From Gammaproteobacteria bacterium (GTDB taxonomy: Bacteria > Pseudomonadota > Gammaproteobacteria > SZUA-229): DNA of 64,000 nucleotides. This document shows positions 1-64,000 of this stretch, one piece after another. The DNA is taken from the NCBI GenBank assembly GCA_024636785.1, contig JAGXGK010000003.1, forward strand, positions 72,027 through 136,026, given 5' to 3'. Made by a program: the position numbers and the translations under genes. Below the pieces are notes generated by a model. That model saw only the letters and a program-made list of their open reading frames with translations. It made no database searches and was not told the DNA's origin. How positions within the stretch are numbered: the first letter of the stretch is position 1; each line of letters begins with the position of its first letter.

Positions 1-528
1 TTTATCTACGTAGCCTCTGCCGTGCTGTTATCGGCCTGCACTTCTCACGTTCCGCCGGAGATCAAACACTCGCTGGAGGGCGCACCCTCTCTGGCAGAAG
101 TTCGTGATCAACCCCAGGCCTACATGTCGCAAAAGGTACGTTGGGGTGGTGTCATTCTTGATCTTGAAAACCGGCAGGATACCAGCTGGCTGACCATCCT
201 CGCCTACCCGCTGAATGAGCAGGGGAAACCTCAGGTCTCCGATCACAGTTCCGGCCGATTTATCGCTGAAGCAAATGATTTTTTAGAGCCTTCAGTTTAC
301 AGTCATGATCGAAAAATTACCGTGATTGGTCGCCTTGTCAGAACCGAAACGGTCAAGGTGGGCGACTTCCCTTATGAATATCCGGTGGTTGAAATGTCGC
401 AGCGTTATCTATGGCCGACGGAGCAGGAAATATACGATTATAATTACCCACCCTACTGGTGGTATGATCCCTGGTATCAGCCCTACTACCCATGGCACTA
501 TCCCTATTATCCGCATTACTATCGTTGA
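1..528 (+). CDS. Slp-family outer-membrane lipoprotein; 5' end lies outside the window
   Basis: Frame 1 is open from base 1 (FIYVASAVLLSAC, a signal peptide tail with a lipobox Cys). The VRWGGVI...LAYPL...GRF core resembles Slp and is paralogous to the next gene. The C-terminal tail is unusually rich in Tyr/Pro/Trp. Confidence 0.75.
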   Translation, partial: FIYVASAVLLSACTSHVPPEIKHSLEGAPSLAEVRDQPQAYMSQKVRWGGVILDLENRQDTSWLTILAYPLNEQGKPQVSDHSSGRFIAEANDFLEPSVYSHDRKITVIGRLVRTETVKVGDFPYEYPVVEMSQRYLWPTEQEIYDYNYPPYWWYDPWYQPYYPWHYPYYPHYYR

Positions 529-542
529 AGCGGCGAAGGAGA

Positions 543-1043
543 ATGAACATGCAGCAGAAATTTCTATTATTTGCCCCGGTGGCTTTACTCATCACCCTGC
601 TCACAGGATGCGCGACTACGCCCGACTTCGATACCACTGGTGTCGATCGATCTCTCACCCCTCGTAGCGTTGTCGCCGAACCTGAAGTCAATCGCGGAAA
701 AACCGTGCTCTGGGGCGGCACCATTCTCAACACCAGCAATCTGGAGAACATGACGCAAATCGAGGTTCTGGCCTACCCGCTCGATTCATCGCAGCAGCCC
801 CTGCTGGAAGAACAACCACTGGGGCGGTTCATGGTTGAACACGAGGGCTTTCTTGAACCCGCCACCTTTGCTCAGGGCAGACTCATTACCGTCCTCGGCA
901 ACATCGGCGATACCCTGAGTGGCAAAGTCGGTAAAAGTTCGTACATTTATCCGATAGTGATTGCCCGACAACAGCACCTGTGGTCACTACACAATCCCAG
1001 CAGTCGAACCAACTTCAGTCTCGGCATCGGTGTTCGCCTGTAG
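543..1043 (+). CDS. Slp-family outer-membrane lipoprotein (second tandem paralog)
   Basis: MNMQQKFLLFAPVALLITLLTGC is a lipoprotein signal. VLWGGTI...LAYPL...GRF is shared with the upstream paralog. AAGGAG lies just upstream, so ATG 549 is an alternative start. Confidence 0.8.
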   Translation: MNMQQKFLLFAPVALLITLLTGCATTPDFDTTGVDRSLTPRSVVAEPEVNRGKTVLWGGTILNTSNLENMTQIEVLAYPLDSSQQPLLEEQPLGRFMVEHEGFLEPATFAQGRLITVLGNIGDTLSGKVGKSSYIYPIVIARQQHLWSLHNPSSRTNFSLGIGVRL

Positions 1044-1058
1044 AGAAGTGAAAAATAT

Positions 1059-1104
1059 AGTTGGCAGTTGGCAGTTGGCAGTTGGCAGTTGGCAGTTGGC
1101 AGTT
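1059..1104. repeat. Perfect heptanucleotide tandem repeat (AGTTGGC), about 6.5 copies
   Basis: Read directly: agttggc repeated head-to-tail. It sits in the gap between two convergent genes. Confidence 0.95.
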
Positions 1105-1210
1105 ATTAGTTAAAACCCTTAACTGCTTACTGACAAGTGATGATTATGTTTTCAGCATGCTCGTTCACAAATTACAAGTGCAATTTCAACGCCTTATAAT
1201 TACCTGCTAG

Positions 1211-1846
1211 TTATTTCACTACTTGAAAATCCTGTGGTGGCACGTATTGCATAACCTCTTTGGCCTCCTCAAAGATTGCTATATCCAGACCTATTTCCGG
1301 ATAGAGCCAGTGCGTTACACCTTCGCGCTGAATGCGCTGTTCCGGCTCGCCGAAGCGTGCCTTTATTATCTCTTCATCCAGATTCAGCGACGGGATAAAG
1401 GTGATGCCGTTAATTGCTTCTGCCAGCACCTGCGGCAGGTCATCCGGTGATGGTAGATATTTTACAGCCTTACCGCTCGCCATATATTCAGACTTTATAG
1501 CCTGCTCACGCCAGCGTTGGATATTTTCTTCACTGCTACTGGTCTGCAATATCAGCTTGCCCGAGAGTAAGCCTGCACGGTAATTGCCATAATACATTTC
1601 AAGATTTCCGACCTCATTAGTGCCGGCAACAATCGCCAGCTCCATATCGTGACCTAGAATATCCAGCGCATCCGATAACCGACTTGTCCCCAAATGCAAT
1701 TCAAACACACGCGTTGAGCCATCCGACATAACTTCAATCTGCCAGGGCAAACCCGTTAGTGGTGGTGCATTCTCAGATTCATCAAGAAACGGATATACCA
1801 GCAGCACCGCTGCCAGCAAGACGAATAATAATAGAAAAATTTTCAC
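1211..1846 (-). CDS. Hypothetical secreted or membrane-anchored protein
   Basis: 211-aa ORF with a hydrophobic N-terminus (MKIFLLLFVLLAAVLLVYPF). I do not recognise a family. Confidence 0.6.
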   Translation of the reverse strand: MKIFLLLFVLLAAVLLVYPFLDESENAPPLTGLPWQIEVMSDGSTRVFELHLGTSRLSDALDILGHDMELAIVAGTNEVGNLEMYYGNYRAGLLSGKLILQTSSSEENIQRWREQAIKSEYMASGKAVKYLPSPDDLPQVLAEAINGITFIPSLNLDEEIIKARFGEPEQRIQREGVTHWLYPEIGLDIAIFEEAKEVMQYVPPQDFQVVK

Positions 1847-1961
1847 TGAATTTAGGCTGCTCTCTGAAAGTAATTAGCGGGGACATCTGATTTTTGGATT
1901 ATAACGCGAACAAAATCCTTGTTGTGAATTGTTTGGTTTGATATTGGTAGATTGAAAGGCG

Positions 1962-2133
1962 TTCACCGCAGAGGCGCAGAGGGCGCAGAGAAAAAATAAA
2001 ATAATTGTTGGGTTGAATGCTTTTTATGAAACCCAACAGGTTCATCGATGTTGGGTTACGGCAAAAAACGCCTAACCCAACCTACCAACAATCTTTTCGC
2101 TTTTCTCTGCGCCCTCTGCGCCTCTGCGGTGAA
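1962..2133. repeat. Composite palindromic REP/MITE-like element with perfect 33-bp terminal inverted repeats
   Basis: ttcaccgcagaggcgcagagggcgcagagaaaa (1962-1994) is the exact reverse complement of 2101-2133. Inside are two gttgggtt/aacccaac hairpins. Confidence 0.9.
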
Positions 2134-2152
2134 TGCTCTTATAATCACCCAT

Positions 2153-2190
2153 AAAAAAGCCCGGCGGTTTTCACTGCCGGGCTTTTTCGA
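2153..2190 (-). terminator. Rho-independent terminator (bidirectional in shape) downstream of the OMP gene
   Basis: The agcccggc / gccgggct stem is flanked by an A-run on one side and a T-run on the other. Confidence 0.75.
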
Positions 2191-2235
2191 TTTAGCATTT
2201 CCGTTCAGGCGATGATGCTGCCTGTTGTTCAAGCT

Positions 2236-2955
2236 TTAGAAATGCAGGAACGCGCCTACCATCATGCCTTTGAATTCAAGGTCGGCATTGATTTTATCCA
2301 GACCTTTTAATTCAAGATTGGTGGTTTTCAAGCCCAGTTCAAAGCCGATCACACCCATTTCATACAGAGCGCGAATACGCAGATCGTTGTAGCTGGCGTC
2401 GGAGTAGCTGATGGTGTTGATGTCTGCGCCAACCGAGAGACCGGTGAGAGGCAGATCGAACTGAACAGCAGCATACAACATGGGAATGGTTTCAGAGACG
2501 GCGACGGTTTTAGTATCAACAGTAAAATCGGCATCCAGCTTACGCGCGGTAAAACCGAGATCGAAGTTCACCCAGTTATCCAGCAGGCGCCAGTACAGAA
2601 TGGCGTCGGTGTTATCGATGTTGATGGCCGAAGGGCCCTTTAAATTAGAAGTATTGTCAAAGGTTAAATTAGTCGCAGTGCCCGTATGACCCATGGTCGC
2701 TCTTTCAATGCGCACATTCGGCACCAGGGGCACGAAATGCTCAAACGCAGCGTAGACATAGCTGTCTTTCTCACCGCTGTATCTCAAATTTGATTCCATA
2801 TCAATTTGAGGATCACCGACCGTGCCAAAACTGCCCGATGGGTCATGATCCCAGACACCGCCGCCTACATACAGGCCCAATGCGTCCGCATTTGCATTAC
2901 TGGATAAGGCCGACAGGGCCAATATCGTTGATATTGTTATTTTACGCATGTTCAC
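2236..2955 (-). CDS. Outer-membrane beta-barrel protein (resembles the TIGR04219 family)
   Basis: Signal peptide ending ANA-DA, alternating beta-strand pattern, C-terminal ...GAFLHF. The GLYVGGGVW start of the mature protein is typical of this family, as I recall it. Confidence 0.75.
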   Translation of the reverse strand: MNMRKITISTILALSALSSNANADALGLYVGGGVWDHDPSGSFGTVGDPQIDMESNLRYSGEKDSYVYAAFEHFVPLVPNVRIERATMGHTGTATNLTFDNTSNLKGPSAINIDNTDAILYWRLLDNWVNFDLGFTARKLDADFTVDTKTVAVSETIPMLYAAVQFDLPLTGLSVGADINTISYSDASYNDLRIRALYEMGVIGFELGLKTTNLELKGLDKINADLEFKGMMVGAFLHF

Positions 2956-3085
2956 ATCTCCGGATAAATAATCAATAATAGTTTAGCAGACCCTGATAGA
3001 TCAATCTGTGAACTGCATTTAATTTTTAAATTAATACCTGAATCCGTGAATTGACAGCTGGAAATTCACTTATATCAGTGCGCGT

Positions 3086-4159
3086 CTACAATGTCGGATA
3101 ATCGGTATAACCTTTTTCGTCACCACCGTAAAACGTTGATTTATCACCTGTTGCCAGCTCGGCACCGGTTTTGAATCGCTCTACCAGATCAGGATTTGAG
3201 ATAAACAAGGTTCCAAAAGAGACCATATCCACCTCACCATTTTTCACCGCCTGATCGGCCCGCTCGAAATCATAGCCGCAATTCGCCATATACGGCCCGC
3301 TAAAACGCGATTTTATCTGCGCATAATCCAGCTCACGTTTGTCACTGCCCATATCACCTTCCAGCACGTGCAGATAGGCCGGATTAAAACCATTCAGCAT
3401 TTCGGTAACGGCGTTAAAGGTGTTCTGCGCATCGCTGTCGTGCATATCATTAAAGCTGTTTTCAGGAGAGATCCGCACGCCCACCTTGCGATTGCCGATT
3501 ACCGCACAGACTGCCTCAACCACTTCACGCAGTAAGCGCATCCGATTCTCGACACTGCCGCCGTATTCATCCTCGCGCTGGTTGCTGCCATCGCGCAGAA
3601 ACTGATCCAGCAGATAGCCATTAGCCGCGTGAATTTCCACGCCCTCAAATCCAGCCTGCATGGCTTTCCGTGCGGCGTTGACGTAATCCGCAATGATGCT
3701 TGCCAGCTCGTCTTTCTCCAGCGCACGCGGCTCGACAAATTCCTGCAAGCCCTCATAGGTGAAAGCCTCGCCTTCCGGCTTGATGGCGGAAGGTGCCACC
3801 GGCAACTGACCATCGGGCTGTAATGAAGGGTGAGAGATGCGCCCGACATGCCACAGCTGTAAAAAAATGTGTCCGTTTTTTTCGTGTACCGCGTCGGTCA
3901 CCCGCTTCCAGCCTGCCACCTGCTCATCACTGTGAATGCCCGGTGTCGCCGGATAACCCACGCCCTGCGGAGATATCTGTGTGGCTTCGGTGATTATCAT
4001 GCCTGCACCGGCGCGTTGCTGGTAATAGCTCGCGTTCATCCCAGTGGGGACATTACCTTCACCGGCACGATTGCGCGTCAATGGCGCCATAATAATTCGG
4101 TTAGGAAAAGTGTAATCACCCACCTCAATCGGATCGAACAAATCGTGTTGTGTAGTCAT
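3086..4159 (-). CDS. Old Yellow Enzyme family NADH:flavin oxidoreductase / alkene reductase (NemA-like)
   Basis: MTTQHDLFDPIEVGDYTFPNRIIMAPLTRNRA..., HAANGYLLDQFL and FGTLFISNPDL motifs. Start trimmed to ATG 4159 rather than the ORF-track start at 4213. Confidence 0.85.
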   Translation of the reverse strand: MTTQHDLFDPIEVGDYTFPNRIIMAPLTRNRAGEGNVPTGMNASYYQQRAGAGMIITEATQISPQGVGYPATPGIHSDEQVAGWKRVTDAVHEKNGHIFLQLWHVGRISHPSLQPDGQLPVAPSAIKPEGEAFTYEGLQEFVEPRALEKDELASIIADYVNAARKAMQAGFEGVEIHAANGYLLDQFLRDGSNQREDEYGGSVENRMRLLREVVEAVCAVIGNRKVGVRISPENSFNDMHDSDAQNTFNAVTEMLNGFNPAYLHVLEGDMGSDKRELDYAQIKSRFSGPYMANCGYDFERADQAVKNGEVDMVSFGTLFISNPDLVERFKTGAELATGDKSTFYGGDEKGYTDYPTL

Positions 4160-4371
4160 TGCTTTATACTCCCGAAAATATTTATCACAGTGTATGACTT
4201 CATGCAGCGACAATGCAAAGTTCTTTAGCCGTTAATGCATGAAGCATTTACTTTATAAAAATATAAAAAGTACGCAAAAATTTTACTCGAGAAAAAAGGG
4301 CTTGCACCCTTTTTTTAATTCATAAAACTTAAGCATGTTAACGCTTATCTGTTTTTATCAACGCTCTCGAT

Positions 4372-4396
4372 GGTAGTCGCGCCTGGCGCGACTACC
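4372..4396 (-). terminator. GC-rich perfect hairpin just downstream of the OMP gene; possible terminator lacking a U-tract
   Basis: ggtagtcgcgcc-t-ggcgcgactacc, a 12-bp perfect inverted repeat 7 nt after the stop at 4404. Confidence 0.35.
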
Positions 4397-4403
4397 GGTA
4401 AGA

Positions 4404-4910
4404 TTACTGCCGAAACACCAGATTAAGCTGAAGCGAGTCAATGTGATCGCGAGCCACATACTCAAGCCGTAAATCCATACTCTGACTCATTGCAAACCCA
4501 ATACCCACGCCTGCCATAAGGCCGTCATCATCACCAATATCCAGACCGAGGCGACCCAGTAAACTGATATTATTATTGTTTAAAGGTAACTCAGCCACTG
4601 CCGTACCCCACAGGCCGTTAGCTTTTGTTGTGGATGCAAAAGGCGTGCTTCGATCAAAATCACCGCTGTCCATATATCCCAGCTCTACTGATAATTTCAC
4701 GTTTTCTGTTTTAACGGGCAGCGGTATGCCTGCAAACACCTGGAACCCAACCGCATCATCATCATAATAATTATCATTAATATCGTTAAAACCAATCCCG
4801 CCGCCAAAATATATTTTGTTCGTATCCAGACTTTCCGCACTGACCTGCGTGGCGGCCAGCATTAAACCTACAACTATTACTATTTTATTCATTACGTTCA
4901 TCCTGTTCAA
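4404..4910 (-). CDS. Small outer-membrane beta-barrel (porin-family/OmpA-like barrel) protein
   Basis: Signal peptide ...ATQVSA-ES, IYFGGGIGF, alternating strands, C-terminal LNLVFRQ. Confidence 0.7.
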   Translation of the reverse strand: MNRMNVMNKIVIVVGLMLAATQVSAESLDTNKIYFGGGIGFNDINDNYYDDDAVGFQVFAGIPLPVKTENVKLSVELGYMDSGDFDRSTPFASTTKANGLWGTAVAELPLNNNNISLLGRLGLDIGDDDGLMAGVGIGFAMSQSMDLRLEYVARDHIDSLQLNLVFRQ

Positions 4911-5197
4911 AATTTAAATTGTCGCATTTCTGCTGATCATCGGGCGTTATCTATTTCATCGGATTAATTGTACCGGCCGGACGCATAGAGTACACCCTTT
5001 CCCAGGCATGGGTATCACTAAATTCAAGCCTCACTTAATCAAAATAATCGGAACATGCATGCTTCGTGATTGCTCAGCGTCTATCATCGTACAAATTTTA
5101 TCCGGAATTGGTATTATATCCACTCGCAGAATTTTGATTACCAACCGCTGGTATTGACCTGCGTAATTAACCCAAAAAAATTCCGGAGTTATTAGCC

Positions 5198-5515
5198 ATG
5201 AAACTGAACTATTACGCCTTGTGCTTCGCTATCGCCATTCTGCCGGCCTGCACCTGGATCGAACCCACCAAGGAAGCCCAACAGGTCACACTGGTAAAAT
5301 CCTTCAATGTTAAGGACTGCCTGAAACTGGGCACAACTGTAGCGGCCGTTACCTATAAAGTGGGCATTATTACCCGTGAAGATGACGCGGTTACCAAGGA
5401 TCTGATCATTGCTGCAAAAAACCGGGCTGCCGAACTGGGTGGTGATTCCATCGTCGCCAAAGGCCCGGCCAAAGAAGGCAAAATGAGCTTTGATATTTAC
5501 AAATGTGGCGAGTAA
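5198..5515 (+). CDS. DUF4156-like lipoprotein
   Basis: Lipobox ILPAC. The C-x..LG...AAELGGDSIV...YKC pattern is typical of DUF4156, as I recall it. Confidence 0.7.
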   Translation: MKLNYYALCFAIAILPACTWIEPTKEAQQVTLVKSFNVKDCLKLGTTVAAVTYKVGIITREDDAVTKDLIIAAKNRAAELGGDSIVAKGPAKEGKMSFDIYKCGE

Positions 5516-5553
5516 TTACAGTCGATCATTAAATTTCAACTGCGATACCTCGT

Positions 5554-6285
5554 TTACTTCTTCTTAGCCGGAGCCAGATAGGACTTGATTGGAGAAGAGG
5601 CAATGTCGTTTCCAGCCTGCAGGCCGATATAAACGAGTGCGCGAGTCGGACTGGGGCCGAAACCCGGTGAGCGTGCAACTATATTTATTTTCAGCGGCCG
5701 GCGTCCCGCCATTATTTTTATTTCTTTCTGCTGTGTCGCCAGGCTGTCGGTAAAGGGCAGCTTGAGCACATCTTCCCCGCCTATGGAAATCTCAACGGCG
5801 ATCTCGACATTGCCCGCGCCGCCGACCTCGCGCGGTGGCGTAGGCTTAATGACCAGCTGATAGAGGCCGCTCTGCGTTATCATCAATTCGCCTTCGATGG
5901 AAACCGCCGCAACCGGGTAGCGCGAGGGATCGGAACGCTCATCAAAAAAACCGCTGTATCTGTATCCGTAGTCCTCGGGATTCAGTTTAATAACCGGCCC
6001 CAGTGTCATCCGGCCTTCCCGTAACGGGACTTCGGCATCCGACTCGAAATCTGAATTTTGTGACAGCCAGTAACGGCTGGAAACGGTAGCGACTGTTATT
6101 ATTTCCGGGCCGGCGGTAGCGGCTGCTTGCACGTCTTCAGACAACTGTGATTTATTAGCCAGCCCGGCATTTTTTTCCAGGCGTTCGATACGCTGTTTCA
6201 GCTGTTCGATGCTTTCCCATAACCGCTGATCATCCTGGGCCATAACAGATGTTGAGAACATCAGCAAAAGTACAATACGCAGCAT
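5554..6285 (-). CDS. Hypothetical secreted protein with an N-terminal coiled-coil, coupled to the response regulator
   Basis: Start MLRIVLLLMFSTSVMAQDD at 6285 shares one base with the upstream stop (TAATG). I do not recognise a family. Confidence 0.6.
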   Translation of the reverse strand: MLRIVLLLMFSTSVMAQDDQRLWESIEQLKQRIERLEKNAGLANKSQLSEDVQAAATAGPEIITVATVSSRYWLSQNSDFESDAEVPLREGRMTLGPVIKLNPEDYGYRYSGFFDERSDPSRYPVAAVSIEGELMITQSGLYQLVIKPTPPREVGGAGNVEIAVEISIGGEDVLKLPFTDSLATQQKEIKIMAGRRPLKINIVARSPGFGPSPTRALVYIGLQAGNDIASSPIKSYLAPAKKK

Positions 6286-7694
6286 TATCGCTCCTCGATT
6301 TTGTAACGTTTCATTTTGCGCCACAGCGTCGACTTATCAATGCCGAGGATTTCTGCTGCCAGGGTCCGGTCACTGCCCTGTTCGCGCAGTGTTTTACGAA
6401 TAAAGTAGGCTTCAATTTCTTCCAGACTTTGCGGCGCGACAAAATCCAGCGCGCGCAATTGCGAACCGTCATCTTCAGCCAGCTCAGCCGGTAACGCCTC
6501 TTCATTGACCCGATTACCCGTTGCCATGATGGTCATGCTCAGCACCACATTTTCCAGCTCACGCACATTCCCCGGCCAGTCATGCCGCATCAATACGCCC
6601 AGCACTTTGGTGGACATGCCATTCAGTGATTTACCCAGGCGGGTGGAGTGACGACTGAGAAAAAAGTTGGCCAGCAGGGGGATATCCTGACGACGCTCAC
6701 GCAGAGCAGGCAGTGCAATATCGATAACCTTCAGTCGGTAGAAAAGATCCTGACGAAACTCTTCGCTCTTTATCATTTCCGGCAGATTGCGGTTACTCGC
6801 GGTAATCACCCGCAAATCGACCTGCTGCGCTTCGGTATCACCAATTCGGTAGTAACTGCCGTCCTGCAAAACCCGCAACAGTTTGGCCTGCAATGAAAGC
6901 GAAGCGTTGTTGATTTCATCCAGAAACAGGGTGCCGCCATTGGCCTGTTCAAGCAGGCCCGCCTTGTTTCGGTCCGCACCGGTGAAAGCGCCTTTCATGT
7001 AACCGAACAGTTCACTCTCGATAATGTTTTCCGGAATAGCTGCACAGTTGACGGCAATAAAAGATTTATCACGGCGATCGCTGAGAGAATAAATGCGTCT
7101 GGCGACCAGCTCTTTGCCACAGCCACTCTCGCCGGAAATAAGCACATTGCAATCATAAGCGGCTGCGGCTTCTATCAGTTTTTCTACTTTCGCCATGGCC
7201 AGCGACTGGCCATACAGCAACCGATATTTTTCATATGATTCAACATTGTCGCGTGAACGTAGTTGCTCGTTTTCGGTGCTGAGCTGATAGTATGCCAGCG
7301 CACGCCCCACGGTATGCAACAGCTCATCATTATCAAAGGGTTTGCGAATATAGTCGAACGCACCTGCTTTTAAAGCTTTGACTGCCGACTCCACGGTGCC
7401 ATGTCCGGTCACCATCACTACCTGTGTGCGCGGATTGGCATGGCGTGCAAAATTGAGGATATCGATACCATCAACAAAAGGCATTTTCAGATCGGTCACC
7501 ACTACCGCAACCTCTGTACCGGACTCGATCAAATCCAGCGCATGCTGGGGACTGTCCGCCGCAATCACTTCGGCATCAAGTTTGCCGATAACAGTAGCGA
7601 CAAGCTCACGCATCCGGTCATCATCCTCGGCAATAATGATCCGTGGTAACTCATCGCGGCTCGTATCAATTACGGCTTTCACTGAGTTACTCAT
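6285..7694 (-). CDS. Sigma54-dependent response regulator (NtrC/Fis family: REC + AAA+ + HTH)
   Basis: Receiver domain (IIIAEDDD...TDLKMP), Walker A GESGCGKE, GAFTGA loop, C-terminal Fis-type HTH. Confidence 0.9.
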   Translation of the reverse strand: MSNSVKAVIDTSRDELPRIIIAEDDDRMRELVATVIGKLDAEVIAADSPQHALDLIESGTEVAVVVTDLKMPFVDGIDILNFARHANPRTQVVMVTGHGTVESAVKALKAGAFDYIRKPFDNDELLHTVGRALAYYQLSTENEQLRSRDNVESYEKYRLLYGQSLAMAKVEKLIEAAAAYDCNVLISGESGCGKELVARRIYSLSDRRDKSFIAVNCAAIPENIIESELFGYMKGAFTGADRNKAGLLEQANGGTLFLDEINNASLSLQAKLLRVLQDGSYYRIGDTEAQQVDLRVITASNRNLPEMIKSEEFRQDLFYRLKVIDIALPALRERRQDIPLLANFFLSRHSTRLGKSLNGMSTKVLGVLMRHDWPGNVRELENVVLSMTIMATGNRVNEEALPAELAEDDGSQLRALDFVAPQSLEEIEAYFIRKTLREQGSDRTLAAEILGIDKSTLWRKMKRYKIEER

Positions 7695-9109
7695 TAATTT
7701 TTTACTCCTCGTAATTTCATAATAAATCGAGCGCCTTCTTTGTAGGTGCTATCCAGATCAAGCGATGCACCGCGCCGTCGCAGCATGGCCTGACTGATGG
7801 ACAGGCCCAGGCCGGTGCCTTCTCCGGCTTCTTTAGAGGTAAAGAAAGGCTCGAAGATACGGCGACGATCCTCAGCAGGAATTCCCGGGCCATTATCTTC
7901 AACCGCAAGCTCTACCCCGCGTGCACCAACACTGCGGGTGGTGATGTGAATCACACCATCCTGCCGCTCCTCAAGTGCGTGCAGTGCATTGAGCAGCAGG
8001 TTGGACAGAGCAATGTCGAGCTCGCCGCAGGGCATCTCTACAGCGGGCAGATTATCATCCAGATTGAGATGAATTTTTGTCGACTGGCGCTTCAACATGC
8101 AGGAGAGAAAAGTATCGACCAGATCCTGGATCAGCACATTAACATCACACTCCTCATCGGTACAGCTATCGCGGCGGGCGTAGCTGAGCAGGTCGTTGAC
8201 AATACGTGAACAGCGCCGGGCTTCATCAGCAATAAAATGCGAGTAACGTAATTTTTTTTCTTCATCAACATCCTCGCTGTTAAACAGCTGTGAGTAGCCC
8301 AGGATATTTCCCAGCGGTGTATTCAACTCATGCGCAATACCAGCGGCCAGCTGTCCCATCGCTACCAGTTTTTCCCTGTTATAGACGGAGTCGAGCAGCT
8401 GCTGATAATCAGTGATGTCCTGCAACGTTATTACCGCATCGACTTCGGCTTCATCTTTAGAATAAAAAGCGATATTGATTGAGATATAACGCTCCGACTC
8501 AGCGACCATGGTATGAATAACGTAATTCTCCACCGGCTGCTTATAGAGAAAGGCATCGCGTAGAGTATCGCTGTCGTGCGGTTCCAGATTGAACACATCA
8601 AACAGCATCTCGCCCAGCAATAAATCAGACTCCCGCTTGAACAATTCGACCGCCTGAGGGTTGGTATTAACCACTATAAGATCATCATCCACCGCTAACA
8701 GGGCACCCGGCATACTGCCGAGCAGGGCATCCATCTTATTGCGTTCGGTCACCACCCGATTCTGACATTCCTCCACCATGGTGAACATGGTGCTGAGGTT
8801 TTTCATCATGGTGTTGTAGTCATGTACCAATTTTTGCGAGAGCGAATCTCCATAATTGATGTCGACCAGATGGGTGAGCGCACCTTCATGCGCATCGAGC
8901 ACGGCTTCGTGCATCAGCGCCATAGTTCTACGATGCAGATACAGCATTGCCATGGCAAGCAGCAGCAGGGCTTCCAGCAAAAGCAGGCCTACGCTTTGAT
9001 ATGTCCATGAAAAATCGTTTTGCTGGATAAAAAAGATGGCAGTTGCGCAGGGAGCTGCAACAGCCATCAACAGGAGTATTTTTAGAAGTGCGTCAAACAG
9101 ATAAACCAT
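7694..9109 (-). CDS. Sensor histidine kinase (2 TM segments, PAS-like domain, HisKA, HATPase)
   Basis: H-box [12 protein letters not shown], and N/G boxes ([22 protein letters not shown]). Its stop overlaps the regulator start at 7694. Confidence 0.9.
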
Positions 9110-9247
9110 TATTTATTTATAACGACCAATTTTCGACTGATTAAAAGGACAGTTCACCATTACGACCGTGATCCTGTCCCTGATTGTCGATGGAGCTGAG
9201 AGTATACGCCCACCATGGGCGTGCATATACTCCCGGTAGGACCATTC

Positions 9248-10423
9248 TTAGAAAATCATCTGCAAGCCAAGTGTTGCCTGATCATAATCCTGCAGTGCCG
9301 CATTAGTCGGATGCTGATCATTGAACTCAATCGATGCAAACTCAGCGGTCACCTTCAGCTGCTGGCCATTGATGTAGTAATTGGCCCCTACCGAATTCGA
9401 GGTCAGGTCCGAAAGGCCGGTGTTAACGCCGTAATCGATCTCTTCTGATCTGGCAAATATCTGCAAACGACCGATACCCACCGGATTCGGCAACAGATAG
9501 CCCGCTTTCACATAAGCGCCTTCACGTTCAGCCCACGGCGACAAAGTCGGATCGGGACTAACCGGGTAGCCATCCAGGCTGTAATCAAAATAGGCGGCTG
9601 AAGCCGTGACGGTGCCGAACGCATAGGGATATTCAAAGAAGATATCGTAGGTTGTCGCCTTGTAATCTTTGACATCGGTTTTAGTCGCAAAATTGCCGTA
9701 AGCAACATCGGCCTGCGAGTCAACGGAGACACCCAGAGTCAGTACCTTCTGCGTACCCAGATAGGTGCCGCGATAACCGTAGGAATATTCAGGATCAAGC
9801 AGACTGACATGGGCGCGTGCGGTCACTCGTGGTGAAGATTTCACAACATTTTCACCCTCGCGTCCATCACTGACTGAAAGGCGGTACTGGAACATGGCAT
9901 CGTTCAGATTGCCCCACATGGTCACGCCGGTATCGCGGGTTCCGCCGTAGGGTGTATAGGGCAGATTCTCACCCCGATCCAGGGTCAGTGGCTCCAGACA
10001 CGCTTCCAGGTTTTCACGACTGAAGGTGTTTTTGTAACGCCCGATAATGAATCTGAAGGCATCACTGGAATCGATGGTTAAATAGGCATCGCGATAGTAA
10101 ACGGCGCGATTATCCTGTCCGCCCTTGCTATCATTACCCGCCTCGAGCTGGGCATAGAAACCAATATAGTCATTATACTGACCAAGAAAAGTTATACGGT
10201 TGCGACGTAAGAAGCTGTCATAGACATCACCGTCATCATTGGCCGAGGTATAGCCCCGCTTCTGCGTCCAGAATTGAGCCGCGTAAGTGATCTCCATATA
10301 GCCTTCATCACCCACCTGAAAACTGGGCCCGGCCAACACCGTCTGCTGTGCGCCGAAACCGGTGAGCGCTAATGCTACCGCAGCGCATAATGAACGTTTG
10401 TAATACTGACGATTATTTTTCAT
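9248..10423 (-). CDS. Outer-membrane porin-like beta-barrel (candidate ExtI-like partner of the adjacent cytochromes)
   Basis: Signal peptide ...TVLA-GP, amphipathic strands rich in Tyr/Gly throughout, terminal LGLQMIF. It starts 15 nt after the triheme gene ends. Confidence 0.7.
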   Translation of the reverse strand: MKNNRQYYKRSLCAAVALALTGFGAQQTVLAGPSFQVGDEGYMEITYAAQFWTQKRGYTSANDDGDVYDSFLRRNRITFLGQYNDYIGFYAQLEAGNDSKGGQDNRAVYYRDAYLTIDSSDAFRFIIGRYKNTFSRENLEACLEPLTLDRGENLPYTPYGGTRDTGVTMWGNLNDAMFQYRLSVSDGREGENVVKSSPRVTARAHVSLLDPEYSYGYRGTYLGTQKVLTLGVSVDSQADVAYGNFATKTDVKDYKATTYDIFFEYPYAFGTVTASAAYFDYSLDGYPVSPDPTLSPWAEREGAYVKAGYLLPNPVGIGRLQIFARSEEIDYGVNTGLSDLTSNSVGANYYINGQQLKVTAEFASIEFNDQHPTNAALQDYDQATLGLQMIF

Positions 10424-10437
10424 TGTTATCCCCTTTA

Positions 10438-10926
10438 TTAATCTTTCTGATATTTGTCGAGCAGTGTTTTCATGTCACCGTCGCTGTGGCAATCAGCACA
10501 GCTTTTCTGCGGCTCGGTTCTCGGATCGCCGATTAGATCTTTATGCGCCATTTTTTGAAGCATCAGCCGTTCGTTACCCTGATGGCAACCCACGCAGGAG
10601 TGATTTACTTTGTTATGCTGCTCATGCCAGTCTTTCGTCGATGGCGCTGCCGCGCGTTTGTCATTATGGCACTTATAACAGGATGACAAACCGAGTCCGC
10701 AGGCGTTGGCCACGGAGATCGGAGAAGCCGTCACAATGCCCTCATGCACACCGGCCAGAACATCACTGCCCCAGCTACCATCCTCAGCCACCGGCATGCC
10801 GTTATCGGCGACATAGCCCGCATAACCCGACCATACGATCGCCACCATGGGTATGACTAAAAGTGGCAAGCCGACTTTGCGCAGCCATTTTGCCCAACCC
10901 GTTGCATTATTTTTTATCTGTTTCAT
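10438..10926 (-). CDS. Triheme c-type cytochrome with an N-terminal membrane anchor
   Basis: Three CxxCH motifs (CYKCH, CVGCH, CADCH) and a hydrophobic N-terminal segment. Confidence 0.85.
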   Translation of the reverse strand: MKQIKNNATGWAKWLRKVGLPLLVIPMVAIVWSGYAGYVADNGMPVAEDGSWGSDVLAGVHEGIVTASPISVANACGLGLSSCYKCHNDKRAAAPSTKDWHEQHNKVNHSCVGCHQGNERLMLQKMAHKDLIGDPRTEPQKSCADCHSDGDMKTLLDKYQKD

Positions 10927-11189
10927 TCTTCCTCCGAGTCTCTGTTACGAGATGATTCTAATAATTGTGTATCTTGAGCAGCACCGTTCTCATTTGTGCC
11001 CTGCTCTAATTTTTTACTCGCCTGTATATCCTTTTCACTCAGCCCTCTGGCGCACATACAAACCGGCCCGCTCTTAAACTTTAACCTGGGCGATGAATTA
11101 TCCCTGCCCTTTTCATTTGCATAGAGGGGGCTGGTCATCAACAACATGCCCAATATGATCAAAATTTTCATAAACCCCCTCTCAGCCAA
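10923..11189 (-). CDS. Small secreted hypothetical protein (same position as ExtJ)
   Basis: MKILIILGMLLMTSPLYA signal peptide. Its stop overlaps the triheme start (ATGA, 10923-10926). The real start is probably ATG 11171. Confidence 0.55.
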   Translation of the reverse strand: MAERGFMKILIILGMLLMTSPLYANEKGRDNSSPRLKFKSGPVCMCARGLSEKDIQASKKLEQGTNENGAAQDTQLLESSRNRDSEEE

Positions 11190-11313
11190 TTAGCCCCTGA
11201 CTAAAGATAATGCATATCTTATGCCAACCTGTATATATCAATACTTTCATATAGTTAGGTTAATTAGTGATTTACCTCTGCATTGCACGGGTTGCCATTG
11301 GCAGCATATGATC

Positions 11314-12528
11314 TCAATTTGCAACGCCCGGCAATGCCCGCTCAGCAGCGATGAATTCATACTCGGTTGCGCGCGTCTCCGCAATGGCCTGCTGTAACAG
11401 ATCGAGTACCACCGGCTTCAGGCTCCTGCGGTTACTGGCCAGATAGGACTCGAAAGTGAGCCGATACTGCTGACGCGGCGCGACCTGAATACGCAGGCGG
11501 ATGCTCCCCGGTTGAACCATCCCATCATGGCGGCCGCTGAGCGTGCGCGTCCGGCCTGCGGCCAGTCGGGTATCAAAAAGCTCTTCGGTCAGCGCGAGAT
11601 TAGCCTTCCAGGCGATCACGTCCCGCGCCAGCCCGGTGACCTCGCCCGCTGCATTGACATATTCAAGATGCAGCACCACTTCCGGCACCATGTAGGTGGG
11701 GAAATCATGGCCGGCGCCGGTGTTGGTGACCGCTGCCGTGGCACCGACAATATTACCCTCCTCCTGCAACCAGGTGATCTCCACCGTCAGCGCCGAGGCG
11801 GTCATGGCCGGGTCATGAATTCCCCGCCACTGGTGCTTGCGTTCAGGCATGTGACAGCTCTGGCAGTGCCTGCCTTCATCGGCAAAGCGCGTGGCGCGCC
11901 ACTGGCTATAGGTATCCTCGCGCAACTTGCCGTTCAGCCTCGGCCCGTCTTCGGCAAACTGGTGACAGTTGGCGCAGAAGCGGCTGTCGGCAAAAGCATC
12001 GTGCTCGACAAAACCGCCATGCGCGCTTTCCGTCACCGGCACACGTGCTTTTGGCCCGAAACGGGTATGGGCGCGAACGTGACAGGCGGCGCAGACCAGC
12101 CCCTGCTGGTGCAGATCCGGTGGAATATATTCCGGCGGCGGCATAGTCAATTTAGACCAGCCGCGTTGCTGCGAGAGCAAGGCCAGCTGCTCGGTCATGG
12201 GGGCGTGACAGCGCAGACAGGATTGGGCCGTTTTCGGATCGGCAATTTGCAACTGCCAGAGTATGCCCGGCCCCATGGTGTGACTGTGCAAACTGCCGCG
12301 CCACTGCTGAAACTGTTCAGCATGGCAGCTGCCACAATCCGCCGGCGCCACCGAAGCCTCCAGCGCGGAAAACTCAGCAGGCGGCTGACCCTGCGCGGGA
12401 ATCGGGTAGGCCCAGTGCTGCTCGAGAAAATCATCCACCGCAACCGGCGCCTGCTCAGCCATAAACCACCAGCCCCCCGCGAGCACCGCCAGCAGCAGCG
12501 CGATAAATCCGACCCCTTTCAGCATCAC
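11314..12528 (-). CDS. Pentaheme c-type cytochrome (periplasmic)
   Basis: Five CxxCH motifs (CGSCH, CLRCH, CAACH, CANCH, CQSCH) and an N-terminal signal/anchor. Confidence 0.85.
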   Translation of the reverse strand: MMLKGVGFIALLLAVLAGGWWFMAEQAPVAVDDFLEQHWAYPIPAQGQPPAEFSALEASVAPADCGSCHAEQFQQWRGSLHSHTMGPGILWQLQIADPKTAQSCLRCHAPMTEQLALLSQQRGWSKLTMPPPEYIPPDLHQQGLVCAACHVRAHTRFGPKARVPVTESAHGGFVEHDAFADSRFCANCHQFAEDGPRLNGKLREDTYSQWRATRFADEGRHCQSCHMPERKHQWRGIHDPAMTASALTVEITWLQEEGNIVGATAAVTNTGAGHDFPTYMVPEVVLHLEYVNAAGEVTGLARDVIAWKANLALTEELFDTRLAAGRTRTLSGRHDGMVQPGSIRLRIQVAPRQQYRLTFESYLASNRRSLKPVVLDLLQQAIAETRATEYEFIAAERALPGVAN

Positions 12529-12618
12529 CTTGCGTTACTCCCGTTGCATCGCACCCGCTAAACAACATCGCCTTCAGCCAGTGCAAAAAAATTCGATGAA
12601 AAGCTTATCATTTTACAG

Positions 12619-12650
12619 AAAAAAAAAGGCAGCCACCGAAGGGACTGCCC
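12619..12650 (-). terminator. Hairpin followed by a T9 run after the rhodanese lipoprotein gene (possible attenuating terminator)
   Basis: The ggcag...ctgcc stem has an A9 run on the plus strand, which reads as T9 on the minus strand just 3' of the stem. Confidence 0.5.
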
Positions 12651-12673
12651 GTTGTAGCCGTTATCAGGCTGTA

Positions 12674-14131
12674 TTAACCACCGCAGGGGTTGGCAGGTAA
12701 ACCACCGCCGGTTGTAGTACCGCCGGTTGATGTTGTACCTGTATCAACAACAATACCTTTATAGGCCAGATCTTCAACAATGATATTCTGAGCTGAACCT
12801 GCATAGGCATCAACAATAACACCGGAAGTAGTCGGTGGATCTACTGCTACGCTTTTCAGGAAGTAGTGACTGCGATCCACCGTATCTGTACGCCATGGGG
12901 AATTGACTGGCATCAGCAACTCACCATTACTGTCTTCTATCGCAGACAGTGAATGCCACTCGGTCATCGCACCATCATAGAAGCGGGTGGGCAGACCCAG
13001 AATCGCGGTTGAGGCAAAACCTGTCACCATGGCACGGTAGGTGGTTTCACAATAGGTATAAATAGTGTCACCGGACTGATAGGCGCTGCCATTACCCACT
13101 GGCTGCAGAGTAATATCAAGGAAGCCGTTGCCACCAACGTCTGTATCACCATCCACATAGGCCTGAAGTTCAGCCTTGGTTTTGTAGCTATAACCGTTCG
13201 CGGTATCAAGCAGGTTGCTAAAGTTCAGATCCAGCGCACCATTGGGATGTCCCTGAACAGGGCCAGTCTGAAAGTCACTATCGCCAGTCGGATAGTACTG
13301 ATTGCTACCGCGGGCATCCCAGATGAATACACCATCGTCCAGTATATTTATATCGGTTGTCGGAACGATATTCACCATGTCTTCCAGCGTGGCCTGCAGG
13401 GCAAAATTGATCGCCGGCAGATCTTTCACCGAGGCAGTTCCGGTTTCAGGCGCTATATCGGCAGTCGCTGACATAGAGAGCGAGTTAGGAACCCCTGCAT
13501 TCCACTCATTGCCTCCGTTCAGCACCGCAACCTGGCCTTTAAGCATGCCCCAGTAACGCAAGGTATACCAGCAACGGCCTGCTTGCATCGCCGCAAAATT
13601 GCCCGCTTTACCCTGTGCACAGACCACCATATCCTTGCTCGGATCGATATTGTATTTGGACAGGAAGGCGTCCATCATCTCACCGCTAGGTACCATGCTC
13701 TTGGTCTGCACCACGCCATTCGAGCGAAGCTCATTCACCATAGGCGCATCATAGGTAAATACACCTTGACTCGGATTAGAGGCTATATATTCATAAGTAG
13801 CAATATCACTACCCGCCTGCAGAATAATCAGTTTGCTATCGGGATCCAGACCGACCGGGCGGCTGGGTGTAACAGGATCGGACCAGTTTGTTACCCAGGT
13901 TTCCAGCGTGGCACCGGTAATCAGGCCATAGATGTTATCGTCATAGTTAGCGGCGGATGTTGTCGTCAATGACGCCGGGCTCGCCATCTCCGGCAAGGTT
14001 ACTGTCGATGAGGTATTCAACCCTATGCTGTCTTCTGTACCCGAACAACCGGCCAGAACTATCGTTGTGGCAGCTACAAGACCGACAAGGCCTCTTCTGC
14101 CGCGTTGCACTCTTATCATTTTATTCATCAC
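12674..14131 (-). CDS. Tandem rhodanese-like lipoprotein (ExtH-like) with a Thr/Gly-rich C-terminal tail ending PCGG
   Basis: Lipobox VLAGC. Two rhodanese-type active-site loops (VVCAQGKAGN, YTYCETTYRA). C-terminus ...TGTTSTGGTTTGGGLPANPCGG. Confidence 0.7.
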   Translation of the reverse strand: MMNKMIRVQRGRRGLVGLVAATTIVLAGCSGTEDSIGLNTSSTVTLPEMASPASLTTTSAANYDDNIYGLITGATLETWVTNWSDPVTPSRPVGLDPDSKLIILQAGSDIATYEYIASNPSQGVFTYDAPMVNELRSNGVVQTKSMVPSGEMMDAFLSKYNIDPSKDMVVCAQGKAGNFAAMQAGRCWYTLRYWGMLKGQVAVLNGGNEWNAGVPNSLSMSATADIAPETGTASVKDLPAINFALQATLEDMVNIVPTTDINILDDGVFIWDARGSNQYYPTGDSDFQTGPVQGHPNGALDLNFSNLLDTANGYSYKTKAELQAYVDGDTDVGGNGFLDITLQPVGNGSAYQSGDTIYTYCETTYRAMVTGFASTAILGLPTRFYDGAMTEWHSLSAIEDSNGELLMPVNSPWRTDTVDRSHYFLKSVAVDPPTTSGVIVDAYAGSAQNIIVEDLAYKGIVVDTGTTSTGGTTTGGGLPANPCGG

Positions 14132-14238
14132 TATCCTCCTACGGATCGTTTAGCCTTGAAATTCGGCACTTCTTTTACTACCTACCCTATTAGACCTTTT
14201 ACACTTGAACCGGAACTCATTATGAATCCGGTTATGCA

Positions 14239-14424
14239 TCAGGCTGATTTAATTACTATTGGAATCTCGTTATCATTCAAGTTATCCAACACTGCTGCTG
14301 CACCTGTTTCGACTGCGGTTTTTTCACATTTTCTGCCGAGTTCCTGCAGGCCTTTTTCAATCATCGACTGGAGCTGTGCATCACCCTCTCCCACGATGAA
14401 TAATCGAACGTTTTTTTCACTCAT
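14239..14424 (-). CDS. Small hypothetical protein (61 aa), third member of the mini DsrE/F/H-like set
   Basis: ATGA overlap with the upstream ORF (14421-14424). The size and position suggest a DsrH/TusB-like role, but the sequence alone is not diagnostic. Confidence 0.45.
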   Translation of the reverse strand: MSEKNVRLFIVGEGDAQLQSMIEKGLQELGRKCEKTAVETGAAAVLDNLNDNEIPIVIKSA

Positions 14425-14681
14425 ACCACGTACACCACGTCTGCGTTGACAATCATTTCCGCCAGCACCACCGGCGCGTTTTCATCGATATCGACCACCG
14501 GTACGTCGGCGAAATCGAGCGATTCGAGCTGCAATTCCACCTCGGCATCAGCACGATCAAGCTCGCCGACTACGGCGACCTGAATAACATCATCGAGCAG
14601 GGTCAAACCGGTGGCCATGCGCAGGGCTTCGGCTTTTTTGTGGCGTGCAATCATCAGCACATTTTTAATTTCATCACTCAT
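14421..14681 (-). CDS. Small DsrE/DsrF-fold-like hypothetical protein (86 aa, no cysteine)
   Basis: VLMIARHKKAEALRMATGLTLLDD is reminiscent of the DsrF/TusC N-terminal strand-helix. It is translationally coupled to its neighbours. Confidence 0.5.
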   Translation of the reverse strand: MSDEIKNVLMIARHKKAEALRMATGLTLLDDVIQVAVVGELDRADAEVELQLESLDFADVPVVDIDENAPVVLAEMIVNADVVYVV

Positions 14682-14690
14682 CGGTTACCC

Positions 14691-15005
14691 CTAAAAAACC
14701 AGCACTTTATCGCAATGACGAACCAGTTCAGCGTTCTGATACTGGCCACCCACAATCAGTACGTCTTCAAGCGCTTTCAGATCAACCTCAGGGCAGATTC
14801 GCTCGACTGAATGTTCACATACCGACAGGTGTACCCGCTGCTGGTCGGCGACGTTGATAAATTGCTCGTTCCGGATCAGGTTGACGCCGTTATCGGTGAG
14901 GAAACAACGAACATTCCAGTCTCTCGCCAGCGCTGCTTGCATGAGATCAGTCACATGCTGCGAGTGTTTTTCATCGGTGACTACCAGGCCAAAGTTCATA
15001 CTCAC
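14691..15005 (-). CDS. DsrE/DsrF-like family protein (104 aa)
   Basis: FGLVVTDEKHSQHVTDLMQAALA...VHLSVCEHS...VLVF resembles the DsrE/TusD fold, with a candidate active Cys. It overlaps the tusA-like stop by 4 nt. Confidence 0.6.
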   Translation of the reverse strand: MSMNFGLVVTDEKHSQHVTDLMQAALARDWNVRCFLTDNGVNLIRNEQFINVADQQRVHLSVCEHSVERICPEVDLKALEDVLIVGGQYQNAELVRHCDKVLVF

Positions 15006-15253
15006 CCCTTGCGGATTTTCCAGGTAGAAGAGCCGTCACTATCCTGACGATCAAACACTTCGTTGCCTTCGCTTTCGCACATCGACAGGATCGATTCACC
15101 CGATGAGGGGTTGTCGAACATCAGGGTCAGTTCATCGCCTTCGGAAAGTTTTTGCAGCGCTTTTTTGGTGTACATCTGGGGATGCGGACAGACGTAGCCG
15201 GAAACATCGAGCTGATAATGTCCGTCACTGATTTTGTCAAATTTGATTGCCAT
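15002..15253 (-). CDS. TusA/YeeD/YedF-family sulfurtransferase
   Basis: The CPxP motif (YVCPHPQMYTKKAL), its length, and its position directly downstream of yeeE. Start taken at MAIKFDK. Confidence 0.8.
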   Translation of the reverse strand: MAIKFDKISDGHYQLDVSGYVCPHPQMYTKKALQKLSEGDELTLMFDNPSSGESILSMCESEGNEVFDRQDSDGSSTWKIRKG

Positions 15254-15318
15254 ACACTTAATACCTCTATTCATTAATTACAAATTGTCTGTAATGCGCT
15301 GCACCTGGCAGGCATTGT

Positions 15319-16764
15319 TTAAATATTGAATTCGTCATCCTCGGTTCGCCATTCAATCCACATGTTGAATGCCTTCACACCCAGCAGACCACCCAGGGTC
15401 ATGCCCGCCAGGAATATCCAGCCGCTCAGGTCGCCGTTGGTGACGGCGGCGAAGAAGGCACCGACGTTACAGCCCATGCCGACGCGAGCGCCGATACCCA
15501 TGAGCGCGCCACCAACCAGGGCGAAGGTGGCGGTTTCAATGTTCGGGACTTTCCATTTGAATTCGCGACGCGTCAATGCCAGCACCGCAGCACCAAGAAT
15601 AATGCCGACTGACATCCACAGCGGTGCATTGACCAGCGGATTAGGCAGACCATTGATCAGGCCGAAGAAAATGTTGTCTCTGGTGTCTCTGCCCAGGCCT
15701 TCAAGTATCCAGCCACCGAGCTGTGCTTCCTGCGTGGTGATGTACCAGTAGCCGGGGTCGAAAACCGTCAGGTTCATCGACAGGCCATCGGTATGGCCCA
15801 TCTTTTCCAGAAGCGTACCAAAGTTGTCTATGTTGTAGTACTCACGCAAGGCACCGGTGACCCACATTTGCAGACCGGCGAACACACCCAGGCCGAGACC
15901 GGCGAGCGCGGTGTTTTTCGATGCCGTCATCATTGCCCAGAAGCCTCGCATTTCATCTTTCATGCCGGGTGAGGCGAGCTTGAGTCGGCGAACATAACCT
16001 TTGCGGTAGGTGGTGAGGTAAAGCACGATAAGCACGGCGATAGTCGGCAGAATGGCCCCCAGCAGTGCGTTACCGATAAATACATCAAACCAGACATTAC
16101 CAGTATCGAGCGACTGGGCGACGGTGCCGCCGGAAAGATCCCAGATGTAACCGGCATTGAACAGGTCGAACCAGCCATTGGTAGCTGAGAGCTCTTCCGG
16201 CATGCCTTTGTCTACGGCCGAAGCGACCCAGCTATCGGGCGCGAAGGCATTGGACCAGCTGCCCATATCGACAAACAGCGCCTGCGAAAATGAAATACTA
16301 ACTAGCACCAGCATCGAACTCATATTGCCTTCGCCGCTTTTATACAGCGAGCCGGAGGCGCAACCGCCGGCGAAGACCATACCAAAACCAAAGATCAGGC
16401 CGCCGAAAATAATATGCCAGCCCAGTGGATTGGCATGAAACGTACTATATCCGCCCACCGTCACCATCCCCGCGGTAATGGAAAACAGTGCCGTGGCGAT
16501 CATCACGCCCACCGCCATACGCGGCACCTTCACGGCAAACAGATCACGCACCGCCGAGGCCATGCAGAAACGTCCGTACTGCAACAGCACGCCGTAGGCG
16601 AGACCAAACCAGACATATACCAGCAGATAAATCCAGCGCGTGTCCATCGCCAGTACTACCACTGATAAAACCGCCACAGCAGCGATAATAAACATTGCTT
16701 TATAGCCACCTTCATGAGCAAACGTACTGGGGGTGCTCACTGCTTGCGTTGCATCTGTACTCAT
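15319..16764 (-). CDS. YeeE/YedE-family sulfur-compound (thiosulfate/selenium-associated) transporter, unusually long
   Basis: Duplicated half-motifs with conserved Cys (FAGGCASGSLYKSGEG; GMGCNVGAFF) and many TM segments. At 481 aa it is longer than the roughly 350 aa I recall as typical. Confidence 0.85.
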   Translation of the reverse strand: MSTDATQAVSTPSTFAHEGGYKAMFIIAAVAVLSVVVLAMDTRWIYLLVYVWFGLAYGVLLQYGRFCMASAVRDLFAVKVPRMAVGVMIATALFSITAGMVTVGGYSTFHANPLGWHIIFGGLIFGFGMVFAGGCASGSLYKSGEGNMSSMLVLVSISFSQALFVDMGSWSNAFAPDSWVASAVDKGMPEELSATNGWFDLFNAGYIWDLSGGTVAQSLDTGNVWFDVFIGNALLGAILPTIAVLIVLYLTTYRKGYVRRLKLASPGMKDEMRGFWAMMTASKNTALAGLGLGVFAGLQMWVTGALREYYNIDNFGTLLEKMGHTDGLSMNLTVFDPGYWYITTQEAQLGGWILEGLGRDTRDNIFFGLINGLPNPLVNAPLWMSVGIILGAAVLALTRREFKWKVPNIETATFALVGGALMGIGARVGMGCNVGAFFAAVTNGDLSGWIFLAGMTLGGLLGVKAFNMWIEWRTEDDEFNI

Positions 16765-16815
16765 ATTTTTCTCTTCTACTCTCTCGCTTCAATAAACGGT
16801 TTTAAAAACCGGCGG

Positions 16816-17202
16816 TTATTCTTCTCGACGCACATAAATGTGCCAGTTACCCTGCCTCTGTACCGTACCCAGATGCCTGCCTTCATAAATATCCATCATT
16901 GAAGGTATGGTTTCGACCACCGACAGATTGTCAGTAATCACCTCTATCACCACCCCCTTCGGATTGTCATTCAAAGCCTTTAGCGTCAGCAACTGAGGTC
17001 TCGGGCATCCTTCACCTTCACAGGCCACACGGCATCCCACCTCTATTATTCCGTGCCCCGGCAACTCGACCTGATCTGATACCTTCATACAGGCGCGATG
17101 CCGTTTTGCAGGAACCACATCCAGATTAAGGTGAAATAGATTTGATAAAAACATACGCATCTCTTTGAATCGTTGTTTTACATTATGCATCTTCCATGCC
17201 AT
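16816..17202 (-). CDS. TusA-family sulfurtransferase with an uncertain N-terminal extension
   Basis: GEGCPRPQLLTLKALNDNPKGVVIEVITDN... is the TusA CPxP core. The true start may be ATG 17088 (MKVSDQ). Confidence 0.65.
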   Translation of the reverse strand: MAWKMHNVKQRFKEMRMFLSNLFHLNLDVVPAKRHRACMKVSDQVELPGHGIIEVGCRVACEGEGCPRPQLLTLKALNDNPKGVVIEVITDNLSVVETIPSMMDIYEGRHLGTVQRQGNWHIYVRREE

Positions 17203-17355
17203 ATCATAAATTTATATAAATAACAGGGAGATAGTGTTTTTGTGTGCACAAATCACTAAAAAAAAATGCAAGACAATCCACGCCTGAAGCCCCCATATCG
17301 GAAAATGCAATAGAGGCCGGAGACCAACCCGGCGGACTAAATCCCGACAGGTGAA

Positions 17356-17385
17356 GTAGGGTGGGCACCGTTTTTGTGCCCACGC
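17356..17385. repeat. REP-type hairpin (gtagg-GTGGGCAC-n7-GTGCCCAC)
   Basis: 8-bp perfect stem. A solo GTGGGCAC half-site recurs at about 17492, and another hairpin (gatgtta..taacatc) lies at about 17464-17488. Confidence 0.8.
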
Positions 17386-17820
17386 GTAACCTTCAATCAC
17401 ACGACAATGCCAAATTCGCACAACAACCGTATGTGTAGCAGTTGATTGCCGTTATGTGATCACGATGTTAATGGGGTCGTCTAACATCACACGTGGGCAC
17501 AAGGGGTTGATGACGATTAATCGGGTTATTATTTGGGGACTATGCAGTTTTGTAGGGGGCAGGAATTTTCAAGGAATGGCAGGCGGGCAAGGAAGCTACA
17601 TCCTGGCCATACCTGTTTGGAAAGAGTGATAGGCAGCATCTCACCGTAGCTGAATTTTTTTCGCGCCTGAAAACTGCCGAATAGCAGCGCGAAATATGTT
17701 TGCGGTCAATCAGCAATTAACTGCCGACACATCTAATCGGAGAGCTAAACGTAGGCACTTTAAACTGCCAACAAACTACGATGGCCTGTAAATATGCCAA
17801 AAATGCTGCTCATAATACAT

Positions 17821-18228
17821 CTAACGAGCAGTACCAAAACTCTCATTTTCGGTATGGGTTGGAACAGACAATCCTGCAATACGCATCCCTTGTGCCACAG
17901 GGCCTTCTGGAAACAGCGTATGTAAATATTCACGACCGCCCTGCTCAGAAAATGCCTCATCAAGCATGTCGCCAAGTTCACGACCATTTTCAGCCTGGCC
18001 ATTATCCAGATAATAATCCTGCAACTTCTGTATTACTTTAAAATGCGCGTCGGTGAGCTCTAAGCCCTCTGCCGACGCGATTTCTCTGGCTCGATCCTCA
18101 TCCCAGGCCTGCAACTCCTGCTCACGCCCTGTGCGCTGCTGGCTCGCAATATCTGTATCGACACTTCTATCCATCATCTCAACAGCCTCAGCCTCGGGAG
18201 ATGTGGATTTTTTTTCATAATCAGTCAT
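17821..18228 (-). CDS. DsrC/TusE-like protein lacking both conserved cysteines
   Basis: ELTDAHFKVIQKLQDYY...YLHTLFPEGPVAQGMRIAGLSVPT matches the DsrC/TusE core. The protein has no Cys at all and ends PTHTENESFGTAR where PTGCV would be expected. Start at ATG 18228 follows AGAGGA. Confidence 0.75.
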   Translation of the reverse strand: MTDYEKKSTSPEAEAVEMMDRSVDTDIASQQRTGREQELQAWDEDRAREIASAEGLELTDAHFKVIQKLQDYYLDNGQAENGRELGDMLDEAFSEQGGREYLHTLFPEGPVAQGMRIAGLSVPTHTENESFGTAR

Positions 18229-18833
18229 AATATTTTTCCTCTTTTTAATTACTATTTTATAAAGATAACAGAAAACCTGCCTCATTAAAATTTTGATGCG
18301 CTGACACTTAAAAATCATCTAGAGATATATTAGGACCTTTTAACGTACCAACATTATAAATTTTACGTTCAGAATCTCGCCTTCATACTTAATAATATGG
18401 AAATTTTAACACTCCTCATGCAAGAGTAATAAATCACAATTTTGTGGTTGATTTTTAACAGCATTTATAATTCTTACTTATGCTGCACATTTTATATGGT
18501 AATAACACATTCATAAAAACAGAATGACAGTGGCTGACTGTTTTCTGATTTAGCCAGACAATGAACCATTCGCTGCCTGGCAGATAAAAGCAAAAGAAAT
18601 CTGATTAACAAAAAACGCTTTAACCGGTGATCGACTGCCGGCCAAAACAAAGCGGCGCTCAGCCTAAAAATGCAATTAATTTATTGTTTTTCAGAGGAAA
18701 AGTTAAGCGGTGAATCAAGTCGAGCCTGATCCCCTTCTGCCCCACATCCCCGTCATTCTGGCGCAGGCCGGAACTCAGATGCTTGACTGCGATATTTAGA
18801 ACTTATTAGCGTAATTAATTAAAAAATGGAACG

Positions 18834-18870
18834 ACTAAAAAAACCCGGGGCGTTTCCGACCCGGGTTTTT
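18834..18870 (-). terminator. Rho-independent terminator of sqr
   Basis: aaacccggg / cccgggttt stem with a T-run on the minus strand, about 55 nt after the sqr stop. Confidence 0.8.
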
Positions 18871-18922
18871 CTGCTGATTTATCACTTATCCTTGTTCAGC
18901 TCTATCAATTTTTAGCTCTCTA

Positions 18923-20191
18923 TCATTCCAGTTTATTTATGCCCATCATTTTAAGAAGATAGCGTTCATACAAAGGTTCTGTATACCCCTTTCTCATCTT
19001 TCGAATAAAATATTTTTCAAATCCGATTTTCGCCTGGTGCACCCACTTACCTTTTTTGAACCAGGTCACATTGCGTGGCGGTATTTGTGGTAAAGCTACA
19101 AAAGCGGCACCGGTATCACCCATGTCGGCCAGACAGATAGCATTCCAGGTACCACAGGTTTCAGGTGCTTCGCCCGCGATTTCGTGCGCAATATTATGCA
19201 CAATAGCGGTTGCCATAGTTTCAATCATGTAACCTGTTTTGGGTGCGCCGGTGGGTACCGGTGTGGCTTCAACCGGTGGGATTGCCACGCAGACTCCCGC
19301 AGAATAAATATTCTTATATTTAGGATTACGCTGGTATTCATCGATCAGGACGAATCCACGTGGATTGCATAAGCCTTCAACTTCCGCAACGGCATCAACG
19401 CCTTTGAAGCCTGGCAACATCATTGAGTAATTAAATGGCAGTTCATGCTGTTTTTTAACGTTACCATCATCATCCAGTTCATCTACAAACATCATGCCAT
19501 CTTCAACTTTCGTTGTTTTTGCGTTGGTGATGAATTTTATATTATGGTTGCGTAGATCACTTTCCAGCATGCCTCTTGAATCACCCACACCAGCCAAACC
19601 CAGATGGCCGATATATGGCTCCGATGTGACGAAAGTCATCGGTACTTTATTGCGCATTTTCTTTTTGCGCAGAACACAATCAAGAATAAATGCAAACTCA
19701 TAAGCGGGACCAAAACAGCTGGCGAAAGGCATGGCGCCGATAATCACCGGGCCGGGGTTTTCGACCAGCCTGTTGAAATCATCTAATGCAGTGACCGCAT
19801 GTTCAGTGCTGCAAACAGATGAGGTGAAACCTTCGGGGCCGGAACCCGGAATCTCTTCAAAAGCGAGTCGGGGGCCGGTGGCAATGACGAGATAATCATA
19901 ACCGACTGCTTCGCCCTCTTTTAACTCCAGCCGGTTATTTTCAGCATCAATTTTAGTGACCCGATCCTGAATAAAATTGATGCCTTTTTTAGCCAGTATC
20001 GATGACAGCGGTACAGTAACATCTTTCTGGGTACGCCAGCCAACCGCGACCCATGGGTTCGAGGGCGTGAACTGGAAATGATCACGTTCATTAATAATGG
20101 TGATCTGGTGATCCTTACTCAGGGTTTCTCTCATTTCGTATGCACAGGGCAATCCCCCTACACCGGCTCCTACTATGATGATACGTGCCAT
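18923..20191 (-). CDS. sqr: Sulfide:quinone oxidoreductase
   Basis: Closely parallels the Acidithiobacillus-type SQR sequence from memory along its whole length: GAGxGG, FQFxPSNPWVxVGW, three conserved Cys including SCFGPAYE and GLCNP, and the C-terminal amphipathic helices. Confidence 0.9.
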   Translation of the reverse strand: MARIIIVGAGVGGLPCAYEMRETLSKDHQITIINERDHFQFTPSNPWVAVGWRTQKDVTVPLSSILAKKGINFIQDRVTKIDAENNRLELKEGEAVGYDYLVIATGPRLAFEEIPGSGPEGFTSSVCSTEHAVTALDDFNRLVENPGPVIIGAMPFASCFGPAYEFAFILDCVLRKKKMRNKVPMTFVTSEPYIGHLGLAGVGDSRGMLESDLRNHNIKFITNAKTTKVEDGMMFVDELDDDGNVKKQHELPFNYSMMLPGFKGVDAVAEVEGLCNPRGFVLIDEYQRNPKYKNIYSAGVCVAIPPVEATPVPTGAPKTGYMIETMATAIVHNIAHEIAGEAPETCGTWNAICLADMGDTGAAFVALPQIPPRNVTWFKKGKWVHQAKIGFEKYFIRKMRKGYTEPLYERYLLKMMGINKLE

Positions 20192-20239
20192 GCCTTATTC
20201 CTCTCGTTTGTTATTTGCTTGTCTGTCTGCGTGTCTAAA

Positions 20240-20255
20240 AGCAAGGTTCAGGCCA
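20240..20255 (-). promoter_or_regulatory. Sigma54 (-24/-12) promoter for sqr
   Basis: The minus strand reads TGGCCTGAACCTTGCT, so GG and GC have exactly the consensus spacing (TGGCAC-N5-TTGCW). It lies about 50 nt upstream of the sqr ATG, with GAGAGGA as the SD. Confidence 0.75.
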
Positions 20256-20340
20256 GTTTTTGTCATTTCCAATAAAAACAACATGTTAAATAGGTTTATG
20301 TATTTATTTAGCTTTTACCTGATTAAATACAAGGAAAAGC

Positions 20341-20358
20341 TTTGTCATTTTTGACAAA
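20341..20358. promoter_or_regulatory. Candidate enhancer (UAS) palindrome TTTGTCA-N4-TGACAAA between sqr and its activator
   Basis: Perfect 7-bp inverted repeat about 90-100 bp upstream of the -24 element. More TGTCA copies lie at 20261, 20374 and 20384. Confidence 0.5.
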
Positions 20359-20421
20359 CATGGCATGATATCCTGTCAAATATGTCAGACATTACACTGA
20401 ATAACTACAGGGCAAGTAATT

Positions 20422-21741
20422 ATGAGCTCAACCAAAATTTCAAAAGAAGCCATCGACAATCCCTCGTTTCTCGATGGCATGCTCAATAGCTACAGCAACC
20501 CGGCGGTTTTGATGAATCGGGATTACGTCATCGTCGCCGCCAACGAGGCGTACCAGAAACAATACGGCTTCAAAGTCGACGGCAAAAGCCATTGCTATGA
20601 AATATCTCATCATTATAAAAAACCCTGTGATCAGGAGGGCGAGACCTGTCCATTAAAACTGTGCCTGGAAAGCAACTCGGCACAACGCTCTCTCCATGTT
20701 CACCACACTGAATTCGGTGAAGAACACGTCGACGTCCAGCTCAGCCCGATCCACGACGAAAAGGGGGAGATAAAGTTTTTTCTGGAAACCATGGCATCGG
20801 TTAAATGTGCCAGCACCAAACCTCAGGCTGAAGGTTTGGTCGGTCGCTCCGTTGCCTTTAATACCGTCATTGAAATGGTGCAGCGCGTCGCTTGCAGTGA
20901 CGTCAACGTTTTGCTGCAGGGCGAATCCGGCACTGGTAAAGAGCTGGTGGCTGAAGCTATTCATACAGCCAGCCGCCGAACCAAGGGACCATTCGTCCCC
21001 GTGGATTGTTCAGGACTGACTGAAAACCTGTTTGAAAGTGAATTATTCGGACATGAGAAAGGCGCTTTTACCGGCGCGCAATCGCGAAAAATTGGCCTGG
21101 TTGAGGCTGCCAGTGGTGGCACTTTATTTTTAGATGAAACCGGTGATATTCCACTCAACCTACAAACCAAGTTACTGCGCCTGATCGAGACCGGAACATT
21201 CCGGCGGGTCGGCGGTGTTGAGCCCTTAAAAGCGGATTTCCGCCTGATTTCGGCAACGCACAGAAATTTAAATCTGATGATCGAATCCGGCGAGTTCAGG
21301 AAAGATCTGTATTACCGCATCAGCGCCTTTCCCCTGCATTTGCCCACATTAAGGGAACGCAGCGAAGACATTCCGTTGTTAGTTGAATGCATGTTAAAGC
21401 GATATTATCCTGAAGAAAAAATACGCATGTCCGAACCGGCGCTAAAACAACTTCAGCAATATCCTTTTCCGGGAAACATCCGCGAGCTGTGCAACATCGT
21501 ACAACGCGCCACATTAATGGCCGATGGCGATGTTATAGAAACCCAGCATCTTCCGGATGAATGCGCCACAGAAATCGACAATAAAGACAAAGCCTGCTTT
21601 TCTGATTTGATCAGCCTGAAAGAACTGGAAAAACGGTATTTGGAATGGGCCATGAAACGCGTTGATAACAAAACCGAACTGGCGAAAAAACTCGGCGTCA
21701 GTGAGCGCACTTTATACCGGAAACTTGAACTGCTGGAGTAA
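20422..21741 (+). CDS. Sigma54-dependent transcriptional activator with a Cys-rich PAS-like sensor domain (FisR-like by context)
   Basis: Walker A GESGTGKE, GAFTGA, C-terminal HTH. The N-terminal domain has clustered Cys (HCYEISHHYKKPCDQEGETCPLKLC). It is transcribed divergently from sqr. Confidence 0.85.
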   Translation: MSSTKISKEAIDNPSFLDGMLNSYSNPAVLMNRDYVIVAANEAYQKQYGFKVDGKSHCYEISHHYKKPCDQEGETCPLKLCLESNSAQRSLHVHHTEFGEEHVDVQLSPIHDEKGEIKFFLETMASVKCASTKPQAEGLVGRSVAFNTVIEMVQRVACSDVNVLLQGESGTGKELVAEAIHTASRRTKGPFVPVDCSGLTENLFESELFGHEKGAFTGAQSRKIGLVEAASGGTLFLDETGDIPLNLQTKLLRLIETGTFRRVGGVEPLKADFRLISATHRNLNLMIESGEFRKDLYYRISAFPLHLPTLRERSEDIPLLVECMLKRYYPEEKIRMSEPALKQLQQYPFPGNIRELCNIVQRATLMADGDVIETQHLPDECATEIDNKDKACFSDLISLKELEKRYLEWAMKRVDNKTELAKKLGVSERTLYRKLELLE

Positions 21742-21974
21742 GTAAAAAATCCAGAAAACAGGTTAATGTTTACGAATGATGCAGAAGAGTATTCCGGGAA
21801 ATGTTACGAAGATAATACTGTAGACTGAAAAACATTTTCAAAGATCCGTCTGTATCTTTCCAGCGCGTCTGATTTTTCAGCGATTCTTCCAGCCATTCCA
21901 GACGTTGAAAGGGCGTTGCGCTCAACCAGCATTTCAGCTACTGAAACTCTTCCTCGGTCAAACTGTTAGCCATT

Positions 21975-22469
21975 TTATTTTTGTCCATCGAGTATCACCT
22001 GAAGATATTTAATGTCTTCCAGATCCTTGCCTCGTCCGGCCTTTTGTTTCATCGCTATCAGATGCCCGATATCATAAACGGGTACAGATTCACCATCCAT
22101 GTTTAGCATAATGGCTTTGTTTGACAATTCAGCAAAAGGCATCGGTTCTCGCACGAATATATCAACAATTAATACAGGATTTTCAGGATCATAAAACGTA
22201 AACACCAGCATGTTTTTGTTTTCTATCCATGATTCCCGTATTGATTCGACAGTAAAATCCATCGGATCAACCGGCAATCTTGCCTGCAGACCAAGAGAGG
22301 TGATTAATTTTATCGCTTTCTCAACTTCCTGCTGTTCGAGATTAATAACCAGATCAATGTCAGCAGTAAACCGTGGGTAGCCGTGTAGAACCGTTGCCAA
22401 ACCGCCGACAATCACATACTCAACTTTTGCCTGATTGAGTGCTTTGAATAGCGGCAGATAGGCTGACAT
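21975..22469 (-). CDS. Nucleotidyltransferase-fold protein (minimal NTase, TA-module-like)
   Basis: GGLATVLHGYPRFTADIDLVI fits the hG[GS]-x(9-13)-DhD NTase signature. Start MSAYLPLF lies 2 nt after the thiC stop; the ORF-track start at 22640 is an overlap artefact. Confidence 0.6.
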   Translation of the reverse strand: MSAYLPLFKALNQAKVEYVIVGGLATVLHGYPRFTADIDLVINLEQQEVEKAIKLITSLGLQARLPVDPMDFTVESIRESWIENKNMLVFTFYDPENPVLIVDIFVREPMPFAELSNKAIMLNMDGESVPVYDIGHLIAMKQKAGRGKDLEDIKYLQVILDGQK

Positions 22470-22471
22470 GA

Positions 22472-24379
<1,908 letters not shown>

Positions 24380-24648
24380 TTAAGCTGCGGTTTTAGTATT
24401 AACAATGGTCGTTAATATTAACATGCTAAAGCCGATATTAACCCTAAGAGGCTGTCGGGTTTAGAGGGATTAATGCGAGGGAGTGGGAAATTTTGGGCAG
24501 CTCTCCCGCTTCCATAGCCAATTCATCCTGAAAACGGCCTTTCGCGGCGCCTGTCACCCGTTATACCTGCTTGCCGGCATTTGCCATCTTTTGGAGTCGC
24601 GGGGTACAATCCCCAGCCATAATAAGATGACTTCAATAGCTACATGTG

Positions 24649-25320
24649 ATGGAAAGTATGGATTTCGAACAAGCCCGTTTCAATATGGTTGAGCAACAGG
24701 TACGCCCGTGGAATGTTTACGACCCCCGCGTTCTTGAGGTCATTAGCCGAATCCCCCGCGAAGATTTCGTGCCCGATGAGTACCGCAATCTGGCTTATGC
24801 CGACATTTGCATCCCGTTGAGTAACGAGGCCTACAGCAGTAGCATGCTGCACCCCAACATTGAAGGTCGCATACTGCAAAATCTGAGTATTGATGAGGAT
24901 GATGTGGTGCTGGAAATCGGCACCGGCAGCGGTTATCTCACCGCCTGCCTGGCCGCACTGGCGCGCCATGTGGACAGCGTTGAAATCAACACCGAGCTGT
25001 ACGAGCTGGCCAAAAAGAATCTGGCGGTTCATGACATCCACAATGTCAGCATCAGCAATGGCGATGCCGGCAAGGACTGGAATCAAAAACAGTTTTACGA
25101 TGCCATCGCGATCACCGGCTCCCTGCCCGAAATTCCCCAGACCTACAAAAAGAAACTTAAAGTGGGCGGCCGCCTGTTCGTGGTCACCGGTGAGGCTCCG
25201 GCGATGACAGCGCAGTTGCTTACCCGTATCGGCAAAAATGAATGGTCGACAGAAAATTTGTTCGAGGCCTGTATTGAGCCGTTGTGCGGTACTCAAAAAG
25301 CCAGCCTTTTTGATTTTTAA
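24649..25320 (+). CDS. Protein-L-isoaspartate O-methyltransferase family protein
   Basis: FEQARFNMVEQQVRPW..., SAM motif VLEIGTGSGYLTACLA, GGRLFVV. GTG 24646 and ATG 24658 are alternative starts. Confidence 0.8.
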   Translation: MESMDFEQARFNMVEQQVRPWNVYDPRVLEVISRIPREDFVPDEYRNLAYADICIPLSNEAYSSSMLHPNIEGRILQNLSIDEDDVVLEIGTGSGYLTACLAALARHVDSVEINTELYELAKKNLAVHDIHNVSISNGDAGKDWNQKQFYDAIAITGSLPEIPQTYKKKLKVGGRLFVVTGEAPAMTAQLLTRIGKNEWSTENLFEACIEPLCGTQKASLFDF

Positions 25321-25377
25321 TCGCGAATAACCCCTCTATTTTTAATGATCCTTTTTTGATTTTTCCGGCAAACTTCC

Positions 25378-25698
25378 ATGCGTGAATTTGACGCACAGCA
25401 ACTTGATCAGTATCTCAACAGTAGCGACTCAACGCCGTTACTGCTTGATGTGCGGCAGGATTGGGAATACGATATTTGCCATCTGGCGGATAGCTTGTTG
25501 ATGCCCATGGCACAGGTTCCCGCGCTGATGACCGAGCTGGATAAAAGCCGCGAGACCGTCGTGATATGCCACCACGGCATTCGCAGCCGGATGATCGGCG
25601 CTTATCTTGAACAGGCGGGCTTCGACAACATCATCAATCTTCAGGGTGGCCTGGATGCCTGGGCTAAAATTATTGATAACACCATGTCGACCTATTAA
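25378..25698 (+). CDS. Single-domain rhodanese-like sulfurtransferase
   Basis: 106 aa with the active-site loop VVICHHGIRS. Confidence 0.85.
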   Translation: MREFDAQQLDQYLNSSDSTPLLLDVRQDWEYDICHLADSLLMPMAQVPALMTELDKSRETVVICHHGIRSRMIGAYLEQAGFDNIINLQGGLDAWAKIIDNTMSTY

Positions 25699-25723
25699 TT
25701 TTCACCTTCACCGGATTATTACC

Positions 25724-27061
25724 TTGAAACTAAAAAATCTTGCCCATCTGTTTTTCTACATCGCCGGTCTGACGTCGTTACCGCTGCATGCGCTTGGTCT
25801 GGTCGAGGCTCTTGAGCTGGCACAACAGAATGATGTCGTGCTACAGGCGGCGCAGGCTGAATACATCGCTATTTCCGAAACTGAACCACAGAGCACCGCC
25901 GCTTTATTACCCTCGGTTTCTCTCGATCTGTTCGCGCAGAAAACCACCACCGAAACCAGCAACGCCACCGGCGTATTCACCAACGGCACCTCCGATTTCA
26001 CCACCGACGGTTATACGCTTTCATTGCAACAGACCCTGTATAACCAGCAGCTGTTTGACACCATGCAGGCTAGCGAGTCTATTTCGGCGCAGGCACTGGC
26101 CAGTTACGAAGCCGCGAAACAGGCACTGATACTGCGTCTGGCGCAGACTTATTTTGCAGTACTGGCAGCAAAGGACAATGTTGCTTTTGCCGAGGCGGAA
26201 AAAAAGGCCAATGAGCGCTTACTGAAACAGAATCAGGAACGTTTCAAAGTCGGCCTGATTGCCATCACCGATGTCAAGGAAGCACAGGCCAACTATGATT
26301 CGGCGGTCGCGCAGGCCATCATTGCCCACAACAATCTCAGCAATCAGCAGGAAGCGTTATGGTTCATCATCAACCGGCGACCTGAGTCTTTGAATGCACT
26401 TCAGGAATCGATTCCGCTGACGTTCCCCGAACTCGAAAATATCAAGCTCTGGCAGGACAAGGCGCTCGCCAACAACCTGAATTTACGCGCCGCGCGTTAT
26501 GCCGCTGAGGCGGCAAAAAACAATTACGATAGCCAGCACGCCGGTCACTACCCGACTCTAAGCCTGAACGCACAGTACAGCGCAACCAGCGCCGATGGCA
26601 GCTCGCTGGGTTTTGGCGGGCGTGATGTTGACGACACCACCATCGGCTTGAACCTGAACATTCCTATTTATAGTGGCGGCTTTACGAGTTCAAAAGTTCG
26701 CCAGAGTGCCGCCGAATTCGAACAGGCAAGAATTCTGCTGGAAAGACAGCAACGTCAGACCATTCAGGAAATGCGCGTGGCCTACCTCGGTGTGCAGGCA
26801 GCCATTGCTCAGGTGCAGGCGTTCAAGCAGGTTTTGATTTCCACGCAGACTGCAACCGAAGCCACTCAACTGGGTTTTGAAGTTGGCACCCGCACCAGTG
26901 TGGACGTGTTACTGGCGCAGGGAAATTTATTCAAAAGTCAGCGCGATTATGCTCAGGCGCGTTATGACTACATTCTCAAGCTGCTGGAAATAAAATACGC
27001 AGCCGGATTGCTGTCTTCCGATGACATTCAGCAGATCAGCCAGTGGCTTACTGCCTCGTGA
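25724..27061 (+). CDS. tolC: TolC-family outer-membrane efflux channel
   Basis: Two repeats of the TolC coiled-coil/barrel pattern (LVEALELAQQND..., YDSAVAQ, RYDYILKLLEIKYAAG). The start is inferred as TTG 25724 (MKLKNLAHLFF... signal peptide). The ORF-track start at 25607 overlaps the rhodanese gene. Confidence 0.85.
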   Translation: MKLKNLAHLFFYIAGLTSLPLHALGLVEALELAQQNDVVLQAAQAEYIAISETEPQSTAALLPSVSLDLFAQKTTTETSNATGVFTNGTSDFTTDGYTLSLQQTLYNQQLFDTMQASESISAQALASYEAAKQALILRLAQTYFAVLAAKDNVAFAEAEKKANERLLKQNQERFKVGLIAITDVKEAQANYDSAVAQAIIAHNNLSNQQEALWFIINRRPESLNALQESIPLTFPELENIKLWQDKALANNLNLRAARYAAEAAKNNYDSQHAGHYPTLSLNAQYSATSADGSSLGFGGRDVDDTTIGLNLNIPIYSGGFTSSKVRQSAAEFEQARILLERQQRQTIQEMRVAYLGVQAAIAQVQAFKQVLISTQTATEATQLGFEVGTRTSVDVLLAQGNLFKSQRDYAQARYDYILKLLEIKYAAGLLSSDDIQQISQWLTAS

Positions 27062-27975
27062 ATGAAAAAGTCAGCCTACAAATTCACCGCTGGCTGCACC
27101 CTAAATACTGGGGGCTATGGCTGTTCTTTGGCCTGCAACGACTCTCTACGTTACTGCCACTAAGCGCCATTGAAGCACCGGGTGCTTTCATCGGCTGGCT
27201 CTATTACAAACTGGTACCTTCACGCCGCCGCATTGCGCGCATCAATATTCAACAGGCCTTTCCCGAATACAGCGCAGCGCAAATAGAAAATCTGAACAGA
27301 GCCCATTTCAAAAACCTGGGCATCTCTGTTTTTGAAATGGGCATCGCCTGGTGGGCTTCCAATAATTATTTACGCAAAAACTGTCGTGTCGAAGGGCAGG
27401 AACATCTGGAGCAGGCACTCGCCAAAGGCAAGGGCGTGATTCTACTCACCGGCCACTTTTCCACGCTGGAAATGGGCGGCGCGCTGATGTCGTTATACAC
27501 GCCGCTGCACTCTGTCTATAAGAGGGCGCATAACCCGATGTTCGACACTTTTATGCTGCACTACCGCAGCAAGCGCCTGAAGAAACTCATCGCCAATACC
27601 AACGTGCGCGAATTCGTCAAAGGGCTGCGCGATGGCTACGCCACCTGGTACGCCCCCGATCAGGATTTCACTCAGCACGTGGTGTTCGCACCCTTCCTCG
27701 GCGGCATGGCCACCACCCTGATTTCAACCGCCAAAGTCGCCGCCATGACCGGCGCCAGTGTGGTGCCTTTCTATCCACAACGTCTGGACAAGGGCCGCGG
27801 CTACAAGCTGGTGATTTTGCCTGCGCTGGAAGATTTTCCCAGCGGCGATCAGTATCAGGATGCGGTCAAAATAAATCAGGCGCTGGAAGAGATGGTGCGG
27901 AGAAATCCGGAACAGTACGCCTGGGTACACAAACGCTTTAAAACTCAGCCGCCGGGCATGCCTTCAATTTATTAG
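27043..27975 (+). CDS. lpxL: Lipid A biosynthesis (Kdo)2-lipid IVA acyltransferase (LpxL/HtrB family)
   Basis: LLTGHFSTLEMGG (HX4E-type motif region), YAPDQD, NPEQYAWVHKRFK. GTG 27058 is an alternative start. Confidence 0.8.
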   Translation: MAYCLVNEKVSLQIHRWLHPKYWGLWLFFGLQRLSTLLPLSAIEAPGAFIGWLYYKLVPSRRRIARINIQQAFPEYSAAQIENLNRAHFKNLGISVFEMGIAWWASNNYLRKNCRVEGQEHLEQALAKGKGVILLTGHFSTLEMGGALMSLYTPLHSVYKRAHNPMFDTFMLHYRSKRLKKLIANTNVREFVKGLRDGYATWYAPDQDFTQHVVFAPFLGGMATTLISTAKVAAMTGASVVPFYPQRLDKGRGYKLVILPALEDFPSGDQYQDAVKINQALEEMVRRNPEQYAWVHKRFKTQPPGMPSIY

Positions 27976-27977
27976 CC

Positions 27978-29213
27978 ATGGCCATTTATCGACTGCTCAT
28001 CGTTATTCTCTCGCCGCTGATTTTCGCGCACCTGTTGTGGAAAAGCATTCGCCTGAAACAGCCGCGCTTTTTACTGCAAAGACTGGGATTAAAATTACAG
28101 CACATCCCGCAAAACTGTGTATGGTTTCACTGCGCCTCGGTGGGAGAGGTCAATACCATTCTGCCGCTGCTGCACGAACTGCACCAACGTCATCCTGAAC
28201 AGCCGTTTTTGATCACCACCAATACCAGCACCGGCGCGGAGATTATTGCGCACCAGAATCTGCCCTGGCTGCATCATGCTTTTCTGCCTATGGACTGGAA
28301 CCTGACCACGCTCAGTTTTATTCGCCGGCTCAAACCCATCGCGCTTTTTCTGATCGAGACCGAGTTATGGCCGAACCTGATCGTGCTCTGCAGCAATAAT
28401 GGCATTGCGGTGAATATCATCAATGGTCGACTTTCGGTAAAAACCACCGGTGCCAACAGCTGGGTGCGTTCGGTGTACCATCAGGTGCTGTCGCAGGTCA
28501 GTCACATTTATGTGCGCTCACAAACCGATCAGGATAATTATTTAAGGCTTGGTGCCGGCCGCGAACAGGTTTCCATACTGGGCAATCTGAAATTCATTCC
28601 GCCCGCATCAATAAATGCCCCATCACAGACAATAACCCGGCGCGATTATGTGCTGGTCGCCTCCTCACACCATGACGAGGAATATCAGATCGCCAGAATC
28701 TGGAACCAGCTCAACCGAAACGAACTGCTGGTGATAGCACCGCGCCACCCCGAACGCCGCGAGCACATCATCAAACAGCTGAAACAGATTGACGGCATCG
28801 ATACAAACACTCTCGCTCTGCGCAGTCACAATGACCCCGTTACCGGGCAGACACGCATCTACCTGCTCGATACAGTGGGTGAACTGATGCAGTGGTTTGC
28901 CCCGGCTAAACTGATCATCATGGCCGGTTCATTTAGCCATCGCGGCGGCCACAACCTCCTCGAACCCGCGCACTTCGGCAAGGCGATAATTTTTGGTCCG
29001 CACATGGAAAGCTTTGTCGATGAAAGCCAGCTACTGCTCGCGCAGAACGCTGCAGTGCAGGTGCAGAGTTTTGAAGAACTGGGGACTGCTATTAACGAGC
29101 TGCTGGATAATAAAAATGCCCGCCTGCAACTGGAAGCCAATGTTAAACAGACCCTCCAGCCGTTTGCCCGTATCGTGAATGATTATGCGGATGTGATTGC
29201 GCCGCAACTGTAG
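27978..29213 (+). CDS. waaA: 3-deoxy-D-manno-octulosonic acid (Kdo) transferase
   Basis: WFHCASVGEV, ETELWPNL, GGSF..RGGHNLLEPA motifs. Its position next to lpxL and kdkA supports the call. Confidence 0.9.
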   Translation: MAIYRLLIVILSPLIFAHLLWKSIRLKQPRFLLQRLGLKLQHIPQNCVWFHCASVGEVNTILPLLHELHQRHPEQPFLITTNTSTGAEIIAHQNLPWLHHAFLPMDWNLTTLSFIRRLKPIALFLIETELWPNLIVLCSNNGIAVNIINGRLSVKTTGANSWVRSVYHQVLSQVSHIYVRSQTDQDNYLRLGAGREQVSILGNLKFIPPASINAPSQTITRRDYVLVASSHHDEEYQIARIWNQLNRNELLVIAPRHPERREHIIKQLKQIDGIDTNTLALRSHNDPVTGQTRIYLLDTVGELMQWFAPAKLIIMAGSFSHRGGHNLLEPAHFGKAIIFGPHMESFVDESQLLLAQNAAVQVQSFEELGTAINELLDNKNARLQLEANVKQTLQPFARIVNDYADVIAPQL

Positions 29214-29225
29214 GTGTTTGACGTT

Positions 29226-29364
29226 ACGCAGATAAACTAAAAAAACAAGATCTATATCCGCGAAGAACGCAAAAGACGCGAAAAAAGCAAAACAATAGCT
29301 TTTAATGGTTTTTTTGGCGTCCTTTGCGTTCTTCGCGGACTGAGGCTTTTGTTTTTATCTGCGT
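29226..29364. repeat. Palindromic REP/MITE-like element between the convergent waaA and kdkA genes
   Basis: Inner arms tccgcgaagaacgcaaaagacgc (29257-29279) and gcgtcctttgcgttcttcgcgga (29317-29339). Outer arms acgcagataaa / tttatctgcgt. A ttatctgcg direct repeat follows. Confidence 0.85.
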
Positions 29365-30104
29365 TTATCTGCGTTCATCTGTGGACTAACTTTATAACCC
29401 TGCAACAGCTGCTTCCAGTTATGTTCGTCAAAGTAGAAAACCTGATTCAGCGATTTGAATTTCAGCAGCGAACGTTTCAGCCGCGCCAGATTCGAGGCTT
29501 TCCACGAGTCCCCCAGATAACGAAATGCACTCTTATCAAAATCGATTAAATACACTTTATTTTCGCTGAGCAGAATATTTCTCACGTTCAGGTCGGCATG
29601 ATAAACATCGTGATCATGGAAGCGGCGGATACAGCGCCCGACTTCCTGCCACACTGCATCGTCGGCGGGAGAATGCAGCAGTTGATCGGCCAGGGTTTGC
29701 GCGTGGGGGATTTCCAGCGTAATCAGCGCGGCGCGAAAAAACAGTCCTGAGCGTTCTGCGCTCGCGGCCACCGGCACCGGAGCGGGCAATTGCAGTTGCT
29801 GCAACTGGTGCAGCAGACGGAACTCCTTGAACGAGCGACTGTGTTGCGGATTAATGCCGAAGTAGCGATCGCCCAGCACAGGCGCGATGAGACCGCCGCG
29901 AAGATACTGTTTGAGCACCAGGTCGTGGCCCTGATAGTGAAAGAACCGGGCTTCGGCACGACCAATGGCCGCCGCTTTTTCTGTCGATGACTTTGCAGCC
30001 GGAGAAAACAACATTTCATCCGGATGTTCAATCAGCATCGCCTCATATAGGATATGATGCTGGCCAATATTTTTAATTTTTATACTTTCCGATGACACTG
30101 TCAC
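29355..30104 (-). CDS. kdkA: 3-deoxy-D-manno-octulosonic acid kinase
   Basis: Kinase-like core (VLKQYLRGG, HDHDVYHADLNVRNILL, IDFDK). The last few codons run into the repeat element. Confidence 0.85.
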   Translation of the reverse strand: MTVSSESIKIKNIGQHHILYEAMLIEHPDEMLFSPAAKSSTEKAAAIGRAEARFFHYQGHDLVLKQYLRGGLIAPVLGDRYFGINPQHSRSFKEFRLLHQLQQLQLPAPVPVAASAERSGLFFRAALITLEIPHAQTLADQLLHSPADDAVWQEVGRCIRRFHDHDVYHADLNVRNILLSENKVYLIDFDKSAFRYLGDSWKASNLARLKRSLLKFKSLNQVFYFDEHNWKQLLQGYKVSPQMNADKRR

Positions 30105-31186
30105 AATTTAACCTTTCAAAGCCGCCCAAAAATATCTGCATTCTTCGGCTGTCCGCGCTGGGTGATATTACTCATACCTTGCCGGTTTTGCGCACGCTGC
30201 AAAAAAACTGGCCAGAGATGCCGATCACCTGGATTATCGGCAAGACCGAATATGAACTGGTCAAGGGTGTCGAGGGCGTGGAGTTTATCATCTTTGATAA
30301 ATCGCAGGGTTTCTCCGCCTACCTCGCCCTCCGTCAACAAATGCAGGGTCGCCATTTTGATGTGTTGCTGCACCTGCAGGTGTCACTACGCGCATCGGCG
30401 ATCAGTTTTCTGGTGCCCGCTACGATCAAGCTGGGTTTCGACCGCGAGCGCGCCAAAGATTTGCAGTGGCTGTTCACCAACCGCAAAATTAAACCGGCCT
30501 CCACCCGCCAGCACGTGGTCGACAGTTTCATGGCATTCACCGCCTATTTCGACCTGAAGCCGGTGCTGGAGTGGGATCTGCCGGTTCTGGAGAGCGCCCG
30601 CCAGAGTCTCAGACATAAACTGGACAAAGAGTGGCTGAGCCATGCAAAAGGTGAAAACCGGCTGCTAGTAATCAACCCCTGTGCGGTGGCCAAATCACGC
30701 AACTGGCGCGACTGGAATATCGACGGTTATGCAGCTGTCGCCGATTATGCCAGCGCACAGCTCGGCATGAAGGTGATACTCAGTGGCGGCTCCTCAATGC
30801 GCGAACAGAATGTCGCTGCCGCCATTTTTTCGCTGTGCAGCGAAAAACCGCTGAATCTGGTCGGCCAGACCAGTATCGCCGAACTGGTCGCGCTGCTGGA
30901 CATGGCCAGCGTAGTGATCGCGCCGGACACCGGCCCGGCGCACATTGCCAATGCCCTGAATACGCCGGTGATCGGCCTGTACGCCGCCACCAATCCGCAG
31001 CGCGCCGGGCCGTATCGTTTCCAGAAACTGGTGGTAAACCACTATGAGCAGGCGTTGCAGAAATATTACAGCTCGAGTATCGGTGACGCCTCGTGGGGCC
31101 AGCGCATTCAGAACGCTGAATGCATGGCCCTGATCAAGCCAGATGAGGTGCTCAAGAAGCTGAGAAAAGCGCTCGAGCCTTTATAG
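30092..31186 (+). CDS. Glycosyltransferase family 9 (LPS heptosyltransferase family; WaaC-like position)
   Basis: ILRLSALGDITHTLPVLRTL and the C-terminal VIAPDTGPAHIANAL motif. Confidence 0.8.
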   Translation: MTLSQFNLSKPPKNICILRLSALGDITHTLPVLRTLQKNWPEMPITWIIGKTEYELVKGVEGVEFIIFDKSQGFSAYLALRQQMQGRHFDVLLHLQVSLRASAISFLVPATIKLGFDRERAKDLQWLFTNRKIKPASTRQHVVDSFMAFTAYFDLKPVLEWDLPVLESARQSLRHKLDKEWLSHAKGENRLLVINPCAVAKSRNWRDWNIDGYAAVADYASAQLGMKVILSGGSSMREQNVAAAIFSLCSEKPLNLVGQTSIAELVALLDMASVVIAPDTGPAHIANALNTPVIGLYAATNPQRAGPYRFQKLVVNHYEQALQKYYSSSIGDASWGQRIQNAECMALIKPDEVLKKLRKALEPL

Positions 31187-32683
31187 CGGACAGCCTGTAT
31201 AATCCGGGTTGCGATACGCCTTCCAGCTGTCGTCCGCCTTTTTCTCGATGCTGAACTCATCCTTCACTTCAGCCTTATCATTGAGATAACGCACGGTCAG
31301 CTGATCACCGGTAACATCAATAAGTAACGAACCCGCTTCCATCATGTCCACGGCCATCGCTGGATGATCCAGCTTTGCACCATCGACCTTGGCGGAAGCC
31401 CCCGCTACTATGTAAACCGTGCCTGAATGCGGCATGGCGCGCTCGCTCTTGTGCTTGATAAATTTCGCATTGCGACCTTCAACACCTTCCGAAACGATAT
31501 TTTTCCGGCTGAATTCTGCTGAATCCCCATACTGGCAGCCCATCAGATAAGAGCGCTCATAAACATGGCTGTGCCCGGCCAGCACCAGATCGGCACCGTA
31601 TTTTTCCAGCACTGGCAGTACCTGCCGGCGCATCTCTACCAGCCGTCCCCCGCTGTCACCCTCATCGTCCGAATCGTGCGACCCCTTGCTGTAAGGTGGA
31701 TGGTGGAAGGCGACGATCAGCCAGTCCTGGGTGTTGGCCTCCAGGTCCTTCTGCAACCAGTTGAGCATGGCACCACCGGGTTCGCGATCGCTGGCCTGCG
31801 AATCGAGCATGACATAGTGAATATTGGCGTAATCGAAGGAGTAATAATTTTCGGTCGCCGAAGGCACACCGCCCGATTCCGCCTGCTCGGGCAGGGAGAA
31901 AATATCAAAAAATGTCCAGCGGCGATCATCGTGATTACCATACACCGGCCACAGCGCGATATTTTTAAAAATGGCCGGATAGGCGTCGAACAGCGCGGCC
32001 TGATACTGCTGATTTGAACCCGAACGGTAGGCGTTATCACCCAGCGCCAGCCATTGATCCAGATAAGGTCTGCCCTGACGTGGATGACTGCCGACCCAGT
32101 CTTTCATGGCATCACGCACCGCTCGCTGCACTTCACCCGGATCCCCGGAATCACCGATGACCCACAAGCGGACCGCTGCTTCGCCGCCGGTGGCGGGTGC
32201 GGTCATAAACCAGTCATCCTCTGTGCCGCCGTAGATCATGGCTTCGTCATTGCCCACGGCGTAGTAGTAGCGTTGCGATGCTTTCAAGCCGGTCAGGCGC
32301 AATTCGTGGGCTTCACCGGCTTCAGGTTCTCCGGCCTGCATGTTCAAGTCATCCGGGCTGAGGCCGTAACGCACCACTCCGATTTCGGCTTCGTCGCTGT
32401 GCCAGAGCACGCTAATGGCTTCGGCTGCCTGCTTCTGGAAATAGGGTGCACGCGCTCCCTCAATCTGACTGTCGGTGTAGACCACATAAAAACGCGCCAC
32501 GCCGTAAAACAGCAGCAACGCTAGAAATGAAACCGAAACCCATTTAAGTATTCGTTTTAACCACAACACAATAGTTTTCAAGAGATTTTTATCCTGCCAA
32601 TAAAATAACTGCTCAGGCAAATATGATACAATTCCGCCCCTGTAATTACTATTAAAGCATTGTTTTCCCAACTTCAAATTCAT
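31181..32683 (-). CDS. Membrane-anchored metallophosphoesterase (calcineurin-like / purple-acid-phosphatase-like)
   Basis: Motifs GDSGD, GDNAY, GNHD, FHHPPY and GHSHVYER. The start is uncertain (ATG 32683, GTG 32689 or TTG 32581). Confidence 0.75.
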   Translation of the reverse strand: MNLKLGKQCFNSNYRGGIVSYLPEQLFYWQDKNLLKTIVLWLKRILKWVSVSFLALLLFYGVARFYVVYTDSQIEGARAPYFQKQAAEAISVLWHSDEAEIGVVRYGLSPDDLNMQAGEPEAGEAHELRLTGLKASQRYYYAVGNDEAMIYGGTEDDWFMTAPATGGEAAVRLWVIGDSGDPGEVQRAVRDAMKDWVGSHPRQGRPYLDQWLALGDNAYRSGSNQQYQAALFDAYPAIFKNIALWPVYGNHDDRRWTFFDIFSLPEQAESGGVPSATENYYSFDYANIHYVMLDSQASDREPGGAMLNWLQKDLEANTQDWLIVAFHHPPYSKGSHDSDDEGDSGGRLVEMRRQVLPVLEKYGADLVLAGHSHVYERSYLMGCQYGDSAEFSRKNIVSEGVEGRNAKFIKHKSERAMPHSGTVYIVAGASAKVDGAKLDHPAMAVDMMEAGSLLIDVTGDQLTVRYLNDKAEVKDEFSIEKKADDSWKAYRNPDYTGCPL

Positions 32684-34697
32684 GATCACTTACCTGAAAA
32701 AATTACCCAGACTGCATATTTATATCGTCCAGTATGTTGCCAGCCTGCTGCTACTACAGAGCTTGCTACGTCTGGTCTTCTTTTTCAAATTCGCACCTGC
32801 CACCAATCCACTGCCTGCCAGTGATATTGCCTGGGCCTTTTATCTCGGACTGAAGTATGATTTGCAGTTCGCGCTGATTCTGAGCCTGCCAATTTTCCTG
32901 CTCGGCTGGATACCCGGTATTCATCCCGTCTTCAATTTGGCGGGGCGACGCATCTGGGCCGGATACATCATTGTGACAGTCATTGCCCTGCTTGCGTTCC
33001 ATGCCAGTAACTTCGGCTATTACGCGTATCTGGCCCAGAGCCTCGATGCAACTTCACTGCGCTTTCTGGAAAACCCGCTGATCTCGGCCTCCATGGTCTG
33101 GCAGACCTACCCGGTAATCTGGGGCGCGCTCATCATGTCCGCCATGGTGTGGATCTATTATCGCCTGCTCAGAACCGCCAATCTGGGCATTGATGCGAGC
33201 AAGCGTCTACAGGTCAAGTGGAAAGGCAAAACCGGCATCGTCATCGTCACCTTTTTCGTGGTGCTGTTCGGCCTGTTTGGAAAAATATCCTATTACCCGT
33301 TACGCTGGAGCGATGCTTTTTTCAGCAGCACCCACACCTTTACCGCCTACCTGACCTCCAACCCGGTGATGTATTTCGCCAACACATTAAAGAACAGCGT
33401 CGAGAGCTATGATCTTGAGGCAGCGAAAAAATACTACCCGCTGATGGCGGACTATCTCGGTGTCGATCAGGCCGATCCGGAAAACCTGAATTACACCCGC
33501 ACCGTTACTTTTGAGAACAGTGCGAATGAACCACGCCCGAATGTGGTCATCGTTATCATCGAATCCCTGGCGGCCCACAAAACCGGGCTATCCGGCAACC
33601 CGCTAAACCCGACCCCTAACCTCGATCGCATCGCTGAAGAGGGCGTCTATTTCAGCAATCACTTCGTGCCGCATACCGGCACCGCGCGTTCGGTGTGGGC
33701 GCTGATCACCGGCCTGCCCGATATTGAAAAAAACCGGACTTCAACGCGCAATCCGTTGATCGTCAAACAGCACAGCATCGTCAATGATTTCAGCGGCTAT
33801 GATCGCAGCTACTTCCTCGGCGGCAGCGCCAGCTGGGCCAATATTCGCGGCCTGCTCTCCGCCAACATCGAAGACCTGAGCATCTATGAAGAGGGCAGCT
33901 ATGAATCTGAACGCGTCGATGTCTGGGGTATCTCGGATCTCAGCCTGTTCAAAGAAGCCAATGCAGTCCTGAAAAAGAAACAGGGTCCATTCATCAGCAT
34001 CATCCAGACTTCAGGCAATCACCGACCCTACACCATCCCCGAGGACAACGACGGTTTTGTTCTGCTCACTGAAAATGATCTGGCGCACCCGATATCAGAA
34101 TATGGCTTTTTCCATCTCGATGAGCTGAATGCCTACCGCTTCATGGATCACAGCATCGGCCGGTTTATGGAAATGGCGAGAAAGGAAGACTATTTTGATA
34201 ATACCCTGTTCGTGTTCTTTGGCGACCACGGCATCGTTGGCCACACCGGCAACCATACGCCGATCTCCGAAGAGCAGCTCGACATATCCAGTTACCGGGT
34301 ACCGCTGGTCATGTATGGCCCGAGAGTGCTAAAACAAAGCGGTGCCATTACAACGGTCGCCAGCGAGATTGATATCCTGCCGACCATCGCTGCGCTAACA
34401 AAAAACAGTTACACAAATACCACGCTGGGACGCGATCTTTTCGACCCGGCTTTTGATAAAATGCGCTATGCCTTCACGATCTCACACGGGAGCTTCAGAA
34501 CCATCGGCCTGCTCAACGATCAATTCTTTCAGAAAATAAAATTCGACGGCTCCGACCCGCATCTCTATCAGCTGGGCACGGAAACTCCCACCAGAAATCT
34601 GATGACGGAAAAACCCGAACTCAATAACACCATGATGACGCTCACTTCGGCCATTAATGCCACGGTAAGATACCTCAGGGAAAACAATCAACATTAA
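32682..34697 (+). CDS. LTA-synthase/sulfatase-family membrane protein (alkaline-phosphatase superfamily; probable phospho-substituent transferase)
   Basis: About 5 N-terminal TM segments followed by a sulfatase-like domain (VVIVIIESL, GTARSVWALITG, FFGDHG). Confidence 0.75.
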   Translation: MITYLKKLPRLHIYIVQYVASLLLLQSLLRLVFFFKFAPATNPLPASDIAWAFYLGLKYDLQFALILSLPIFLLGWIPGIHPVFNLAGRRIWAGYIIVTVIALLAFHASNFGYYAYLAQSLDATSLRFLENPLISASMVWQTYPVIWGALIMSAMVWIYYRLLRTANLGIDASKRLQVKWKGKTGIVIVTFFVVLFGLFGKISYYPLRWSDAFFSSTHTFTAYLTSNPVMYFANTLKNSVESYDLEAAKKYYPLMADYLGVDQADPENLNYTRTVTFENSANEPRPNVVIVIIESLAAHKTGLSGNPLNPTPNLDRIAEEGVYFSNHFVPHTGTARSVWALITGLPDIEKNRTSTRNPLIVKQHSIVNDFSGYDRSYFLGGSASWANIRGLLSANIEDLSIYEEGSYESERVDVWGISDLSLFKEANAVLKKKQGPFISIIQTSGNHRPYTIPEDNDGFVLLTENDLAHPISEYGFFHLDELNAYRFMDHSIGRFMEMARKEDYFDNTLFVFFGDHGIVGHTGNHTPISEEQLDISSYRVPLVMYGPRVLKQSGAITTVASEIDILPTIAALTKNSYTNTTLGRDLFDPAFDKMRYAFTISHGSFRTIGLLNDQFFQKIKFDGSDPHLYQLGTETPTRNLMTEKPELNNTMMTLTSAINATVRYLRENNQH

Positions 34698-34712
34698 CAG
34701 TAAGAAACCATT

Positions 34713-36059
34713 ATGAATATTTCAGTGATTGGCACCGGCTACGTAGGACTTGTTACAGGCACCTGTTTTGCCGAGATGGGACACAATGTCATATGTGTGG
34801 ATATCGACCAGCAGAAAATCGAAAACCTGAAAATTGGCATTCTCCCCATCTATGAGCCAGGACTGGAAGAGATGGTGCGCAAAAACACCAGCGAAAAAAG
34901 ATTACATTTCACTACCGACATTCACGAAGCAGCAAAGGCTTCGACCATTCATTTCATCGCCGTGGGCACCCCGCCCGGTGAAGGTAGCGCGGCGGATCTG
35001 CGTTATGTGCAGGCAGTGGCGAAACAACTCGGGGAATCCATTACCGCACCGCACAATATTATTATTGATAAATCCACTGTGCCGGTAGGCACGGCCGATA
35101 AAGTCAGCGAAATTATTCAGCAGGGTCTGAGTGACAGAAATCTGGAACTTGAATTTGATGTGGTCAGCAACCCCGAGTTTCTCAAGGAAGGCGCAGCCAT
35201 CGACGACTTCATGAACCCCGACCGGGTGGTAATTGGCGTCAATTCCGAAAGAGCTCGAAAAATCATGCATGATCTGTATGCACCTTTCATGCGCAGTCAT
35301 GAGCGCATCATGATGATGGGCGTGCGCGGTGCAGAGATGACTAAATATGCTTCCAATGCCATGCTCGCCACCAAAATTTCTTTCATGAATGAAATGTCCG
35401 AAATCTGCGAGAAGCTGGAAGTAGACATCGAAGATGTTCGACTGGGCATGGGTTCCGACTCACGCATCGGTTATGAATTCATCTACCCCGGCTGCGGTTA
35501 CGGCGGCTCCTGCTTTCCCAAAGACGTTAAAGCGCTGGTCAGCATGGCCGCTGGCTGTGGCGTGCCTTCGGATGTGCTGCACGCGGTGGAACTCAGAAAC
35601 CAGCGTCAGAAAGAGCATCTGGGAAAAAGGATAAACCGCTATTTTGATCACGACCTGAAAGGCAAAACATTCTGTCTCTGGGGGCTGGCCTTCAAGCCCG
35701 GCACCGATGACATGCGCGAAGCCTCTTCATTACAGATTATCAAAGACCTGATCGATGCCGGTGCAAAAATTCACGCCTTTGATCCGGTCGCCACCGAAAC
35801 CGCCACCGCCGAAATACCGGCAGCCTGGCTGAGCAATGGTGATGTCACCTTTTTCGATGACATGTACGCGGCCGTGGAAAACAGCGACGCGCTGATTCTG
35901 GCGACCGAGTGGAAACAGTTCCGCAGCCCGGACTTTAACAGCATCAAACAGAAACTGAATGCGCCGATTATTTTCGATGGCCGCAATCAATACGAGCCCG
36001 CGCAGATGAAAGAGCTGGGCTTTGTCTACTTCGGTATCGGCAGAACAAACCAGGGCTAA
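34713..36059 (+). CDS. ugd: UDP-glucose 6-dehydrogenase
   Basis: ISVIGTGYVGLVTG, GGSCFPKD catalytic Cys, C-terminal UDP-binding domain. Confidence 0.9.
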   Translation: MNISVIGTGYVGLVTGTCFAEMGHNVICVDIDQQKIENLKIGILPIYEPGLEEMVRKNTSEKRLHFTTDIHEAAKASTIHFIAVGTPPGEGSAADLRYVQAVAKQLGESITAPHNIIIDKSTVPVGTADKVSEIIQQGLSDRNLELEFDVVSNPEFLKEGAAIDDFMNPDRVVIGVNSERARKIMHDLYAPFMRSHERIMMMGVRGAEMTKYASNAMLATKISFMNEMSEICEKLEVDIEDVRLGMGSDSRIGYEFIYPGCGYGGSCFPKDVKALVSMAAGCGVPSDVLHAVELRNQRQKEHLGKRINRYFDHDLKGKTFCLWGLAFKPGTDDMREASSLQIIKDLIDAGAKIHAFDPVATETATAEIPAAWLSNGDVTFFDDMYAAVENSDALILATEWKQFRSPDFNSIKQKLNAPIIFDGRNQYEPAQMKELGFVYFGIGRTNQG

Positions 36060-36065
36060 TACAGC

Positions 36066-37001
36066 ATGAGTAAAAAACGAATTCTAGTGACCGGCGGCGC
36101 CGGCTTTCTCGGCACCAATTTAACCGCGCGCCTGCTCAATGAAGGCCACCATATCATCTGCGTCGATAACTTTCTCTCCGGCCTGAAAGAACACATCGTA
36201 GGCTTTCTCGACAATCCGAATTACCAGCTGATCGAACACGACATCATCGACCCGATTGATCTCGAAGTCGATGAGATCTACAACCTGGCCTGCGCCGGTT
36301 CGCCGCCGCATTATCAGGCCAACCCGATACACACCACCAAAACCTGCGTACACGGCATTCTGAATATGCTGGAGCTGGCGAAAAAAAATAACGCCCGAAT
36401 CATGCAAGCTTCGACCAGTGAAGTATATGGCGACCCGGAAGTGCATCCGCAGGTGGAAAGCTATCTGGGCAATGTTAACCCGAATGGCATCCGCTCCTGT
36501 TACGACGAAGGCAAGCGCTGTGCCGAATCGCTGTGCTTCGATCACCAGCGCATGTACGGCACCAACATCAAGATTGCACGAATTTTTAATACTTATGGCC
36601 CGCACATGGACCCGAAAGACGGCCGCGTAGTTTCCAACTTCATTGTGCAGTCACTGCGTGACGAGCCACTGACGGTTTACGGCGATGGTTCACAGACGCG
36701 CTCTTTCTGTTACGTCGATGATTTGATTGAAGGCTTCATCCGCCTGATGGCCAGCGAGAACTTTACCGGCCCGGTCAACCTCGGCAACCCCGTTGAGTTC
36801 ACCGTGAAAGAGCTGGCGGAAAAAACTTTGCAGATGATCAATCCAGAGGCGCAAGTCAGCTATCTGCCACTGCCCTCGGATGACCCCACCAAACGCAAAC
36901 CGGATATCACTCTGGCGAAATCAAAACTGGGCTGGGAACCGAGCATTGCGCTTGATGACGGCCTGATAAAAACCATCGAATATTTCAAGAGCGTTGTCTA
37001 A
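36066..37001 (+). CDS. UDP-glucuronate decarboxylase (UDP-xylose synthase-like SDR)
   Basis: [38 protein letters not shown]. This is the characteristic UXS pattern, and the gene follows ugd directly. Confidence 0.8.
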
Positions 37002-37010
37002 CTAACGACC

Positions 37011-37772
37011 ATGGCAAAAATCAGCGCCTGCATCATCTCTTATAACGAAGAGAAAAAAATTGAAGACTGCCTGAAAAGTTTATTGCCTATTGTCGATGAA
37101 ATCATCATCGTCGATTCACTCAGCAGCGACAACACGTTGAAAATTGCCGAAAAATATACCGATAAAGTATTTCACCAGAAGTTTCTCGGTCACATCGAAC
37201 AAAAGAACCTTGCCGTTGAGAAAGCCTCTCACGACTGGATCATCAGCCTCGACTGCGATGAAAGACTCACGGAAGAGTTACAGCAGTCTATCCTCGCCAT
37301 CAAGGCCCAGCTTGATCAGACTTCCGCTGACGCTTACTGCATGGCGAGAAAAACATTTTATATTTATCGCTGGCTTAATCACTGCTGGTATCCGGATACC
37401 AAAACCCGATTGTTTAATAAACAAACGGCGCACTGGGGCGGCACCAATCCGCACGACCACGTCATCACCGACGGTGACAACATTATCAAACTTGATGGCG
37501 ATATCCAGCACTACTCTTTCGATGACCTATCCGCGCATCTGCAAACCATCGACAAGTTCACAGAAATTGGCGCGGACGAGATCATCCGAAAAAACAAAAA
37601 AGCATCCATCTTCAGCCCGCTAACGCACGGCTTCTGGACCTTCATCAAAATCTATTTTATCAAGCGCGGCTTCCTCGACGGCTTTGCCGGTCTGCTGGTG
37701 GCTACGCTCTCGTTCATGCATGTATTCGTCAAGTACAGCAAGGTGATCATCAAACGCAGGCAATCCGCATGA
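37011..37772 (+). CDS. Glycosyltransferase family 2 (WaaE/KdtX-like LPS core glycosyltransferase)
   Basis: ISACIISYNEEKKIEDCL...IIIVDSLSSDNT...LDCDE, plus a C-terminal amphipathic/TM tail. Confidence 0.8.
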   Translation: MAKISACIISYNEEKKIEDCLKSLLPIVDEIIIVDSLSSDNTLKIAEKYTDKVFHQKFLGHIEQKNLAVEKASHDWIISLDCDERLTEELQQSILAIKAQLDQTSADAYCMARKTFYIYRWLNHCWYPDTKTRLFNKQTAHWGGTNPHDHVITDGDNIIKLDGDIQHYSFDDLSAHLQTIDKFTEIGADEIIRKNKKASIFSPLTHGFWTFIKIYFIKRGFLDGFAGLLVATLSFMHVFVKYSKVIIKRRQSA

Positions 37773-38890
37773 ATGTGCTGGAACTATGTCTGTCACCGGG
37801 ACTCGGCGGCCTCGAACTCTATGCTTTTCGCGCCGCGCAGGCCTTAAACGAACAGCATCAGGTCGTCGCCGTAATCAACCCGAGCAGCAAGCTAAAAGAC
37901 TATTTCGAAAAACATTCTTCGATCAGTCCAGACTACCTGAAATATTCGCGCAGCTACCTGCCGCTGATGAATGCCCGCCAACTGGCTAAGCTCATCGACC
38001 ATCATCAGATCGATGTCGTGCATATGCACTGGGGCAACGACCTTGCTGTGGCCGCGCTGGCGAAAAAACTTTCCCGGAACAAACCGGCTCTGGTTTACAC
38101 GCGCCAGATGAAAATCACCCGCAGCAAGGACGATCTCTATCATCGCTTTCTCTATCGTGAAATGGATCTGATGCTGACCATCACTAAACAGCTCGAGGCC
38201 GAAGCCCGAACCTTCATCAGCCGTTACGCCGAGCACATCACTACGCTCTATTATGGCGTTGATGCGCCCGATGAATTTATTGGTGACGCAGCCCGAAGCG
38301 AACGCCGTGCTGAGTTAGGTTTCAGCGATGATGATTTTATTATCGGCCTGATCGGCAGGCTGGAACATAACAAAGGTCAGCACCTGCTGATCGAAGCACT
38401 GTCGCTGGCCAGCCGCGATAATATCCAGCTGAAAGCACTGATCGCAGGTCACGAGATGACGCCCGGTTACCGCAACACGTTACGACGTCTGGCAGACTCA
38501 CTGGGCGTCGCCGGCAACATCGTGTTCATGGATTTCGTCAGCGAACCGCAGCAGATGATGCAGCTTTGCGATACCCTACTACTCGCCAGCGACGAAGAGA
38601 CGTTCGGCCTGGTGTTACCAGAAGCCATGCGCGCTGGTGTTGCTGTTGTCGGTAGCAACCGGGGAGGGGTTCCTGAAATCATCGACCACGAAGAGACCGG
38701 TCTGTTGTTTGAAAGTTTCGACATCGACAGTCTGTATGCGGCGATAAAACGCCTGTATCTGGAGCCTGAGTTTAAACAGCAGATTGCGGCACAGGGTAAG
38801 CGTAAGGCGGATGAGGTTTTCAATACTGAACAGCATTTCCAGATGCTCGAGCAACACCTGAAAAGAATCACCTACAGCACCAATAACTGA
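37769..38890 (+). CDS. Glycosyltransferase family 4 (GT-B, RfaG-like)
   Basis: EETFGLVLPEAMRAGVAVVGSNRGGVPEII is the E-x7-E region. 4-nt overlap with the upstream GT2 gene. Confidence 0.8.
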   Translation: MNVLELCLSPGLGGLELYAFRAAQALNEQHQVVAVINPSSKLKDYFEKHSSISPDYLKYSRSYLPLMNARQLAKLIDHHQIDVVHMHWGNDLAVAALAKKLSRNKPALVYTRQMKITRSKDDLYHRFLYREMDLMLTITKQLEAEARTFISRYAEHITTLYYGVDAPDEFIGDAARSERRAELGFSDDDFIIGLIGRLEHNKGQHLLIEALSLASRDNIQLKALIAGHEMTPGYRNTLRRLADSLGVAGNIVFMDFVSEPQQMMQLCDTLLLASDEETFGLVLPEAMRAGVAVVGSNRGGVPEIIDHEETGLLFESFDIDSLYAAIKRLYLEPEFKQQIAAQGKRKADEVFNTEQHFQMLEQHLKRITYSTNN

Positions 38891-38943
38891 TTATTGATTA
38901 CTTTAGGATATGGTTAGCCACACCTGAAGCAGGAAGACTCTTG

Positions 38944-39723
38944 ATGAAAGATTTTATTATTTTTTTTGTTAGCCGCATCATAAAAATATTCGCCAACCTT
39001 AGCAAGCTGGCGTGTTATGGCTTTCATCTATTCTTTCCCAATAAACGCTTTACCCTTCCCAGCCAGGCCAAGCCACTGCTAACAAGCAGCAGACCATCCA
39101 ATATACCCAGAATTTTATGGCAGACCAATTTCACCAACCGTGTGACGCTTGCCGTCTACCTCAATTATCTATTCAACCGCCTGCTCACCTATAATTTTGA
39201 GTACCGCTTCATGATCACCGAAGACCGCACAGCGTTTATCGAAGCGAACTACCCGGCAGAGATTTTTGAAAGCTACTCCAGAATTCAGATCGGCGCTGCA
39301 CAGGCCGATTTATGGCGACTACTGGTTCTGCAAAAATTTGGTGGCGTCTACATGGACATCGATGCACATCTGGTCTGGCCGTTAGGCGCGATCATAAATC
39401 CGGATTATGACGAACTTTATCTGTTAATGAAGCGCGGCGAAATCAGCAATTATTTTATCGCCAGCAAGAACAACAACGCACATCTCGATGAAATGATTCA
39501 GATCATCATGAACAACATAAAAGAAAACGTCATCAAAAATGTTTACGATTTAACCGGGCCGGGTGTATTCAATCAGTCGCTTGATGTGAACAGGGTCAAC
39601 ACCCGCAGCTATCGCTATCTGTGCAATCAGGGTAACTTCACCAATGAATATTTTCAGTACATCGACAAGCAGGAAGGCAAGTGGACCAAAGCCCAGCAGA
39701 AAATCGATATCATCAGGAAATAG
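38944..39723 (+). CDS. GT32-like glycosyltransferase (DXD sugar-binding region family)
   Basis: IPRILWQTNFT..., AAQADLWRLLVLQKFGGVYMDIDA (DXD). ATG 38944 lies just after TTG 38941. Confidence 0.7.
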   Translation: MKDFIIFFVSRIIKIFANLSKLACYGFHLFFPNKRFTLPSQAKPLLTSSRPSNIPRILWQTNFTNRVTLAVYLNYLFNRLLTYNFEYRFMITEDRTAFIEANYPAEIFESYSRIQIGAAQADLWRLLVLQKFGGVYMDIDAHLVWPLGAIINPDYDELYLLMKRGEISNYFIASKNNNAHLDEMIQIIMNNIKENVIKNVYDLTGPGVFNQSLDVNRVNTRSYRYLCNQGNFTNEYFQYIDKQEGKWTKAQQKIDIIRK

Positions 39724-39747
39724 GATATTAATCACCGCTATCGGGCG

Positions 39748-40794
39748 ATGGAGCTAATGCAAAAACCCCTGTCAAAAATTCTGGTTATCCGCAACGACAA
39801 ACTCGGTGACTTCATGCTGGCCTGGCCGAGCTTTCAGGCGCTCAGGCAGCTATTCCCCGAAGCACGCATTTATGCACTGGTACCGGCATACACCAGCCCG
39901 ATGGCGGAGATCTGTCCGTGGATTGATGAAGTCGTTCTGGATGAAAATCAACATGGCCTGTCGGACCTCATCAAAACCACAGCCCATTTAAAAGCATACA
40001 ACTTCGACGCTGCGTTATGCCTACACTCCACGCCTCGCATTGCGCTGGCATTATTCCTGGCCGGAATCCCGCACCGTTTTGCACCGGCTTCCCGCATCGA
40101 CCAGATCTTTTACAACCACACCCTGACTCAGCGCCGTTCACGTTCGGAAAAACCCGAGTACGAATACAATACTGATCTGGCCCTGTTTATGGGCCAACAC
40201 TTCGGCGTAAGTGGCAACTACAACCTGAAGCCACCGCTGCTGTCTTTTCCTGATAAAGAAGTTGAGCAGATCAGAAACCAGTTTTATGCCGAGTACCGTA
40301 TCGAACCTGACCGAAAACTTATTTTTGTCCATGCTGGTAGCGGCGGCTCAGCCACGAATTTATCTATTGAGCAGTACGCGCAACTGATTCAGCTGCTCTC
40401 GAGAAATCCCAAATTATTTTTTGTATTAACGGCAGGGCCCGGTGAACAGGCAGTAGTAAAAGAGTTATCTATACTGGTAAATGCTTGCGATCATATTACT
40501 TATCAGTCTACTAATGGCCTGGTTGAATTTTCAAAACTATTGAAGATTGCCAATATTTTCATTAGCGGTTCGACAGGCACATTGCATATTTCAGGCGCCC
40601 TGGACACTCCAACCGTTGCCTTTTACCCGGAACGAAGGTCCGCGACATTATTACGCTGGCAAACACTTAACACACCGAAGCACCGGCTTGCATTTACTAT
40701 TACTGATGAAGATAATGCATGCAAAAATATTTATATAGAAAATATCTGTATAGAGATTAACAATAAATACTTAAATTTAATAAATGTAATTTGA
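39748..40794 (+). CDS. Glycosyltransferase family 9 (heptosyltransferase family)
   Basis: ILVIRNDKLGDFMLAWPSFQAL and FISGSTGTLHISGAL motifs. Confidence 0.8.
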   Translation: MELMQKPLSKILVIRNDKLGDFMLAWPSFQALRQLFPEARIYALVPAYTSPMAEICPWIDEVVLDENQHGLSDLIKTTAHLKAYNFDAALCLHSTPRIALALFLAGIPHRFAPASRIDQIFYNHTLTQRRSRSEKPEYEYNTDLALFMGQHFGVSGNYNLKPPLLSFPDKEVEQIRNQFYAEYRIEPDRKLIFVHAGSGGSATNLSIEQYAQLIQLLSRNPKLFFVLTAGPGEQAVVKELSILVNACDHITYQSTNGLVEFSKLLKIANIFISGSTGTLHISGALDTPTVAFYPERRSATLLRWQTLNTPKHRLAFTITDEDNACKNIYIENICIEINNKYLNLINVI

Positions 40795-40837
40795 AAACCG
40801 TAAGCGCGAGCAATACAGCTCAAAGGACAGGAAAATC

Positions 40838-41854
40838 ATGAAGACATGGTATATCAGAGGCGTTTGGGCAACAAAAAAAGCTAAACAAAATCTTGCCCGA
40901 CTCTCATTTGAAGACGTAAAAAGTATCGCGGTAATTCGACACGCTGCTCTTGGTGACATGGTATTGACTCGCTGCTTCATCATTGAGGCGAGAAAATTAT
41001 TCCCTAATGCAAAAATAACCCTGAGCGTTATCAGCAATTACACGCGCGGCATTCCCGAGGATCTGGTTGATCGCGTCCACATCATTCATGGCACTGATCA
41101 GCGCGGCGCGTCCCTGCTCAAACGCATCAGGAAGATTCGCGAACTTGGCTATCATGACCTTATTTTTGATCTTGCCGGCGGCAACCGATCATTCATGACC
41201 TGTTTATTTACACCGGCGATGGTCAAATTCGGTTTTCCCTACAGAAAACTTCGTGCGCTGATGTTTTACGATGTAACAACCTGTCGTACAGATCTTAATT
41301 TCGAGGTCAATGATATGCTAAGTATGCTGCACGTATTGGGTGCAAAAACCCACTATCCGCACATTTATAATATGCCTGGTCAGCCTTTAAAAAGAGAGAA
41401 GCCGTACATTGTTTACTTCATCGGTGCATCGGATGCTTATAAGTGCTGGCCACTAAATAATTTCTCAGACTTGATAAAAAACATATCAGAACAGTACCCC
41501 AATCACGATCACCTGATACTCGAAGGCATAAAAGACTGGGAAAGTGCTAATGAAATCCTGCGGTGCGCCGCTCATGACAAGAATGTTCAGGTTGTCAACA
41601 CAGAGACTATAGATGACACCACTTCGCTACTTAAAGGTGCTGATCTGGTGGTCTCAAATGACACGGGGATTCGCCATGTGGCCATTACCTGTGAGACACC
41701 AACAGTTGGTATATTTATTGGAGGCCCCTACCGCTACTGGCCCAGATATGATATCCATGACGCAGTCTTTCCATCATTGGAAGACAGCATTGTTTCGGTA
41801 GACGAAGTTACATCCTCATGCCTCAATATGCTGAGCAAAACGATCATAAACTAG
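40838..41854 (+). CDS. Glycosyltransferase family 9 (heptosyltransferase family)
   Basis: IAVIRHAALGDMVLTRCF and VVSNDTGIRHVAI motifs. Confidence 0.75.
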   Translation: MKTWYIRGVWATKKAKQNLARLSFEDVKSIAVIRHAALGDMVLTRCFIIEARKLFPNAKITLSVISNYTRGIPEDLVDRVHIIHGTDQRGASLLKRIRKIRELGYHDLIFDLAGGNRSFMTCLFTPAMVKFGFPYRKLRALMFYDVTTCRTDLNFEVNDMLSMLHVLGAKTHYPHIYNMPGQPLKREKPYIVYFIGASDAYKCWPLNNFSDLIKNISEQYPNHDHLILEGIKDWESANEILRCAAHDKNVQVVNTETIDDTTSLLKGADLVVSNDTGIRHVAITCETPTVGIFIGGPYRYWPRYDIHDAVFPSLEDSIVSVDEVTSSCLNMLSKTIIN

Positions 41855-42240
41855 CTGTATTCTTCGTATGATTTCTCTTCGACAAAATCAGAACCCAACT
41901 TCAGGTTAATATCGCGCTTAACCTGTGAGCGACGATCATTGGTGTAATAAACGGCACGAGCCAGCTTGATAAATTCAGCATCAAACAGCTTATTCGATTC
42001 CATTTCACGGATATCATCCTCTATATCCCACAATTCCTCATTAATAGTTTTAAGCTCAGTTACTTCAGACTCCACATCGGAACGTGAGAACGTCAACTGT
42101 TGAAGCAAGTTGTTCAGGTAATCCAGTTCCTTGTTAATATTTTCCAGCTTGCCTGAATCCTTGATTTTTTCATGCTTGATTTCAAGAATTGTCAGCTTAT
42201 CGAAAAACTCGCCAATTGATATTTCTATATTTACGTTCAT
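41851..42240 (-). CDS. Conserved hypothetical coiled-coil protein (DUF6165-like, seen in glycan loci)
   Basis: IEISIGEFFDKLTILEIKHEKIKD...NINKEL...EELWDIEDDIR. The family assignment is from memory only. Confidence 0.55.
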   Translation of the reverse strand: MNVNIEISIGEFFDKLTILEIKHEKIKDSGKLENINKELDYLNNLLQQLTFSRSDVESEVTELKTINEELWDIEDDIREMESNKLFDAEFIKLARAVYYTNDRRSQVKRDINLKLGSDFVEEKSYEEYS

Positions 42241-42488
42241 ATTGTAATTTATTAACTCCAGAATAAATTAAAAGGTTAAACATCCTGACCATTTTAGCAA
42301 ATAACTTTATTGCATGGCTCATATTCTGCTGTAGCGGACAGGGTCTGTAACTACCACCATAGCCATACAAGCTCTATAACGGTCGAAGAATCACCTACTC
42401 AGCAAGGCGGTACGAGGTGAGAATGACATGGGTGTTATCAATATTGTAAACTCTACGACAGAAGAAATCTCACTAATGAAGCCACCTT

Positions 42489-43376
42489 ATGAACCATCCA
42501 ATTAGCATTATACTCCCCAATTATAACGGTGCCGGACTTCTAGAAAAAAACCTGCCCTCACTGCTTGAGGCTATTAATGGCTTCAAATATGAAATTATCG
42601 TCATCGATGACTGCTCCAGTGATAACAGCGTCAGGTTTCTCGAACAATCCTATCCCGACATAACAGTAATACAGAATGAAGTTAACCTGGGATTCTCCGC
42701 CACCTGCAACAAGGGCATACGCGCATCACGAATGGAGCTTCTATGCGTAGTCAACACTGATGTCACTTTCACCCCGGACTACTTCACTAAAACGATCAAG
42801 GAATTTGACGACGTCTCACTGTTTGCCGTCAAAGGCGACATCATCAACTACAACAGCTCTTTTGAAGACGTTATCAATATCGACAGAACTACCCTTCTCT
42901 ATTACAAACGCGGCTTTCTGCGCTTCGATACAAAGACACCACTGACTAAGCGAACACTGATAACAGGAGATAACGCACAATTTATCGGCTTAGGCTGCTG
43001 CTTCGTTTGCAGACGGGAGCAGATGTTAGACCTCGGCGGATTTGATGAGATTTACTCACCGTTCTACTGGGAAGACTGTGATCTCGGACGAAGAGCCATG
43101 CAAAAAGGCTTCAAGCTGCTGTACCTGCCCGAAGCCAATGTTTTCCATCAGGCCAGCTCAACAATCAGCAATTACCGAAGCCACAGCCAACGCAGACTGG
43201 TCTCGAACCGCAACAAATTCCTGTTCACCTGGCGACACCTTGACAGGAAACGGCTATGGCTATCACATGCCCCGGTAACATTGCTAAACCTGTTAAGCCG
43301 ATGGCTAATACTTGACTGGAAGTACTATGCTGCTTTTTTCTATGCTATAAAACGCCAACTTAAATTTAATCGGTAA
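42489..43376 (+). CDS. Glycosyltransferase family 2
   Basis: ISIILPNYNGAGLLEKNL...IIVIDDCSSDNS...NTD..., then YWEDCDL. Confidence 0.85.
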   Translation: MNHPISIILPNYNGAGLLEKNLPSLLEAINGFKYEIIVIDDCSSDNSVRFLEQSYPDITVIQNEVNLGFSATCNKGIRASRMELLCVVNTDVTFTPDYFTKTIKEFDDVSLFAVKGDIINYNSSFEDVINIDRTTLLYYKRGFLRFDTKTPLTKRTLITGDNAQFIGLGCCFVCRREQMLDLGGFDEIYSPFYWEDCDLGRRAMQKGFKLLYLPEANVFHQASSTISNYRSHSQRRLVSNRNKFLFTWRHLDRKRLWLSHAPVTLLNLLSRWLILDWKYYAAFFYAIKRQLKFNR

Positions 43377-43381
43377 CAACT

Positions 43382-43915
43382 ATGACATCAGCAACAAACA
43401 TCGTGATTATCAACCTAGGATGTGGTAACAATAAAAGACCCGAAGAAATCGGCGTAGACATAATAGATGGACCATGCGTCGATGTTGTCGCAGACCTTAA
43501 CGTCTACCCAATGCCCTTTGAGGACAACAGCGCAGACATCATCAGATCATCGCATTGTTTTGAGCATCTGGATAATACTGTGACACTAATGGAAGATATT
43601 CACCGAATTCTGAAACCCGGCGGCATTCTGGAATTTTCCGTGCCGCACGTTAGCAATATAGAATTTTTTCGCGACCCGACACATAGGCGACCCTTTACAC
43701 TAGGCACAATGGACTATTTTGTGCACGGGACACTAGTGCCAAAATACACAAACGTCGAATTCGAATATATCACAAGAGAACTTAGATTTGGCGGCGGCTT
43801 GCGCGGCAAGATAGGTAAACTACTAGCAAAAATATCTGCGCGTCGATATGAAAAATATTATTGCTGGAAATACCCCAGCAACGAAATATACTTTTCTTTA
43901 CGTGCACTCAAATAA
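43382..43915 (+). CDS. Class I SAM-dependent methyltransferase
   Basis: IINLGCGNN motif I, SADIIRSSHCFEHL, LKPGGILEF. Confidence 0.8.
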   Translation: MTSATNIVIINLGCGNNKRPEEIGVDIIDGPCVDVVADLNVYPMPFEDNSADIIRSSHCFEHLDNTVTLMEDIHRILKPGGILEFSVPHVSNIEFFRDPTHRRPFTLGTMDYFVHGTLVPKYTNVEFEYITRELRFGGGLRGKIGKLLAKISARRYEKYYCWKYPSNEIYFSLRALK

Positions 43916-44665
43916 TTACAAATCTGCACGCTCTGCATAAATCCAGTCATTCGCAAAGCTTATGCCATAGTTGAAAGGCTTTATTCTGTAACCATTTTTC
44001 TCTAATGTCGAAACCACAAACTCCTTGGTGCGAAAATACTCACCATCACCGTTATTAGCCCTGAAATCGTGACAGGAAATAATAAATCGTTTGATAAAGC
44101 TAAAATTATCAATACCTTGAAGAATTTCTTTTTCAGCACCTTCGATATTCATCTTAAAGAGATCAATCCTGTCTATTTTATAGCGCCGAAGGAAATCAGC
44201 CCATTCCATGGTAGGCACATCAATATAACCTTCTGGAATTTCGCCAACAGCCGCGTAAGAAAAATGACTGACAAACTTCACTGACTCGGCATCAGTAATA
44301 GCATATGGCGATGCAATAAACTTTTCACCAGGCTGCCTAAAGGTATTTGCCAGACACTCAAATATAACTGGCTGAGCCTCAACTCCAATATACGTTACAT
44401 CTGGTGACTTGCTGGCCACATACAAAGCCTCATCGCCATATCCTGCACCAAGATCGACAACAACATCATTGCCTTTTGGCAGATAGTGATGGAAGAATAG
44501 ATTCTCACATACCCAAAGGATATCCGACTCCTTTGCCAGATGTTTTGGGAGACGGATATACACCCACTTCCCAAAGCGTTTATGCCTATAGAACCCGGTA
44601 GACTTATCGAATTTTACCTGTAGTAAACGGCTAACTCGTTTTTCTATACTATTAAACAGTTTCAT
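43916..44665 (-). CDS. FkbM-family methyltransferase
   Basis: VVVDLGAGYGDEALY...IGVEAQP...LFKMNIEGAEKEIL. Its stop abuts the stop of the convergent gene. Confidence 0.8.
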   Translation of the reverse strand: MKLFNSIEKRVSRLLQVKFDKSTGFYRHKRFGKWVYIRLPKHLAKESDILWVCENLFFHHYLPKGNDVVVDLGAGYGDEALYVASKSPDVTYIGVEAQPVIFECLANTFRQPGEKFIASPYAITDAESVKFVSHFSYAAVGEIPEGYIDVPTMEWADFLRRYKIDRIDLFKMNIEGAEKEILQGIDNFSFIKRFIISCHDFRANNGDGEYFRTKEFVVSTLEKNGYRIKPFNYGISFANDWIYAERADL

Positions 44666-44725
44666 ACTTAGATATCACTAGTGATTTTCAAATATCTCCC
44701 ATTAAGACCTGTTCAGATCGGTATC

Positions 44726-45454
44726 TTAGATCCTGAAAAAACTTTTTAATTTATTTTTCCATTCACGCGTCTTATTTCTTGGAGGGTTATATTGTTTTAT
44801 TTTTTCTTCTCCTGTTCTCATATGTTTTGGCATTTCAACAATGTCCTTTTCTATAACTAATATACTGTCGTAAAAGTGCAGAGAACGGGCAGATTTAGAA
44901 AACTCTGTAACCTCAAGCTTTGGCGTTTGTGAATGTCAGGCATTGATACTATCAATAAGATTTTTTGTATATTCGATAAACGTCCCGTGTTTCTTATAAC
45001 CTCCACCTCCCCAGCCTTTCCAATATGATGTATGCATATCCTCACACAAATAGGCGCCATGGGCACTCACATGCGGAAACAGCTCTTCAAACGTACTAAT
45101 CTGCTGCTGCATTCGGTGTCCACCGTCATCAATCAGGATGTCGATACGCGGTATATCTCTCGCCAATGATTTTAAAAATTGCCGATCTTCCTGATCACCT
45201 ATAAATATTTCGATGCAGTCTTCTTCCAGCTCCTTGCAATAGGGATTTATATCCACACCATAGATCTTGCAATCCGGGCCGAAATACTCTTTCCACATTT
45301 GAAGCGAACCGCCCTCGGAAACACCAAACTCAACCACATGAACATCCGTACCCCTGAATCGGGAAAAATGGCGATCGTAGACATCAAAATAATGCTGCCA
45401 CTTATGTATAGATCGATCCGTGTTCTCGGTAAAATATTTTTCAAGATCATTCAT
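44726..45454 (-). pseudogene. Class I SAM-dependent methyltransferase interrupted by an in-frame TGA (at 44936-44938)
   Basis: The 172-codon ORF ends ...LIDSINA-TGA. The same frame then stays open for 69 more codons (HSQTPKLEVTEFSKSARSLHFYDSILVIEK...) to TAA 44726-44728. VVEFGVSEGGSLQMW is motif I. Confidence 0.65.
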
Positions 45455-45507
45455 CTTGCCATCCCCGCATTTTTCTCAATGTTGTTAATTATAAATCTTT
45501 AATAAAA

Positions 45508-46599
45508 TTAATCGAGTAATTCCAGCCACTCATTAATTTCTCTATCAACAGAGAAATATTTTTTAGCCAAATCAATATTTACTTTCGATCTTGATCGCTC
45601 ATTTATGATATCAGAGGCAACACCGTGTAGCTCCTTTGATAAGCCAGCTATATCTTTATTTTTTACGATATGAACATAAAAGCCCATCTCCAGAAACTCC
45701 GGGAAGACAGTATTATCATAGGAGACGCAAATAAGCCCGAAATGTAACGCCTCTATGTATGAACCGGGCATACCTTCGCCTGAGCTTGGAAACAAAAATA
45801 TATCCGCCTTTTTCAGGTAAGAATTTACGTCCTCGACATAGCCTTCCATATTAATCGATGATTTATAGGGCGATGACTCCACCGCCTGAACCAGCTCATT
45901 CATATAGTCATCGCCTTCACTACCACCCACCAGACTTAATGAAAACCTGATGCCTGCCTCATGGAGACCATGGCATGCCTTAACTGCGTCAACCTGCCCC
46001 TTGCCCTGTGCGACACGGCCAACGTGAACAATGTTCAGGCATTCTGCATCGTTGCTATCATCCGGCTTATCGTTTTCATCGAAGTTAAAGGAGGGACGAA
46101 TCACCCTATAATTTTCCAGCTCTGTGATTGGCGCAATCTGCTTTACGTTTCTTTCCAGATGTTTTGAGATGGCGACATGCTGGTTAACGCATGAATAAAC
46201 CAGCCTGTGGAAGGCGTCTCTTTTGGGGCGGCTCTTTGTCGTGCCGTGCCATACGGTAACATTCAAATTCTTTCCCAGGAACGAGAAGTACAGCGTTTTT
46301 AACTCCGAGGCGCCAAAGAAGATTACATTTTTTATATCACGCTTATCAATTATCGCCCGCACCTGAAACAGCATCGAAGGGCTGAATGTTCTGCTCATAA
46401 ATGAAACGGTTTCGCAGGCATACGGGTAATCGCCTTCATCATAAAGCCTCTGTGTAAACGACCCTTTCTTACAGAGCAGCGTGACCTCTGAAATTTTAGA
46501 CAAGGTCTCTGCCAGCCGCACCGCAGATCGCTCCATGCCGCCGGTACCGCTGGAAAAGCAGATTACTGCGACTGGTCTTGTTTTTTTATTCACGGTCAT
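45508..46599 (-). CDS. Glycosyltransferase family 4 (GT-B)
   Basis: FLFPSSGEGMPGSYIEALHFGLICVSYD is the E-x7-E region. 4-nt overlap with waaF. Confidence 0.8.
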   Translation of the reverse strand: MTVNKKTRPVAVICFSSGTGGMERSAVRLAETLSKISEVTLLCKKGSFTQRLYDEGDYPYACETVSFMSRTFSPSMLFQVRAIIDKRDIKNVIFFGASELKTLYFSFLGKNLNVTVWHGTTKSRPKRDAFHRLVYSCVNQHVAISKHLERNVKQIAPITELENYRVIRPSFNFDENDKPDDSNDAECLNIVHVGRVAQGKGQVDAVKACHGLHEAGIRFSLSLVGGSEGDDYMNELVQAVESSPYKSSINMEGYVEDVNSYLKKADIFLFPSSGEGMPGSYIEALHFGLICVSYDNTVFPEFLEMGFYVHIVKNKDIAGLSKELHGVASDIINERSRSKVNIDLAKKYFSVDREINEWLELLD

Positions 46600-47621
46600 C
46601 GTTGCTGCTGCAACCTCTCGTATACTTGTTCTGCCGGTATTTCAACCAGGCAGTTGGTATGACCCAGGGGGCAATCGCGTTTGAAGCAGGGGCTACAGGA
46701 TAAATTTTTATAAAAGATATTCATCTTTTCAGCTAAAGCCAGCGGCGGTGTATAGTCCGGCGTGGAGGAACCATAAATCACATTAAGCTTGATGCCCACA
46801 GCAGCCGCTACGTGCATCAGCCCGGAATCATTGGTTACCGCCTGCTCGGCGCAGGAAAGCAGATCGACGGCGTCGACCAGTTCGGTGTGGCCGGAGAGGT
46901 TAATCGCGTGTTGCATTAGCCCTGAGGTAATGGCATCACCGAGGGCTTTCTCTTTGGCTGAGCCGATCACCCAGACCTGATAGCCTTTATCGATCAACAG
47001 CGTTGCCAGTTGCCGGTAATGTTTTTCCGGCCACTGTTTTGCAGGGCCGTATTCGGCACCTGGCATCATGGCGATTACCGGGCGGACAAGATCAAGATCC
47101 AGCTCTTTTATTAACCGTTCGCGATTGCTTGCGTCCACTTCCAGACGGGGAAAAGGAATGTCCGGAACCTGATTGAAGTCGCTGTCATAAGCATGTGCCA
47201 CGTAGCGCTGCACGGTCTGCTTGAGCAGGTTTTTATCCAGTTGGCGTATGTCGTTGAGCAGACCGTAACGCATTTCGCCGCGATAGCCGGTGCGCACTTT
47301 TGCGCCGGCAAAAAAAGGTACCAGCGCTGATTTCCATGAGCGCGGCAGTACGATGGCGTGGCTGCAACCGTGCTTGCGCAATGACCTGCCTAACCTGATT
47401 CTGCCCAGCAGTGAAAATTCGCCATGCCCAACCGCCAGTGCTATACCGCGGTTAACCTGCGGCATTCGCTCAAGTATCGGTAGCGACCACGCAGGTGCAA
47501 TCACGTCAATGCTGCAATCCGGATAAAGTTTTTTCAGCGTGATAAATAAAGACTGCGCCATCACCATATCGCCGACCCAGGAGGGGCCGACAATCAAATA
47601 GCGTCTGGGCGTATCGGACAT
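46596..47621 (-). CDS. waaF: ADP-heptose:LPS heptosyltransferase II
   Basis: YLIVGPSWVGDMVMAQSLF, LPRSWKSALVPFFAG, VTNDSGLMHVAAA, CSPCFKRDCPLGH. This is the typical WaaF pattern. Confidence 0.85.
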   Translation of the reverse strand: MSDTPRRYLIVGPSWVGDMVMAQSLFITLKKLYPDCSIDVIAPAWSLPILERMPQVNRGIALAVGHGEFSLLGRIRLGRSLRKHGCSHAIVLPRSWKSALVPFFAGAKVRTGYRGEMRYGLLNDIRQLDKNLLKQTVQRYVAHAYDSDFNQVPDIPFPRLEVDASNRERLIKELDLDLVRPVIAMMPGAEYGPAKQWPEKHYRQLATLLIDKGYQVWVIGSAKEKALGDAITSGLMQHAINLSGHTELVDAVDLLSCAEQAVTNDSGLMHVAAAVGIKLNVIYGSSTPDYTPPLALAEKMNIFYKNLSCSPCFKRDCPLGHTNCLVEIPAEQVYERLQQQR

Positions 47622-47624
47622 GAT

Positions 47625-48416
47625 TTATTCTGTAACCTGTCTGTACTGCTCGGCAATGTCGACATTTTTTCGCAGGTGGCTGGTGTTGATGGTGCCAACG
47701 ATCATGCTGCTGACCGCAGGCTGAGTGAGCACATGCTGAAACGATTTTTCTATGCCGTGCCCCCCTTCCGCCACACCGGCATAGCCACTCAGCAAGCCTT
47801 TTTTAATAACCACGCCTTTATGCAGCACTCCGGCTCTGTCCAAAACGGCCTGTTCTTCATTGTATTCGAGATTGCAGGTCGCCATCACCACATCACAGTT
47901 TTCAACAACCCAGAGGCCGCCTTCGACGGTTTTGCTGGACATACCGAATGCCCGAATCAGACCTTTCTGTTTCAGCTTTTCCAGTTCGGCCAGGGCATCG
48001 GTCTGATGGATAACATTCATGTCATCACCACTGGAATGCACCAGCACTACATCGAGATAATCGCGGCGCATTTTTCTCAGGCTGCTCTCCACGCTTTCGC
48101 GAGTATGTTTAGCGGAGAAATCAAAGTGTGACTGCCCCTTTTCAAAAATTTCACCGACCTTGGTTTCGATGACCCAGTCGTGGCGCTGCGCCAGCAGTTT
48201 GCCCAGGCGTTCTTCGCTTGTACCGTAAGCGGGTGCGGTGTCGATAAAATTAATACCCAGCGACCAGGCCAGATCGAGAATGCGCATGACATCTTCGTCA
48301 TCGGGAATTTTAAATTCCTGCGGGTATTTGACCTGCTCGTTGCGGCCAAATTTAACGGTGCCTAAGCCCAGCACACTGACATCGATGCCGGTTGAGCCTA
48401 ACGTTCTTTTTTCCAT
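47625..48416 (-). CDS. Aldo/keto reductase family oxidoreductase
   Basis: MEKRTLGSTGIDVSVLGLGT..., INFIDTAPAYG, LVHS. Start ATG 48416 shares one base with the upstream stop. Confidence 0.8.
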   Translation of the reverse strand: MEKRTLGSTGIDVSVLGLGTVKFGRNEQVKYPQEFKIPDDEDVMRILDLAWSLGINFIDTAPAYGTSEERLGKLLAQRHDWVIETKVGEIFEKGQSHFDFSAKHTRESVESSLRKMRRDYLDVVLVHSSGDDMNVIHQTDALAELEKLKQKGLIRAFGMSSKTVEGGLWVVENCDVVMATCNLEYNEEQAVLDRAGVLHKGVVIKKGLLSGYAGVAEGGHGIEKSFQHVLTQPAVSSMIVGTINTSHLRKNVDIAEQYRQVTE

Positions 48417-49609
48417 CACATTGACCACCTTGATGCTTCGTTCCATGGCAGAATCGCGTAAGCCGGCTTTGGCCACAGAGGCAGTTCAGCCTCAGCTACA
48501 CGCTTCAATCTTTCATTATCAATCATTTCTAAAATCCGTTCGGCCATCACCGGTGCCAGCGCCATTTTTGTCGGCCACGCGGTCATCACTTTATGCTGTT
48601 GTTCGACGTAAAATGTATCGGGTCGTTTTGTACCCGGCTTCTTCACTTCGGCGCGATTTATAGCCAACGTCGCCCACTGAAATTTCGACTGATCCAGCCA
48701 GGGGATAAGTTCGGCCAGTTCCGCCTGCGCCTGTTTAATCTGTTCGGCATCGGAACGCGCCACGCCGTCTTCCGCCAGCTGCCCGCCCAGATACCAGACC
48801 ACCTCGCCCTGCGCATCACGGTTTGAAGTAATGGTAATGCGCGGGTTAACGCTACCGCCCATACAGTGCGCAAACACCATGTCAGCAAGCCCGCCGCGCA
48901 GCATGACCATTTTCAACGGACGCAACTGCATCTGCGGTTGCTGCAAGCCTAACGCGGCTAATAAATTTTCATTTCCCTGCCCGGCGGTCAGTATGATTTT
49001 TTTGAAATCGAAATCATAACTTTGATCATCCTGCGCCTGCACAGACAACCTGTCTTTATCATATTTAATGTTGCCGGCTTTTATCGCCAGTATCGAATCC
49101 ATCACCGGTTCGGCAATGGCACGTACGACACTCATGGCATCAAACACCGGCTCATCCAGCGCATAAATCTGGCCTTTGAAACCAGCATGCCTGAACAGTG
49201 CTGGGCGGGCGTTTTCAGCCAGCTCGCTGGTACGCGCTCGCATCACCTTGCTGGCAAAAAAACCGGAAACGCGGGACGTTAAGTTGGAGGTTGACCACAG
49301 ATAATGTGCTTCTGATAACAGCGTTGCGCGCGTTAAATCGAGCACGCCGCGGCCGTTATAACAATTGCGCCACAGCGCGGGCATGTCGGCCACCGCTTCC
49401 GAGGAGGCGCTCAGTTTTCCGGTTAAGGCGTATTTGGTGCCGCCGTGGATGATGCCCTGGGCAAAGCGGGTCTGCCCAGCACCCAGTGCTTCGGCCTCCA
49501 GCAGCACAGCTTTATAACCCGCCTGTTTCAACCGGGCCAGCGTCCACAAACCGGCGATGCCACCACCTACTATAACAACATCGACGTTTACGGCAGTGCT
49601 GTCAGTCAT
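48416..49609 (-). CDS. FAD-dependent oxidoreductase (DAO/glycerol-3-phosphate-dehydrogenase-like)
   Basis: VDVVIVGGGIAGLW Rossmann motif, 397 aa. Its start shares one base with the hldE stop. Confidence 0.7.
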   Translation of the reverse strand: MTDSTAVNVDVVIVGGGIAGLWTLARLKQAGYKAVLLEAEALGAGQTRFAQGIIHGGTKYALTGKLSASSEAVADMPALWRNCYNGRGVLDLTRATLLSEAHYLWSTSNLTSRVSGFFASKVMRARTSELAENARPALFRHAGFKGQIYALDEPVFDAMSVVRAIAEPVMDSILAIKAGNIKYDKDRLSVQAQDDQSYDFDFKKIILTAGQGNENLLAALGLQQPQMQLRPLKMVMLRGGLADMVFAHCMGGSVNPRITITSNRDAQGEVVWYLGGQLAEDGVARSDAEQIKQAQAELAELIPWLDQSKFQWATLAINRAEVKKPGTKRPDTFYVEQQHKVMTAWPTKMALAPVMAERILEMIDNERLKRVAEAELPLWPKPAYAILPWNEASRWSM

Positions 49610-51045
49610 TACTTCGATGTGCCTTTGCCTCGAATCGAACCGATTATTTCGGTGGTCGAGATGCCGTCCGTATAAGACAGCACTTTCACCTGCCCCCCGG
49701 CTTTGCGCACACAGTCACCGCCCGGAATTTTATCCGGATCATTGTCGCCGCCTTTCACCAGAATGTCCGGTTGCAGTTCGCAGATCAGGCGCGTGGGTTC
49801 GTCTTCCACGAACGGCACGACCCAGTCGACACATTCCAGCGCCGACAGCATGCGCATTCGATATTCGACGCTGTTCACCGGACGATCCGCGCCTTTCAGT
49901 CGGCGCACGGTTTCATCGATATTGACCGCCACCAGTAGCCGATCACCCAGCTCGCGCGCCTGCTCCAGATAGGTGACGTGACCGGCGTGCAGAATATCAA
50001 AGCAGCCGTTGGTCATGACGATTGTCTCGCCATGCTGGCGGCAGGCTGCGACCGCCTTGAACAGGCTCGCCTCGTCGAGCACGCCGCGCTCAACCACAAA
50101 ATATTCGCGATTCGCCAGCTGCAACTCGTCCACGGTAACGCTGGCGGTGCCGGATTTGGCCACCACCAGTCCGGCGGCGAAATTGGCCAGCGCCGTGCTC
50201 TGTGGTAGATCCTGCCCCGCCGCCAGCGCCGCAGCCAGGGTTGAAATCACGGTATCGCCCGCGCCGGTGACATCAAACACGTCGCGCGCGCGGGTCGGCA
50301 GATGGGTCACGCTTTTGCTGCCCTCAATCAGGCTCATGCCGTGTTCACTGCGCGTCACCAGCAGGGCGCCTAGCTGATGCTGCTCGCGCAGCTGCTCGCC
50401 TTTTGCGGCCAGTTCGGCATCATTGACACAGGGGCCCACCACGGCTTCGAACTCGGAGAGATTCGGCGTGATCAGGCTCGCGCCCGCGTACTTGCTGAAG
50501 TCGCTGCCCTTGGGGTCGATCAGGATGGGAATGTTTTTCTGCCTGCACAGGGCGATCAGACTCTGCACATTGCGCAGGCAGCCCTTGCCGTAATCCGAAC
50601 AGACCACCACGTCATGCTCAGCCAGCAACTTGCCGAATTCGGCCTCCATGGCGGATAGATCCTGACCTATAAAGCCGTCTTCAAAATCCAGACGGATCAG
50701 TTGCTGATGACGGCTCATCACCCGCAGCTTGGTGACGGTGGCGTTATTTTTAAGGCGGATAAAATGCGTGTTCACGCCGGCGGCTTGCAGGCTTTTTTCC
50801 AGTGCATTGGCGGCGTCATCATCGCCGGTCAGACCCAGCACGGTACTGTGCCCGCCGAGTACCGCGATGTTCAGCGCCACGTTTCCGGCACCGCCGGGGC
50901 GCTCTTCAATCTCGCTGACATGCACCACCGGCACCGGCGCTTCGGGCGAGATGCGCGAAGTCGGGCCGTGCCAGTAGCGATCCAGCATAAGGTCGCCGAC
51001 CACCAGCACCCGGGCGTTTTTGAAAGAGGGTATTTGTACGTGCAT
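49609..51045 (-). CDS. hldE: Bifunctional D-beta-D-heptose 7-phosphate kinase / heptose 1-phosphate adenylyltransferase
   Basis: Collinear with E. coli HldE from memory (VVGDLMLDRYWHGPTSRISPEAPVPVV...TNGCFDILHAGHV...). Start trimmed to MHVQIP at 51045. Confidence 0.92.
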   Translation of the reverse strand: MHVQIPSFKNARVLVVGDLMLDRYWHGPTSRISPEAPVPVVHVSEIEERPGGAGNVALNIAVLGGHSTVLGLTGDDDAANALEKSLQAAGVNTHFIRLKNNATVTKLRVMSRHQQLIRLDFEDGFIGQDLSAMEAEFGKLLAEHDVVVCSDYGKGCLRNVQSLIALCRQKNIPILIDPKGSDFSKYAGASLITPNLSEFEAVVGPCVNDAELAAKGEQLREQHQLGALLVTRSEHGMSLIEGSKSVTHLPTRARDVFDVTGAGDTVISTLAAALAAGQDLPQSTALANFAAGLVVAKSGTASVTVDELQLANREYFVVERGVLDEASLFKAVAACRQHGETIVMTNGCFDILHAGHVTYLEQARELGDRLLVAVNIDETVRRLKGADRPVNSVEYRMRMLSALECVDWVVPFVEDEPTRLICELQPDILVKGGDNDPDKIPGGDCVRKAGGQVKVLSYTDGISTTEIIGSIRGKGTSK

Positions 51046-51059
51046 GTTTGCTTCTTGAA

Positions 51060-51269
51060 TTAATCCTTGAGAATGTATTCGCAACCACAATAGGGGCATT
51101 TTGCCGAGCCGGTTTCTTCCACCGGAATATAAACCTGAGGATGCGAATCCCACAGGCTGGTGCCCGGCATCGGGCAGTGTATCGGCAATATTTTTCTTAG
51201 CACCTCGTGCACCCTGTTTTCATTCGGCACATCAAGATCATCTTGCGTAGCAGTGTGTGGATTTGGCAT
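51060..51269 (-). CDS. Small zinc-finger (zf-CHCC-type) protein
   Basis: 69 aa, IHCPMP...KCPYCGCEYILKD. Confidence 0.65.
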   Translation of the reverse strand: MPNPHTATQDDLDVPNENRVHEVLRKILPIHCPMPGTSLWDSHPQVYIPVEETGSAKCPYCGCEYILKD

Positions 51270-51489
51270 ATTTAACTCCTGGTGTTATTTAGTGCATTAA
51301 CAAGCACAGATACGCGCCTCTCATCGTTGTGCTGCGCAATGTTGCCGTCTGTAACTCGCATTAATCGCCCGATGAAATCTCCCAGACTGATCTTGCTTTT
51401 ATCCGCGTTCATCAATGGACAAAAATTTTCTGTTTTTATTCAATCCGTACCGACACCAAATTGTCACATCCCACATAGCTTTTGCCTTT

Positions 51490-51533
51490 TTCGCGTACTT
51501 GGCGTCCTTCGCGGATAATGTTTTTATCTGTGC
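51490..51533. repeat. Solo half-copy of the 29.3-kb repeat family
   Basis: ttggcgtccttcgcggataatgtttttatctgtgc resembles ttggcgtcctttgcgttcttcgcggac...tgtttttatctgcg at 29314-29362. Confidence 0.6.
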
Positions 51534-51537
51534 AACA

Positions 51538-52464
51538 TTATTTAACCAGGGTCAGCCATTCCGGATGCATATCCAGACGTCCATGCACCAGATCAAAATA
51601 GAGCGCTTGCAGTTTTTCGGTAATCGGCCCACGTTCGCCGACTCCGATGACGCGATTATCCACTTCTCGCACCGGCGTAACTTCGGCGGCAGTGCCGGTG
51701 AAAAAGACTTCATCGGCAATATAGACTTCATCGCGGGTAATGCGTTTTTCGCGCAGCTCGTAGCCCTGGCTGCTGGCCAGCTCGAACAGCGTGTTGCGGG
51801 TAATGCCGTTCAGCGCCGAGGTTAAGTCCGGGGTATAAATCACGCCATCGCGAATGATGAAGATGTTCTCGCCGCTGCCTTCCGCGACATAGCCTTCATT
51901 GTCCAGCAGCATGGCCTCATCATAACCACAGGCGATGGCCTCCTGTAGCGCCAGCATGGAATTGATGTAGTGGCCGTTGGCTTTGGCCTTGCACATGCTG
52001 ATGTTGACGTGATGCCGGGTGTAGGAAGAGGTGCGCACACGAATGCCTTTTTCCAGCGCTTCCTTGCCCAGATAAGCGCCCCATTGCCAGGCCGCTATAA
52101 TCACGTGCACTTTCAGATTATCTGCGCGCAGGCCCATGCCTTCTGAACCGTAAAAACACATCGGGCGGATATAGGCGGTTTCAAGATTATTCTGTTGCAC
52201 CGCCTGACGTTGCGCTTCGCTGATGGTGGCCTTATCAAAGGGCATTTCCATCTGCATGATATGGGCCGAATCAAACAGGCGGCGGGTGTGCTCTTCCAGA
52301 CGGAAAATCGCCGTGCCTTTATCGGTTTTGTAGGCGCGCACGCCTTCAAATACACCCATGCCGTAATGCAGGGTATGGGTGAGCACGTGCACTTTGGCAT
52401 CACGCCACGGCACCATCTCACCATCGAACCAGATTACGCCGTCACGGTCATCCATGGTATGCAT
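51538..52464 (-). CDS. ilvE: Branched-chain amino acid aminotransferase
   Basis: DRDGVIWFDGEMVPWRDAKVHVLTHTLHYGMGVFEGVRAY.... Start ATG 52464 is preceded by GGAGAG with 7-nt spacing. Confidence 0.92.
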   Translation of the reverse strand: MHTMDDRDGVIWFDGEMVPWRDAKVHVLTHTLHYGMGVFEGVRAYKTDKGTAIFRLEEHTRRLFDSAHIMQMEMPFDKATISEAQRQAVQQNNLETAYIRPMCFYGSEGMGLRADNLKVHVIIAAWQWGAYLGKEALEKGIRVRTSSYTRHHVNISMCKAKANGHYINSMLALQEAIACGYDEAMLLDNEGYVAEGSGENIFIIRDGVIYTPDLTSALNGITRNTLFELASSQGYELREKRITRDEVYIADEVFFTGTAAEVTPVREVDNRVIGVGERGPITEKLQALYFDLVHGRLDMHPEWLTLVK

Positions 52465-52575
52465 TATTGATCTCTCCACACATTCATTATTATTACCCGT
52501 TAATTTGTATAAAGCGCCTTTAGCCCATCCGGTTATCAGGCGCTTGCATTAAATAGTCACGACCGCCCTGTGCAG

Positions 52576-55491
52576 TCATTCGATCTGTTCTTTTGCCGGC
52601 ATCAAACGCTGCCACACGGCTTCCACTTTTTCCCGATAGACCGACATCGTTTCGTCATCCAGCGCGGCAATCATTAACGCCTGCCGGTTAACCTGTTGCC
52701 GATACTGCCGGTAAGCCTGACTCAAGGTCTCTGACTCCTGCGCGGTAAACCAGTCACAGGCAACCAGCTGACTCAAAAAGGTGAGCGTTGAGGTGCTCTC
52801 CAGTAGATCACTGTGCGCCTGCACGTGCAGCAAAACCCCCGCCTGCGTCAGAAATTCGATATCAATTATGCCGCCGGTATCCTGCTTGATATCAAAGCGG
52901 GTCGCATCCTTGCTGCTCAGATGTTCGCGCATTTTGTAGCGCATTTTAGCGACATCATCACACAAAGACAGCGCATCGCGCGGCCTCGCCAAAACCGAAT
53001 GGCGAATTCTAGCAAATTCCTGCCGCACGTGGTCATTTCCGGCCACAATCCGCGCCCTGATTAACGCCTGATGCTCCCAGGTCCAGGCCTTGTCCCGCTG
53101 GTACAGCTCAAAAGCATTCAGGCTGCTCACCATCAGGCCCGATTGCCCCTGCGGGCGCAGCCGGATATCGGTCTCGTAGAGCAGGCCTGAATGCATGCGC
53201 GCGCCCAGAATATGCAGCACCTTCTGCGCCACCCGGCTAAAAAAGGTCGAGTTGTCGATGACCCTATTACCCGCCGCATCGCCCTCGGTGAGCTGATTTT
53301 CGCCCGCGCTGCCGTGCAGAAAAACAATATCCAGATCAGAACCGTAACCCAGCTCCAGCCCGCCCAGCTTGCCGTAAGCAACAATGGCAATGCCGGGAAA
53401 AACGATTTCGCCCTCAATGCAGCACACCGGCCGGCCATGCTTGTGACACAGCTCGTCCCAGGCCAGTTGCAGGGTCTTCACCAATATCACCTCGGCGATA
53501 TGGCTGAGCGTGCTGCCAACATCGGTCACAGCCAGAATCTGATTGACATCCAGCACAGCGGTTTTCATCACCTGGGTATTTTTGAACTGGCGCAGGCGAT
53601 CCATATACTGCTCAAGATCACCCGCCTGCACCGAAGACAGCAGGTACTCAAGCTCCTGCGCCAGCGCCTGATAATCCTTGGCCTGATAGAGCTCGTCGGC
53701 GTCAAGCAATTCATCCATCAGAATCGGCTGCGCCTTCAGTTGCTGCACGAACCAGACACTGGTGGCGCACAGCGACAGCATCTGCGCGCGCGCCTGCGCA
53801 TATTCCAGCAGCAGGTTGATGTAGACCTGACGACCCGCCACCGCGCTCAGAATCTGCAACACCCGCTCCACCAGTACATCGGGCTCCGGAAACGCGGCGA
53901 TAGCCGCCAGCAGTTTCGACAGCAACTTCAGCAGACGCTGCGCAGCCTGCTCGGAGAGGCTACGGATACGAGCATCCTTGCGAAAAGCCTCCAGTTGCTT
54001 CAGTACCGCTTCGGCATCGGAAAAATTGTTTTGCTCCAGCCAGTGCCGCAGCTCCTCCGTATCTGCAATATTCGCCCAGTAGCTCTTCAACGCCGATGCC
54101 TGCTTTTCCAGCACTGAAGGCTCATCCTCTTCACGTGAAATAATCGCCTGAAATACTGCATGCACATTATCGCGGTGCGCTTCGATTTTCGGAGTCAACG
54201 CCTGCCAGTTCTCTTCATTCATGGCCAGCGCCAGCCGTTGCCGCGTGACCTCGTCCACGGGCAGGTTGTGCGCCTGCATATCCCTGAACATCTGAATTCT
54301 GTTTTCCAGCCGGCGCAGAAAACGGTAGGCCTGCTGCAACCGGGCCGTTTCGTGACTTTCCAGCAACTTCATCTCCGCCAGCAGATCCAGCACCGGCATA
54401 ATGCCGCGCTTTTGCAGCGCGATATCGTGGCCGCCGCGCAGCAGCTGAAACGTCTGGCCGATGAATTCGATTTCACGAATGCCGCCGCGCCCCAATTTGA
54501 TATTGTCGGCAATACCCTTGCGACGCACTTCGGATTCGATCATGGCCTTCATTTCTCGGATGGATTCGAAGGTCGAAAAATCCAGATAGCGCCGGTAAAT
54601 AAATGGCCGCAAGGTGGCCTCCAGCTCGTCGATGTCCGATTGCTTTCCTGTTAACGCCCGGGCCTTGATCATGGCGTAACGCTCCCAGTCGCGGCCCTGC
54701 GACTGGTAGTAATTTTCGACAGCACCAAAACCCATTGCCAGCGGGCCGCTTTCGCCGTTAGGGCGCAAGCGCGTATCGACCCGGAAAACAAAACCGTCCT
54801 GAGTGGTCTCATTAAGAAATTTGACCAGTTTCCCACCCAGGCGCAGAAAAAACTCATGGTTGGATCGCACACGCCCGCCCTGCGTTTCACCCTCTTCCGG
54901 GTAGACAAAAATCAGATCGATATCGGAAGAAAAATTCAGCTCGTGACCGCCGAGCTTGCCCATGCCCAGCACCAGCATGAACTGCGGCTCGCCGGCCTCG
55001 CTCATCGGTGTGCCGGTGACCTCAACCGCCTGATGATGCAGGTAATTCAGGGTTTCGGAAACCATGGCTTCAGCGAAATCGCTGAGCTCGTGCAGAATCT
55101 GTTCCAGCGGAGCCAGCTCATTCAGATCGCGCCAGGCAATGCGCAGCATCTCCTGCTGGCGCTGCACGCGCAAAGCGGCCATCACCGCCGCCTCATTATC
55201 CGGAGCTGCCGCCAGAGCGGCCTGGATTCGAGCTCTGAAATCAGCAAGCTCGGAATCACTATCAGCCCCCTGCTCGAGCAGGGCTTTCAGCATGGCGGGT
55301 TTGCGGGTAGACAGGCGCGCGACAAAGTCGCTACACGCCCAGACGCGGCCAACCACCACCAAAGCAACCGGCAGATCAGTGGACAGACCTTGCGCTTCAC
55401 ACGCCTGACACCAGTGCTGCCAGTACAGGCTGACGGAGTCATGCAGCGTGGCTGGTAGCGTATCGATTAATTCGGTAGGGATTGAAGACAT
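52576..55491 (-). CDS. glnE: Bifunctional glutamine synthetase adenylyltransferase/adenylyl-removing enzyme
   Basis: 971 aa with two nucleotidyltransferase halves (GKLGGHELNFSSDIDLIF and GKLGGLELGYGSDLDIVF). Confidence 0.92.
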   Translation of the reverse strand: MSSIPTELIDTLPATLHDSVSLYWQHWCQACEAQGLSTDLPVALVVVGRVWACSDFVARLSTRKPAMLKALLEQGADSDSELADFRARIQAALAAAPDNEAAVMAALRVQRQQEMLRIAWRDLNELAPLEQILHELSDFAEAMVSETLNYLHHQAVEVTGTPMSEAGEPQFMLVLGMGKLGGHELNFSSDIDLIFVYPEEGETQGGRVRSNHEFFLRLGGKLVKFLNETTQDGFVFRVDTRLRPNGESGPLAMGFGAVENYYQSQGRDWERYAMIKARALTGKQSDIDELEATLRPFIYRRYLDFSTFESIREMKAMIESEVRRKGIADNIKLGRGGIREIEFIGQTFQLLRGGHDIALQKRGIMPVLDLLAEMKLLESHETARLQQAYRFLRRLENRIQMFRDMQAHNLPVDEVTRQRLALAMNEENWQALTPKIEAHRDNVHAVFQAIISREEDEPSVLEKQASALKSYWANIADTEELRHWLEQNNFSDAEAVLKQLEAFRKDARIRSLSEQAAQRLLKLLSKLLAAIAAFPEPDVLVERVLQILSAVAGRQVYINLLLEYAQARAQMLSLCATSVWFVQQLKAQPILMDELLDADELYQAKDYQALAQELEYLLSSVQAGDLEQYMDRLRQFKNTQVMKTAVLDVNQILAVTDVGSTLSHIAEVILVKTLQLAWDELCHKHGRPVCCIEGEIVFPGIAIVAYGKLGGLELGYGSDLDIVFLHGSAGENQLTEGDAAGNRVIDNSTFFSRVAQKVLHILGARMHSGLLYETDIRLRPQGQSGLMVSSLNAFELYQRDKAWTWEHQALIRARIVAGNDHVRQEFARIRHSVLARPRDALSLCDDVAKMRYKMREHLSSKDATRFDIKQDTGGIIDIEFLTQAGVLLHVQAHSDLLESTSTLTFLSQLVACDWFTAQESETLSQAYRQYRQQVNRQALMIAALDDETMSVYREKVEAVWQRLMPAKEQIE

Positions 55492-55653
55492 GCTTTAACT
55501 TAGAACGAATGGGACGAGAAATACAGGCTTTCTTTGCCGATGCACCCATATTTTTTTACAGCAACGACAATTGCCGCAAGCCGGAGCCATACCAACAACC
55601 TGAATACCTGACAAAAAAGTCAGGGCGTCGACCTCATATTCAGGTAACAGGCC

Positions 55654-56919
55654 TTAGCCAAATATCCCCTTCAAGCTAAAGAAGAAGATAATCGAAAGTA
55701 TCGCCCCTGCCGGCAGGGTGATCACCCACGACATGAAGATGTTGCGGATTATATTGAGATTAAGGGCGGCCATGCCGCGCGCCATTCCCACACCCAGTAC
55801 TGCGCCCACCAGTGTGTGAGTGGTGGATACCGGAATCCCTGTGCCTGATGCCAGTACCACGGTGGTGGCGGCAGCCAGTTCGGCGGCAAAGCCTCGACTG
55901 GGGGTAAGTTCGGTAATCTGTTTACCGACGGTGGCGATGACTTTACGTCCATACATCATCAGGCCCGCCACGATGCCAACTCCACCCAGCAACAGCACCC
56001 ACATTGGCAGCGTCGATTTGCTCATAACTTCGCCACCACTGCTGACGATACCGACCACGGCGGCCACGGGGCCAATGGCATTGGCGACATCGTTGGAGCC
56101 GTGCGCAAAAGCCATACCGCAAGCGGTGACGATCATCAGCACACCGAATACTTTTTCGACATTGGTGTAGTGAAAATATTTGTCGGCCGCAGGATCAATC
56201 TTAATTCGCAGGATAAAGAATCGTCCAACGAGCATGACGACAACACCTATGGCCACCGCGTAGGCGTAACTTTCCGCCAGGCTTATTTCCAGGCCGACGT
56301 GCTTGAGGCCCTTGGTCATGGTCACCAGCGCCATCATGAAACCGGCCAGAAAGATATAGAGCGGCACATAACGCTTGGCGTATTTCAGCGGATCCTCACG
56401 ATTGAGAATCAGTCTCTGCACGCTGCGGAACAGCAAATAGGCGATGGTTCCAGCCAGCAGGGGTGAGATCACCCAGCTTGCTACAATGAAACCGATTTTT
56501 TCCCATTTCACCGCTTCCATGCCGATGCCGACCATGGCGAAGCCGACAATCGCGCCCACAATGGAATGCGTGGTTGAAACCGGCCAGCCGTTATGCGAGG
56601 CGATCAATAGCCATAAACCCGCCGCCAGCAGGGAGGCCAGCATGCCGTAGAGCAACAGGTCGGGGGAACCGGAAATGATTTCGGCATCAACGATGCCCTT
56701 GCGTATCGTCTGCGTGACCTGCCCGCCCGCCAGCACCGCACCGGCAAACTCGAATACCGCCGCCACCACAATCGCCTGCTTGATGGTCAACGCTTTCGAG
56801 CCTACGGATGTTGCCATGGCATTGGCCACATCATTCGCGCCAATGCCCCATGCCATGAACAGGCCAAAGACACCGGCCAGAATCAAAAAGGTCGTGCTAT
56901 ATTGGGTAATTACCTCCAT
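55654..56919 (-). CDS. Inorganic phosphate transporter, PiT family
   Basis: Duplicated GANDVANA / GSNDVANAIGP signature and many TM segments. Confidence 0.9.
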   Translation of the reverse strand: MEVITQYSTTFLILAGVFGLFMAWGIGANDVANAMATSVGSKALTIKQAIVVAAVFEFAGAVLAGGQVTQTIRKGIVDAEIISGSPDLLLYGMLASLLAAGLWLLIASHNGWPVSTTHSIVGAIVGFAMVGIGMEAVKWEKIGFIVASWVISPLLAGTIAYLLFRSVQRLILNREDPLKYAKRYVPLYIFLAGFMMALVTMTKGLKHVGLEISLAESYAYAVAIGVVVMLVGRFFILRIKIDPAADKYFHYTNVEKVFGVLMIVTACGMAFAHGSNDVANAIGPVAAVVGIVSSGGEVMSKSTLPMWVLLLGGVGIVAGLMMYGRKVIATVGKQITELTPSRGFAAELAAATTVVLASGTGIPVSTTHTLVGAVLGVGMARGMAALNLNIIRNIFMSWVITLPAGAILSIIFFFSLKGIFG

Positions 56920-57599
56920 TAGCGCGCCAGCATCAGCTGCAAACGACTACCCACGCGTTGCGAGTAATCGGCAACATCGCCGGTCTCTTCGATGATCTTG
57001 TACAGAAACATCACATCGACCGGCAGTAACTCCTTTTCTATGGCGAATATTTTGTGGCGAATTCTGGACTGTAAATAATCAGTATCACTCTCAATCTCGT
57101 CCAGCTTGGTGATCATGGCTGAAACAATCTTTATTTCCTGGCCACTGAAACCGGTTTCCACCAGTTCATCGAGTTCATTGATAGCTTTTTTGGCCTGCTT
57201 ACAGGCATCTACACAGCGCTGCGCAAATCGGATGTAATCGACGTGAATCACTTCCGGCAACACCATGCGTCGGCCTACGATAATGCCGGCGATGTCTTTG
57301 GCTTGATTAGCAATCTTGTCCTGAGACAGCAGCACCTCCAGCAGGTCCTGTCTGGACATGGGCATAAACAGGCTTTTGGGCAGGTTCAGGCGCAAGGCTT
57401 TTTTGAGCACATCGGCCTCTTCTTCAAGACGGGAGATTTTTTGCTGAATCAGCTCGACGTTTTCCCAGTTTTCATCGATCACAGCATTAAACAGCGGCAC
57501 CAACTCCGAGGCACAGGCATAAACCATCGCCATATGCTCCTGCATAGGATCAACCGGCGAGCGGCCGAAAATCCCGGTCATATATCCAGATAAGGTCAT
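56919..57599 (-). CDS. PhoU-like DUF47 (TIGR00153) phosphate-transport accessory protein
   Basis: 226-aa helical protein whose stop shares one base with the PiT start, the classic pairing. The start may be M7 (57581). Confidence 0.8.
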   Translation of the reverse strand: MTLSGYMTGIFGRSPVDPMQEHMAMVYACASELVPLFNAVIDENWENVELIQQKISRLEEEADVLKKALRLNLPKSLFMPMSRQDLLEVLLSQDKIANQAKDIAGIIVGRRMVLPEVIHVDYIRFAQRCVDACKQAKKAINELDELVETGFSGQEIKIVSAMITKLDEIESDTDYLQSRIRHKIFAIEKELLPVDVMFLYKIIEETGDVADYSQRVGSRLQLMLAR

Positions 57600-57879
57600 A
57601 TTGCTGATCTCCTTCCGGCACCATTGCGCGGAAACATTTGCACTGTGTGATTCTGAATTTTCAAGGCATTGTAAGTATTTGCAAGCAAAATGAAAGCTTT
57701 TTAAGCCCGTGCACCAACGGCGTATTTCGCCTGTCGCTGCAAGCTTCTGTTTAATAATGCTATTTTTTTAAGCTGGACACTTCTTGCGCCGGCTTTTTCT
57801 TTAATTCATTGTCGAACGGCTTCCTGTCAGTTACCCCGTCCGTTAAACTGTGCCGAGTTTAAATTTATGGGTATTTCGA

Positions 57880-58878
57880 ATGAATCTGGAAGGTAAAAAA
57901 GTTTTAGTCACCGGCGCGGACGGCTTCATCGGCAGCCATCTGGTGGAGGCGTTAATCGCAAAAGGCTGTGATGTCAGAGCCTTTGTTTATTACAATTCCT
58001 TCAACACCTGGGGCTGGCTGGACTCTTTTGAACCGACTCAGCTCAAACAACTTGATGTTTTTGCGGGCGATATACGCGACCCCAATGGCGTTGATACTGC
58101 TATGCAGGGGGTGGATGTGGTGTTTCATCTAGCGGCGCTGATCGCCATCCCGTTTTCCTACCATTCCCCCGATTCCTATGTCGACACCAACATCAAGGGC
58201 ACCTTAAATATTCTTCAGTCGGCGCGTCGTCACAACACCGAACGCGTCGTGGTGACCTCCACCTCTGAAGTTTACGGCACGGCTCAGTATGTCCCCATTG
58301 ATGAAAAGCACCCCTTCCAGGGGCAGTCCCCCTACAGCGCCACGAAGATTGGCGCTGATCGCATGGCGGAATCTTTTTATCGTTCCTTTGATTGCCCTGT
58401 GACCATTGCCCGGCCTTTTAACACCTATGGACCCAGACAGTCTGCGCGTGCGGTGATCCCAACTATCATCACACAACTGCTGTCTGGCGAATCTGAAATC
58501 AAACTGGGCAGTCTGGAGCCAACCCGCGACTTTAACTATGTCATCGACACGGTTGAAGGTTTTATCGCGCTGGCCGAATCGGATAAGGCTATTGGTGAAG
58601 AAATAAATATCGCCAGCGGTGCCGAGCGCACCATTGGTGATCTGGCCCATTTCCTGATTCAGCAGCTCAATCCGGAGGCTAAAATTAATCTGGATGAAGC
58701 CCGCCTGCGGCCCGAGAAATCCGAAGTCGATAGATTGCTGGGCGATAACAGCAAAATCACCGCACTAACCTCCTGGACGCCCGGACATGATCTGGAATCC
58801 GGACTGATTGAAACCATCGCCTGGTTCAAAAAACCAGAAAACTTACGCCAGTACAAATCCTGGCTATACAACATTTAA
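57880..58878 (+). CDS. NAD-dependent nucleotide-sugar 4,6-dehydratase (LegB-like SDR)
   Basis: Closely parallels C. jejuni LegB from memory (VLVTGADGFIGSHL, YNSFN.WG.L, TSTSEVYGTA.YVPIDEKHP, SPYSA.K, ARPFN.YGPRQSARA.IPTIITQ). Start at ATG 57880. Confidence 0.75.
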   Translation: MNLEGKKVLVTGADGFIGSHLVEALIAKGCDVRAFVYYNSFNTWGWLDSFEPTQLKQLDVFAGDIRDPNGVDTAMQGVDVVFHLAALIAIPFSYHSPDSYVDTNIKGTLNILQSARRHNTERVVVTSTSEVYGTAQYVPIDEKHPFQGQSPYSATKIGADRMAESFYRSFDCPVTIARPFNTYGPRQSARAVIPTIITQLLSGESEIKLGSLEPTRDFNYVIDTVEGFIALAESDKAIGEEINIASGAERTIGDLAHFLIQQLNPEAKINLDEARLRPEKSEVDRLLGDNSKITALTSWTPGHDLESGLIETIAWFKKPENLRQYKSWLYNI

Positions 58879-58896
58879 TTCAGAAGGAGACAGCGC

Positions 58897-59610
58897 ATGC
58901 GTGCGATCATTCTTGCAGGCGGAAAAGGCACGCGACTCAAGCCTTATACAACGCTGATACCCAAACCGCTGGTACCCATTGGCGGCAAATATTCGATTCT
59001 TGAAGTCATTCTTATGCAGCTGGCTGACGCCGGTTTCACCCGGGTGACACTGGCGGTCAATCACCTCGCCAACCTTATTCAGGCCTATTTCGGCAACGGC
59101 GAGCGTTTCGGATTAGAAATAGATTATTCCATCGAAGAGGTTCCGCTCAACACCATCGGGCCGCTAACTTTGATTAATGATTTACCGGAAAACTTTCTGG
59201 TCATGAATGGCGATATTTTGTGCGACCTGGATTACGGAAAATTTTTCGCACAGCACACGGCCTGCAATGCCGATGTTTCGGTGTCGTCATTTCAGCGCGA
59301 TGTGAAAGTGGATTTCGGCGTACTTGATTACGACAAGGACAACCGCCTCACCGCCTTTCGCGAAAAACCTGAGTACCACTTTGATGTCAGCATGGGCATT
59401 TACTGCCTGAACAAAAAAGCCATAGACCGTCTGCAAAAAGGTGCCAGCTATGGTTTTGATCAGCTCATGGTCGACGGTATAGAACAGGGCCATCACATCG
59501 CCGTCTGCCCGTTTGACGGTTTCTGGCTGGACATCGGTAGACCCGAAGATTACGCCTATGCCGACGAACATTTTGCCGAATTCTCAGATCGATTTAAATT
59601 TCTGCAGTGA
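58897..59610 (+). CDS. Sugar-phosphate nucleotidyltransferase
   Basis: MRAIILAGGKGTRLKPYT..PKPLVPI is the NTP-transferase signature. Confidence 0.85.
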   Translation: MRAIILAGGKGTRLKPYTTLIPKPLVPIGGKYSILEVILMQLADAGFTRVTLAVNHLANLIQAYFGNGERFGLEIDYSIEEVPLNTIGPLTLINDLPENFLVMNGDILCDLDYGKFFAQHTACNADVSVSSFQRDVKVDFGVLDYDKDNRLTAFREKPEYHFDVSMGIYCLNKKAIDRLQKGASYGFDQLMVDGIEQGHHIAVCPFDGFWLDIGRPEDYAYADEHFAEFSDRFKFLQ

Positions 59611-60464
59611 GCATACTGGTCACCGGAGCATCGGGATTTGTCGGCAGCCATCTTCTCGCTTACCTGAGAGCGCACTCCAATGCCCGCTGCATCGGCCTAA
59701 CCCGAACAGACAGTGAACACTGCGACACTGTTGTCTGTGATTTAAACGACAGCGAACAGGTCAATGAAACCATCAAACGGTTACAGCCCTCCGTGATTTT
59801 TCATACCGCAGGAAGTTTTTCAAATATCTTTGAAATCGATTTGCAGAACAACGTGCTCAGCAGTAAAAACATTCTGGATGCCATCATCGAACACCAGCCT
59901 GCGGCCAGAATCCTGCTTATGGGCAGCGCTGCTGAATACGGTGAAATAAAGCGCGACGAAAATCCTGTTGCAGAAGATCACCCGCTCCAGCCTGTCAGCA
60001 TCTACGGCTGGTCAAAAGCCGCGCAGACCCAGCTGGCGCATCTGTATTTCAAATCCTATGGCCTCAATATCGTTATCGCCCGCACTTTTAATTTAATCGG
60101 CAAGGGCGTCTCCGATAAACTGTTTGTCGGGCGCGTGGAGCAGCAGATCAGGTCAGTACTGGAAGGCAGGGCGGAAAAAATCTCCGTCGGCAATCTCGAT
60201 GCCGGGCGCGACTACATTGACATTGAACAAGCCTGCGCCCTTTATGATCTGATCGCCACTAAAGGCATCGCCGGCGAAACCTACAATGTTGGCAGCGGCA
60301 CTGCCATCAGCATGCGAGAACTGCTGCGCAAACTACTGGACCAGGCCGGACTTGATGAAGCCATCGTAGAAGAAAACGCTCACAGCAAGAACACCCCTCA
60401 TTCCGAAGTCAGCGTTATTTATGCGAGCATCGATAAAATCATGCGACTGGCCGAAACAAAATAA
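59607..60464 (+). CDS. NAD-dependent epimerase/dehydratase-family reductase
   Basis: ILVTGASGFVGSHL and a YxxxK-type YGWSKAA. The GTG start overlaps the upstream stop by 4 nt. Confidence 0.75.
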   Translation: MSILVTGASGFVGSHLLAYLRAHSNARCIGLTRTDSEHCDTVVCDLNDSEQVNETIKRLQPSVIFHTAGSFSNIFEIDLQNNVLSSKNILDAIIEHQPAARILLMGSAAEYGEIKRDENPVAEDHPLQPVSIYGWSKAAQTQLAHLYFKSYGLNIVIARTFNLIGKGVSDKLFVGRVEQQIRSVLEGRAEKISVGNLDAGRDYIDIEQACALYDLIATKGIAGETYNVGSGTAISMRELLRKLLDQAGLDEAIVEENAHSKNTPHSEVSVIYASIDKIMRLAETK

Positions 60465-60490
60465 TTACACATCAAATTGCATGGTTCATG

Positions 60491-62446
60491 CTATCTGGCG
60501 CGAAACTGCTTCACCGCAAGTACCAATCTTTTTTTATGCCCGTCATCGGCTTCACCGCCATAACGCATCTGCTGATACTGCCGCGTTATCAGGCTCGCCT
60601 TGTCCTTCAAGTGCGGGAAGTGCTGCACGATACGGACGAGAAATTCATCGGGTGATTCACTGGGCTGCTTCATCAAGCCGGCTCTCTCCAGTTTCCGGCA
60701 GAAAAGACTGTAGTAGTAACTGGCAACATCGCGTTTTGATTTTCTTTCGCCCTGCCTGAACACCCACCATGCCACCACTCCGCCCATTAAGGTCATGGCC
60801 ACCACCATCCAGGAAAACAGCGTGGACTTGTTGATGTCCTCTATGCCTAATGATTCGAACAGCGCCTGCTGTTTTTTCTCGTTAAAGCCGACCACCCACT
60901 TGTTCCAGTTGTGATTAAGGCTGTCGGCGGTGTAACGCAGTTGCAGCAGCCATTTGTTGTTGGAGGCCAGCATAAAAGGCATGCGGCCTGCTTCCAGACC
61001 TGCGCCTAAAATACCAAAATCGATGCGATCGGGCGACACTGCCGAGGTTGGGTCCGCTCTCATCCAGCCCTTGTCAGCAAGCCAGATTTCGGCCCAGGCA
61101 TGCGCATCGGACTGGCGCACGATCATGTAGTCATCGAGCGGATTCAAGGTGCCGCCCTGATAGCCGACCACCACCCGCGCGGGTACGCCGGCGGCGCGCA
61201 TCAGATACACGAAGGCACTGGAATAATGTTCGCAAAAACCTGCGCGTGTGTTGAAAATAAAATCATCCATGGCGTTATCGCCCAGCAACGGCGGTGACAG
61301 CGTATAACTGAATGTTTCGGTATTAAAATAATTCAATATTGAATCTGCATATTCCGCATCGTCACCCGCAGCCATGCGCAGGCGTCTGGCCAGCGTTACG
61401 GATTTCTCATTAAAGTCCTGCGGCAGCAGCAGATTTTTTTCGCGCTCCTGAGCAGACAGGGATCTGTTTCTCGACCGCAAACTCGATGTCATCGCATACG
61501 AAAACACGCTGATGATTTCCTTTTTCGTCAGCACCTGTAGTTCGCGCGTCACGCTATAACCGCCTTCCAGGGACACCAAACTTTCCAGTGAATACAGCCA
61601 TTTGCGGCCATGCGGCTCCAGCATCACTGCATACTCAACCGGCTGCGCTGCTGCGCTCACCGCGCTGAGTTCGGGCTGCAAATCTTCCGGGGCATCATCA
61701 CGCCGCCAGGTTTTGCCGTCGTAATGTGACAGCACCAGACCGCGCCAGTACAGATCTTTCGGCGCCGGCGGCTCGCCCTTGAACTGCACCCTGAAGGCCA
61801 CCGCACTCGAGCTGATCAGATCGTTGATGCTGCCCGGTGACATTTCATCACCCACGCCGGTGGTCGCAGATTTGGCATCGTCCGGCAGACTCCACAGCGG
61901 CCCCTGAATGCGCGGAAAAAGCACAAACAGAACCAGCATCAGTGGTATCGCCTGCAACACCATGCGCGCTGACATTGTCATCCGGGTCTTAAAATCGGTC
62001 GAGCCCAGGCGGTCGCTGAAAACAATGAGCAGGGAGGTGAGATAAATCACCACCACAAAAACATAGGCGGCAATCCACGGACTTTGGCTATGAAAGAAAT
62101 GGGTGGCGACCAGAAAATAGCCGACGAAAATAATCAGCAGCACATCACGCCTGGCTTTCATTTCGAACAACTTGAGAAAGGAGAGCATCAGCAGCATGGC
62201 GATGCCCGGCTCCTGCCCGAACACCGTGCCATAAGAGGCCAGCAACGCCACAATAACAACCCCGGCCAGCACTATTCTCAGCCATGCTTTCGGCTGCCGC
62301 GCGCGGCCCGCGATAATCAGCAACGACCACAAGGTCAGTACCGCCATGGTCAGCAATATATAGGGCGGCAGGCGCGAATACATCGGCAGGGCCACCAGAT
62401 GAATGCCGATCAGCACCGGGGTTAGTTTGTGATCAGCTATCGCCAT
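60491..62446 (-). CDS. Transglutaminase TgpA-family membrane protein (DUF3488 + transglutaminase core)
   Basis: N-terminal multi-TM region. Cys-His-Asp core (GFCEHYSSAFVYLMRAAGVPARVV...DAHAWAEIW). Confidence 0.85.
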   Translation of the reverse strand: MAIADHKLTPVLIGIHLVALPMYSRLPPYILLTMAVLTLWSLLIIAGRARQPKAWLRIVLAGVVIVALLASYGTVFGQEPGIAMLLMLSFLKLFEMKARRDVLLIIFVGYFLVATHFFHSQSPWIAAYVFVVVIYLTSLLIVFSDRLGSTDFKTRMTMSARMVLQAIPLMLVLFVLFPRIQGPLWSLPDDAKSATTGVGDEMSPGSINDLISSSAVAFRVQFKGEPPAPKDLYWRGLVLSHYDGKTWRRDDAPEDLQPELSAVSAAAQPVEYAVMLEPHGRKWLYSLESLVSLEGGYSVTRELQVLTKKEIISVFSYAMTSSLRSRNRSLSAQEREKNLLLPQDFNEKSVTLARRLRMAAGDDAEYADSILNYFNTETFSYTLSPPLLGDNAMDDFIFNTRAGFCEHYSSAFVYLMRAAGVPARVVVGYQGGTLNPLDDYMIVRQSDAHAWAEIWLADKGWMRADPTSAVSPDRIDFGILGAGLEAGRMPFMLASNNKWLLQLRYTADSLNHNWNKWVVGFNEKKQQALFESLGIEDINKSTLFSWMVVAMTLMGGVVAWWVFRQGERKSKRDVASYYYSLFCRKLERAGLMKQPSESPDEFLVRIVQHFPHLKDKASLITRQYQQMRYGGEADDGHKKRLVLAVKQFRAR

Positions 62447-63422
62447 ACAGTGCCAGCGCCTTCAAACAATGACCATAATGGCTGCGTCCGTGTGCCGGTT
62501 CAATTTCGACACCGGGCAGGCGCAGGCCGTAATTTCGCCCCGCCGCTTCCGCGTCGATCACCAGTCGCGTCATCACCGACAGACGGGCTTCGCTGCCGGA
62601 CACGGACAGCGACTGCCAATCGATCCATTGCAGCTGCGGCTGGCCGCCATGGTACTGCCGAGTCACAAGCTCATCGGTGCGCGCCACCACTTTCCAGGCT
62701 ACGCGTCGCCAGGAATCGCCCGGCTGATATTTGCGCAAACCGGCATACTCCTCCATGCCTGCGCTCTGCATCGGCTGATCGCCCGCTTCAACGGACGTTG
62801 ATATCGGGATTTCGGCGCTGAGCGCAGGTCGGGGATAAACCAGCGTCTGCATGGACAGATCAATCCAGGTCCAGGCCACAAACAGGCCCGTCGGAAATTC
62901 CGTGCTCAGACGGAAACGCCCCGCCTGCAAAATCCCGCGCCGGGCAGCATCGACCTGAAAATGTGCCAGCGCCACAGCTTCGCCGGGCACATCGACGACC
63001 TCATATTCACGGCCCTGATGACTCACTGCAATGGAGTAACGCGTCTGTACGCTCTGATTTTCCAGCTGCACCGCAAATCCCGCTTTCTCTCCGGCGAACA
63101 CCGGCAAGCTGCCACCCGCACGCAGCCGTGACCCGGCAAGATTTTTCCAGGTGGCGAAAAGAATGACATTGCCCAGCCCGAGTAGAATAAAAGTCAGCAC
63201 AAAACCGAGGCTTTTGTTGTAATTCACCGAGCCCACCAGCAGCAATAACAGCAACAGCAGAAAAACCAGCCCGGCTCTGGTGGGCAGGATATAAACCCGT
63301 CTTCGATCCAGCGTTACCGTGCCATTAAACGGCCCGATGCGTTTGGCGATAAATTTGAATACCGGCTTGCGGGTGAAATCCGGCCATTGAAAAAAAGCTC
63401 GGGCTGAAGAGATAAAGCTCAC
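62433..63422 (-). CDS. DUF58 domain protein (MoxR-operon partner)
   Basis: RRRVYILPTRAGLVF...SVNYNKSLGF N-terminus and a DUF58 core. Start inferred at GTG 63422, because the ORF-track N-terminus (up to 63533) is encoded by the palindromic insertion. Confidence 0.7.
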   Translation of the reverse strand: MSFISSARAFFQWPDFTRKPVFKFIAKRIGPFNGTVTLDRRRVYILPTRAGLVFLLLLLLLLVGSVNYNKSLGFVLTFILLGLGNVILFATWKNLAGSRLRAGGSLPVFAGEKAGFAVQLENQSVQTRYSIAVSHQGREYEVVDVPGEAVALAHFQVDAARRGILQAGRFRLSTEFPTGLFVAWTWIDLSMQTLVYPRPALSAEIPISTSVEAGDQPMQSAGMEEYAGLRKYQPGDSWRRVAWKVVARTDELVTRQYHGGQPQLQWIDWQSLSVSGSEARLSVMTRLVIDAEAAGRNYGLRLPGVEIEPAHGRSHYGHCLKALALYGDS

Positions 63423-63436
63423 GCTTGTACCATTGG

Positions 63437-63603
63437 CTAGGAGCCTGTCTGACTTGAAGGTAATCGGCTGCAAATTCGCCTGGCCGGTCCATATTTCACC
63501 GCTTTTATGGGCAATAGAATAACTATTACCCATAAAAGCGGCAAAATCTGTCCTCGCCCAGCCAAATTTTCGCTTCGATTCTTCAAGTCAGACAGACTCC
63601 TAG
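63437..63603. mobile_element. Palindromic MITE-like insertion (about 165 bp) between moxR and the DUF58 gene
   Basis: 23-bp terminal inverted repeats with one mismatch (ctaggagcctgtctgacttgaag 63437-63459 / cttcaagtcagacagactcctag 63581-63603). Inner 19-bp inverted repeat ccgcttttatgggcaatag / ctattacccataaaagcgg. CTAG sits at both extremities. Confidence 0.8.
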
Positions 63604-64000
63604 GGAATGGGCACGGATTCAGCAATATAACTGGCAGCGGTTTTTTCCTGTCGCCCCAGCTCATCGCCGGCGACTTCCAGGCGGTGATTCACCACCGCTG
63701 CCATCACCGTCTTAATGTGCTCCGGCAACACATAGTCCTGCCCTTCCAGCAACGCCCGTGCCCGCGCCGCGTTCAACAAAGCCAGCCCGCCTCGCGGCGA
63801 CAGCCCAAACTCGAACATCGGCGACTGCCGCGTGAACTCGAGCACCGCCTGAATATAATCCAGCAGTGCCTCGGCGACGTGTATTTTGGCCGCCTGTTTT
63901 TGCACGGTTAATAATTTGCCTGCGTTGAGCACCGGCTGAAGGTGCTTGATCATGTCGCGACGATCCGCACCCTGCAACAGTTCACGCTCGGCTTTTTTAT
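63600..64000 (-). CDS. MoxR-family AAA+ ATPase; only the C-terminal part is in the window
   Basis: ...FGLSPRGGLALLNAARARALLEGQDYVLPEHIKTVMAAVVNHRL is the MoxR C-terminal lid. The frame stays open to the window edge. Confidence 0.85.
   Translation of the reverse strand, partial: KKAERELLQGADRRDMIKHLQPVLNAGKLLTVQKQAAKIHVAEALLDYIQAVLEFTRQSPMFEFGLSPRGGLALLNAARARALLEGQDYVLPEHIKTVMAAVVNHRLEVAGDELGRQEKTAASYIAESVPIP

What the first reader, a model, noticed from the sequence alone, without database searches (positions are those of the whole stretch)
9248..14131. ExtHIJKL-like porin-cytochrome module with a rearranged gene order inside a gammaproteobacterial sulfur locus
The sequence shows five co-directional, tightly packed genes:
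- a lipoprotein with two rhodanese-type Cys loops
- a 5xCxxCH cytochrome
- an 88-aa secreted protein
- a 3xCxxCH cytochrome
- a 391-aa beta-barrel ending in Phe

Spacing is tight, with an ATGA overlap at 10923-10926 and a 14-nt gap before the barrel gene. This is exactly the component list described for Geobacter sulfurreducens ExtHIJKL: rhodanese lipoprotein, porin, small periplasmic protein, pentaheme and triheme. That cluster has been implicated in trans-outer-membrane electron transfer and in selenite/tellurite reduction.

Here the order is H-K-J-L-I and the triheme carries a membrane anchor. My inference is that this is an uncharacterised outer-membrane redox conduit in a sulfide oxidiser, possibly linking periplasmic S/Se/Te chemistry to the cell exterior.
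Basis: partly seen in the sequence, partly recalled or inferred. Interest (0 to 1): 0.78.

Follow-up and report, generated by a model that had tools for sequence, protein, structure and literature searches.

The report
Sulfur-uptake porin module, not electron conduit
The five genes are real and partly related to the Geobacter Ext genes, but they look like the outer-membrane and periplasmic half of a widely conserved, jointly regulated system that brings inorganic sulfur compounds into sulfur-oxidising bacteria, rather than a wire carrying electrons across the outer membrane.

Summary
All five minus-strand genes exist as described. Relationship to the Geobacter-type Ext proteins:
- **Porin (9248-10423):** a bona fide ExtI-family member (NCBIfam 353.6 bits against a cut-off of 150; 41% identical to Geotalea ExtI).
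- **Rhodanese lipoprotein:** a distant ExtH relative.
- **Pentaheme:** a remote homologue of ExtKL/MccSep (hhalign 98.7%) that lacks both MccSep catalytic residues.
- **Small protein and triheme:** no Ext counterpart.

The conduit idea is not supported. The barrel models as a ~16-strand OprP/OprO-type anion porin. No cytochrome has a lipobox or more than 5 haems. ExtKL itself is now known as a periplasmic polysulfide reductase.

In about 60 of 80 species-level genomes of sulfur-oxidising Gamma- and Betaproteobacteria, the five genes sit between YeeE-TusA-DsrEFH-type-II ("YTD") genes and a sigma-54 two-component system. Three sigma-54 promoters share one enhancer motif.

Invariant cysteines mark four parts:
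- the porin, with a single Cys in loop L3;
- the rhodanese, in its active site and in a C-terminal NPCGG tail that resembles SoxY;
- the small protein, in a CxC motif;
- the triheme.

Best reading: regulated uptake and periplasmic S-S redox processing of a sulfur compound that feeds the cytoplasmic sulfur relay. This is a new variant of a known kind, of moderate interest.

The parts
12674..14131 (-). ExtH-like outer-membrane rhodanese lipoprotein (485 aa). It has lipobox LAGC (C29), a conserved active-site Cys361 (YCETTYRA), and a Gly/Ser/Thr-rich C-terminal arm ending NPCGG-COOH (C483).
   Evidence: NF040901, 116.8 bits, cut-off 200; invariant C29, C361, C483; 24% identity to Geotalea ExtH, E 2e-11; NPCGG in 54 of 60 loci.
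12627..12650 (-). Terminator-like hairpin followed by a run of T, directly after the rhodanese stop codon.
   Evidence: A weak chance Rfam match (sbrA) to the same hairpin appeared.
11314..12528 (-). Periplasmic pentaheme cytochrome with a C-terminal beta-sandwich. It is a remote homologue of MccSep/ExtKL and of T. tepidum pentaheme c552, lacks the MccSep catalytic Cys and Sec, and has five invariant non-motif His.
   Evidence: profile vs PDB: MccSep E 1.2e-11, 5ze8 E 1.4e-9; hhalign 98.7%; Foldseek top hit 5ze8, E 1.4e-11.
11282..11324 (-). Paired enhancer-like sites, TTGCAAAT (11324-11317) and TGCAAT (11287-11282), spaced 36 nt apart. The first overlaps the pentaheme TGA stop codon.
   Evidence: (same motif, spacing and distance to the promoter in most loci).
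11211..11226 (-). Sigma-54 type -24/-12 promoter (TGGCATAAGATATGCA) upstream of the small-triheme-porin operon.
   Evidence: (present between the pentaheme and small/triheme genes in 47 loci).
10923..11171 (-). Small secreted protein (82 aa from ATG 11171) with the invariant motif RLKFxxGPVCMCxxGLSExDI (CxC).
   Evidence: motif found in at least 52 of 71 loci; no similarity to ExtJ candidates.
10438..10926 (-). Triheme cytochrome (162 aa) with an N-terminal hydrophobic anchor or signal. It has an invariant extra Cys (C76) in ANACGLGASSC(F/Y)KCH just before haem motif 1, and three invariant non-motif His.
   Evidence: no counterpart in the Geotalea Ext locus.
9248..10423 (-). ExtI-family outer-membrane porin (391 aa), modelled as about 16 strands with an OprP/OprO-like fold. 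Its single mature Cys (C142) lies in the invariant motif SRENLEACxxPLTLDR, between strands 5 and 6 (the L3 position).
   Evidence: (NF040900, 353.6 bits, cut-off 150).
7694..9109 (-). PAS-domain sensor histidine kinase, conserved immediately downstream of the porin gene.
   Evidence: (74 of 80 loci).
6285..7694 (-). Sigma-54-dependent response regulator (receiver + AAA+ sigma-54 interaction domain + Fis-type HTH). It is the presumed activator of the three promoters.
   Evidence: (71 of 80 loci).
14239..15005 (-). Three small genes (104, 86 and 61 aa) in the position of the DsrE/F/H type II genes of the YTD cluster.
   Evidence: weak Pfam DsrE hit for the 104-aa protein. Assignment rests on order and size, by comparison with PMC13293266.
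15002..15274 (-). TusA/YeeD-type sulfurtransferase (CPHP motif).
15319..16764 (-). YeeE/YedE-family inner-membrane sulfur transporter (481 aa) with the three Cys-containing motifs.
   Evidence: (PF04143, E 3.9e-43).
16816..17160 (-). Second TusA-like protein. The true start is probably ATG 17160, downstream of the promoter.
17186..17311 (-). Sigma-54 promoter (17201-17186, TGGCATGGAAGATGCA) with two upstream ATTGCATTT / TTGCATTT sites (17311-17303 and 17271-17264) for the YTD-rhodanese operon.
   Evidence: promoter upstream of this gene in 37 loci; site pairs at about -110 and -70.

Best explanation
The five genes are the outer-membrane and periplasmic half of a sigma-54/two-component-controlled system for taking up and processing an inorganic sulfur compound in Dsr-type sulfur oxidisers.

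Proposed path. Only the gene content, homologies, conserved residues and shared promoter/enhancer architecture are shown; every step below is inferred.
1. An ExtI-type, OprP/OprO-fold anion porin admits a sulfur anion. The most likely candidates are polysulfide or another compound carrying sulfane sulfur or an S-S bond, such as thiosulfate or polythionate.
2. The outer-membrane-anchored ExtH-like rhodanese binds sulfane sulfur on Cys361 and/or on its flexible C-terminal ...NPCGG arm.
3. The MccSep-like pentaheme, the Cys-bearing triheme and the small CxC protein carry out the S-S bond redox step, exchanging electrons with the respiratory chain.
4. The product crosses the inner membrane through YeeE to TusA, DsrEFH type II and DsrC.

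The porin is a substrate channel, not a sheath for a cytochrome.
For: **Porin**
- It passes the curated ExtI cut-off.
- It models as ~16 strands, with OprP (E 5e-14) and OprO as the best PDB matches.

**Published work on the Geobacter homologues**
- ExtKL = MccSep is a periplasmic polysulfide reductase essential for S0 respiration. Its authors say the outer-membrane route for polysulfide is unknown.
- ExtI is reported to take up selenite and to affect ExtH localisation. This rests on the title of Jahan 2019, seen only as a reference.

**Synteny**
- Gene counts among 80 species-level loci: triheme 78, pentaheme 75, kinase 74, regulator 71, rhodanese 66, TusA 62, YeeE 61. Many absences are contig ends.
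- A compact variant, rhodanese-small-triheme-porin-YeeE-TusA-pentaheme, has gaps of 50 nt or less, most under 15 nt, in a Moraxellaceae MAG. Three other loci share it.

**Co-regulation**
- Sigma-54 -24/-12 boxes lie before the YTD operon, before the rhodanese gene and before the small gene. All share (A/G)TTGCAA(A/T)(A/T)T site pairs at about -110 and -70.
- A sigma-54 activator gene is adjacent.

**Invariant cysteines**
- Porin C142, the only mature Cys in 120 of 120 homologues.
- Rhodanese C361 and C483.
- Small-protein CxC.
- Triheme C76.

**Flanking genes**
- DsrC-like and SQR-like genes.
- DsrEFH type II is a demonstrated sulfur transferase whose substrate specificity is proposed to lie in the uptake system (PMC13293266).
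Against: - No experiment exists for any of these proteins in a sulfur oxidiser.
- The substrate and the direction of flux are unknown.
- The pentaheme lacks both MccSep catalytic residues, so its chemistry cannot be carried over.
- The window's pentaheme gene has no recognisable sigma-54 promoter and follows a terminator, so its coupling is by position only.
- The best NCBIfam hits for YeeE481 and the TusA-like protein are selenium-associated YedE/YedF, all below cut-off.
- Assigning the three small genes to DsrEFH type II rests on order, size and a weak Pfam hit.
- The porin model is of moderate confidence (pLDDT 71.8), and the L3 loop holding C142 is below 50.
- Geobacter strains retaining only extHIJKL still reduced some Fe/Mn oxide.
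Confidence: 0.58

Rival explanations
1. One reading: a porin-cytochrome conduit that carries electrons across the outer membrane, with one of the cytochromes or the rhodanese sitting in or on the barrel.
For: - Homology to a Geobacter cluster first described as a putative conduit. An extHIJKL-only strain kept partial Fe(III)/Mn(IV) oxide reduction.
- Cytochrome genes are translationally coupled to the porin gene.
- From general knowledge, Cyc2 shows that a 16-strand barrel can take part in redox chemistry at the outer membrane.
Against: - The barrel is ~16 strands and OprP/OprO-like, with an L3-type loop. From established knowledge, known conduits use 20-26-strand barrels and 8-10-haem periplasmic cytochromes.
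- There are only 5 and 3 haems, neither cytochrome has a lipobox, and there is no extracellular cytochrome.
- The pentaheme is a globular NrfA/c552-like domain plus a beta-sandwich.
- ExtKL is now a periplasmic polysulfide reductase.
- Tight linkage to the inner-membrane transporter YeeE and to cytoplasmic TusA points to substrate flow.
Confidence: 0.06
2. A selenite/tellurite uptake and reduction system, for detoxification or selenium assimilation, as the NCBIfam names imply.
For: - NCBIfam labels ExtI and ExtH as 'selenite/tellurite reduction operon' proteins.
- ExtI mutants in Geobacter are affected in selenite/tellurite reduction.
- MccSep also reduces selenite.
- The best models for YeeE481 and the TusA-like protein are the selenium-associated YedE/YedF.
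Against: - All YedE/YedF scores are far below cut-off.
- No selenoprotein, SECIS element or in-frame read-through is conserved here.
- The cluster is embedded in DsrEFH-II, DsrC-like and SQR genes. It is found overwhelmingly in obligate sulfur oxidisers.
- An 11-13 gene sigma-54 regulon is a heavy investment for a trace element.
Confidence: 0.12
3. Outward direction: the cytochromes oxidise sulfide or polysulfide in the periplasm. The porin and rhodanese then export polysulfide or S0 for extracellular sulfur deposition, or remobilise it later.
For: - Many carriers (Thioalkalivibrio, Ectothiorhodospiraceae, Thiobacillus) handle extracellular sulfur. This rests on general knowledge; the taxa are.
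- Cytochromes lacking the reductive MccSep catalytic dyad could work oxidatively.
- SQR is encoded nearby.
Against: - Co-regulation and operon fusion with the import chain YeeE-TusA-DsrEFH-II fit inward flow better.
- Carriers also include bacteria with intracellular sulfur globules (Thiodiazotropha) and apparent heterotrophs.
Confidence: 0.12
4. The gene neighbourhood is incidental. The porin is a general or phosphate porin, and the cytochromes and rhodanese serve unrelated functions.
For: - Some databases annotate homologues as phosphate-selective porin O/P.
Against: - Order is conserved across two proteobacterial classes in about 60 or more species.
- The genes share an enhancer motif and are translationally coupled.
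- A Cys motif is shared with Geobacter-type ExtI.
Confidence: 0.02

Closest known systems
Geobacter/Geotalea ExtHIJKL(MNOPQS) cluster: ExtH rhodanese lipoprotein, ExtI porin, ExtKL = MccSep polysulfide reductase
   Same: - The porin is an ExtI-family member: 41% identity, the same invariant ...SRENLEAC..PLTLDR motif, and a single mature Cys.
- A lipoprotein rhodanese is encoded alongside. It has a Gly-rich C-terminal arm ending in Cys.
- The pentaheme with a C-terminal beta-sandwich is homologous to MccSep.
- Both clusters have a link to zero-valent sulfur chemistry.
   Different: - Gene order differs.
- The rhodanese is only 24% identical and falls below the ExtH cut-off.
- The pentaheme lacks the haem-ligating Cys239 segment and the Sec325/Cys site, and it is not a selenoprotein.
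- The small protein is unrelated to ExtJ.
- There is an extra Cys-bearing triheme.
- ExtM, ExtN, the Rieske protein and cytochrome b are absent.
- The regulator is a sigma-54 two-component system instead of LysR.
- The module is fused to YeeE-TusA-DsrEFH-II.
- The host oxidises sulfur rather than reducing it.
YTD cluster / yeeE-tusA-dsrEFH type II (Umezawa 2020 as cited; PMC13293266; PMC13047784)
   Same: - The same five genes in the same order lie immediately upstream, and apparently in the same regulon.
- The sulfur-relay role has been shown in vitro for the cable-bacterial DsrEFH type II.
   Different: - Published descriptions that I could search do not mention an attached porin, rhodanese lipoprotein, cytochromes or a sigma-54 system.
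- Those descriptions centre on Desulfobacterota and Nitrospirota.
OprP/OprO anion-specific porins of Pseudomonas
   Same: - They are the best structural matches to the model, a ~16-strand barrel.
- Pfam PF07396 is recorded for homologues.
   Different: - Identity in the structural alignment is only 14-16%.
- There is no sequence-level PDB hit.
- The invariant Cys-containing L3 motif is absent from what is described for OprP/OprO.
Thermochromatium tepidum penta-heme cytochrome c552 (PDB 5ze8)
   Same: - It is the best solved structural match to the pentaheme model (E 1.4e-11, TM about 0.54).
- It has five haems plus a C-terminal beta domain, and it comes from a sulfur oxidiser.
   Different: - Identity is 19%.
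- Its physiological function is also unknown.
- Its gene context was not examined here.
SoxYZ/SoxXA thiosulfate-oxidising system (analogy only)
   Same: - A flexible Gly-rich C-terminal arm ends in ...CGG. SoxY ends in GGCGG, with the Cys carrying the sulfur substrate (general knowledge).
- c-type cytochromes are encoded alongside a Cys carrier.
   Different: - No sequence homology was detected.
- The arm is attached to a rhodanese lipoprotein.
- His/Cys haem ligation of the triheme is untested.

Membership tests
ExtI porin (NCBIfam NF040900) | Whole-protein score at or above the curated cut-off of 150 bits. | tested here: met
   353.6 bits, E 1.2e-105, covering 11-391 of the protein and 8-403 of 403 model positions. 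It is 41% identical to Geotalea ExtI, E 1e-81.
ExtI porin (NCBIfam NF040900) | Encoded next to an ExtH-type rhodanese lipoprotein and a multihaem cytochrome. | tested here: met
ExtI porin (NCBIfam NF040900) | Mediates selenite/tellurite uptake or reduction. | not testable with these tools
   Known only from Geobacter genetics.
ExtH rhodanese lipoprotein (NF040901) | Score at or above the curated cut-off of 200 bits. | tested here: not met
   116.8 bits, E 1.1e-33. It is 24% identical to Geotalea ExtH. A homologue, but not an equivalog.
ExtH rhodanese lipoprotein (NF040901) | Lipobox, a rhodanese domain with an active-site Cys, and a Gly-rich C-terminal arm ending in Cys. | tested here: met
   LAGC lipobox, invariant C361, and NPCGG-COOH. 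Geotalea ExtH ends ...GGSGGGC.
MccSep / ExtKL multihaem selenoprotein (NF040886; Sci Adv 2026) | Five CxxCH motifs on the MccSep fold. | tested here: met
   Five motifs. Profile vs PDB 9wt8, E 1.2e-11. hhalign 98.7% over 288 columns.
MccSep / ExtKL multihaem selenoprotein (NF040886; Sci Adv 2026) | Conserved Sec/Cys at the U325 position. | tested here: not met
   U325 aligns with M280 in PTYM. The protein's only cysteines are the ten in the CxxCH motifs.
MccSep / ExtKL multihaem selenoprotein (NF040886; Sci Adv 2026) | Haem-ligating Cys239. | tested here: not met
   The QCCTS segment is deleted in the alignment.
MccSep / ExtKL multihaem selenoprotein (NF040886; Sci Adv 2026) | NCBIfam score at or above 250 bits. 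| tested here: not met
   33.2 bits.
ExtJ small periplasmic protein | Sequence similarity to the small ORFs between extI and extK. | tested here: not met
   hhalign probability is below 1% against both Geotalea candidates. No NCBIfam or Pfam hit.
Porin-cytochrome trans-outer-membrane conduit (Mtr/Pcc/ExtABCD type) | A large barrel (about 20-26 strands) able to house a cytochrome. | tested here: not met
   About 16 strands. OprP, OprO and general trimeric porins are the top matches, and no MtrB-like hit appears among the top 50 listed.
Porin-cytochrome trans-outer-membrane conduit (Mtr/Pcc/ExtABCD type) | A periplasmic cytochrome of 8 or more haems and/or an outer-surface lipoprotein cytochrome. 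| tested here: not met
   5 and 3 haems, and no lipobox on either cytochrome.
Porin-cytochrome trans-outer-membrane conduit (Mtr/Pcc/ExtABCD type) | Physical insertion of a cytochrome in the barrel. | not testable with these tools
   No multimer prediction tool was available.
YTD / yeeE-tusA-dsrEFH type II cluster | yeeE/yedE-like, tusA and dsrE-like genes plus two small conserved genes, contiguous. | tested here: met
   PF04143 and PF01206 are strong hits and PF02635 is weak. Two small ORFs without a family follow, and the order is conserved in about 60 loci.
YTD / yeeE-tusA-dsrEFH type II cluster | A heterotrimeric DsrEFH-like structure and sulfur transfer to DsrC. | not tested
   Only the published work on cable-bacterial proteins is available.
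Sigma-54 regulon | -24 GG / -12 GC promoter boxes with upstream activator sites and a cognate enhancer-binding protein. | tested here: met
   promoters and site pairs conserved in position; Sigma54_activat, E 1.7e-68. Binding itself was not tested.

The most novel reading that the evidence does not exclude
The system is a cysteine relay spanning the whole cell envelope.

1. A porin whose only cysteine sits in its constriction loop passes sulfane sulfur covalently to the SoxY-like C-terminal Cys arm of an outer-membrane rhodanese.
2. A Cys-bearing triheme and a pentaheme make or break the S-S bond, helped by a CxC mini-protein.
3. The sulfur continues through YeeE to TusA, DsrEFH-II and DsrC.

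If true, this would be the long-sought route by which Dsr-type sulfur oxidisers bring extracytoplasmic zero-valent sulfur into the cytoplasm. It would also be the first porin to use thiol chemistry for transport.
Probability: 0.15. Interest if true: 0.85.

Novelty: new variant of a known kind. Interest (0 to 1): 0.55.

Why it matters
How sulfur oxidisers that use the reverse-Dsr pathway move insoluble or periplasmic zero-valent sulfur into the cytoplasm is a long-standing gap. The MccSep authors likewise state that the outer-membrane route for polysulfide is unknown.

This locus, conserved with shared regulation in dozens of Gamma- and Betaproteobacterial sulfur oxidisers, supplies a concrete and testable set of candidates for the outer-membrane and periplasmic steps:
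- a porin;
- a lipoprotein rhodanese with a carrier-like arm;
- two cytochromes;
- a CxC protein.

It ties these candidates to the YeeE-TusA-DsrEFH-II relay. It also cautions against scoring ExtI-like genes as markers of extracellular electron transfer or of selenite/tellurite reduction in metagenomes.

Tried and rejected
1. **Selenocysteine read-through at the pentaheme stop.** The stop is TGA in 62 of 74 loci. The downstream peptide is not conserved, and the apparent conservation is a DNA enhancer motif that contains the stop. Rfam found no SECIS or other RNA family.
2. **Small protein = ExtJ.** Rejected.
3. **Triheme = ExtL, ExtS or another Ext cytochrome.** Only weak haem-motif hits were found, and nothing in the Geotalea locus carries the C-x6-CxxCH motif context.
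4. **Two active rhodanese domains.** Only C361 is conserved.
5. **MtrB-like barrel.** Rejected by the model and by Foldseek.
6. **Sequence search of the porin against PDB.** No hit.
7. **Naming the organism.** The closest species representatives are unnamed Gammaproteobacteria MAGs at 75% porin identity.
8. **Literature searches for a prior description of this supercluster in sulfur oxidisers.** Only Jahan 2018 notes that ExtI homologues occur in Thiohalobacter and Thioalkalivibrio. The held library is incomplete, so prior description elsewhere cannot be excluded.
9. **Co-folding the barrel with the cytochromes.** No tool was available.

Full report
**1. Observation**

The window carries five co-directional minus-strand ORFs at the stated coordinates:
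- A 485-aa protein with lipobox LAGC and a Pfam Rhodanese domain (12674-14131).
- A 404-aa protein with five CxxCH motifs (11314-12528).
- A small secreted protein (10923-11189 as listed). Its likely start is ATG 11171, giving 82 aa, which is also what gene callers record on an identical contig.
- A 162-aa protein with three CxxCH motifs and an N-terminal hydrophobic segment (10438-10926).
- A 391-aa protein ending in Phe (9248-10423).

The ATGA overlap and the 14-nt gap are present.

Two details differ from the description:
- Only the second rhodanese Cys loop is conserved across relatives (C361). The first (C171) is not.
- Packing is tight only for small-triheme-porin. A terminator-like hairpin plus T-run follows the rhodanese gene (12650-12627), and the pentaheme-to-small gap holds a promoter (below).

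**2. Relation to Ext proteins**

Results against the NCBIfam models:
- The barrel scores 353.6 bits on porin_ExtI (cut-off 150).
- The rhodanese scores 116.8 bits on ExtH (cut-off 200).
- The pentaheme scores 33.2 bits on ExtKL (cut-off 250).
- The small protein matches nothing.
- The triheme gives only haem-motif-level hits.

I fetched a Geotalea daltonii-type extHIJKLMNOPQS locus (L081) and compared directly:
- Porin vs ExtI: 41% identity, E 1e-81.
- Rhodanese vs ExtH: 24% identity, E 2e-11.
- Pentaheme-family profile vs ExtKL: hhalign probability 98.7%, E 3.9e-16, over 288 columns.
- Small-protein profile vs both ORFs between extI and extK: probability below 1%.
- No Geotalea Ext protein carries the triheme's motif.

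The published description of ExtHIJKL has no triheme. ExtK and ExtL are two parts of a single pentaheme selenoprotein.

**3. What the Geobacter proteins are now known to do**

- ExtKL has been characterised as MccSep, a periplasmic homotetrameric pentaheme selenoenzyme. It reduces polysulfide at a haem ligated by Cys239 with Sec325 as nucleophile, and it is essential for S0 respiration.
- Its authors state that the route of polysulfide across the outer membrane is unknown (published version PMC13510729).
- ExtI is reported as a selenite-uptake porin that influences ExtH localisation. This rests on the title of Jahan et al. 2019, seen only as a reference, and on Jahan 2018.
- Jahan 2018 already noted ExtI homologues of 35-60% identity in Thiohalobacter and Thioalkalivibrio, none of them studied.

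**4. The barrel**

- The AlphaFold2 model (30-sequence alignment, pLDDT 71.8, pTM 0.71) has about 16 strands: 17 DSSP segments, one of them a short N-terminal piece.
- Foldseek against the PDB gives OprP (2o4v, E 5.4e-14) and OprO first, then classical 16-strand trimeric porins.
- The most conserved stretch of the family, SRENLEACxxPLTLDR, lies between strands 5 and 6. By analogy with porin topology, that is the position of the constriction loop L3. The placement is inferred, because this loop has pLDDT below 50.
- That stretch contains the only cysteine of the mature protein in 120 of 120 homologues, and also in Geotalea ExtI.

**5. The cytochromes**

Pentaheme:
- A profile of the family hits MccSep (PDB 9wt8, E 1.2e-11) and the T. 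tepidum penta-heme c552 (5ze8, E 1.4e-9).
- Its AlphaFold2 model (pLDDT 77.7) has a helical haem domain plus a C-terminal beta-sandwich. Its only strong PDB match is 5ze8 (E 1.4e-11, TM about 0.54).
- In the alignments, Sec325 corresponds to Met280 (GAGHDFPTYM), and the segment holding Cys239 is deleted.
- The protein has no cysteine outside its CxxCH motifs and has five invariant non-motif histidines.
- It is therefore a MccSep-fold protein but not a MccSep-type enzyme. All-bis-His ligation is my inference.

Triheme:
- The family has an invariant extra cysteine in ANACGLGASSC(F/Y)KCH, seven residues before haem motif 1, and three invariant non-motif histidines.
- Neither cytochrome has a lipobox.

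**6. The other two proteins**

- The rhodanese family has three invariant cysteines: the lipid-attachment Cys, the active-site Cys361, and Cys483 in a C-terminal ...NPCGG-COOH. That tail is present in 54 of 60 loci and follows a Gly/Ser/Thr-rich linker.
- Geotalea ExtH likewise ends in a Gly-rich arm with a terminal Cys.
- From general knowledge, this resembles the SoxY carrier arm (GGCGG-COOH). That is an analogy, not a tested homology.
- The small protein family has a signal peptide and an invariant RLKFxxGPVCMCxxGLSExDI motif. The motif is found in at least 52 of 71 loci, including Thiobacillus-type ones.

**7. Context**

A scan of one genome per species found 180 relatives of the porin, of which 80 loci were kept. 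They come from:
- Gammaproteobacteria: Thiohalobacter, Thiohalophilus, Thiohalomonas, Thiogranum, Thiodiazotropha, Thioalkalivibrio and Ectothiorhodospiraceae.
- Betaproteobacteria: Thiobacillus, Hydrogenophilus and Sideroxydans.

tblastn with the window's proteins shows one conserved order: TusA-like, YeeE, TusA, three small DsrEFH-type-II-like genes, rhodanese, pentaheme, small, triheme, porin, PAS histidine kinase, sigma-54 response regulator. Counts among 80 loci are triheme 78, pentaheme 75, kinase 74, regulator 71, rhodanese 66 and YeeE 61, with many absences due to contig ends.

Family assignments of the flanking genes come from Pfam and NCBIfam.

The upstream five genes correspond to the published "YTD" cluster. 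It is now read as yeeE-tusA-dsrEFH type II, a sulfur relay shown in vitro to feed DsrC. Its authors propose that substrate specificity lies in the uptake system.

Four loci carry a compact variant: rhodanese-small-triheme-porin-YeeE-TusA-pentaheme. In a Moraxellaceae MAG all seven genes are separated by 50 nt or less, most by under 15 nt.

Further upstream in the window lie a DsrC-like gene, an SQR-like flavoprotein gene and a second sigma-54 activator. Beyond about 22 kb the genes are housekeeping.

**8. Regulation**

The window has sigma-54-type -24/-12 boxes at two places on the minus strand:
- 11226-11211, before the small gene.
- 17201-17186, before the YTD operon.

Across the loci such boxes recur at the same three places:
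- Before the TusA-like gene (37 loci).
- Before the rhodanese gene (21 loci; no such box is recognisable in this window).
- Between the pentaheme and the small/triheme genes (47 loci).
- Between rhodanese and pentaheme there are only 2.

All three promoter classes carry paired (A/G)TTGCAA(A/T)(A/T)T sites about 110 and 70 nt upstream of the -24 box (window sites).

At the pentaheme-small junction the first site, ATTGCAAATTGA, contains the pentaheme stop codon. This explains both the recurrent ...IAN* C-terminus and the TGA bias (62 of 74), which I first suspected to be selenocysteine read-through.

The shared architecture, together with the adjacent sigma-54 activator gene, argues for one regulon. 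Binding itself has not been tested.

**9. Interpretation**

The evidence fits a regulated system that takes up an inorganic sulfur compound through an anion porin, handles it on thiols and haems in the periplasm, and passes it to YeeE, TusA and DsrEFH-II. I put this at about 0.58.

- **Shown:** gene content, homologies, conserved residues, synteny, and promoter/enhancer conservation.
- **Inferred:** the substrate (polysulfide or another sulfane- or S-S-containing anion is favoured because of MccSep, rhodanese and the persulfide relay), the inward direction, and the roles of the cytochromes.

Rivals, with my estimates:
- Trans-outer-membrane electron conduit: 0.06.
- Selenite/tellurite system: 0.12.
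- Outward sulfur export: 0.12.
- Incidental neighbourhood: 0.02.

The most novel reading not excluded is an envelope-spanning cysteine relay that starts at the porin's L3 cysteine and the rhodanese's SoxY-like arm (0.15).

**10. Novelty and score**

- ExtI membership is already captured by NCBI annotation, since many homologues are named ExtI. YTD/DsrEFH-II and MccSep are published.
- I could not find the following described in the searchable library, which is incomplete:
  - the fusion of these parts into one sigma-54 regulon in sulfur oxidisers;
  - the pentaheme lacking the catalytic residues;
  - the Cys-bearing triheme;
  - the CxC protein;
  - the NPCGG arm;
  - the functional reading of the single porin cysteine, which Jahan 2018 mentioned only as a generic outer-membrane-protein trait.
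- I class it as a new variant of a known kind, interest 0.55.

Noticed in passing
window 11282-11324 (minus strand); same position in most of L001-L079: The enhancer-like site ATTGCAAATTGA overlaps the last codons and the TGA stop of the pentaheme gene. This imposes a conserved ...IAN* C-terminus and a TGA bias (62 of 74 loci). A cis-regulatory site is therefore constraining a coding end.
   Followed up: yes
window 9248-10423 (Cys142, codon at about 9998-10000); P0001-P0120; L081 5970-7175: ExtI-family porins have exactly one cysteine in the mature protein (120 of 120). It lies inside the family's most conserved motif, SRENLEACxxPLTLDR, at the L3-loop position. Jahan 2018 mentioned the single Cys only as a generic outer-membrane-protein trait.
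   Followed up: partly
window 12674-12700 (C-terminus of the rhodanese); L081 about 5850-5903: The ExtH-like lipoproteins end in a low-complexity Gly/Ser/Thr arm with an invariant NPCGG-COOH. Geotalea ExtH ends ...GGSGGGC-COOH. This resembles the SoxY GGCGG carrier arm.
   Followed up: partly
L065, L069, L072 (7507-14121), L074: A compact seven-gene variant (rhodanese-small-triheme-porin-YeeE-TusA-pentaheme) lacks DsrEFH-II and the two-component system. It occurs in MAGs labelled Oceanospirillaceae, Spongiibacteraceae and Moraxellaceae. In L072 it is flanked by a divergent tandem rhodanese and housekeeping genes.
   Followed up: partly
window 17821-18318 (minus strand): A DsrC/TusE-family protein (Pfam DsrC, E 3e-21) ends ...ENESFGTAR and lacks the C-terminal cysteine arm of functional DsrC. 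It lies just upstream of the YTD operon.
   Followed up: no
window 18923-20191 (minus) and 20422-21741 (plus): An SQR-like flavoprotein (type III SQR model, 122 bits, below cut-off) is divergently paired with a second sigma-54 activator that lacks a receiver domain. This may be a sulfide-responsive regulator/SQR pair.
   Followed up: no
window 5554-6324 (minus strand): A 256-aa secreted protein with no Pfam or NCBIfam family overlaps the end of the response-regulator gene by about 40 nt. tblastn detected it in the same position in 20 loci.
   Followed up: no
window 22472-24364 (thiC, minus strand) and upstream 24365-24800: thiC is present, but no TPP riboswitch or any other Rfam family was detected upstream, even at E<=1. 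No Rfam family reached gathering score anywhere in the 64 kb.
   Followed up: partly
window 16816-17202 (minus strand): The listed ORF start (ATG 17202) lies inside the sigma-54 promoter box. The real start of the TusA-like gene is probably ATG 17160.
   Followed up: partly

What the first reader, a model, noticed from the sequence alone, without database searches (positions are those of the whole stretch)
12677..12739. The rhodanese lipoprotein ends in a flexible Thr/Gly linker and a terminal PCGG, resembling the SoxY GGCGG carrier arm
The last 21 residues read GTTSTGGTTTGGGLPANPCGG-stop. SoxY carries its sulfur intermediates covalently on the Cys of a C-terminal GGCGG swinging arm.

A penultimate-region Cys after a low-complexity linker, on a protein that already has two rhodanese loops, suggests a built-in substrate-carrying arm. 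It could hand persulfide or selenopersulfide between its own catalytic loops and the neighbouring cytochromes. I do not know of such a fusion being described.
Basis: inference. Interest (0 to 1): 0.62.

Follow-up and report, generated by a model that had tools for sequence, protein, structure and literature searches.

The report
Conserved cysteine tail on ExtH-like rhodanese
An outer-membrane-anchored sulfur-transfer enzyme ends in a floppy linker with one invariant cysteine near its tip; this looks like an undescribed built-in sulfur-carrying arm that serves a neighbouring porin and haem-protein module.

Summary
ORF 12674..14131 (-) encodes a lipoprotein that ends ...GTTSTGGTTTGGGLPANPCGG, followed by TAA.

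The tail is strongly conserved. In 118 close homologues the linker varies freely, but the end is L-P-x-N-P-C-G(G), with Asn and Cys in 118/118. All 79 complete genes from a metagenome scan also end in such a Cys.

More distant relatives carry analogous tails. These include bona fide Geobacter-type ExtH, which ends in a Gly-rich linker and ...GGC-COOH.

AlphaFold models a confident tandem-rhodanese body and a disordered tail.

The gene lies in a conserved module:
- A pentahaem cytochrome gene starts less than 700 nt downstream in 50/54 loci.
- An ExtI porin gene lies downstream in 45/45 loci.

In this sample, members that lost the rhodanese catalytic Cys still have the tail Cys, and all 29 tail-less members keep the catalytic Cys.

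My best reading is a tethered thiol arm carrying sulfane sulfur, analogous to SoxY or DsrC. It is not a member of either family. Sulfur carriage is inferred, not shown.

I found no published description of this tail.

The parts
12674..14131 (-). ExtH-like tandem-rhodanese lipoprotein gene. It is 485 codons from the GTG; the database form is 484 aa, starting from the ATG at 14128. The lipobox LAGC has its Cys28 at 14045..14047.
   Evidence: ORF and translation. Pfam Rhodanese 26.5 bits. NCBIfam ExtH 116.8 bits, below the cut-off of 200. AlphaFold mean pLDDT 89.1 and pTM 0.85. Foldseek best matches are thiosulfate and 3-mercaptopyruvate sulfurtransferases, with TM about 0.7 on the target.
12677..12757 (-). 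C-terminal tail, residues 458-484. It is a Thr/Ser/Gly linker followed by the conserved end LPANPCGG. The tail Cys482 is at 12683..12685 and Asn480 at 12689..12691.
   Evidence: Sequence. pLDDT is below 50 for 470-478 and 480-484, with block means of 66, 44 and 39 for the last three blocks. Motif counts in 118 homologues. Tail length after the D..YK motif has a median of 29 residues, range 19-67.
13049..13051 (-). Codon of Cys360, the catalytic-loop cysteine of the C-terminal rhodanese domain (YCETTYRAM).
   Evidence: Invariant in the 116-sequence alignment of close homologues and in 87/87 of alignment A3. It sits at the strand-to-helix junction E355-359 / H363-376 of the model.
13571..13621 (-). 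Cys170 (13619..13621) and Cys186 (13571..13573) in the N-terminal rhodanese domain. They form a co-varying pair and are probably a disulfide.
   Evidence: Both present in 102 homologues and both absent in 16, with no mixed cases.
12627..12650 (-). Terminator-like hairpin with a T-run, 24 nt after the stop codon, between the rhodanese gene and the cytochrome gene.
   Evidence: Pattern scan. This is a consensus match only.
11314..12528 (-). Pentahaem c-type cytochrome with 5 CxxCH motifs, of the ExtKL/MccSep and T. tepidum c552 family. It has no Cys outside the haem motifs.
   Evidence: Pfam and NCBIfam hits. PDB sequence hits include 5ze8 (c552) and 9wt8 (MccSep). Cys census. The gene starts less than 700 nt after the tail stop in 50/54 loci.
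10923..11189 (-). Small secreted protein (88 aa) with a conserved C-x-C motif (GPVCMCARGLSE). It is a possible thiol partner.
   Evidence: The homologues in L001, L003, L004 and L005 keep PRLKFK...C.C...LSE.DI. No family hit.
10438..10926 (-). Small trihaem c-type cytochrome.
   Evidence: Pfam Cytochrome_C7. 3 CxxCH motifs in the homologues, and conserved synteny.
9248..10423 (-). ExtI-type outer-membrane porin.
   Evidence: NCBIfam porin_ExtI 353.6 bits against a cut-off of 150. Found downstream of the rhodanese gene in 45/45 loci with enough sequence.
14421..17202 (-). Upstream sulfur-relay genes: an 86-aa ORF, a DsrE-like protein, TusA, a YedE/TsuA-like transporter and a second TusA.
   Evidence: Pfam and NCBIfam hits. 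The same order is found in L001-L005. The 86-aa ORF or the DsrE-like gene was detected in 52 of the 57 loci that have at least 1.5 kb of upstream sequence.
6285..9109 (-). Histidine kinase and sigma-54 response regulator that close the conserved cluster.
   Evidence: ORFs. Synteny in L001, L004 and L005.

Best explanation
The tail is a tethered thiol arm. It consists of a disordered linker of about 25 residues ending in a recognition peptide, LPxNPCG(G)-COOH. Its single Cys is proposed to carry sulfane sulfur as a persulfide or polysulfide, or a selenium adduct in ExtH proper.

The rhodanese body is anchored to the outer membrane by its lipid, next to the ExtI anion porin. Incoming thiosulfate or polysulfide would load the catalytic Cys360. 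The sulfur would pass to the tail Cys, or the tail Cys would react directly. The arm would then dock its conserved tip into a partner. The most likely partner is the adjacent pentahaem cytochrome; the small CxC protein is another candidate.

Shown here: the tail exists, its tip is invariant, it is predicted to be disordered, it is tightly syntenic with the cytochrome and the porin, and it persists when the catalytic Cys is lost.

Inferred: covalent sulfur carriage, the identity of the partner, the direction of transfer (oxidative in these sulfur oxidisers, reductive in Geobacter), and which face of the outer membrane the protein occupies.
For: - Conservation of the tip against a freely varying linker: N and C in 118/118, P in 106/118, and 79/79 metagenome genes.
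- Analogous tails in distant branches. The ...GGC-COOH proteins score 280-345 bits on the ExtH equivalog model, above its cut-off of 200. Other classes end in NPCL, NPCIL and NACD.
- The tail is disordered in a confident model (pLDDT 89 overall, below 50 at the tip). The body is a tandem rhodanese.
- The tail is never shorter than 16-19 residues after the last helix.
- Synteny: the pentahaem cytochrome lies less than 700 nt downstream in 50/54 loci and ExtI lies downstream in 45/45. In Leptospira loci, the paired paralog that carries the tail is the one directly followed by the cytochrome.
- Tail-less relatives in L006, L076, L079 and L083 have no such neighbours.
- About 18 members have lost the catalytic Cys360 yet keep the tail Cys, while 29/29 tail-less members keep Cys360. 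So every member in this sample keeps at least one of the two thiols, and the tail thiol can stand alone.
- The partner cytochrome of this clade has no Cys outside its 5 CxxCH motifs. It therefore lacks the Cys239 and Sec325 that its relative MccSep needs for polysulfide chemistry (PMC13510729).
- Precedent from established knowledge: SoxY carries its intermediates on a Cys in a swinging arm (PMC5336275). DsrC and thioredoxin reductase also use C-terminal Cys/Sec arms (my own knowledge).
Against: - There is no biochemical evidence of any adduct.
- There is no expression evidence; the one metatranscriptome had no matching contig.
- The exact tail end differs between branches (CGG, CG, GGC, CIL), so there is no single recognition motif as in SoxY.
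- One divergent tail-bearing member (L082) has no cytochrome or porin nearby.
- One tail-less member (L080) sits beside a porin and trihaem cluster.
- The ext cluster in L085 has ExtH with a tail but no ExtKL.
- A terminator-like hairpin separates the rhodanese gene from the cytochrome gene.
- The association counts are not phylogenetically independent.
Confidence: 0.5

Rival explanations
1. The tail Cys is a resolving or regulatory cysteine. It folds back and forms a disulfide or trisulfide with the catalytic Cys360 of the same molecule. This would protect or switch off the rhodanese, or regenerate it, without carrying sulfur to any partner.
For: The linker of 25 or more residues is long enough to reach any point on a tandem-rhodanese body (inference). 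Both cysteines are invariant in the close clade.
Against: About 18 family members lack Cys360 yet keep the tail Cys. A simple resolving Cys would not need an invariant 6-8 residue motif around it. It would also not need strict synteny with the cytochrome and porin.
Confidence: 0.12
2. The tail tip is a docking or anchoring peptide. Its Cys makes a stable link to a partner and does not turn over as a carrier. The link could be an intermolecular disulfide with the CxC protein, the porin or another subunit, or an axial ligand to a haem of the cysteine-free pentahaem cytochrome.
For: The conserved LPxNPCG(G) looks like a recognition peptide. A CxC protein is conserved in the cluster. The cytochrome has no Cys of its own where MccSep has a haem-ligating Cys. 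Judging only by the title of a paper cited in PMC13510729, ExtI influences the localisation of ExtH in Geobacter; I could not read that paper.
Against: A purely structural tether rarely needs a long low-complexity spacer of such variable length (19-67 residues). Tails also occur where no cytochrome or CxC protein is nearby (L082).
Confidence: 0.15
3. The tail is a chalcogen or soft-metal binding thiol, acting as a tethered glutathione-like Cys-Gly end. It would capture selenite, tellurite, Hg or Cu at the envelope for detoxification, rather than serve sulfur energy metabolism.
For: The Geobacter ext cluster is linked to selenite and tellurite reduction (PMC5877670). The ends Cys-Gly-COOH and Cys-Gly-Gly-COOH resemble the Cys-Gly end of glutathione (my own analogy).
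Against: In this window the neighbours are sulfur-relay and sulfide-oxidation genes: TusA, DsrE-like, YedE/TsuA-like, an SQR-like flavoprotein and DsrC-like. A single thiol is a weak metal site.
Confidence: 0.08
4. The tail is a sorting or processing signal, or low-complexity drift without function.
For: Many bacterial C-terminal signals contain Gly or Cys (my own knowledge).
Against: The protein ends 2 residues after the Cys. There is no hydrophobic helix or basic cluster, as the tripartite CTERM signals have. The invariance of N and C over 118 sequences and 79 further genes excludes drift.
Confidence: 0.03

Closest known systems
SoxY, the carrier subunit of SoxYZ in the Sox thiosulfate-oxidation pathway
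   Same: Both have a single Cys near the C-terminus on a flexible peptide, followed by Gly-Gly-COOH. SoxY carries its intermediates covalently on that Cys (PMC5336275). Both are envelope proteins of sulfur oxidisers, and both would work with c-type cytochrome partners.
   Different: SoxY is a small Ig-like protein paired with SoxZ, and its motif is GGCGG. Here the body is a 460-residue tandem-rhodanese lipoprotein. The motif is LPxNPCG(G), the linker is 19-67 residues long, and no SoxY domain or SoxZ was found among the scanned neighbours.
ExtH of the Geobacter extHIJKL(MNOPQS) cluster (NCBIfam NF040901)
   Same: Both are homologous tandem-rhodanese lipoproteins, encoded with an ExtI porin and a pentahaem cytochrome of the ExtKL family. 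Proteins that pass the ExtH model also have a Gly-rich tail with a terminal Cys.
   Different: The window protein scores 116.8 bits against the cut-off of 200. Its tail ends NPCGG instead of GGC. The gene order differs. Its cytochrome lacks the Cys and Sec active-site residues of ExtKL/MccSep. The cluster is joined to TusA, DsrE and YedE genes, and the named relatives are sulfur-oxidiser lineages such as Thiobacillus, Thiohalomonas and Thiotrichaceae.
Tandem-domain rhodaneses: thiosulfate and 3-mercaptopyruvate sulfurtransferases, e.g. A. vinelandii RhdA 1e0c and bovine TST 1rhd
   Same: The fold matches, and a catalytic Cys sits in the C-terminal domain loop.
   Different: The matched solved structures (229-431 residues) are much shorter than this 484-residue protein. 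To my knowledge (not checked here) they are soluble and carry neither a lipid anchor nor a C-terminal Cys arm.
DsrC and TusE, and thioredoxin reductase (from my own knowledge, not tested here)
   Same: They have flexible C-terminal arms with a redox-active Cys or Sec near the terminus. The arm shuttles sulfur or electrons between an enzyme's active site and a partner.
   Different: The folds and motifs are unrelated, these proteins are cytoplasmic, and their arms have two redox residues (Cys-x10-Cys, or Gly-Cys-Sec-Gly).

Membership tests
SoxY carrier protein | SoxY domain (Ig-like fold) | tested here: not met
   Pfam finds only Rhodanese. The model is a tandem rhodanese.
SoxY carrier protein | C-terminal GGCGG motif | tested here: not met
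   The end is LPANPCGG. Only Cys-Gly-Gly-COOH is shared, and the two residues before the Cys are N-P in nearly all homologues.
SoxY carrier protein | Partner SoxZ and Sox enzymes encoded alongside | tested here: not met
   None among the 20 proteins I scanned around the gene. The rest of the genome is not available.
SoxY carrier protein | Covalent sulfur adducts on the arm Cys | not testable with these tools
   This needs mass spectrometry of the protein.
ExtH (NCBIfam NF040901 equivalog) | Score at or above the curated cut-off of 200 bits | tested here: not met
   116.8 bits. Proteins ending in GGC score 280-345 bits.
ExtH (NCBIfam NF040901 equivalog) | Lipoprotein signal peptide | tested here: met
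   The lipobox LAGC follows a basic and hydrophobic N-terminus. The Cys28 column is 99% Cys in the 116-sequence alignment and invariant in the A1-A3 alignments.
ExtH (NCBIfam NF040901 equivalog) | Encoded with the ExtI porin | tested here: met
   ExtI scores 353.6 bits against a cut-off of 150. Synteny holds in 45/45 loci.
ExtH (NCBIfam NF040901 equivalog) | Encoded with the ExtKL/MccSep selenoprotein (His/Cys haem plus Sec) | tested here: not met
   The neighbouring pentahaem cytochrome is only distantly similar (33 bits against a cut-off of 250). It has no Cys or Sec outside its CxxCH motifs.
Tandem rhodanese sulfurtransferase | Two rhodanese-fold domains | tested here: met
   Foldseek probability 1.0 to TST and MST structures, with TM 0.65-0.75 on the target.
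Tandem rhodanese sulfurtransferase | Catalytic Cys in the C-terminal domain loop | tested here: met
   Cys360 in YCETTYRAM is invariant in the clade. It aligns with the active-site region of E. coli SseA 1urh.
Tandem rhodanese sulfurtransferase | Sulfurtransferase activity | not testable with these tools
   This needs an enzyme assay.

The most novel reading that the evidence does not exclude
The tail Cys may act in trans as the missing active-site thiol of the cysteine-free pentahaem cytochrome. The arm would insert its LPxNPCGG tip into the cytochrome's substrate channel, so that a protein-bound persulfide is oxidised or reduced at a haem. This would be a SoxY/SoxAX-like or MccSep-like reaction split over two proteins.

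A further variant is that the slim Gly/Ser linker reaches through or alongside the ExtI porin. A surface-exposed rhodanese could then pass sulfur from insoluble extracellular sulfur to the periplasm.
Probability: 0.15. Interest if true: 0.85.

Novelty: new variant of a known kind. Interest (0 to 1): 0.62.

Why it matters
How bacteria move sulfur between insoluble or anionic sulfur outside the cell and the redox enzymes of the periplasm is still open.

The 2026 MccSep paper states this directly. [quoted passage not shown]

ExtH sits in that same gene cluster, and its function is not established in any paper I could read.

A conserved Cys arm gives a concrete handle that can be mutated and followed by mass spectrometry. 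This applies both to ExtH in Geobacter and to this widespread clade in sulfur oxidisers. Relatives come from Thiobacillus, Thiohalomonas, Thiodiazotropha, Thiotrichaceae and Leptospira.

If the arm does carry sulfur, it would be a third, independently evolved class of protein-bound sulfur carrier arm, after SoxY and DsrC. It would be fused directly to the enzyme that loads it.

Tried and rejected
1. Selenocysteine after the tail. Homologues ending in PCG, and the TGA-TAA stop of a GGC-type ExtH, raised this possibility. I rejected it. L001 ends PCG-TAA. GGC-type genes use TGA or TAA, with non-conserved extensions. In 74 clade genes the stops are TGA 58, TAA 13 and TAG 3, with unrelated sequence after TGA; the TGA bias fits genomes of 58-72% GC.

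2. The tail as a substitute for the Sec/Cys of the cytochrome. If so, the tail should be present only where the cytochrome lacks them. This is not supported as a rule, because proteins that pass the ExtH model also carry a tail, and ExtH proper belongs to the cluster that encodes MccSep.

3. The first genome-collection scan failed on a too-diverse alignment. The second was swamped by generic rhodaneses, and only L002-L008 were relevant.

4. Sigma-54 promoter search. There were fewer matches than in shuffled sequence and none upstream of the gene. No sigma-70-like site was found either.

5. Transcript evidence. The only metatranscriptome from the same study had no matching contig.

6. The BBRC 2019 paper on ExtH localisation is not held in the library.

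7. CTERM-type sorting signals were considered and rejected, because no sequence follows the motif.

8. Literature on purple sulfur bacteria growing on pyrite, and on cable bacteria, was checked for this rhodanese. Neither mentions it.

Full report
**Observation**

The ORF at 12674..14131 on the minus strand encodes 485 residues from a GTG; the database form has 484, from the next ATG. It has a basic and hydrophobic N-terminus and a lipobox LAGC. It ends ...GIVVDTGTTSTGGTTTGGGLPANPCGG, followed by TAA. The finding's coordinates are the last 21 codons. A public cold-spring metagenome run holds an identical contig across 9000..17300 at about 50x depth, so the sequence is not an assembly accident.

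**What the protein is**

- Pfam sees one weak rhodanese domain.
- NCBIfam's best match is the ExtH equivalog model at 116.8 bits, below its cut-off of 200. I therefore call it ExtH-like.
- An AlphaFold model built on 87 homologues is confident (mean pLDDT 89.1, pTM 0.85) from about residue 45 to 460. It falls to 66, 44 and 39 in the last three ten-residue blocks.
- Foldseek places the body among tandem-domain thiosulfate and 3-mercaptopyruvate sulfurtransferases.
- The catalytic-loop Cys of the C-terminal domain, Cys360 in YCETTYRAM, is invariant.
- The N-terminal domain also has a Cys at the loop position, Cys170. This Cys is present together with Cys186 in 102 homologues, and both are absent in the other 16, with no mixed case. 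That is the signature of a disulfide pair, not of a second active site.

**Conservation of the tail**

- Among the 120 best database homologues (47-88% identity), the linker changes freely in sequence and length, while the end stays fixed.
- Right-aligned on the Cys, 118 sequences give L(87) P(106) x N(118) P(106) C(118) G. A second G follows in 101 and the stop follows in 16.
- A metagenome scan returned 80 further loci at 41-76% identity. All 79 complete genes end with a Cys in the last five residues.
- The stop is real. All three stop codons occur, and nothing conserved follows TGA.

**The wider family**

An exhaustive search of 1.84 billion representatives found 276 relatives. Their C-termini fall into classes:

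- N-[PA]-C-G(-G), which also occurs in Leptospira-like proteins.
- A Gly-rich linker ending in ...GGC-COOH.
- A Pro/Ala-rich linker ending in NPCL, NPCIL, NACD and similar.
- A few ending in PGY, with an internal Cys just upstream.
- About 30 with no tail, ending right after a conserved D..YK motif.

The five GGC-type proteins I tested score 280-345 bits on the ExtH model, so they are ExtH proper. One of their loci is a full ext cluster with ExtI, ExtJ, ExtM and ExtN. A C-terminal Cys tail is therefore a feature of ExtH at large, not only of this clade. I found no paper that mentions it.

**A cross-tabulation that bears on mechanism**

In an alignment of all full-length members, 29 of 29 tail-less proteins keep the catalytic Cys360. 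About 18 proteins have replaced Cys360, often by Asp or Gly, and all of these keep a C-terminal Cys tail.

Every member in this sample therefore keeps at least one of the two thiols, and the tail thiol can be the only one. This argues against the tail Cys being merely a resolving partner of Cys360. The counts are not phylogenetically independent.

**Genomic context**

The window has a conserved order, read along the minus strand:

- TusA, a YedE/TsuA-like transporter, TusA, a DsrE-like protein and an 86-aa ORF.
- The rhodanese gene.
- A pentahaem cytochrome.
- An 88-aa secreted protein with a conserved CxC motif.
- A trihaem cytochrome.
- The ExtI porin (353.6 bits against a cut-off of 150).
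- A histidine kinase and a sigma-54 regulator.

This order recurs in Thiobacillus, Burkholderiaceae, other Betaproteobacteria and an unnamed metagenome contig; the short Thiotrichaceae contig covers only the part up to the rhodanese gene.

In the metagenome sample, the pentahaem gene starts within 700 nt of the tail stop in 50 of 54 loci. ExtI follows in 45 of 45.

In two Leptospira loci there is a tail-less paralog and a tailed paralog. The tailed one is directly followed by the pentahaem cytochrome.

Tail-less relatives in four other loci have no cytochrome or porin nearby.

There are exceptions:

- A divergent tailed protein has no such neighbours (L082).
- A tail-less one lies beside a porin and trihaem cluster (L080).
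- A terminator-like hairpin lies between the rhodanese and cytochrome genes in the window.

**The partner cytochrome**

It belongs to the pentahaem family of ExtKL/MccSep and T. tepidum c552 (PMC11976967). MccSep was shown in 2026 to be a polysulfide reductase. Its active site combines a haem-ligating Cys239 and Sec325 (PMC13510729).

In the HMMER alignment, the window protein has Arg-Glu where MccSep has Cys-Cys, and FPTYMVP where MccSep has IPDGUP. None of seven cytochromes of this clade has any conserved Cys outside the five CxxCH motifs.

If this cytochrome does sulfur chemistry, the thiol must come from elsewhere. The conserved thiols of the module are Cys360 and the tail Cys of the rhodanese, and the CxC of the small protein.

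**Most likely mechanism**

I read the tail as a tethered thiol arm that carries sulfane sulfur between the rhodanese active site, or the substrate directly, and a partner. The partner is most probably the pentahaem cytochrome. The conserved LPxNPCG(G) would be the docking peptide and the Gly/Ser/Thr stretch the spacer.

This is what SoxY does with its arm (PMC5336275). DsrC and thioredoxin reductase do something similar in other contexts (my own knowledge). Only the anatomy, the conservation and the synteny are shown here. The chemistry is inferred. I put this reading at about 0.5.

The rivals are a regulatory intramolecular disulfide, a stable tether or haem ligand, chalcogen or metal capture, and a sorting signal or no function.

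**Comparison with known systems and novelty**

The protein may work like SoxY, but it fails every sequence-level membership test for SoxY. It is related to ExtH but is below the equivalog threshold, and it has a different partner cytochrome. It is a tandem rhodanese by fold.

I know of no description of a rhodanese fused to a C-terminal Cys arm, and I found none. I therefore rate it a new variant of a known kind.

It matters because the MccSep authors explicitly leave open how sulfur reaches the periplasmic enzyme, and because the function of ExtH is not established in any paper I could read.

**Verdict**

- Interest is 0.62.

The most novel reading still open is that the tail supplies the cytochrome's missing active-site thiol in trans, or reaches through or along the porin. 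I give that a probability of about 0.15.

Noticed in passing
window 10923..11189 (-): This 88-aa secreted protein has a conserved PRLKFK...C-x-C...LSE.DI motif and always lies between the pentahaem and trihaem cytochrome genes. It matches no family in Pfam or NCBIfam. It could be a thiol partner of the tail.
   Followed up: partly
window 11314..12528 (-): The pentahaem cytochrome of the ExtKL/MccSep/c552 family has no Cys outside its five CxxCH motifs, so it lacks both catalytic residues of MccSep. In some relatives (L003, L004, L081) a Cys in the N-terminal signal region looks like a lipobox, so those cytochromes may be lipoproteins.
   Followed up: partly
window 13571..13621 (-): Cys170 and Cys186 of the N-terminal rhodanese domain co-vary perfectly: both are present in 102 homologues and both absent in 16. 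This suggests a disulfide rather than a second catalytic loop.
   Followed up: yes
L085 8709..9020: In a bona fide ext cluster, the ExtJ protein (54.7 bits against a cut-off of 52.5) also ends in ...MQGC-COOH. In L084, the small ORF after a PGY-type ExtH ends in ...DCCC. C-terminal cysteines may be a theme of the whole module. These are single examples only.
   Followed up: no
proteins P0172, P0191, P0205, P0187-P0194, P0204, P0211, P0214: A set of family members has replaced the rhodanese catalytic Cys, often by Asp or Gly, but keeps the C-terminal Cys tail. No tail-less member has lost the catalytic Cys.
   Followed up: yes
L008 6923..11332 and L081 7902..12217 (Leptospira): Leptospira genomes carry a tail-less and a tailed (NACGG) paralog close together, 1.4 kb apart in both loci. 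The pentahaem cytochrome directly follows the tailed one.
   Followed up: partly
L084 36..7032: A type II secretion gene cluster lies immediately upstream of a PGY-type ExtH-like gene and its ExtI porin. This may hint that this lipoprotein is exported to the cell surface. The ExtI ORF there is interrupted by an in-frame TAG.
   Followed up: no
window 17821..18318 (-): This DsrC-family protein (76 bits) ends in ...ENESFGTAR and has no cysteine anywhere in the reading frame. It therefore lacks the C-terminal arm cysteines of functional DsrC. It sits between the TusA/YedE genes and an SQR-like flavoprotein gene (18923..20191).
   Followed up: no
window 12627..12650 (-): A terminator-like hairpin with a T-run lies 24 nt after the rhodanese stop codon and upstream of the cytochrome gene. 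This suggests that the two tightly syntenic genes may not be simply co-transcribed.
   Followed up: no
proteins P0065, P0094, P0101, P0104: In these homologues the sequence after the second rhodanese domain differs from that of the other homologues, and only 71-73% of the query is covered. They still end in ...GGASLPANPCGG.
   Followed up: no

Follow-up and report, generated by a model that had tools for sequence, protein, structure and literature searches.

A YeeE–TusA–DsrE-like (YTD) gene cluster is linked to genes for an ExtH-like rhodanese lipoprotein, an ExtI-family porin and c-type cytochromes and may form part of a sulfur uptake route

Gene content of the locus

The 64,000-nt stretch of DNA analysed in this work (the window, to which all coordinates refer) is part of contig JAGXGK010000003.1 of the gammaproteobacterial assembly GCA_024636785.1. 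The presence of six ORFs between positions 17202 and 14239 was verified on the minus strand, the strand on which all of the features described below lie. Dozens of genomes carry conserved orthologues of all six, arranged as they are here, demonstrating that the six ORFs are real genes and not chance ORFs. The initial annotation had identified the first three as TusA, YeeE and a second TusA/YeeD-like protein, and these identities and their order were borne out by Pfam matches, motifs and conserved orthologues. The 107-nt gap that it gave between the third small ORF and the gene for an ExtH-like rhodanese lipoprotein (12674..14131) agrees with the coordinates. From the second TusA gene onwards, the gaps or overlaps between the genes of the six-gene part are at most 10 nt. 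The region 17202..14239 would represent the cytoplasmic and inner-membrane half of a larger conserved locus, which comprises 13 genes in approximately 11 kb, from 17.2 to 6.3 kb. Its last two genes, a PAS histidine kinase gene (7694..9109) following the ExtI gene and a gene for a sigma-54-dependent response regulator of the NtrC class (6285..7694) following the kinase gene, are conserved at these places in type-A loci.

YeeE and the two TusA-family proteins

Both TusA proteins matched PF01206 and carry the CPxP motif of the family (CPRP and CPHP). TusA-1 (16816..17160, in an ORF reaching up to 17202; 41.7 bits; motif GCPRP) has orthologues of 96–165 aa upstream of YeeE in related loci. Its true start is probably the ATG at 17160, because this codon precedes the conserved N-terminus M.M/LF.NLFH and the start at 17202 is overlapped by a sigma-54-type element. 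TusA-2 (15002..15253, in an ORF reaching up to 15274; 64.3 bits; motif VCPHP) is a YeeD/TsuB-like partner of YeeE, and its best NCBIfam match was TsuB/YeeD, below the cutoff. The start of TusA-2 is probably at 15253, giving 83 aa, the length annotated on an identical public contig.

The 481-aa protein encoded at 15319..16764 is a long member of the YeeE/YedE family of inner-membrane sulfur channels. It matched PF04143 (148.6 bits), and its residues C67, C135 and C432, which are at least 95% conserved, align with the motifs containing the three functional Cys along the thiosulfate path of Spirochaeta YeeE (6LEO). The protein had been described as about 130 aa longer than usual, with extra sequence between its two halves. 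This holds in comparison with E. coli or Spirochaeta YeeE, over which the excess is approximately 130–140 aa, made up of about 45 aa at the N-terminus and about 90 aa between the halves (residues 185–363 face residues 133–219 of 6LEO, and the alignment falls into two blocks), but the length is typical of the protein's own subfamily. The best 120 of the 2069 homologues are all 458–506 aa long, and the inserts are conserved among homologues (e.g. VFDPGYWYITTQEAQ at 334–348). The extra length is shared across a large, conserved subfamily and is no peculiarity of one gene. It scored below every NCBIfam subfamily cutoff, with the YedE/FdhT selenium model NF033796 as its best match (143.7 bits, cutoff 350) and lower scores for NF052577 (109, cutoff 400), NF041049 (83, cutoff 645) and TIGR04112 (57, cutoff 200). 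Membership of the TsuA or YedE-FdhT subfamily was rejected on these scores, demonstrating that the long YeeE is a subfamily separate from both.

The DsrE-like protein, Chp1 and Chp2

All three small ORFs had been called DsrE/F/H-like in the initial annotation, and sequence similarity to DsrE was found for the first of them only. The DsrE-like subunit, a DsrE type II candidate (14691..14999, in the 104-aa ORF 15005..14691), probably starts at 14999, giving 102 aa, which is also the start annotated on the identical public contig. Its alignment with PF02635 was full-length and scored 20.5 bits, below the gathering threshold of 22.7, and the family was matched by nine of 16 orthologues (best E 7.7e-6), a pattern that we read as that of a divergent PF02635 member. 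The protein carries a GGQYQNAEL motif, and its Cys63, in the motif CE(H/L/M)S, is invariant in all 16 aligned orthologues and provides the conserved functional Cys of DsrE in DsrEFH type II (Cys67 in cable bacteria).

Chp1 (14421..14681; 86 aa, no Cys) was found in 43 related loci and gave no Pfam, PDB or hhalign signal. Chp2 (14239..14424; 61 aa) overlaps Chp1 by 4 nt, and in most type-A loci Chp1 is followed by a positional orthologue of 60–81 aa with the conserved end ..LDxL....PVVxK, a set in which about five gene picks are ORFs in the wrong frame. Neither Chp1 nor Chp2 showed detectable similarity to any known protein, and none of the sequence comparisons run tied them to DsrF/H. PDB profile searches with the DsrEFH-like subunits returned no matches, and AlphaFold2 run without an alignment gave pLDDT values of 39 for the DsrE-like protein and 38 for Chp1. 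Synteny and the published structure predictions for YTD clusters (PMC13047784, PMC13293266) make Chp1 and Chp2 candidates for DsrF type II and DsrH type II, respectively.

The order YeeE–TusA–DsrE-like–Chp1–Chp2 is conserved in 43 loci, and the set contains a yedE/yeeE-related gene, tusA, a dsrE-like gene and at least two small hypothetical genes, as does the published "YTD cluster" (DsrEFH type II). The importer and relay set is thus this cluster, a name missing from the initial annotation, and the module is not new, since it was named in papers of 2020–2026 (PMC9751629; PMC13047784; PMC13293266). In vitro sulfur transfer has been reported for DsrEFH type II, the genes of which sit with tusA and yeeE (PMC13293266). 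In the published YTD survey, Pseudomonadota made up 21% of subtype 1, often together with oxidative dsrAB.

Envelope proteins encoded downstream

The ExtH-like protein (12674..14128) has a lipobox (LAGC), an active-site loop (C360-ETTY-R), a Gly/Ser/Thr linker and a C-terminal NPCGG, and matched PF00581 and NF040901 (116.8 bits). Because the latter score is below the cutoff of 200, equivalog status was rejected; the lipobox, the Cx4R loop and the neighbouring ExtI gene mark the protein as an ExtH homologue. A lipobox is present in 108 of 120 homologues and a terminal CGG in 102 of 120, nearly all of the others ending in CG, and the tail is kept at every surveyed locus where a full-length protein was recovered. 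In bona fide ExtH proteins of the Geobacter type, the C-terminus reads GGGGGC.

Cyt5 (11314..12525) is a pentahaem c-type cytochrome with five CxxCH motifs and a C-terminal beta-domain. It belongs to the PHC family and is a relative of ExtKL/MccSep and of Thermochromatium c552, with weak matches to 5ZE8 and 9WT8 (E = 0.004 for 9WT8). It contains 10 Cys in total and no non-haem Cys, as do most of the 60 orthologues. Identification as MccSep/ExtKL was rejected, since the haem-ligating Cys and the Sec/Cys are absent and NF040886 scored 33 bits against a cutoff of 250. As Cyt5 lacks the Cys/Sec active site of the MccSep polysulfide reductase, no enzyme of S–S chemistry was identified in the locus. 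The next gene (10923..11171) encodes a small exported protein of 82 aa with the motif RLKF(K/R)xGPVCxC..GLSE.DI, which had no family match in profile searches; it stands at the place of ExtJ. Cyt3 (10438..10926) is a membrane-anchored trihaem cytochrome whose three CxxCH motifs and extra Cys, in ANACG[LM]GASSCF[KR]CH, are present in 61 of 61 orthologues. The outer-membrane porin encoded at 9248..10423 belongs to the ExtI family (NF040900, 353.6 bits, cutoff 150).

Transcript architecture

Upstream of TusA-1 lies a sigma-54-type −24/−12 element (TGGCAT-N5-ATGCA; TGGCATGGAAGATGCA, 17186..17201), and such elements precede TusA-1 in 25 of 42 related loci and ExtH in 13 of 52. A second element (TGGCATAAGATATGCA, 11211..11226) precedes the genes for the small protein, Cyt3 and ExtI, a position conserved in 32 of 62 loci. 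Shuffled sequences gave approximately 0.02 elements per locus. An intrinsic-terminator-like hairpin followed by T9 is found after ExtH (12618..12650); comparable hairpins with a T-run follow ExtH in 28 of 51 loci, compared with 0–6 after other genes. Directly 3′ of the Chp2 stop codon is a stable hairpin with no U-tract (14200..14238), and the 107-nt spacer between Chp2 and ExtH folds at −26.6 kcal/mol (z = −2.8). The terminator after ExtH and the second sigma-54 promoter before the small-protein, cytochrome and porin genes suggest that the genes are probably transcribed as two or more units. These units share a promoter type, the sigma-54 activator is encoded in the same cluster, and the position of the terminator groups ExtH with the relay genes.

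Conservation of the linkage

A neighbourhood survey, as proposed in the initial annotation, was carried out on 60 ExtI-porin loci from GTDB genomes; it covered ExtI relatives of at least 51% identity and bears on these, not on Geobacter-type clusters. The long YeeE and TusA-2 were found beside ExtH, ExtI, Cyt5 and Cyt3 in all 42 loci with sufficient flanking DNA. When the search was started from YeeE, adjacency to Ext genes was seen on seven of seven contigs and ExtI on six, the exception (L066) carrying shorter rhodaneses and no porin. Four gene orders were observed: colinear, divergent, with the YTD genes after the regulators, and with YeeE–TusA embedded between ExtI and Cyt5. The embedded order, which lacks DsrEFH, TusA-1 and the regulators, occurs in Cellvibrio, Solimonas and Moraxellaceae. 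ExtH moves with the YTD genes in altered orders (L038, L067). These results showed that the yeeE/tusA linkage is not confined to the genome analysed, the outcome named in the initial annotation as refuting, but is conserved and survives rearrangements, which supports the earlier proposal of one coupled envelope pathway; the fusion had also been termed unusual, and in this porin clade it is the rule. A description of the YTD–Ext linkage was not found in the literature.

Most of the host genomes belong to bacteria that oxidise sulfur (Thioalkalivibrio, Thiohalophilus, Thiohalobacter, Thiogranum, Thiobacillus, Hydrogenophilus and Sideroxydans). The locus also occurs in some ordinary, non-sulfur heterotrophic bacteria.

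A possible sulfur route and its alternatives

The invariant linkage of a sulfur relay with an outer-membrane rhodanese, porin and cytochromes points to one sulfur route from the outside to the cytoplasm, and we propose with moderate confidence that the locus serves to bring reduced (sulfane-type) sulfur from beyond the outer membrane into the cytoplasm. From the sequence features we infer where the proteins are located, in which direction transport runs and what the haems do, and likewise the substrate, S0, polysulfide or persulfide as against thiosulfate or selenium. In this route, the ExtH-like outer-membrane lipoprotein, with its tandem rhodanese, catalytic Cys360 and flexible NPCGG tail, would pick up sulfur together with the ExtI porin. 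Cyt5 and Cyt3, periplasmic or membrane-anchored, and the small CxC protein would process or shuttle it, the long YeeE channel would pass it across the inner membrane to TusA-2 as the YeeD-type partner, and TusA-1 and a DsrE-like/Chp1/Chp2 complex may relay it as protein persulfide to oxidising enzymes, so that imported reduced sulfur would feed cytoplasmic oxidation. The PAS histidine kinase and the sigma-54 activator may turn on the sigma-54 promoters before both halves. The type-B hosts (Cellvibrio, Solimonas) are not known to oxidise sulfur lithotrophically; in these bacteria the locus must serve assimilation, detoxification or some other function.

YeeE/YeeD import thiosulfate (PMC11073785, cited in PMC13047784). 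In Geobacter, S0 respiration via ExtKL/MccSep requires the ext cluster, and the authors state that it is not known how polysulfide crosses the outer membrane (10.1101/2025.11.18.688581; PMC13510729). A more far-reaching and tentative possibility is that loci of this type are the missing route by which zero-valent sulfur that is insoluble or extracellular enters the cell. The surface rhodanese, with a SoxY-like Cys arm, would then pass sulfane sulfur at or through ExtI to the haem-Cys site and the small CxC shuttle, and from there to the specialised YeeE and the TusA/DsrEFH-II relay. If so, seven core genes (those for ExtH, the small protein, Cyt3, ExtI, YeeE, TusA and Cyt5) would be a portable module serving lithotrophy in sulfur oxidisers and assimilation in heterotrophs, and Geobacter would use the same ExtH–ExtI front end for respiring sulfur.

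Selenium, or tellurium, is an unlikely substrate. Selenite would in that case be reduced at the envelope by ExtH, ExtI and the cytochromes, and the YedE-like channel together with the TusA/YedF-like proteins would bring the reduced selenium into the cell, for selenoprotein or selenouridine synthesis or for detoxification. NCBIfam labels ExtH, ExtI and ExtM/N/O/S "selenite/tellurite reduction operon", a Geobacter extI mutant shows a defect in reducing selenite and tellurite (PMC5877670), both TusA proteins weakly match YedF models in addition to the YedE/FdhT match of YeeE, and the system is present in non-sulfur heterotrophs. However, the scores for the selenium families are all far under the cutoffs (143.7 against 350; 28.6 and 35.1 against 79), and selD, selA and other selenium-utilisation genes were not found in any neighbourhood examined. 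The role shown for Geobacter ExtKL is S0 respiration, the proposed mechanisms covering selenite and polysulfide (10.1101/2025.11.18.688581), the DsrE-like proteins form a family of sulfur transferases (PMC13293266), and the majority of hosts are sulfur lithotrophs. The evidence leans towards sulfur.

An outward system appears more improbable still. In it, sulfane sulfur from the cytoplasm or periplasm would leave through YeeE and ExtI for extracellular deposition or detoxification, and ExtH would act on the sulfur chain as it grows. The direction of transport cannot be read from sequence, and several of the host genera are reported to deposit sulfur outside the cytoplasm. On the other hand, the locus encodes no sulfane-sulfur generator, characterised YeeE/YeeD and SoxT import sulfur (PMC11582611; PMC11073785, cited in PMC13047784), and TusA and DsrEFH hand sulfur on for oxidation in the cytoplasm (PMC13293266).

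A porin–cytochrome electron conduit for metals or electrodes, merely adjoining an independent thiosulfate-assimilation pair and relay, is very improbable: Cyt5 and Cyt3 faintly match MtrC/MtrF-type domains, but the cluster encodes only three-haem and five-haem proteins, no lipobox was noted in the cytochromes, no surface-exposed multihaem cytochrome is present and the sole lipoprotein is a rhodanese, on which grounds membership of the Mtr/Pcc-type conduits was rejected, while the terminator sets ExtH with the relay genes and the YeeE–TusA linkage is invariant even where this pair is inserted inside the cluster, so that chance adjacency is no explanation.

Comparison with known systems

Among the closest known systems is the Geobacter sulfurreducens cluster extHIJKL(MNOPQS), in which ExtKL is the MccSep polysulfide reductase (PMC6148476, PMC5877670, PMC13510729). 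Both loci combine a rhodanese lipoprotein and an ExtI porin with a pentahaem cytochrome, drawn in each case from one broad family, and with a small exported protein, and ExtH of both groups has a Gly-rich tail with a terminal Cys. In contrast to Geobacter, the gene order is different, ExtM/N/O/P/Q/S are absent, the pentahaem protein has neither the haem-ligating Cys nor the Sec/Cys, the locus includes a trihaem protein that carries an extra Cys, and ExtH falls under the equivalog cutoff. YeeE, TusA and DsrE-like genes are attached here, whereas published descriptions of the Geobacter cluster include none, and the hosts oxidise rather than respire sulfur.

The ExtH tail resembles SoxY in that a flexible segment finishes with a Gly-flanked Cys at the C-terminus, in the motif GGCGG in SoxY and NPCGG, GNACGG or GGCGG in the ExtH-like tails. 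The Cys of the SoxY motif is an established sulfur carrier (PMC6067878), and by analogy the tail may be a SoxY-like carrier arm; it is attached to a rhodanese lipoprotein and has no sequence or fold relationship to SoxYZ.

With YeeE/YeeD (TsuA/TsuB; 6LEO, 8J4C), the long YeeE shares the fold family, the three Cys and a TusA-like partner next door, but it has two conserved inserts and an N-terminal extension and is embedded in an envelope-spanning locus. The published YTD cluster is a five-gene cytoplasmic/inner-membrane unit found mainly in Desulfobacterota and Nitrospirota. The set in the window has the same gene content and order, including a DsrE-like protein with a conserved Cys and two small hypothetical proteins, and it is by gene content and order that its likeness to the Desulfobacterota clusters was judged. 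The words cytochrome, porin and rhodanese are all absent from the text of PMC13293266. Unlike the published clusters, the set described here has an extra upstream TusA, and ExtH, ExtI and cytochromes are joined to it together with a sigma-54 two-component system.

Gene content and order of the locus

The genes of the locus all lie on the minus strand. The relay half is headed by TusA-1 (ORF 17202..16816; PF01206, 41.7 bits, motif GCPRP), which is followed by a long YeeE of 481 aa (16764..15319; PF04143, 148.6 bits), TusA-2 (15274..15002; PF01206, 64.3 bits, motif VCPHP, top NCBIfam match TsuB/YeeD), a DsrE-like protein (15005..14691; PF02635, 20.5 bits against a threshold of 22.7) and two small proteins without family match, Chp1 (14681..14421) and Chp2 (14424..14239). 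After a spacer of 107 nt, the Ext half consists of an ExtH-like rhodanese lipoprotein (14131..12674; NF040901, 116.8 bits against a cutoff of 200), the pentahaem cytochrome Cyt5 (12528..11314; five CxxCH), a small exported protein without family match (11171..10923), the trihaem cytochrome Cyt3 (10926..10438; three CxxCH), the ExtI porin (10423..9248; NF040900, 353.6 bits against a cutoff of 150), a PAS histidine kinase (9109..7694) and a sigma-54 response regulator (7694..6285). These ORF positions and family scores bear out the gene description of 14239-17202 in the initial annotation, which had read it as a sulfur/selenium trafficking module upstream of an Ext-like conduit; three start codons were corrected. 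A 256-aa protein without family match (5554-6324, minus strand) overlaps the end of the response-regulator gene and recurs behind the regulator in several related loci (L003, L016-L019 and L060).

Directly upstream of the relay genes, a DsrC/TusE-family protein (PF04358, 76 bits) is encoded at 17821-18318 on the minus strand; its C-terminus, ..GLSVPTHTENESFGTAR, contains neither of the two Cys residues that make DsrC a sulfur acceptor. An SQR-like flavoprotein of 422 aa (18923-20191, minus strand), unrelated to the locus and preceded by its own sigma-54-type -24/-12 element (20255..20240), is divergent to a PAS-domain sigma-54 activator without receiver domain (20422-21741, plus strand). Membership of the SQR-like and DsrC-like genes in the conserved unit was rejected, as neither had a tblastn match in related loci, and the SQR-like/activator pair is placed outside it because no match was found in any related locus.

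Relay and Ext genes are linked across rearranged loci

Seven look-ups were made from homologues of window proteins, six of them YeeE homologues with 64-79% identity (P0105 from Thioalkalivibrio thiocyanodenitrificans, P0040 from Thiohalophilus, P0009, P0053, P0058 and P0112) and one a protein identical to the window ExtH (P0121), whose contig matches the window locus exactly, long YeeE included. The results showed that the relay genes adjoin rhodanese and cytochrome genes in all seven, and the ExtI porin as well in 6/7. One genome per GTDB species was then scanned by ExtI alignment, yielding 60 loci whose neighbours were mapped by tblastn; the survey covered ExtI relatives of at least 51% identity, a range in which Geobacter-type clusters were not among the loci sampled. 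Long YeeE and TusA-2 were present in all 42 assessable loci, that is, those with at least 7.5 kb upstream and at least 4 kb downstream of ExtI, while the 11 loci that gave no YeeE match are each cut by a contig end. The adjacency that the initial annotation had singled out is therefore a conserved one.

The order of the genes varied among the loci. A colinear arrangement was found in 29 loci with enough flank and five with shorter flank, with hosts that include Thiohalophilus, Thiohalospira, Thiohalobacter, Thiogranum, Thioalkalivibrio, Thiobacillus, Hydrogenophilus, Sideroxydans and Burkholderiales. Three loci are divergent, and in L031, L038 and L067 the YeeE-TusA-DsrE-like-Chp1-Chp2 (YTD) cluster lies behind the regulators together with ExtH, of which no homologue was detected in L031. 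A compact form, in 8-9 loci of Cellvibrio, Solimonas, Moraxellaceae and relatives, has the order ExtH, small protein, Cyt3, ExtI, YeeE, TusA-2, Cyt5 and contains no TusA-1, DsrE-like set or regulators. Because the linkage persists despite this degree of rearrangement, even where YeeE-TusA has been inserted among the Ext genes, these results provide strong evidence for functional coupling of the relay and Ext genes.

Three individual loci showed further differences. In L001 (Thioalkalivibrio thiocyanodenitrificans), ExtH and the pentahaem cytochrome gene are separated by an inserted reverse transcriptase of the group II intron type (RVT_1 and GIIM; 15205-16404), at the site of a terminator-like hairpin elsewhere. 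In variant L066 (8301-12428), two rhodaneses of ~310 aa stand in place of ExtI and the long ExtH; relay genes, regulators and the two cytochromes are retained. The compact locus of Cellvibrio mixtus (L053) carries a tandem-rhodanese gene (5940-6758, minus strand; 272 aa, PF00581, 106 bits) that is divergent from ExtH.

Predicted transcription units

Sigma-54-type -24/-12 elements were identified before TusA-1 (17201..17186) and before the small protein (11226..11211). Since sigma-54-like matches in the whole window show no excess over chance (37 observed against 45.7 expected), the promoter claim rests on positional conservation across loci. With at most two mismatches allowed and GG and GC fixed, an element was found upstream of TusA-1 in 25/42 loci, of ExtH in 13/52 and of the small protein/Cyt3 in 32/62, and directly upstream of YeeE in 0/51, against a background of ~0.02 per locus in shuffled sequence. 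Behind ExtH, at 12650..12618, a GC-rich hairpin is accompanied by a T9 run, and a comparable structure occurs at this position in 28/51 loci, as against 0/43 after Chp1, 1/59 after Cyt5 and 2/51 after YeeE.

The positions of the elements and terminator-like hairpins predict three units: TusA-1 through ExtH; Cyt5, with no promoter identified; and small protein, Cyt3, ExtI, kinase and regulator. The locus is probably more than one transcription unit. For the units with identified promoters, a common promoter class and an activator encoded within the cluster are predicted. A stable hairpin without U-tract (14200-14238, minus strand), part of a fold of -26.6 kcal/mol (z = -2.8), lies between the relay genes and ExtH, right behind the Chp2 stop codon, and might have a processing or stabilising role.

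The relay genes match the YTD cluster

The published YTD gene cluster consists of a YeeE/YedE-related gene, tusA, a dsrE-like gene plus a pair of conserved hypothetical genes, and has been put forward as a sulfur disproportionation marker (PMC9751629, PMC12998232). The relay set of the window matches this definition in content and order. A DsrEFH-like heterohexamer of DsrE-like, Chp1 and Chp2 has been predicted in a 2026 paper (PMC13047784), and another of the same year, which introduced the name DsrEFH type II for the complex, reported in vitro sulfur transfer via a conserved Cys67 (PMC13293266).

In the DsrE-like protein, Cys63 is invariant among aligned orthologues, and 9/16 orthologues match Pfam DsrE. 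No DsrEFH/TusBCD relationship emerged when the three small-protein families were searched as profiles against PDB sequences or compared with one another by hhalign; profile searches gave no match of Chp1 or Chp2 to DsrF/H, and a protein search with a concatenated DsrE-like, Chp1 and Chp2 query returned no homologues. Single-sequence AlphaFold2 models made without alignment were unusable (pLDDT 39 for DsrE-like, 38 for Chp1), and a search of the supplements of PMC13293266 for host genera and sequence motifs yielded nothing usable tying the family to "DsrEFH type II subtype 1".

Conserved features of YeeE, ExtH and the cytochromes

Residues 53-184 and 364-458 of YeeE align with the two halves of Spirochaeta YeeE (6LEO), and all three transport-path Cys residues (C67, C135 and C432) are retained. 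Compared with 6LEO, the protein has ~90 surplus residues mid-protein and ~45 at the N-terminus, as expected of a YeeE that had been called unusually long; the length is, however, not peculiar to the window gene, because the best 120 of 2069 homologues are all 458-506 aa. The inserts hold strongly conserved motifs, such as VFDPGYWYITTQEAQ, at least 95% conserved in 46 sequences including those of heterotrophs, and YeeE scores far below every cutoff of the NCBIfam subfamily models (TsuA, YedE/FdhT and YedE). Judged by its sequence, the long YeeE is a distinct subfamily.

A lipobox is present in 108/120 ExtH-like proteins. The window ExtH has the rhodanese active-site loop C360-ETTY-R and ends in a Gly/Ser/Thr-rich linker followed by NPCGG; 102/120 ExtH-like proteins end in CGG and nearly all the others in CG, and the tail is present in every surveyed locus, the heterotroph form included. 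Among 150 ExtH-family representatives clustered at 50% identity, three types were seen: a CGG end (including exact GGCGG), a GGGGGC end and no tail. The GGGGGC tail is carried by two proteins that score above the ExtH equivalog cutoff (357 and 290 bits); much of the family is therefore characterised by a Gly-rich, flexible tail with Cys at its end. By analogy only, this tail is reminiscent of SoxY, whose carrier arm has GGCGG (PMC6067878).

All Cys residues of Cyt5 belong to its five CxxCH motifs, in the window and in most of the 60 orthologues. The protein matches Thermochromatium c552 (5ZE8) and MccSep (9WT8) only weakly, and falls within the broad family of pentahaem proteins that has been discussed for ExtKL (PMC11976967). 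The Geobacter polysulfide reductase MccSep is defined by a haem-ligating Cys239 and Sec325 (10.1101/2025.11.18.688581; PMC13510729), both missing from Cyt5, and a Cys-type MccSep was ruled out as there is no Cys beyond the five haem motifs. Cyt3 has an extra Cys seven residues ahead of its first haem motif (ANACG[LM]GASSCF[KR]CH), invariant in 61/61 orthologues; as in TsdA, SoxAX or MccSep, this Cys could ligate haem or act as a reactive thiol. The small protein, which takes the place of ExtJ in the cluster, has a conserved CxC within RLKF(K/R)xGPVCxC..GLSE.DI and a charged, poorly conserved tail. The extra Cys of Cyt3 and this CxC are candidate reactive sites.

A proposed sulfur pathway

From the observed gene identities, their linkage, the conserved Cys residues and the common regulatory elements, we infer a pathway, including its protein localisation, substrate, direction and role of the haems. 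ExtH, anchored in the outer membrane beside ExtI, would use Cys360, the tail Cys or both to bind sulfane sulfur, and the cytochromes would act as electron donors or acceptors in S-S bond chemistry at the envelope. Sulfur in a soluble or protein-bound form would arrive at the long YeeE, the CPHP Cys of TusA-2 would accept it, and TusA-1 and the DsrE-like complex would relay it towards oxidation in the cytoplasm. The role of the shorter core in heterotrophs would be assimilation or detoxification.

A selenium function, the main rival, is suggested by the NCBIfam operon name, the selenite phenotype of Geobacter extI (PMC5877670) and weak YedE/YedF matches, but is rated lower because the YedE/YedF scores are far under cutoff, no selenium-utilisation genes lie alongside the locus and the Geobacter cluster is now placed in S0 respiration.

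The sulfur pathway touches two open questions: how outside or periplasmic sulfur gets to the cytoplasmic Dsr or sHdr oxidation systems, and how polysulfide or S0 crosses the outer membrane, a passage that the authors of the MccSep study call unresolved. A rhodanese/porin pair linked invariantly to a YeeE-TusA(-DsrEFH type II) relay is a concrete candidate that can be tested genetically, and cultured carriers include Thiohalobacter thiocyanaticus, Thioalkalivibrio thiocyanodenitrificans, Cellvibrio mixtus and Solimonas. The finding also has a bearing on the use of YTD as a disproportionation marker, as the same gene set is widespread, in a different context, in aerobic/denitrifying Gamma- and Betaproteobacteria.

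Comparison with known systems

No paper in the searchable literature combined ExtI/extHIJKL with YeeE/TusA/DsrE, and the words cytochrome, porin and rhodanese are all absent from the DsrEFH type II paper (PMC13293266). No earlier description was found of the invariant linkage, the portable seven-gene core, the predicted sigma-54 co-regulation of the locus, ExtH at the end of the predicted relay operon or the conserved ExtH tail. Published descriptions of Geobacter-type ext clusters name no YeeE or TusA (PMC5877670). The relay half and the Ext half are each already known; the novelty of the locus lies in varying or combining known systems, not in being a new kind of system.
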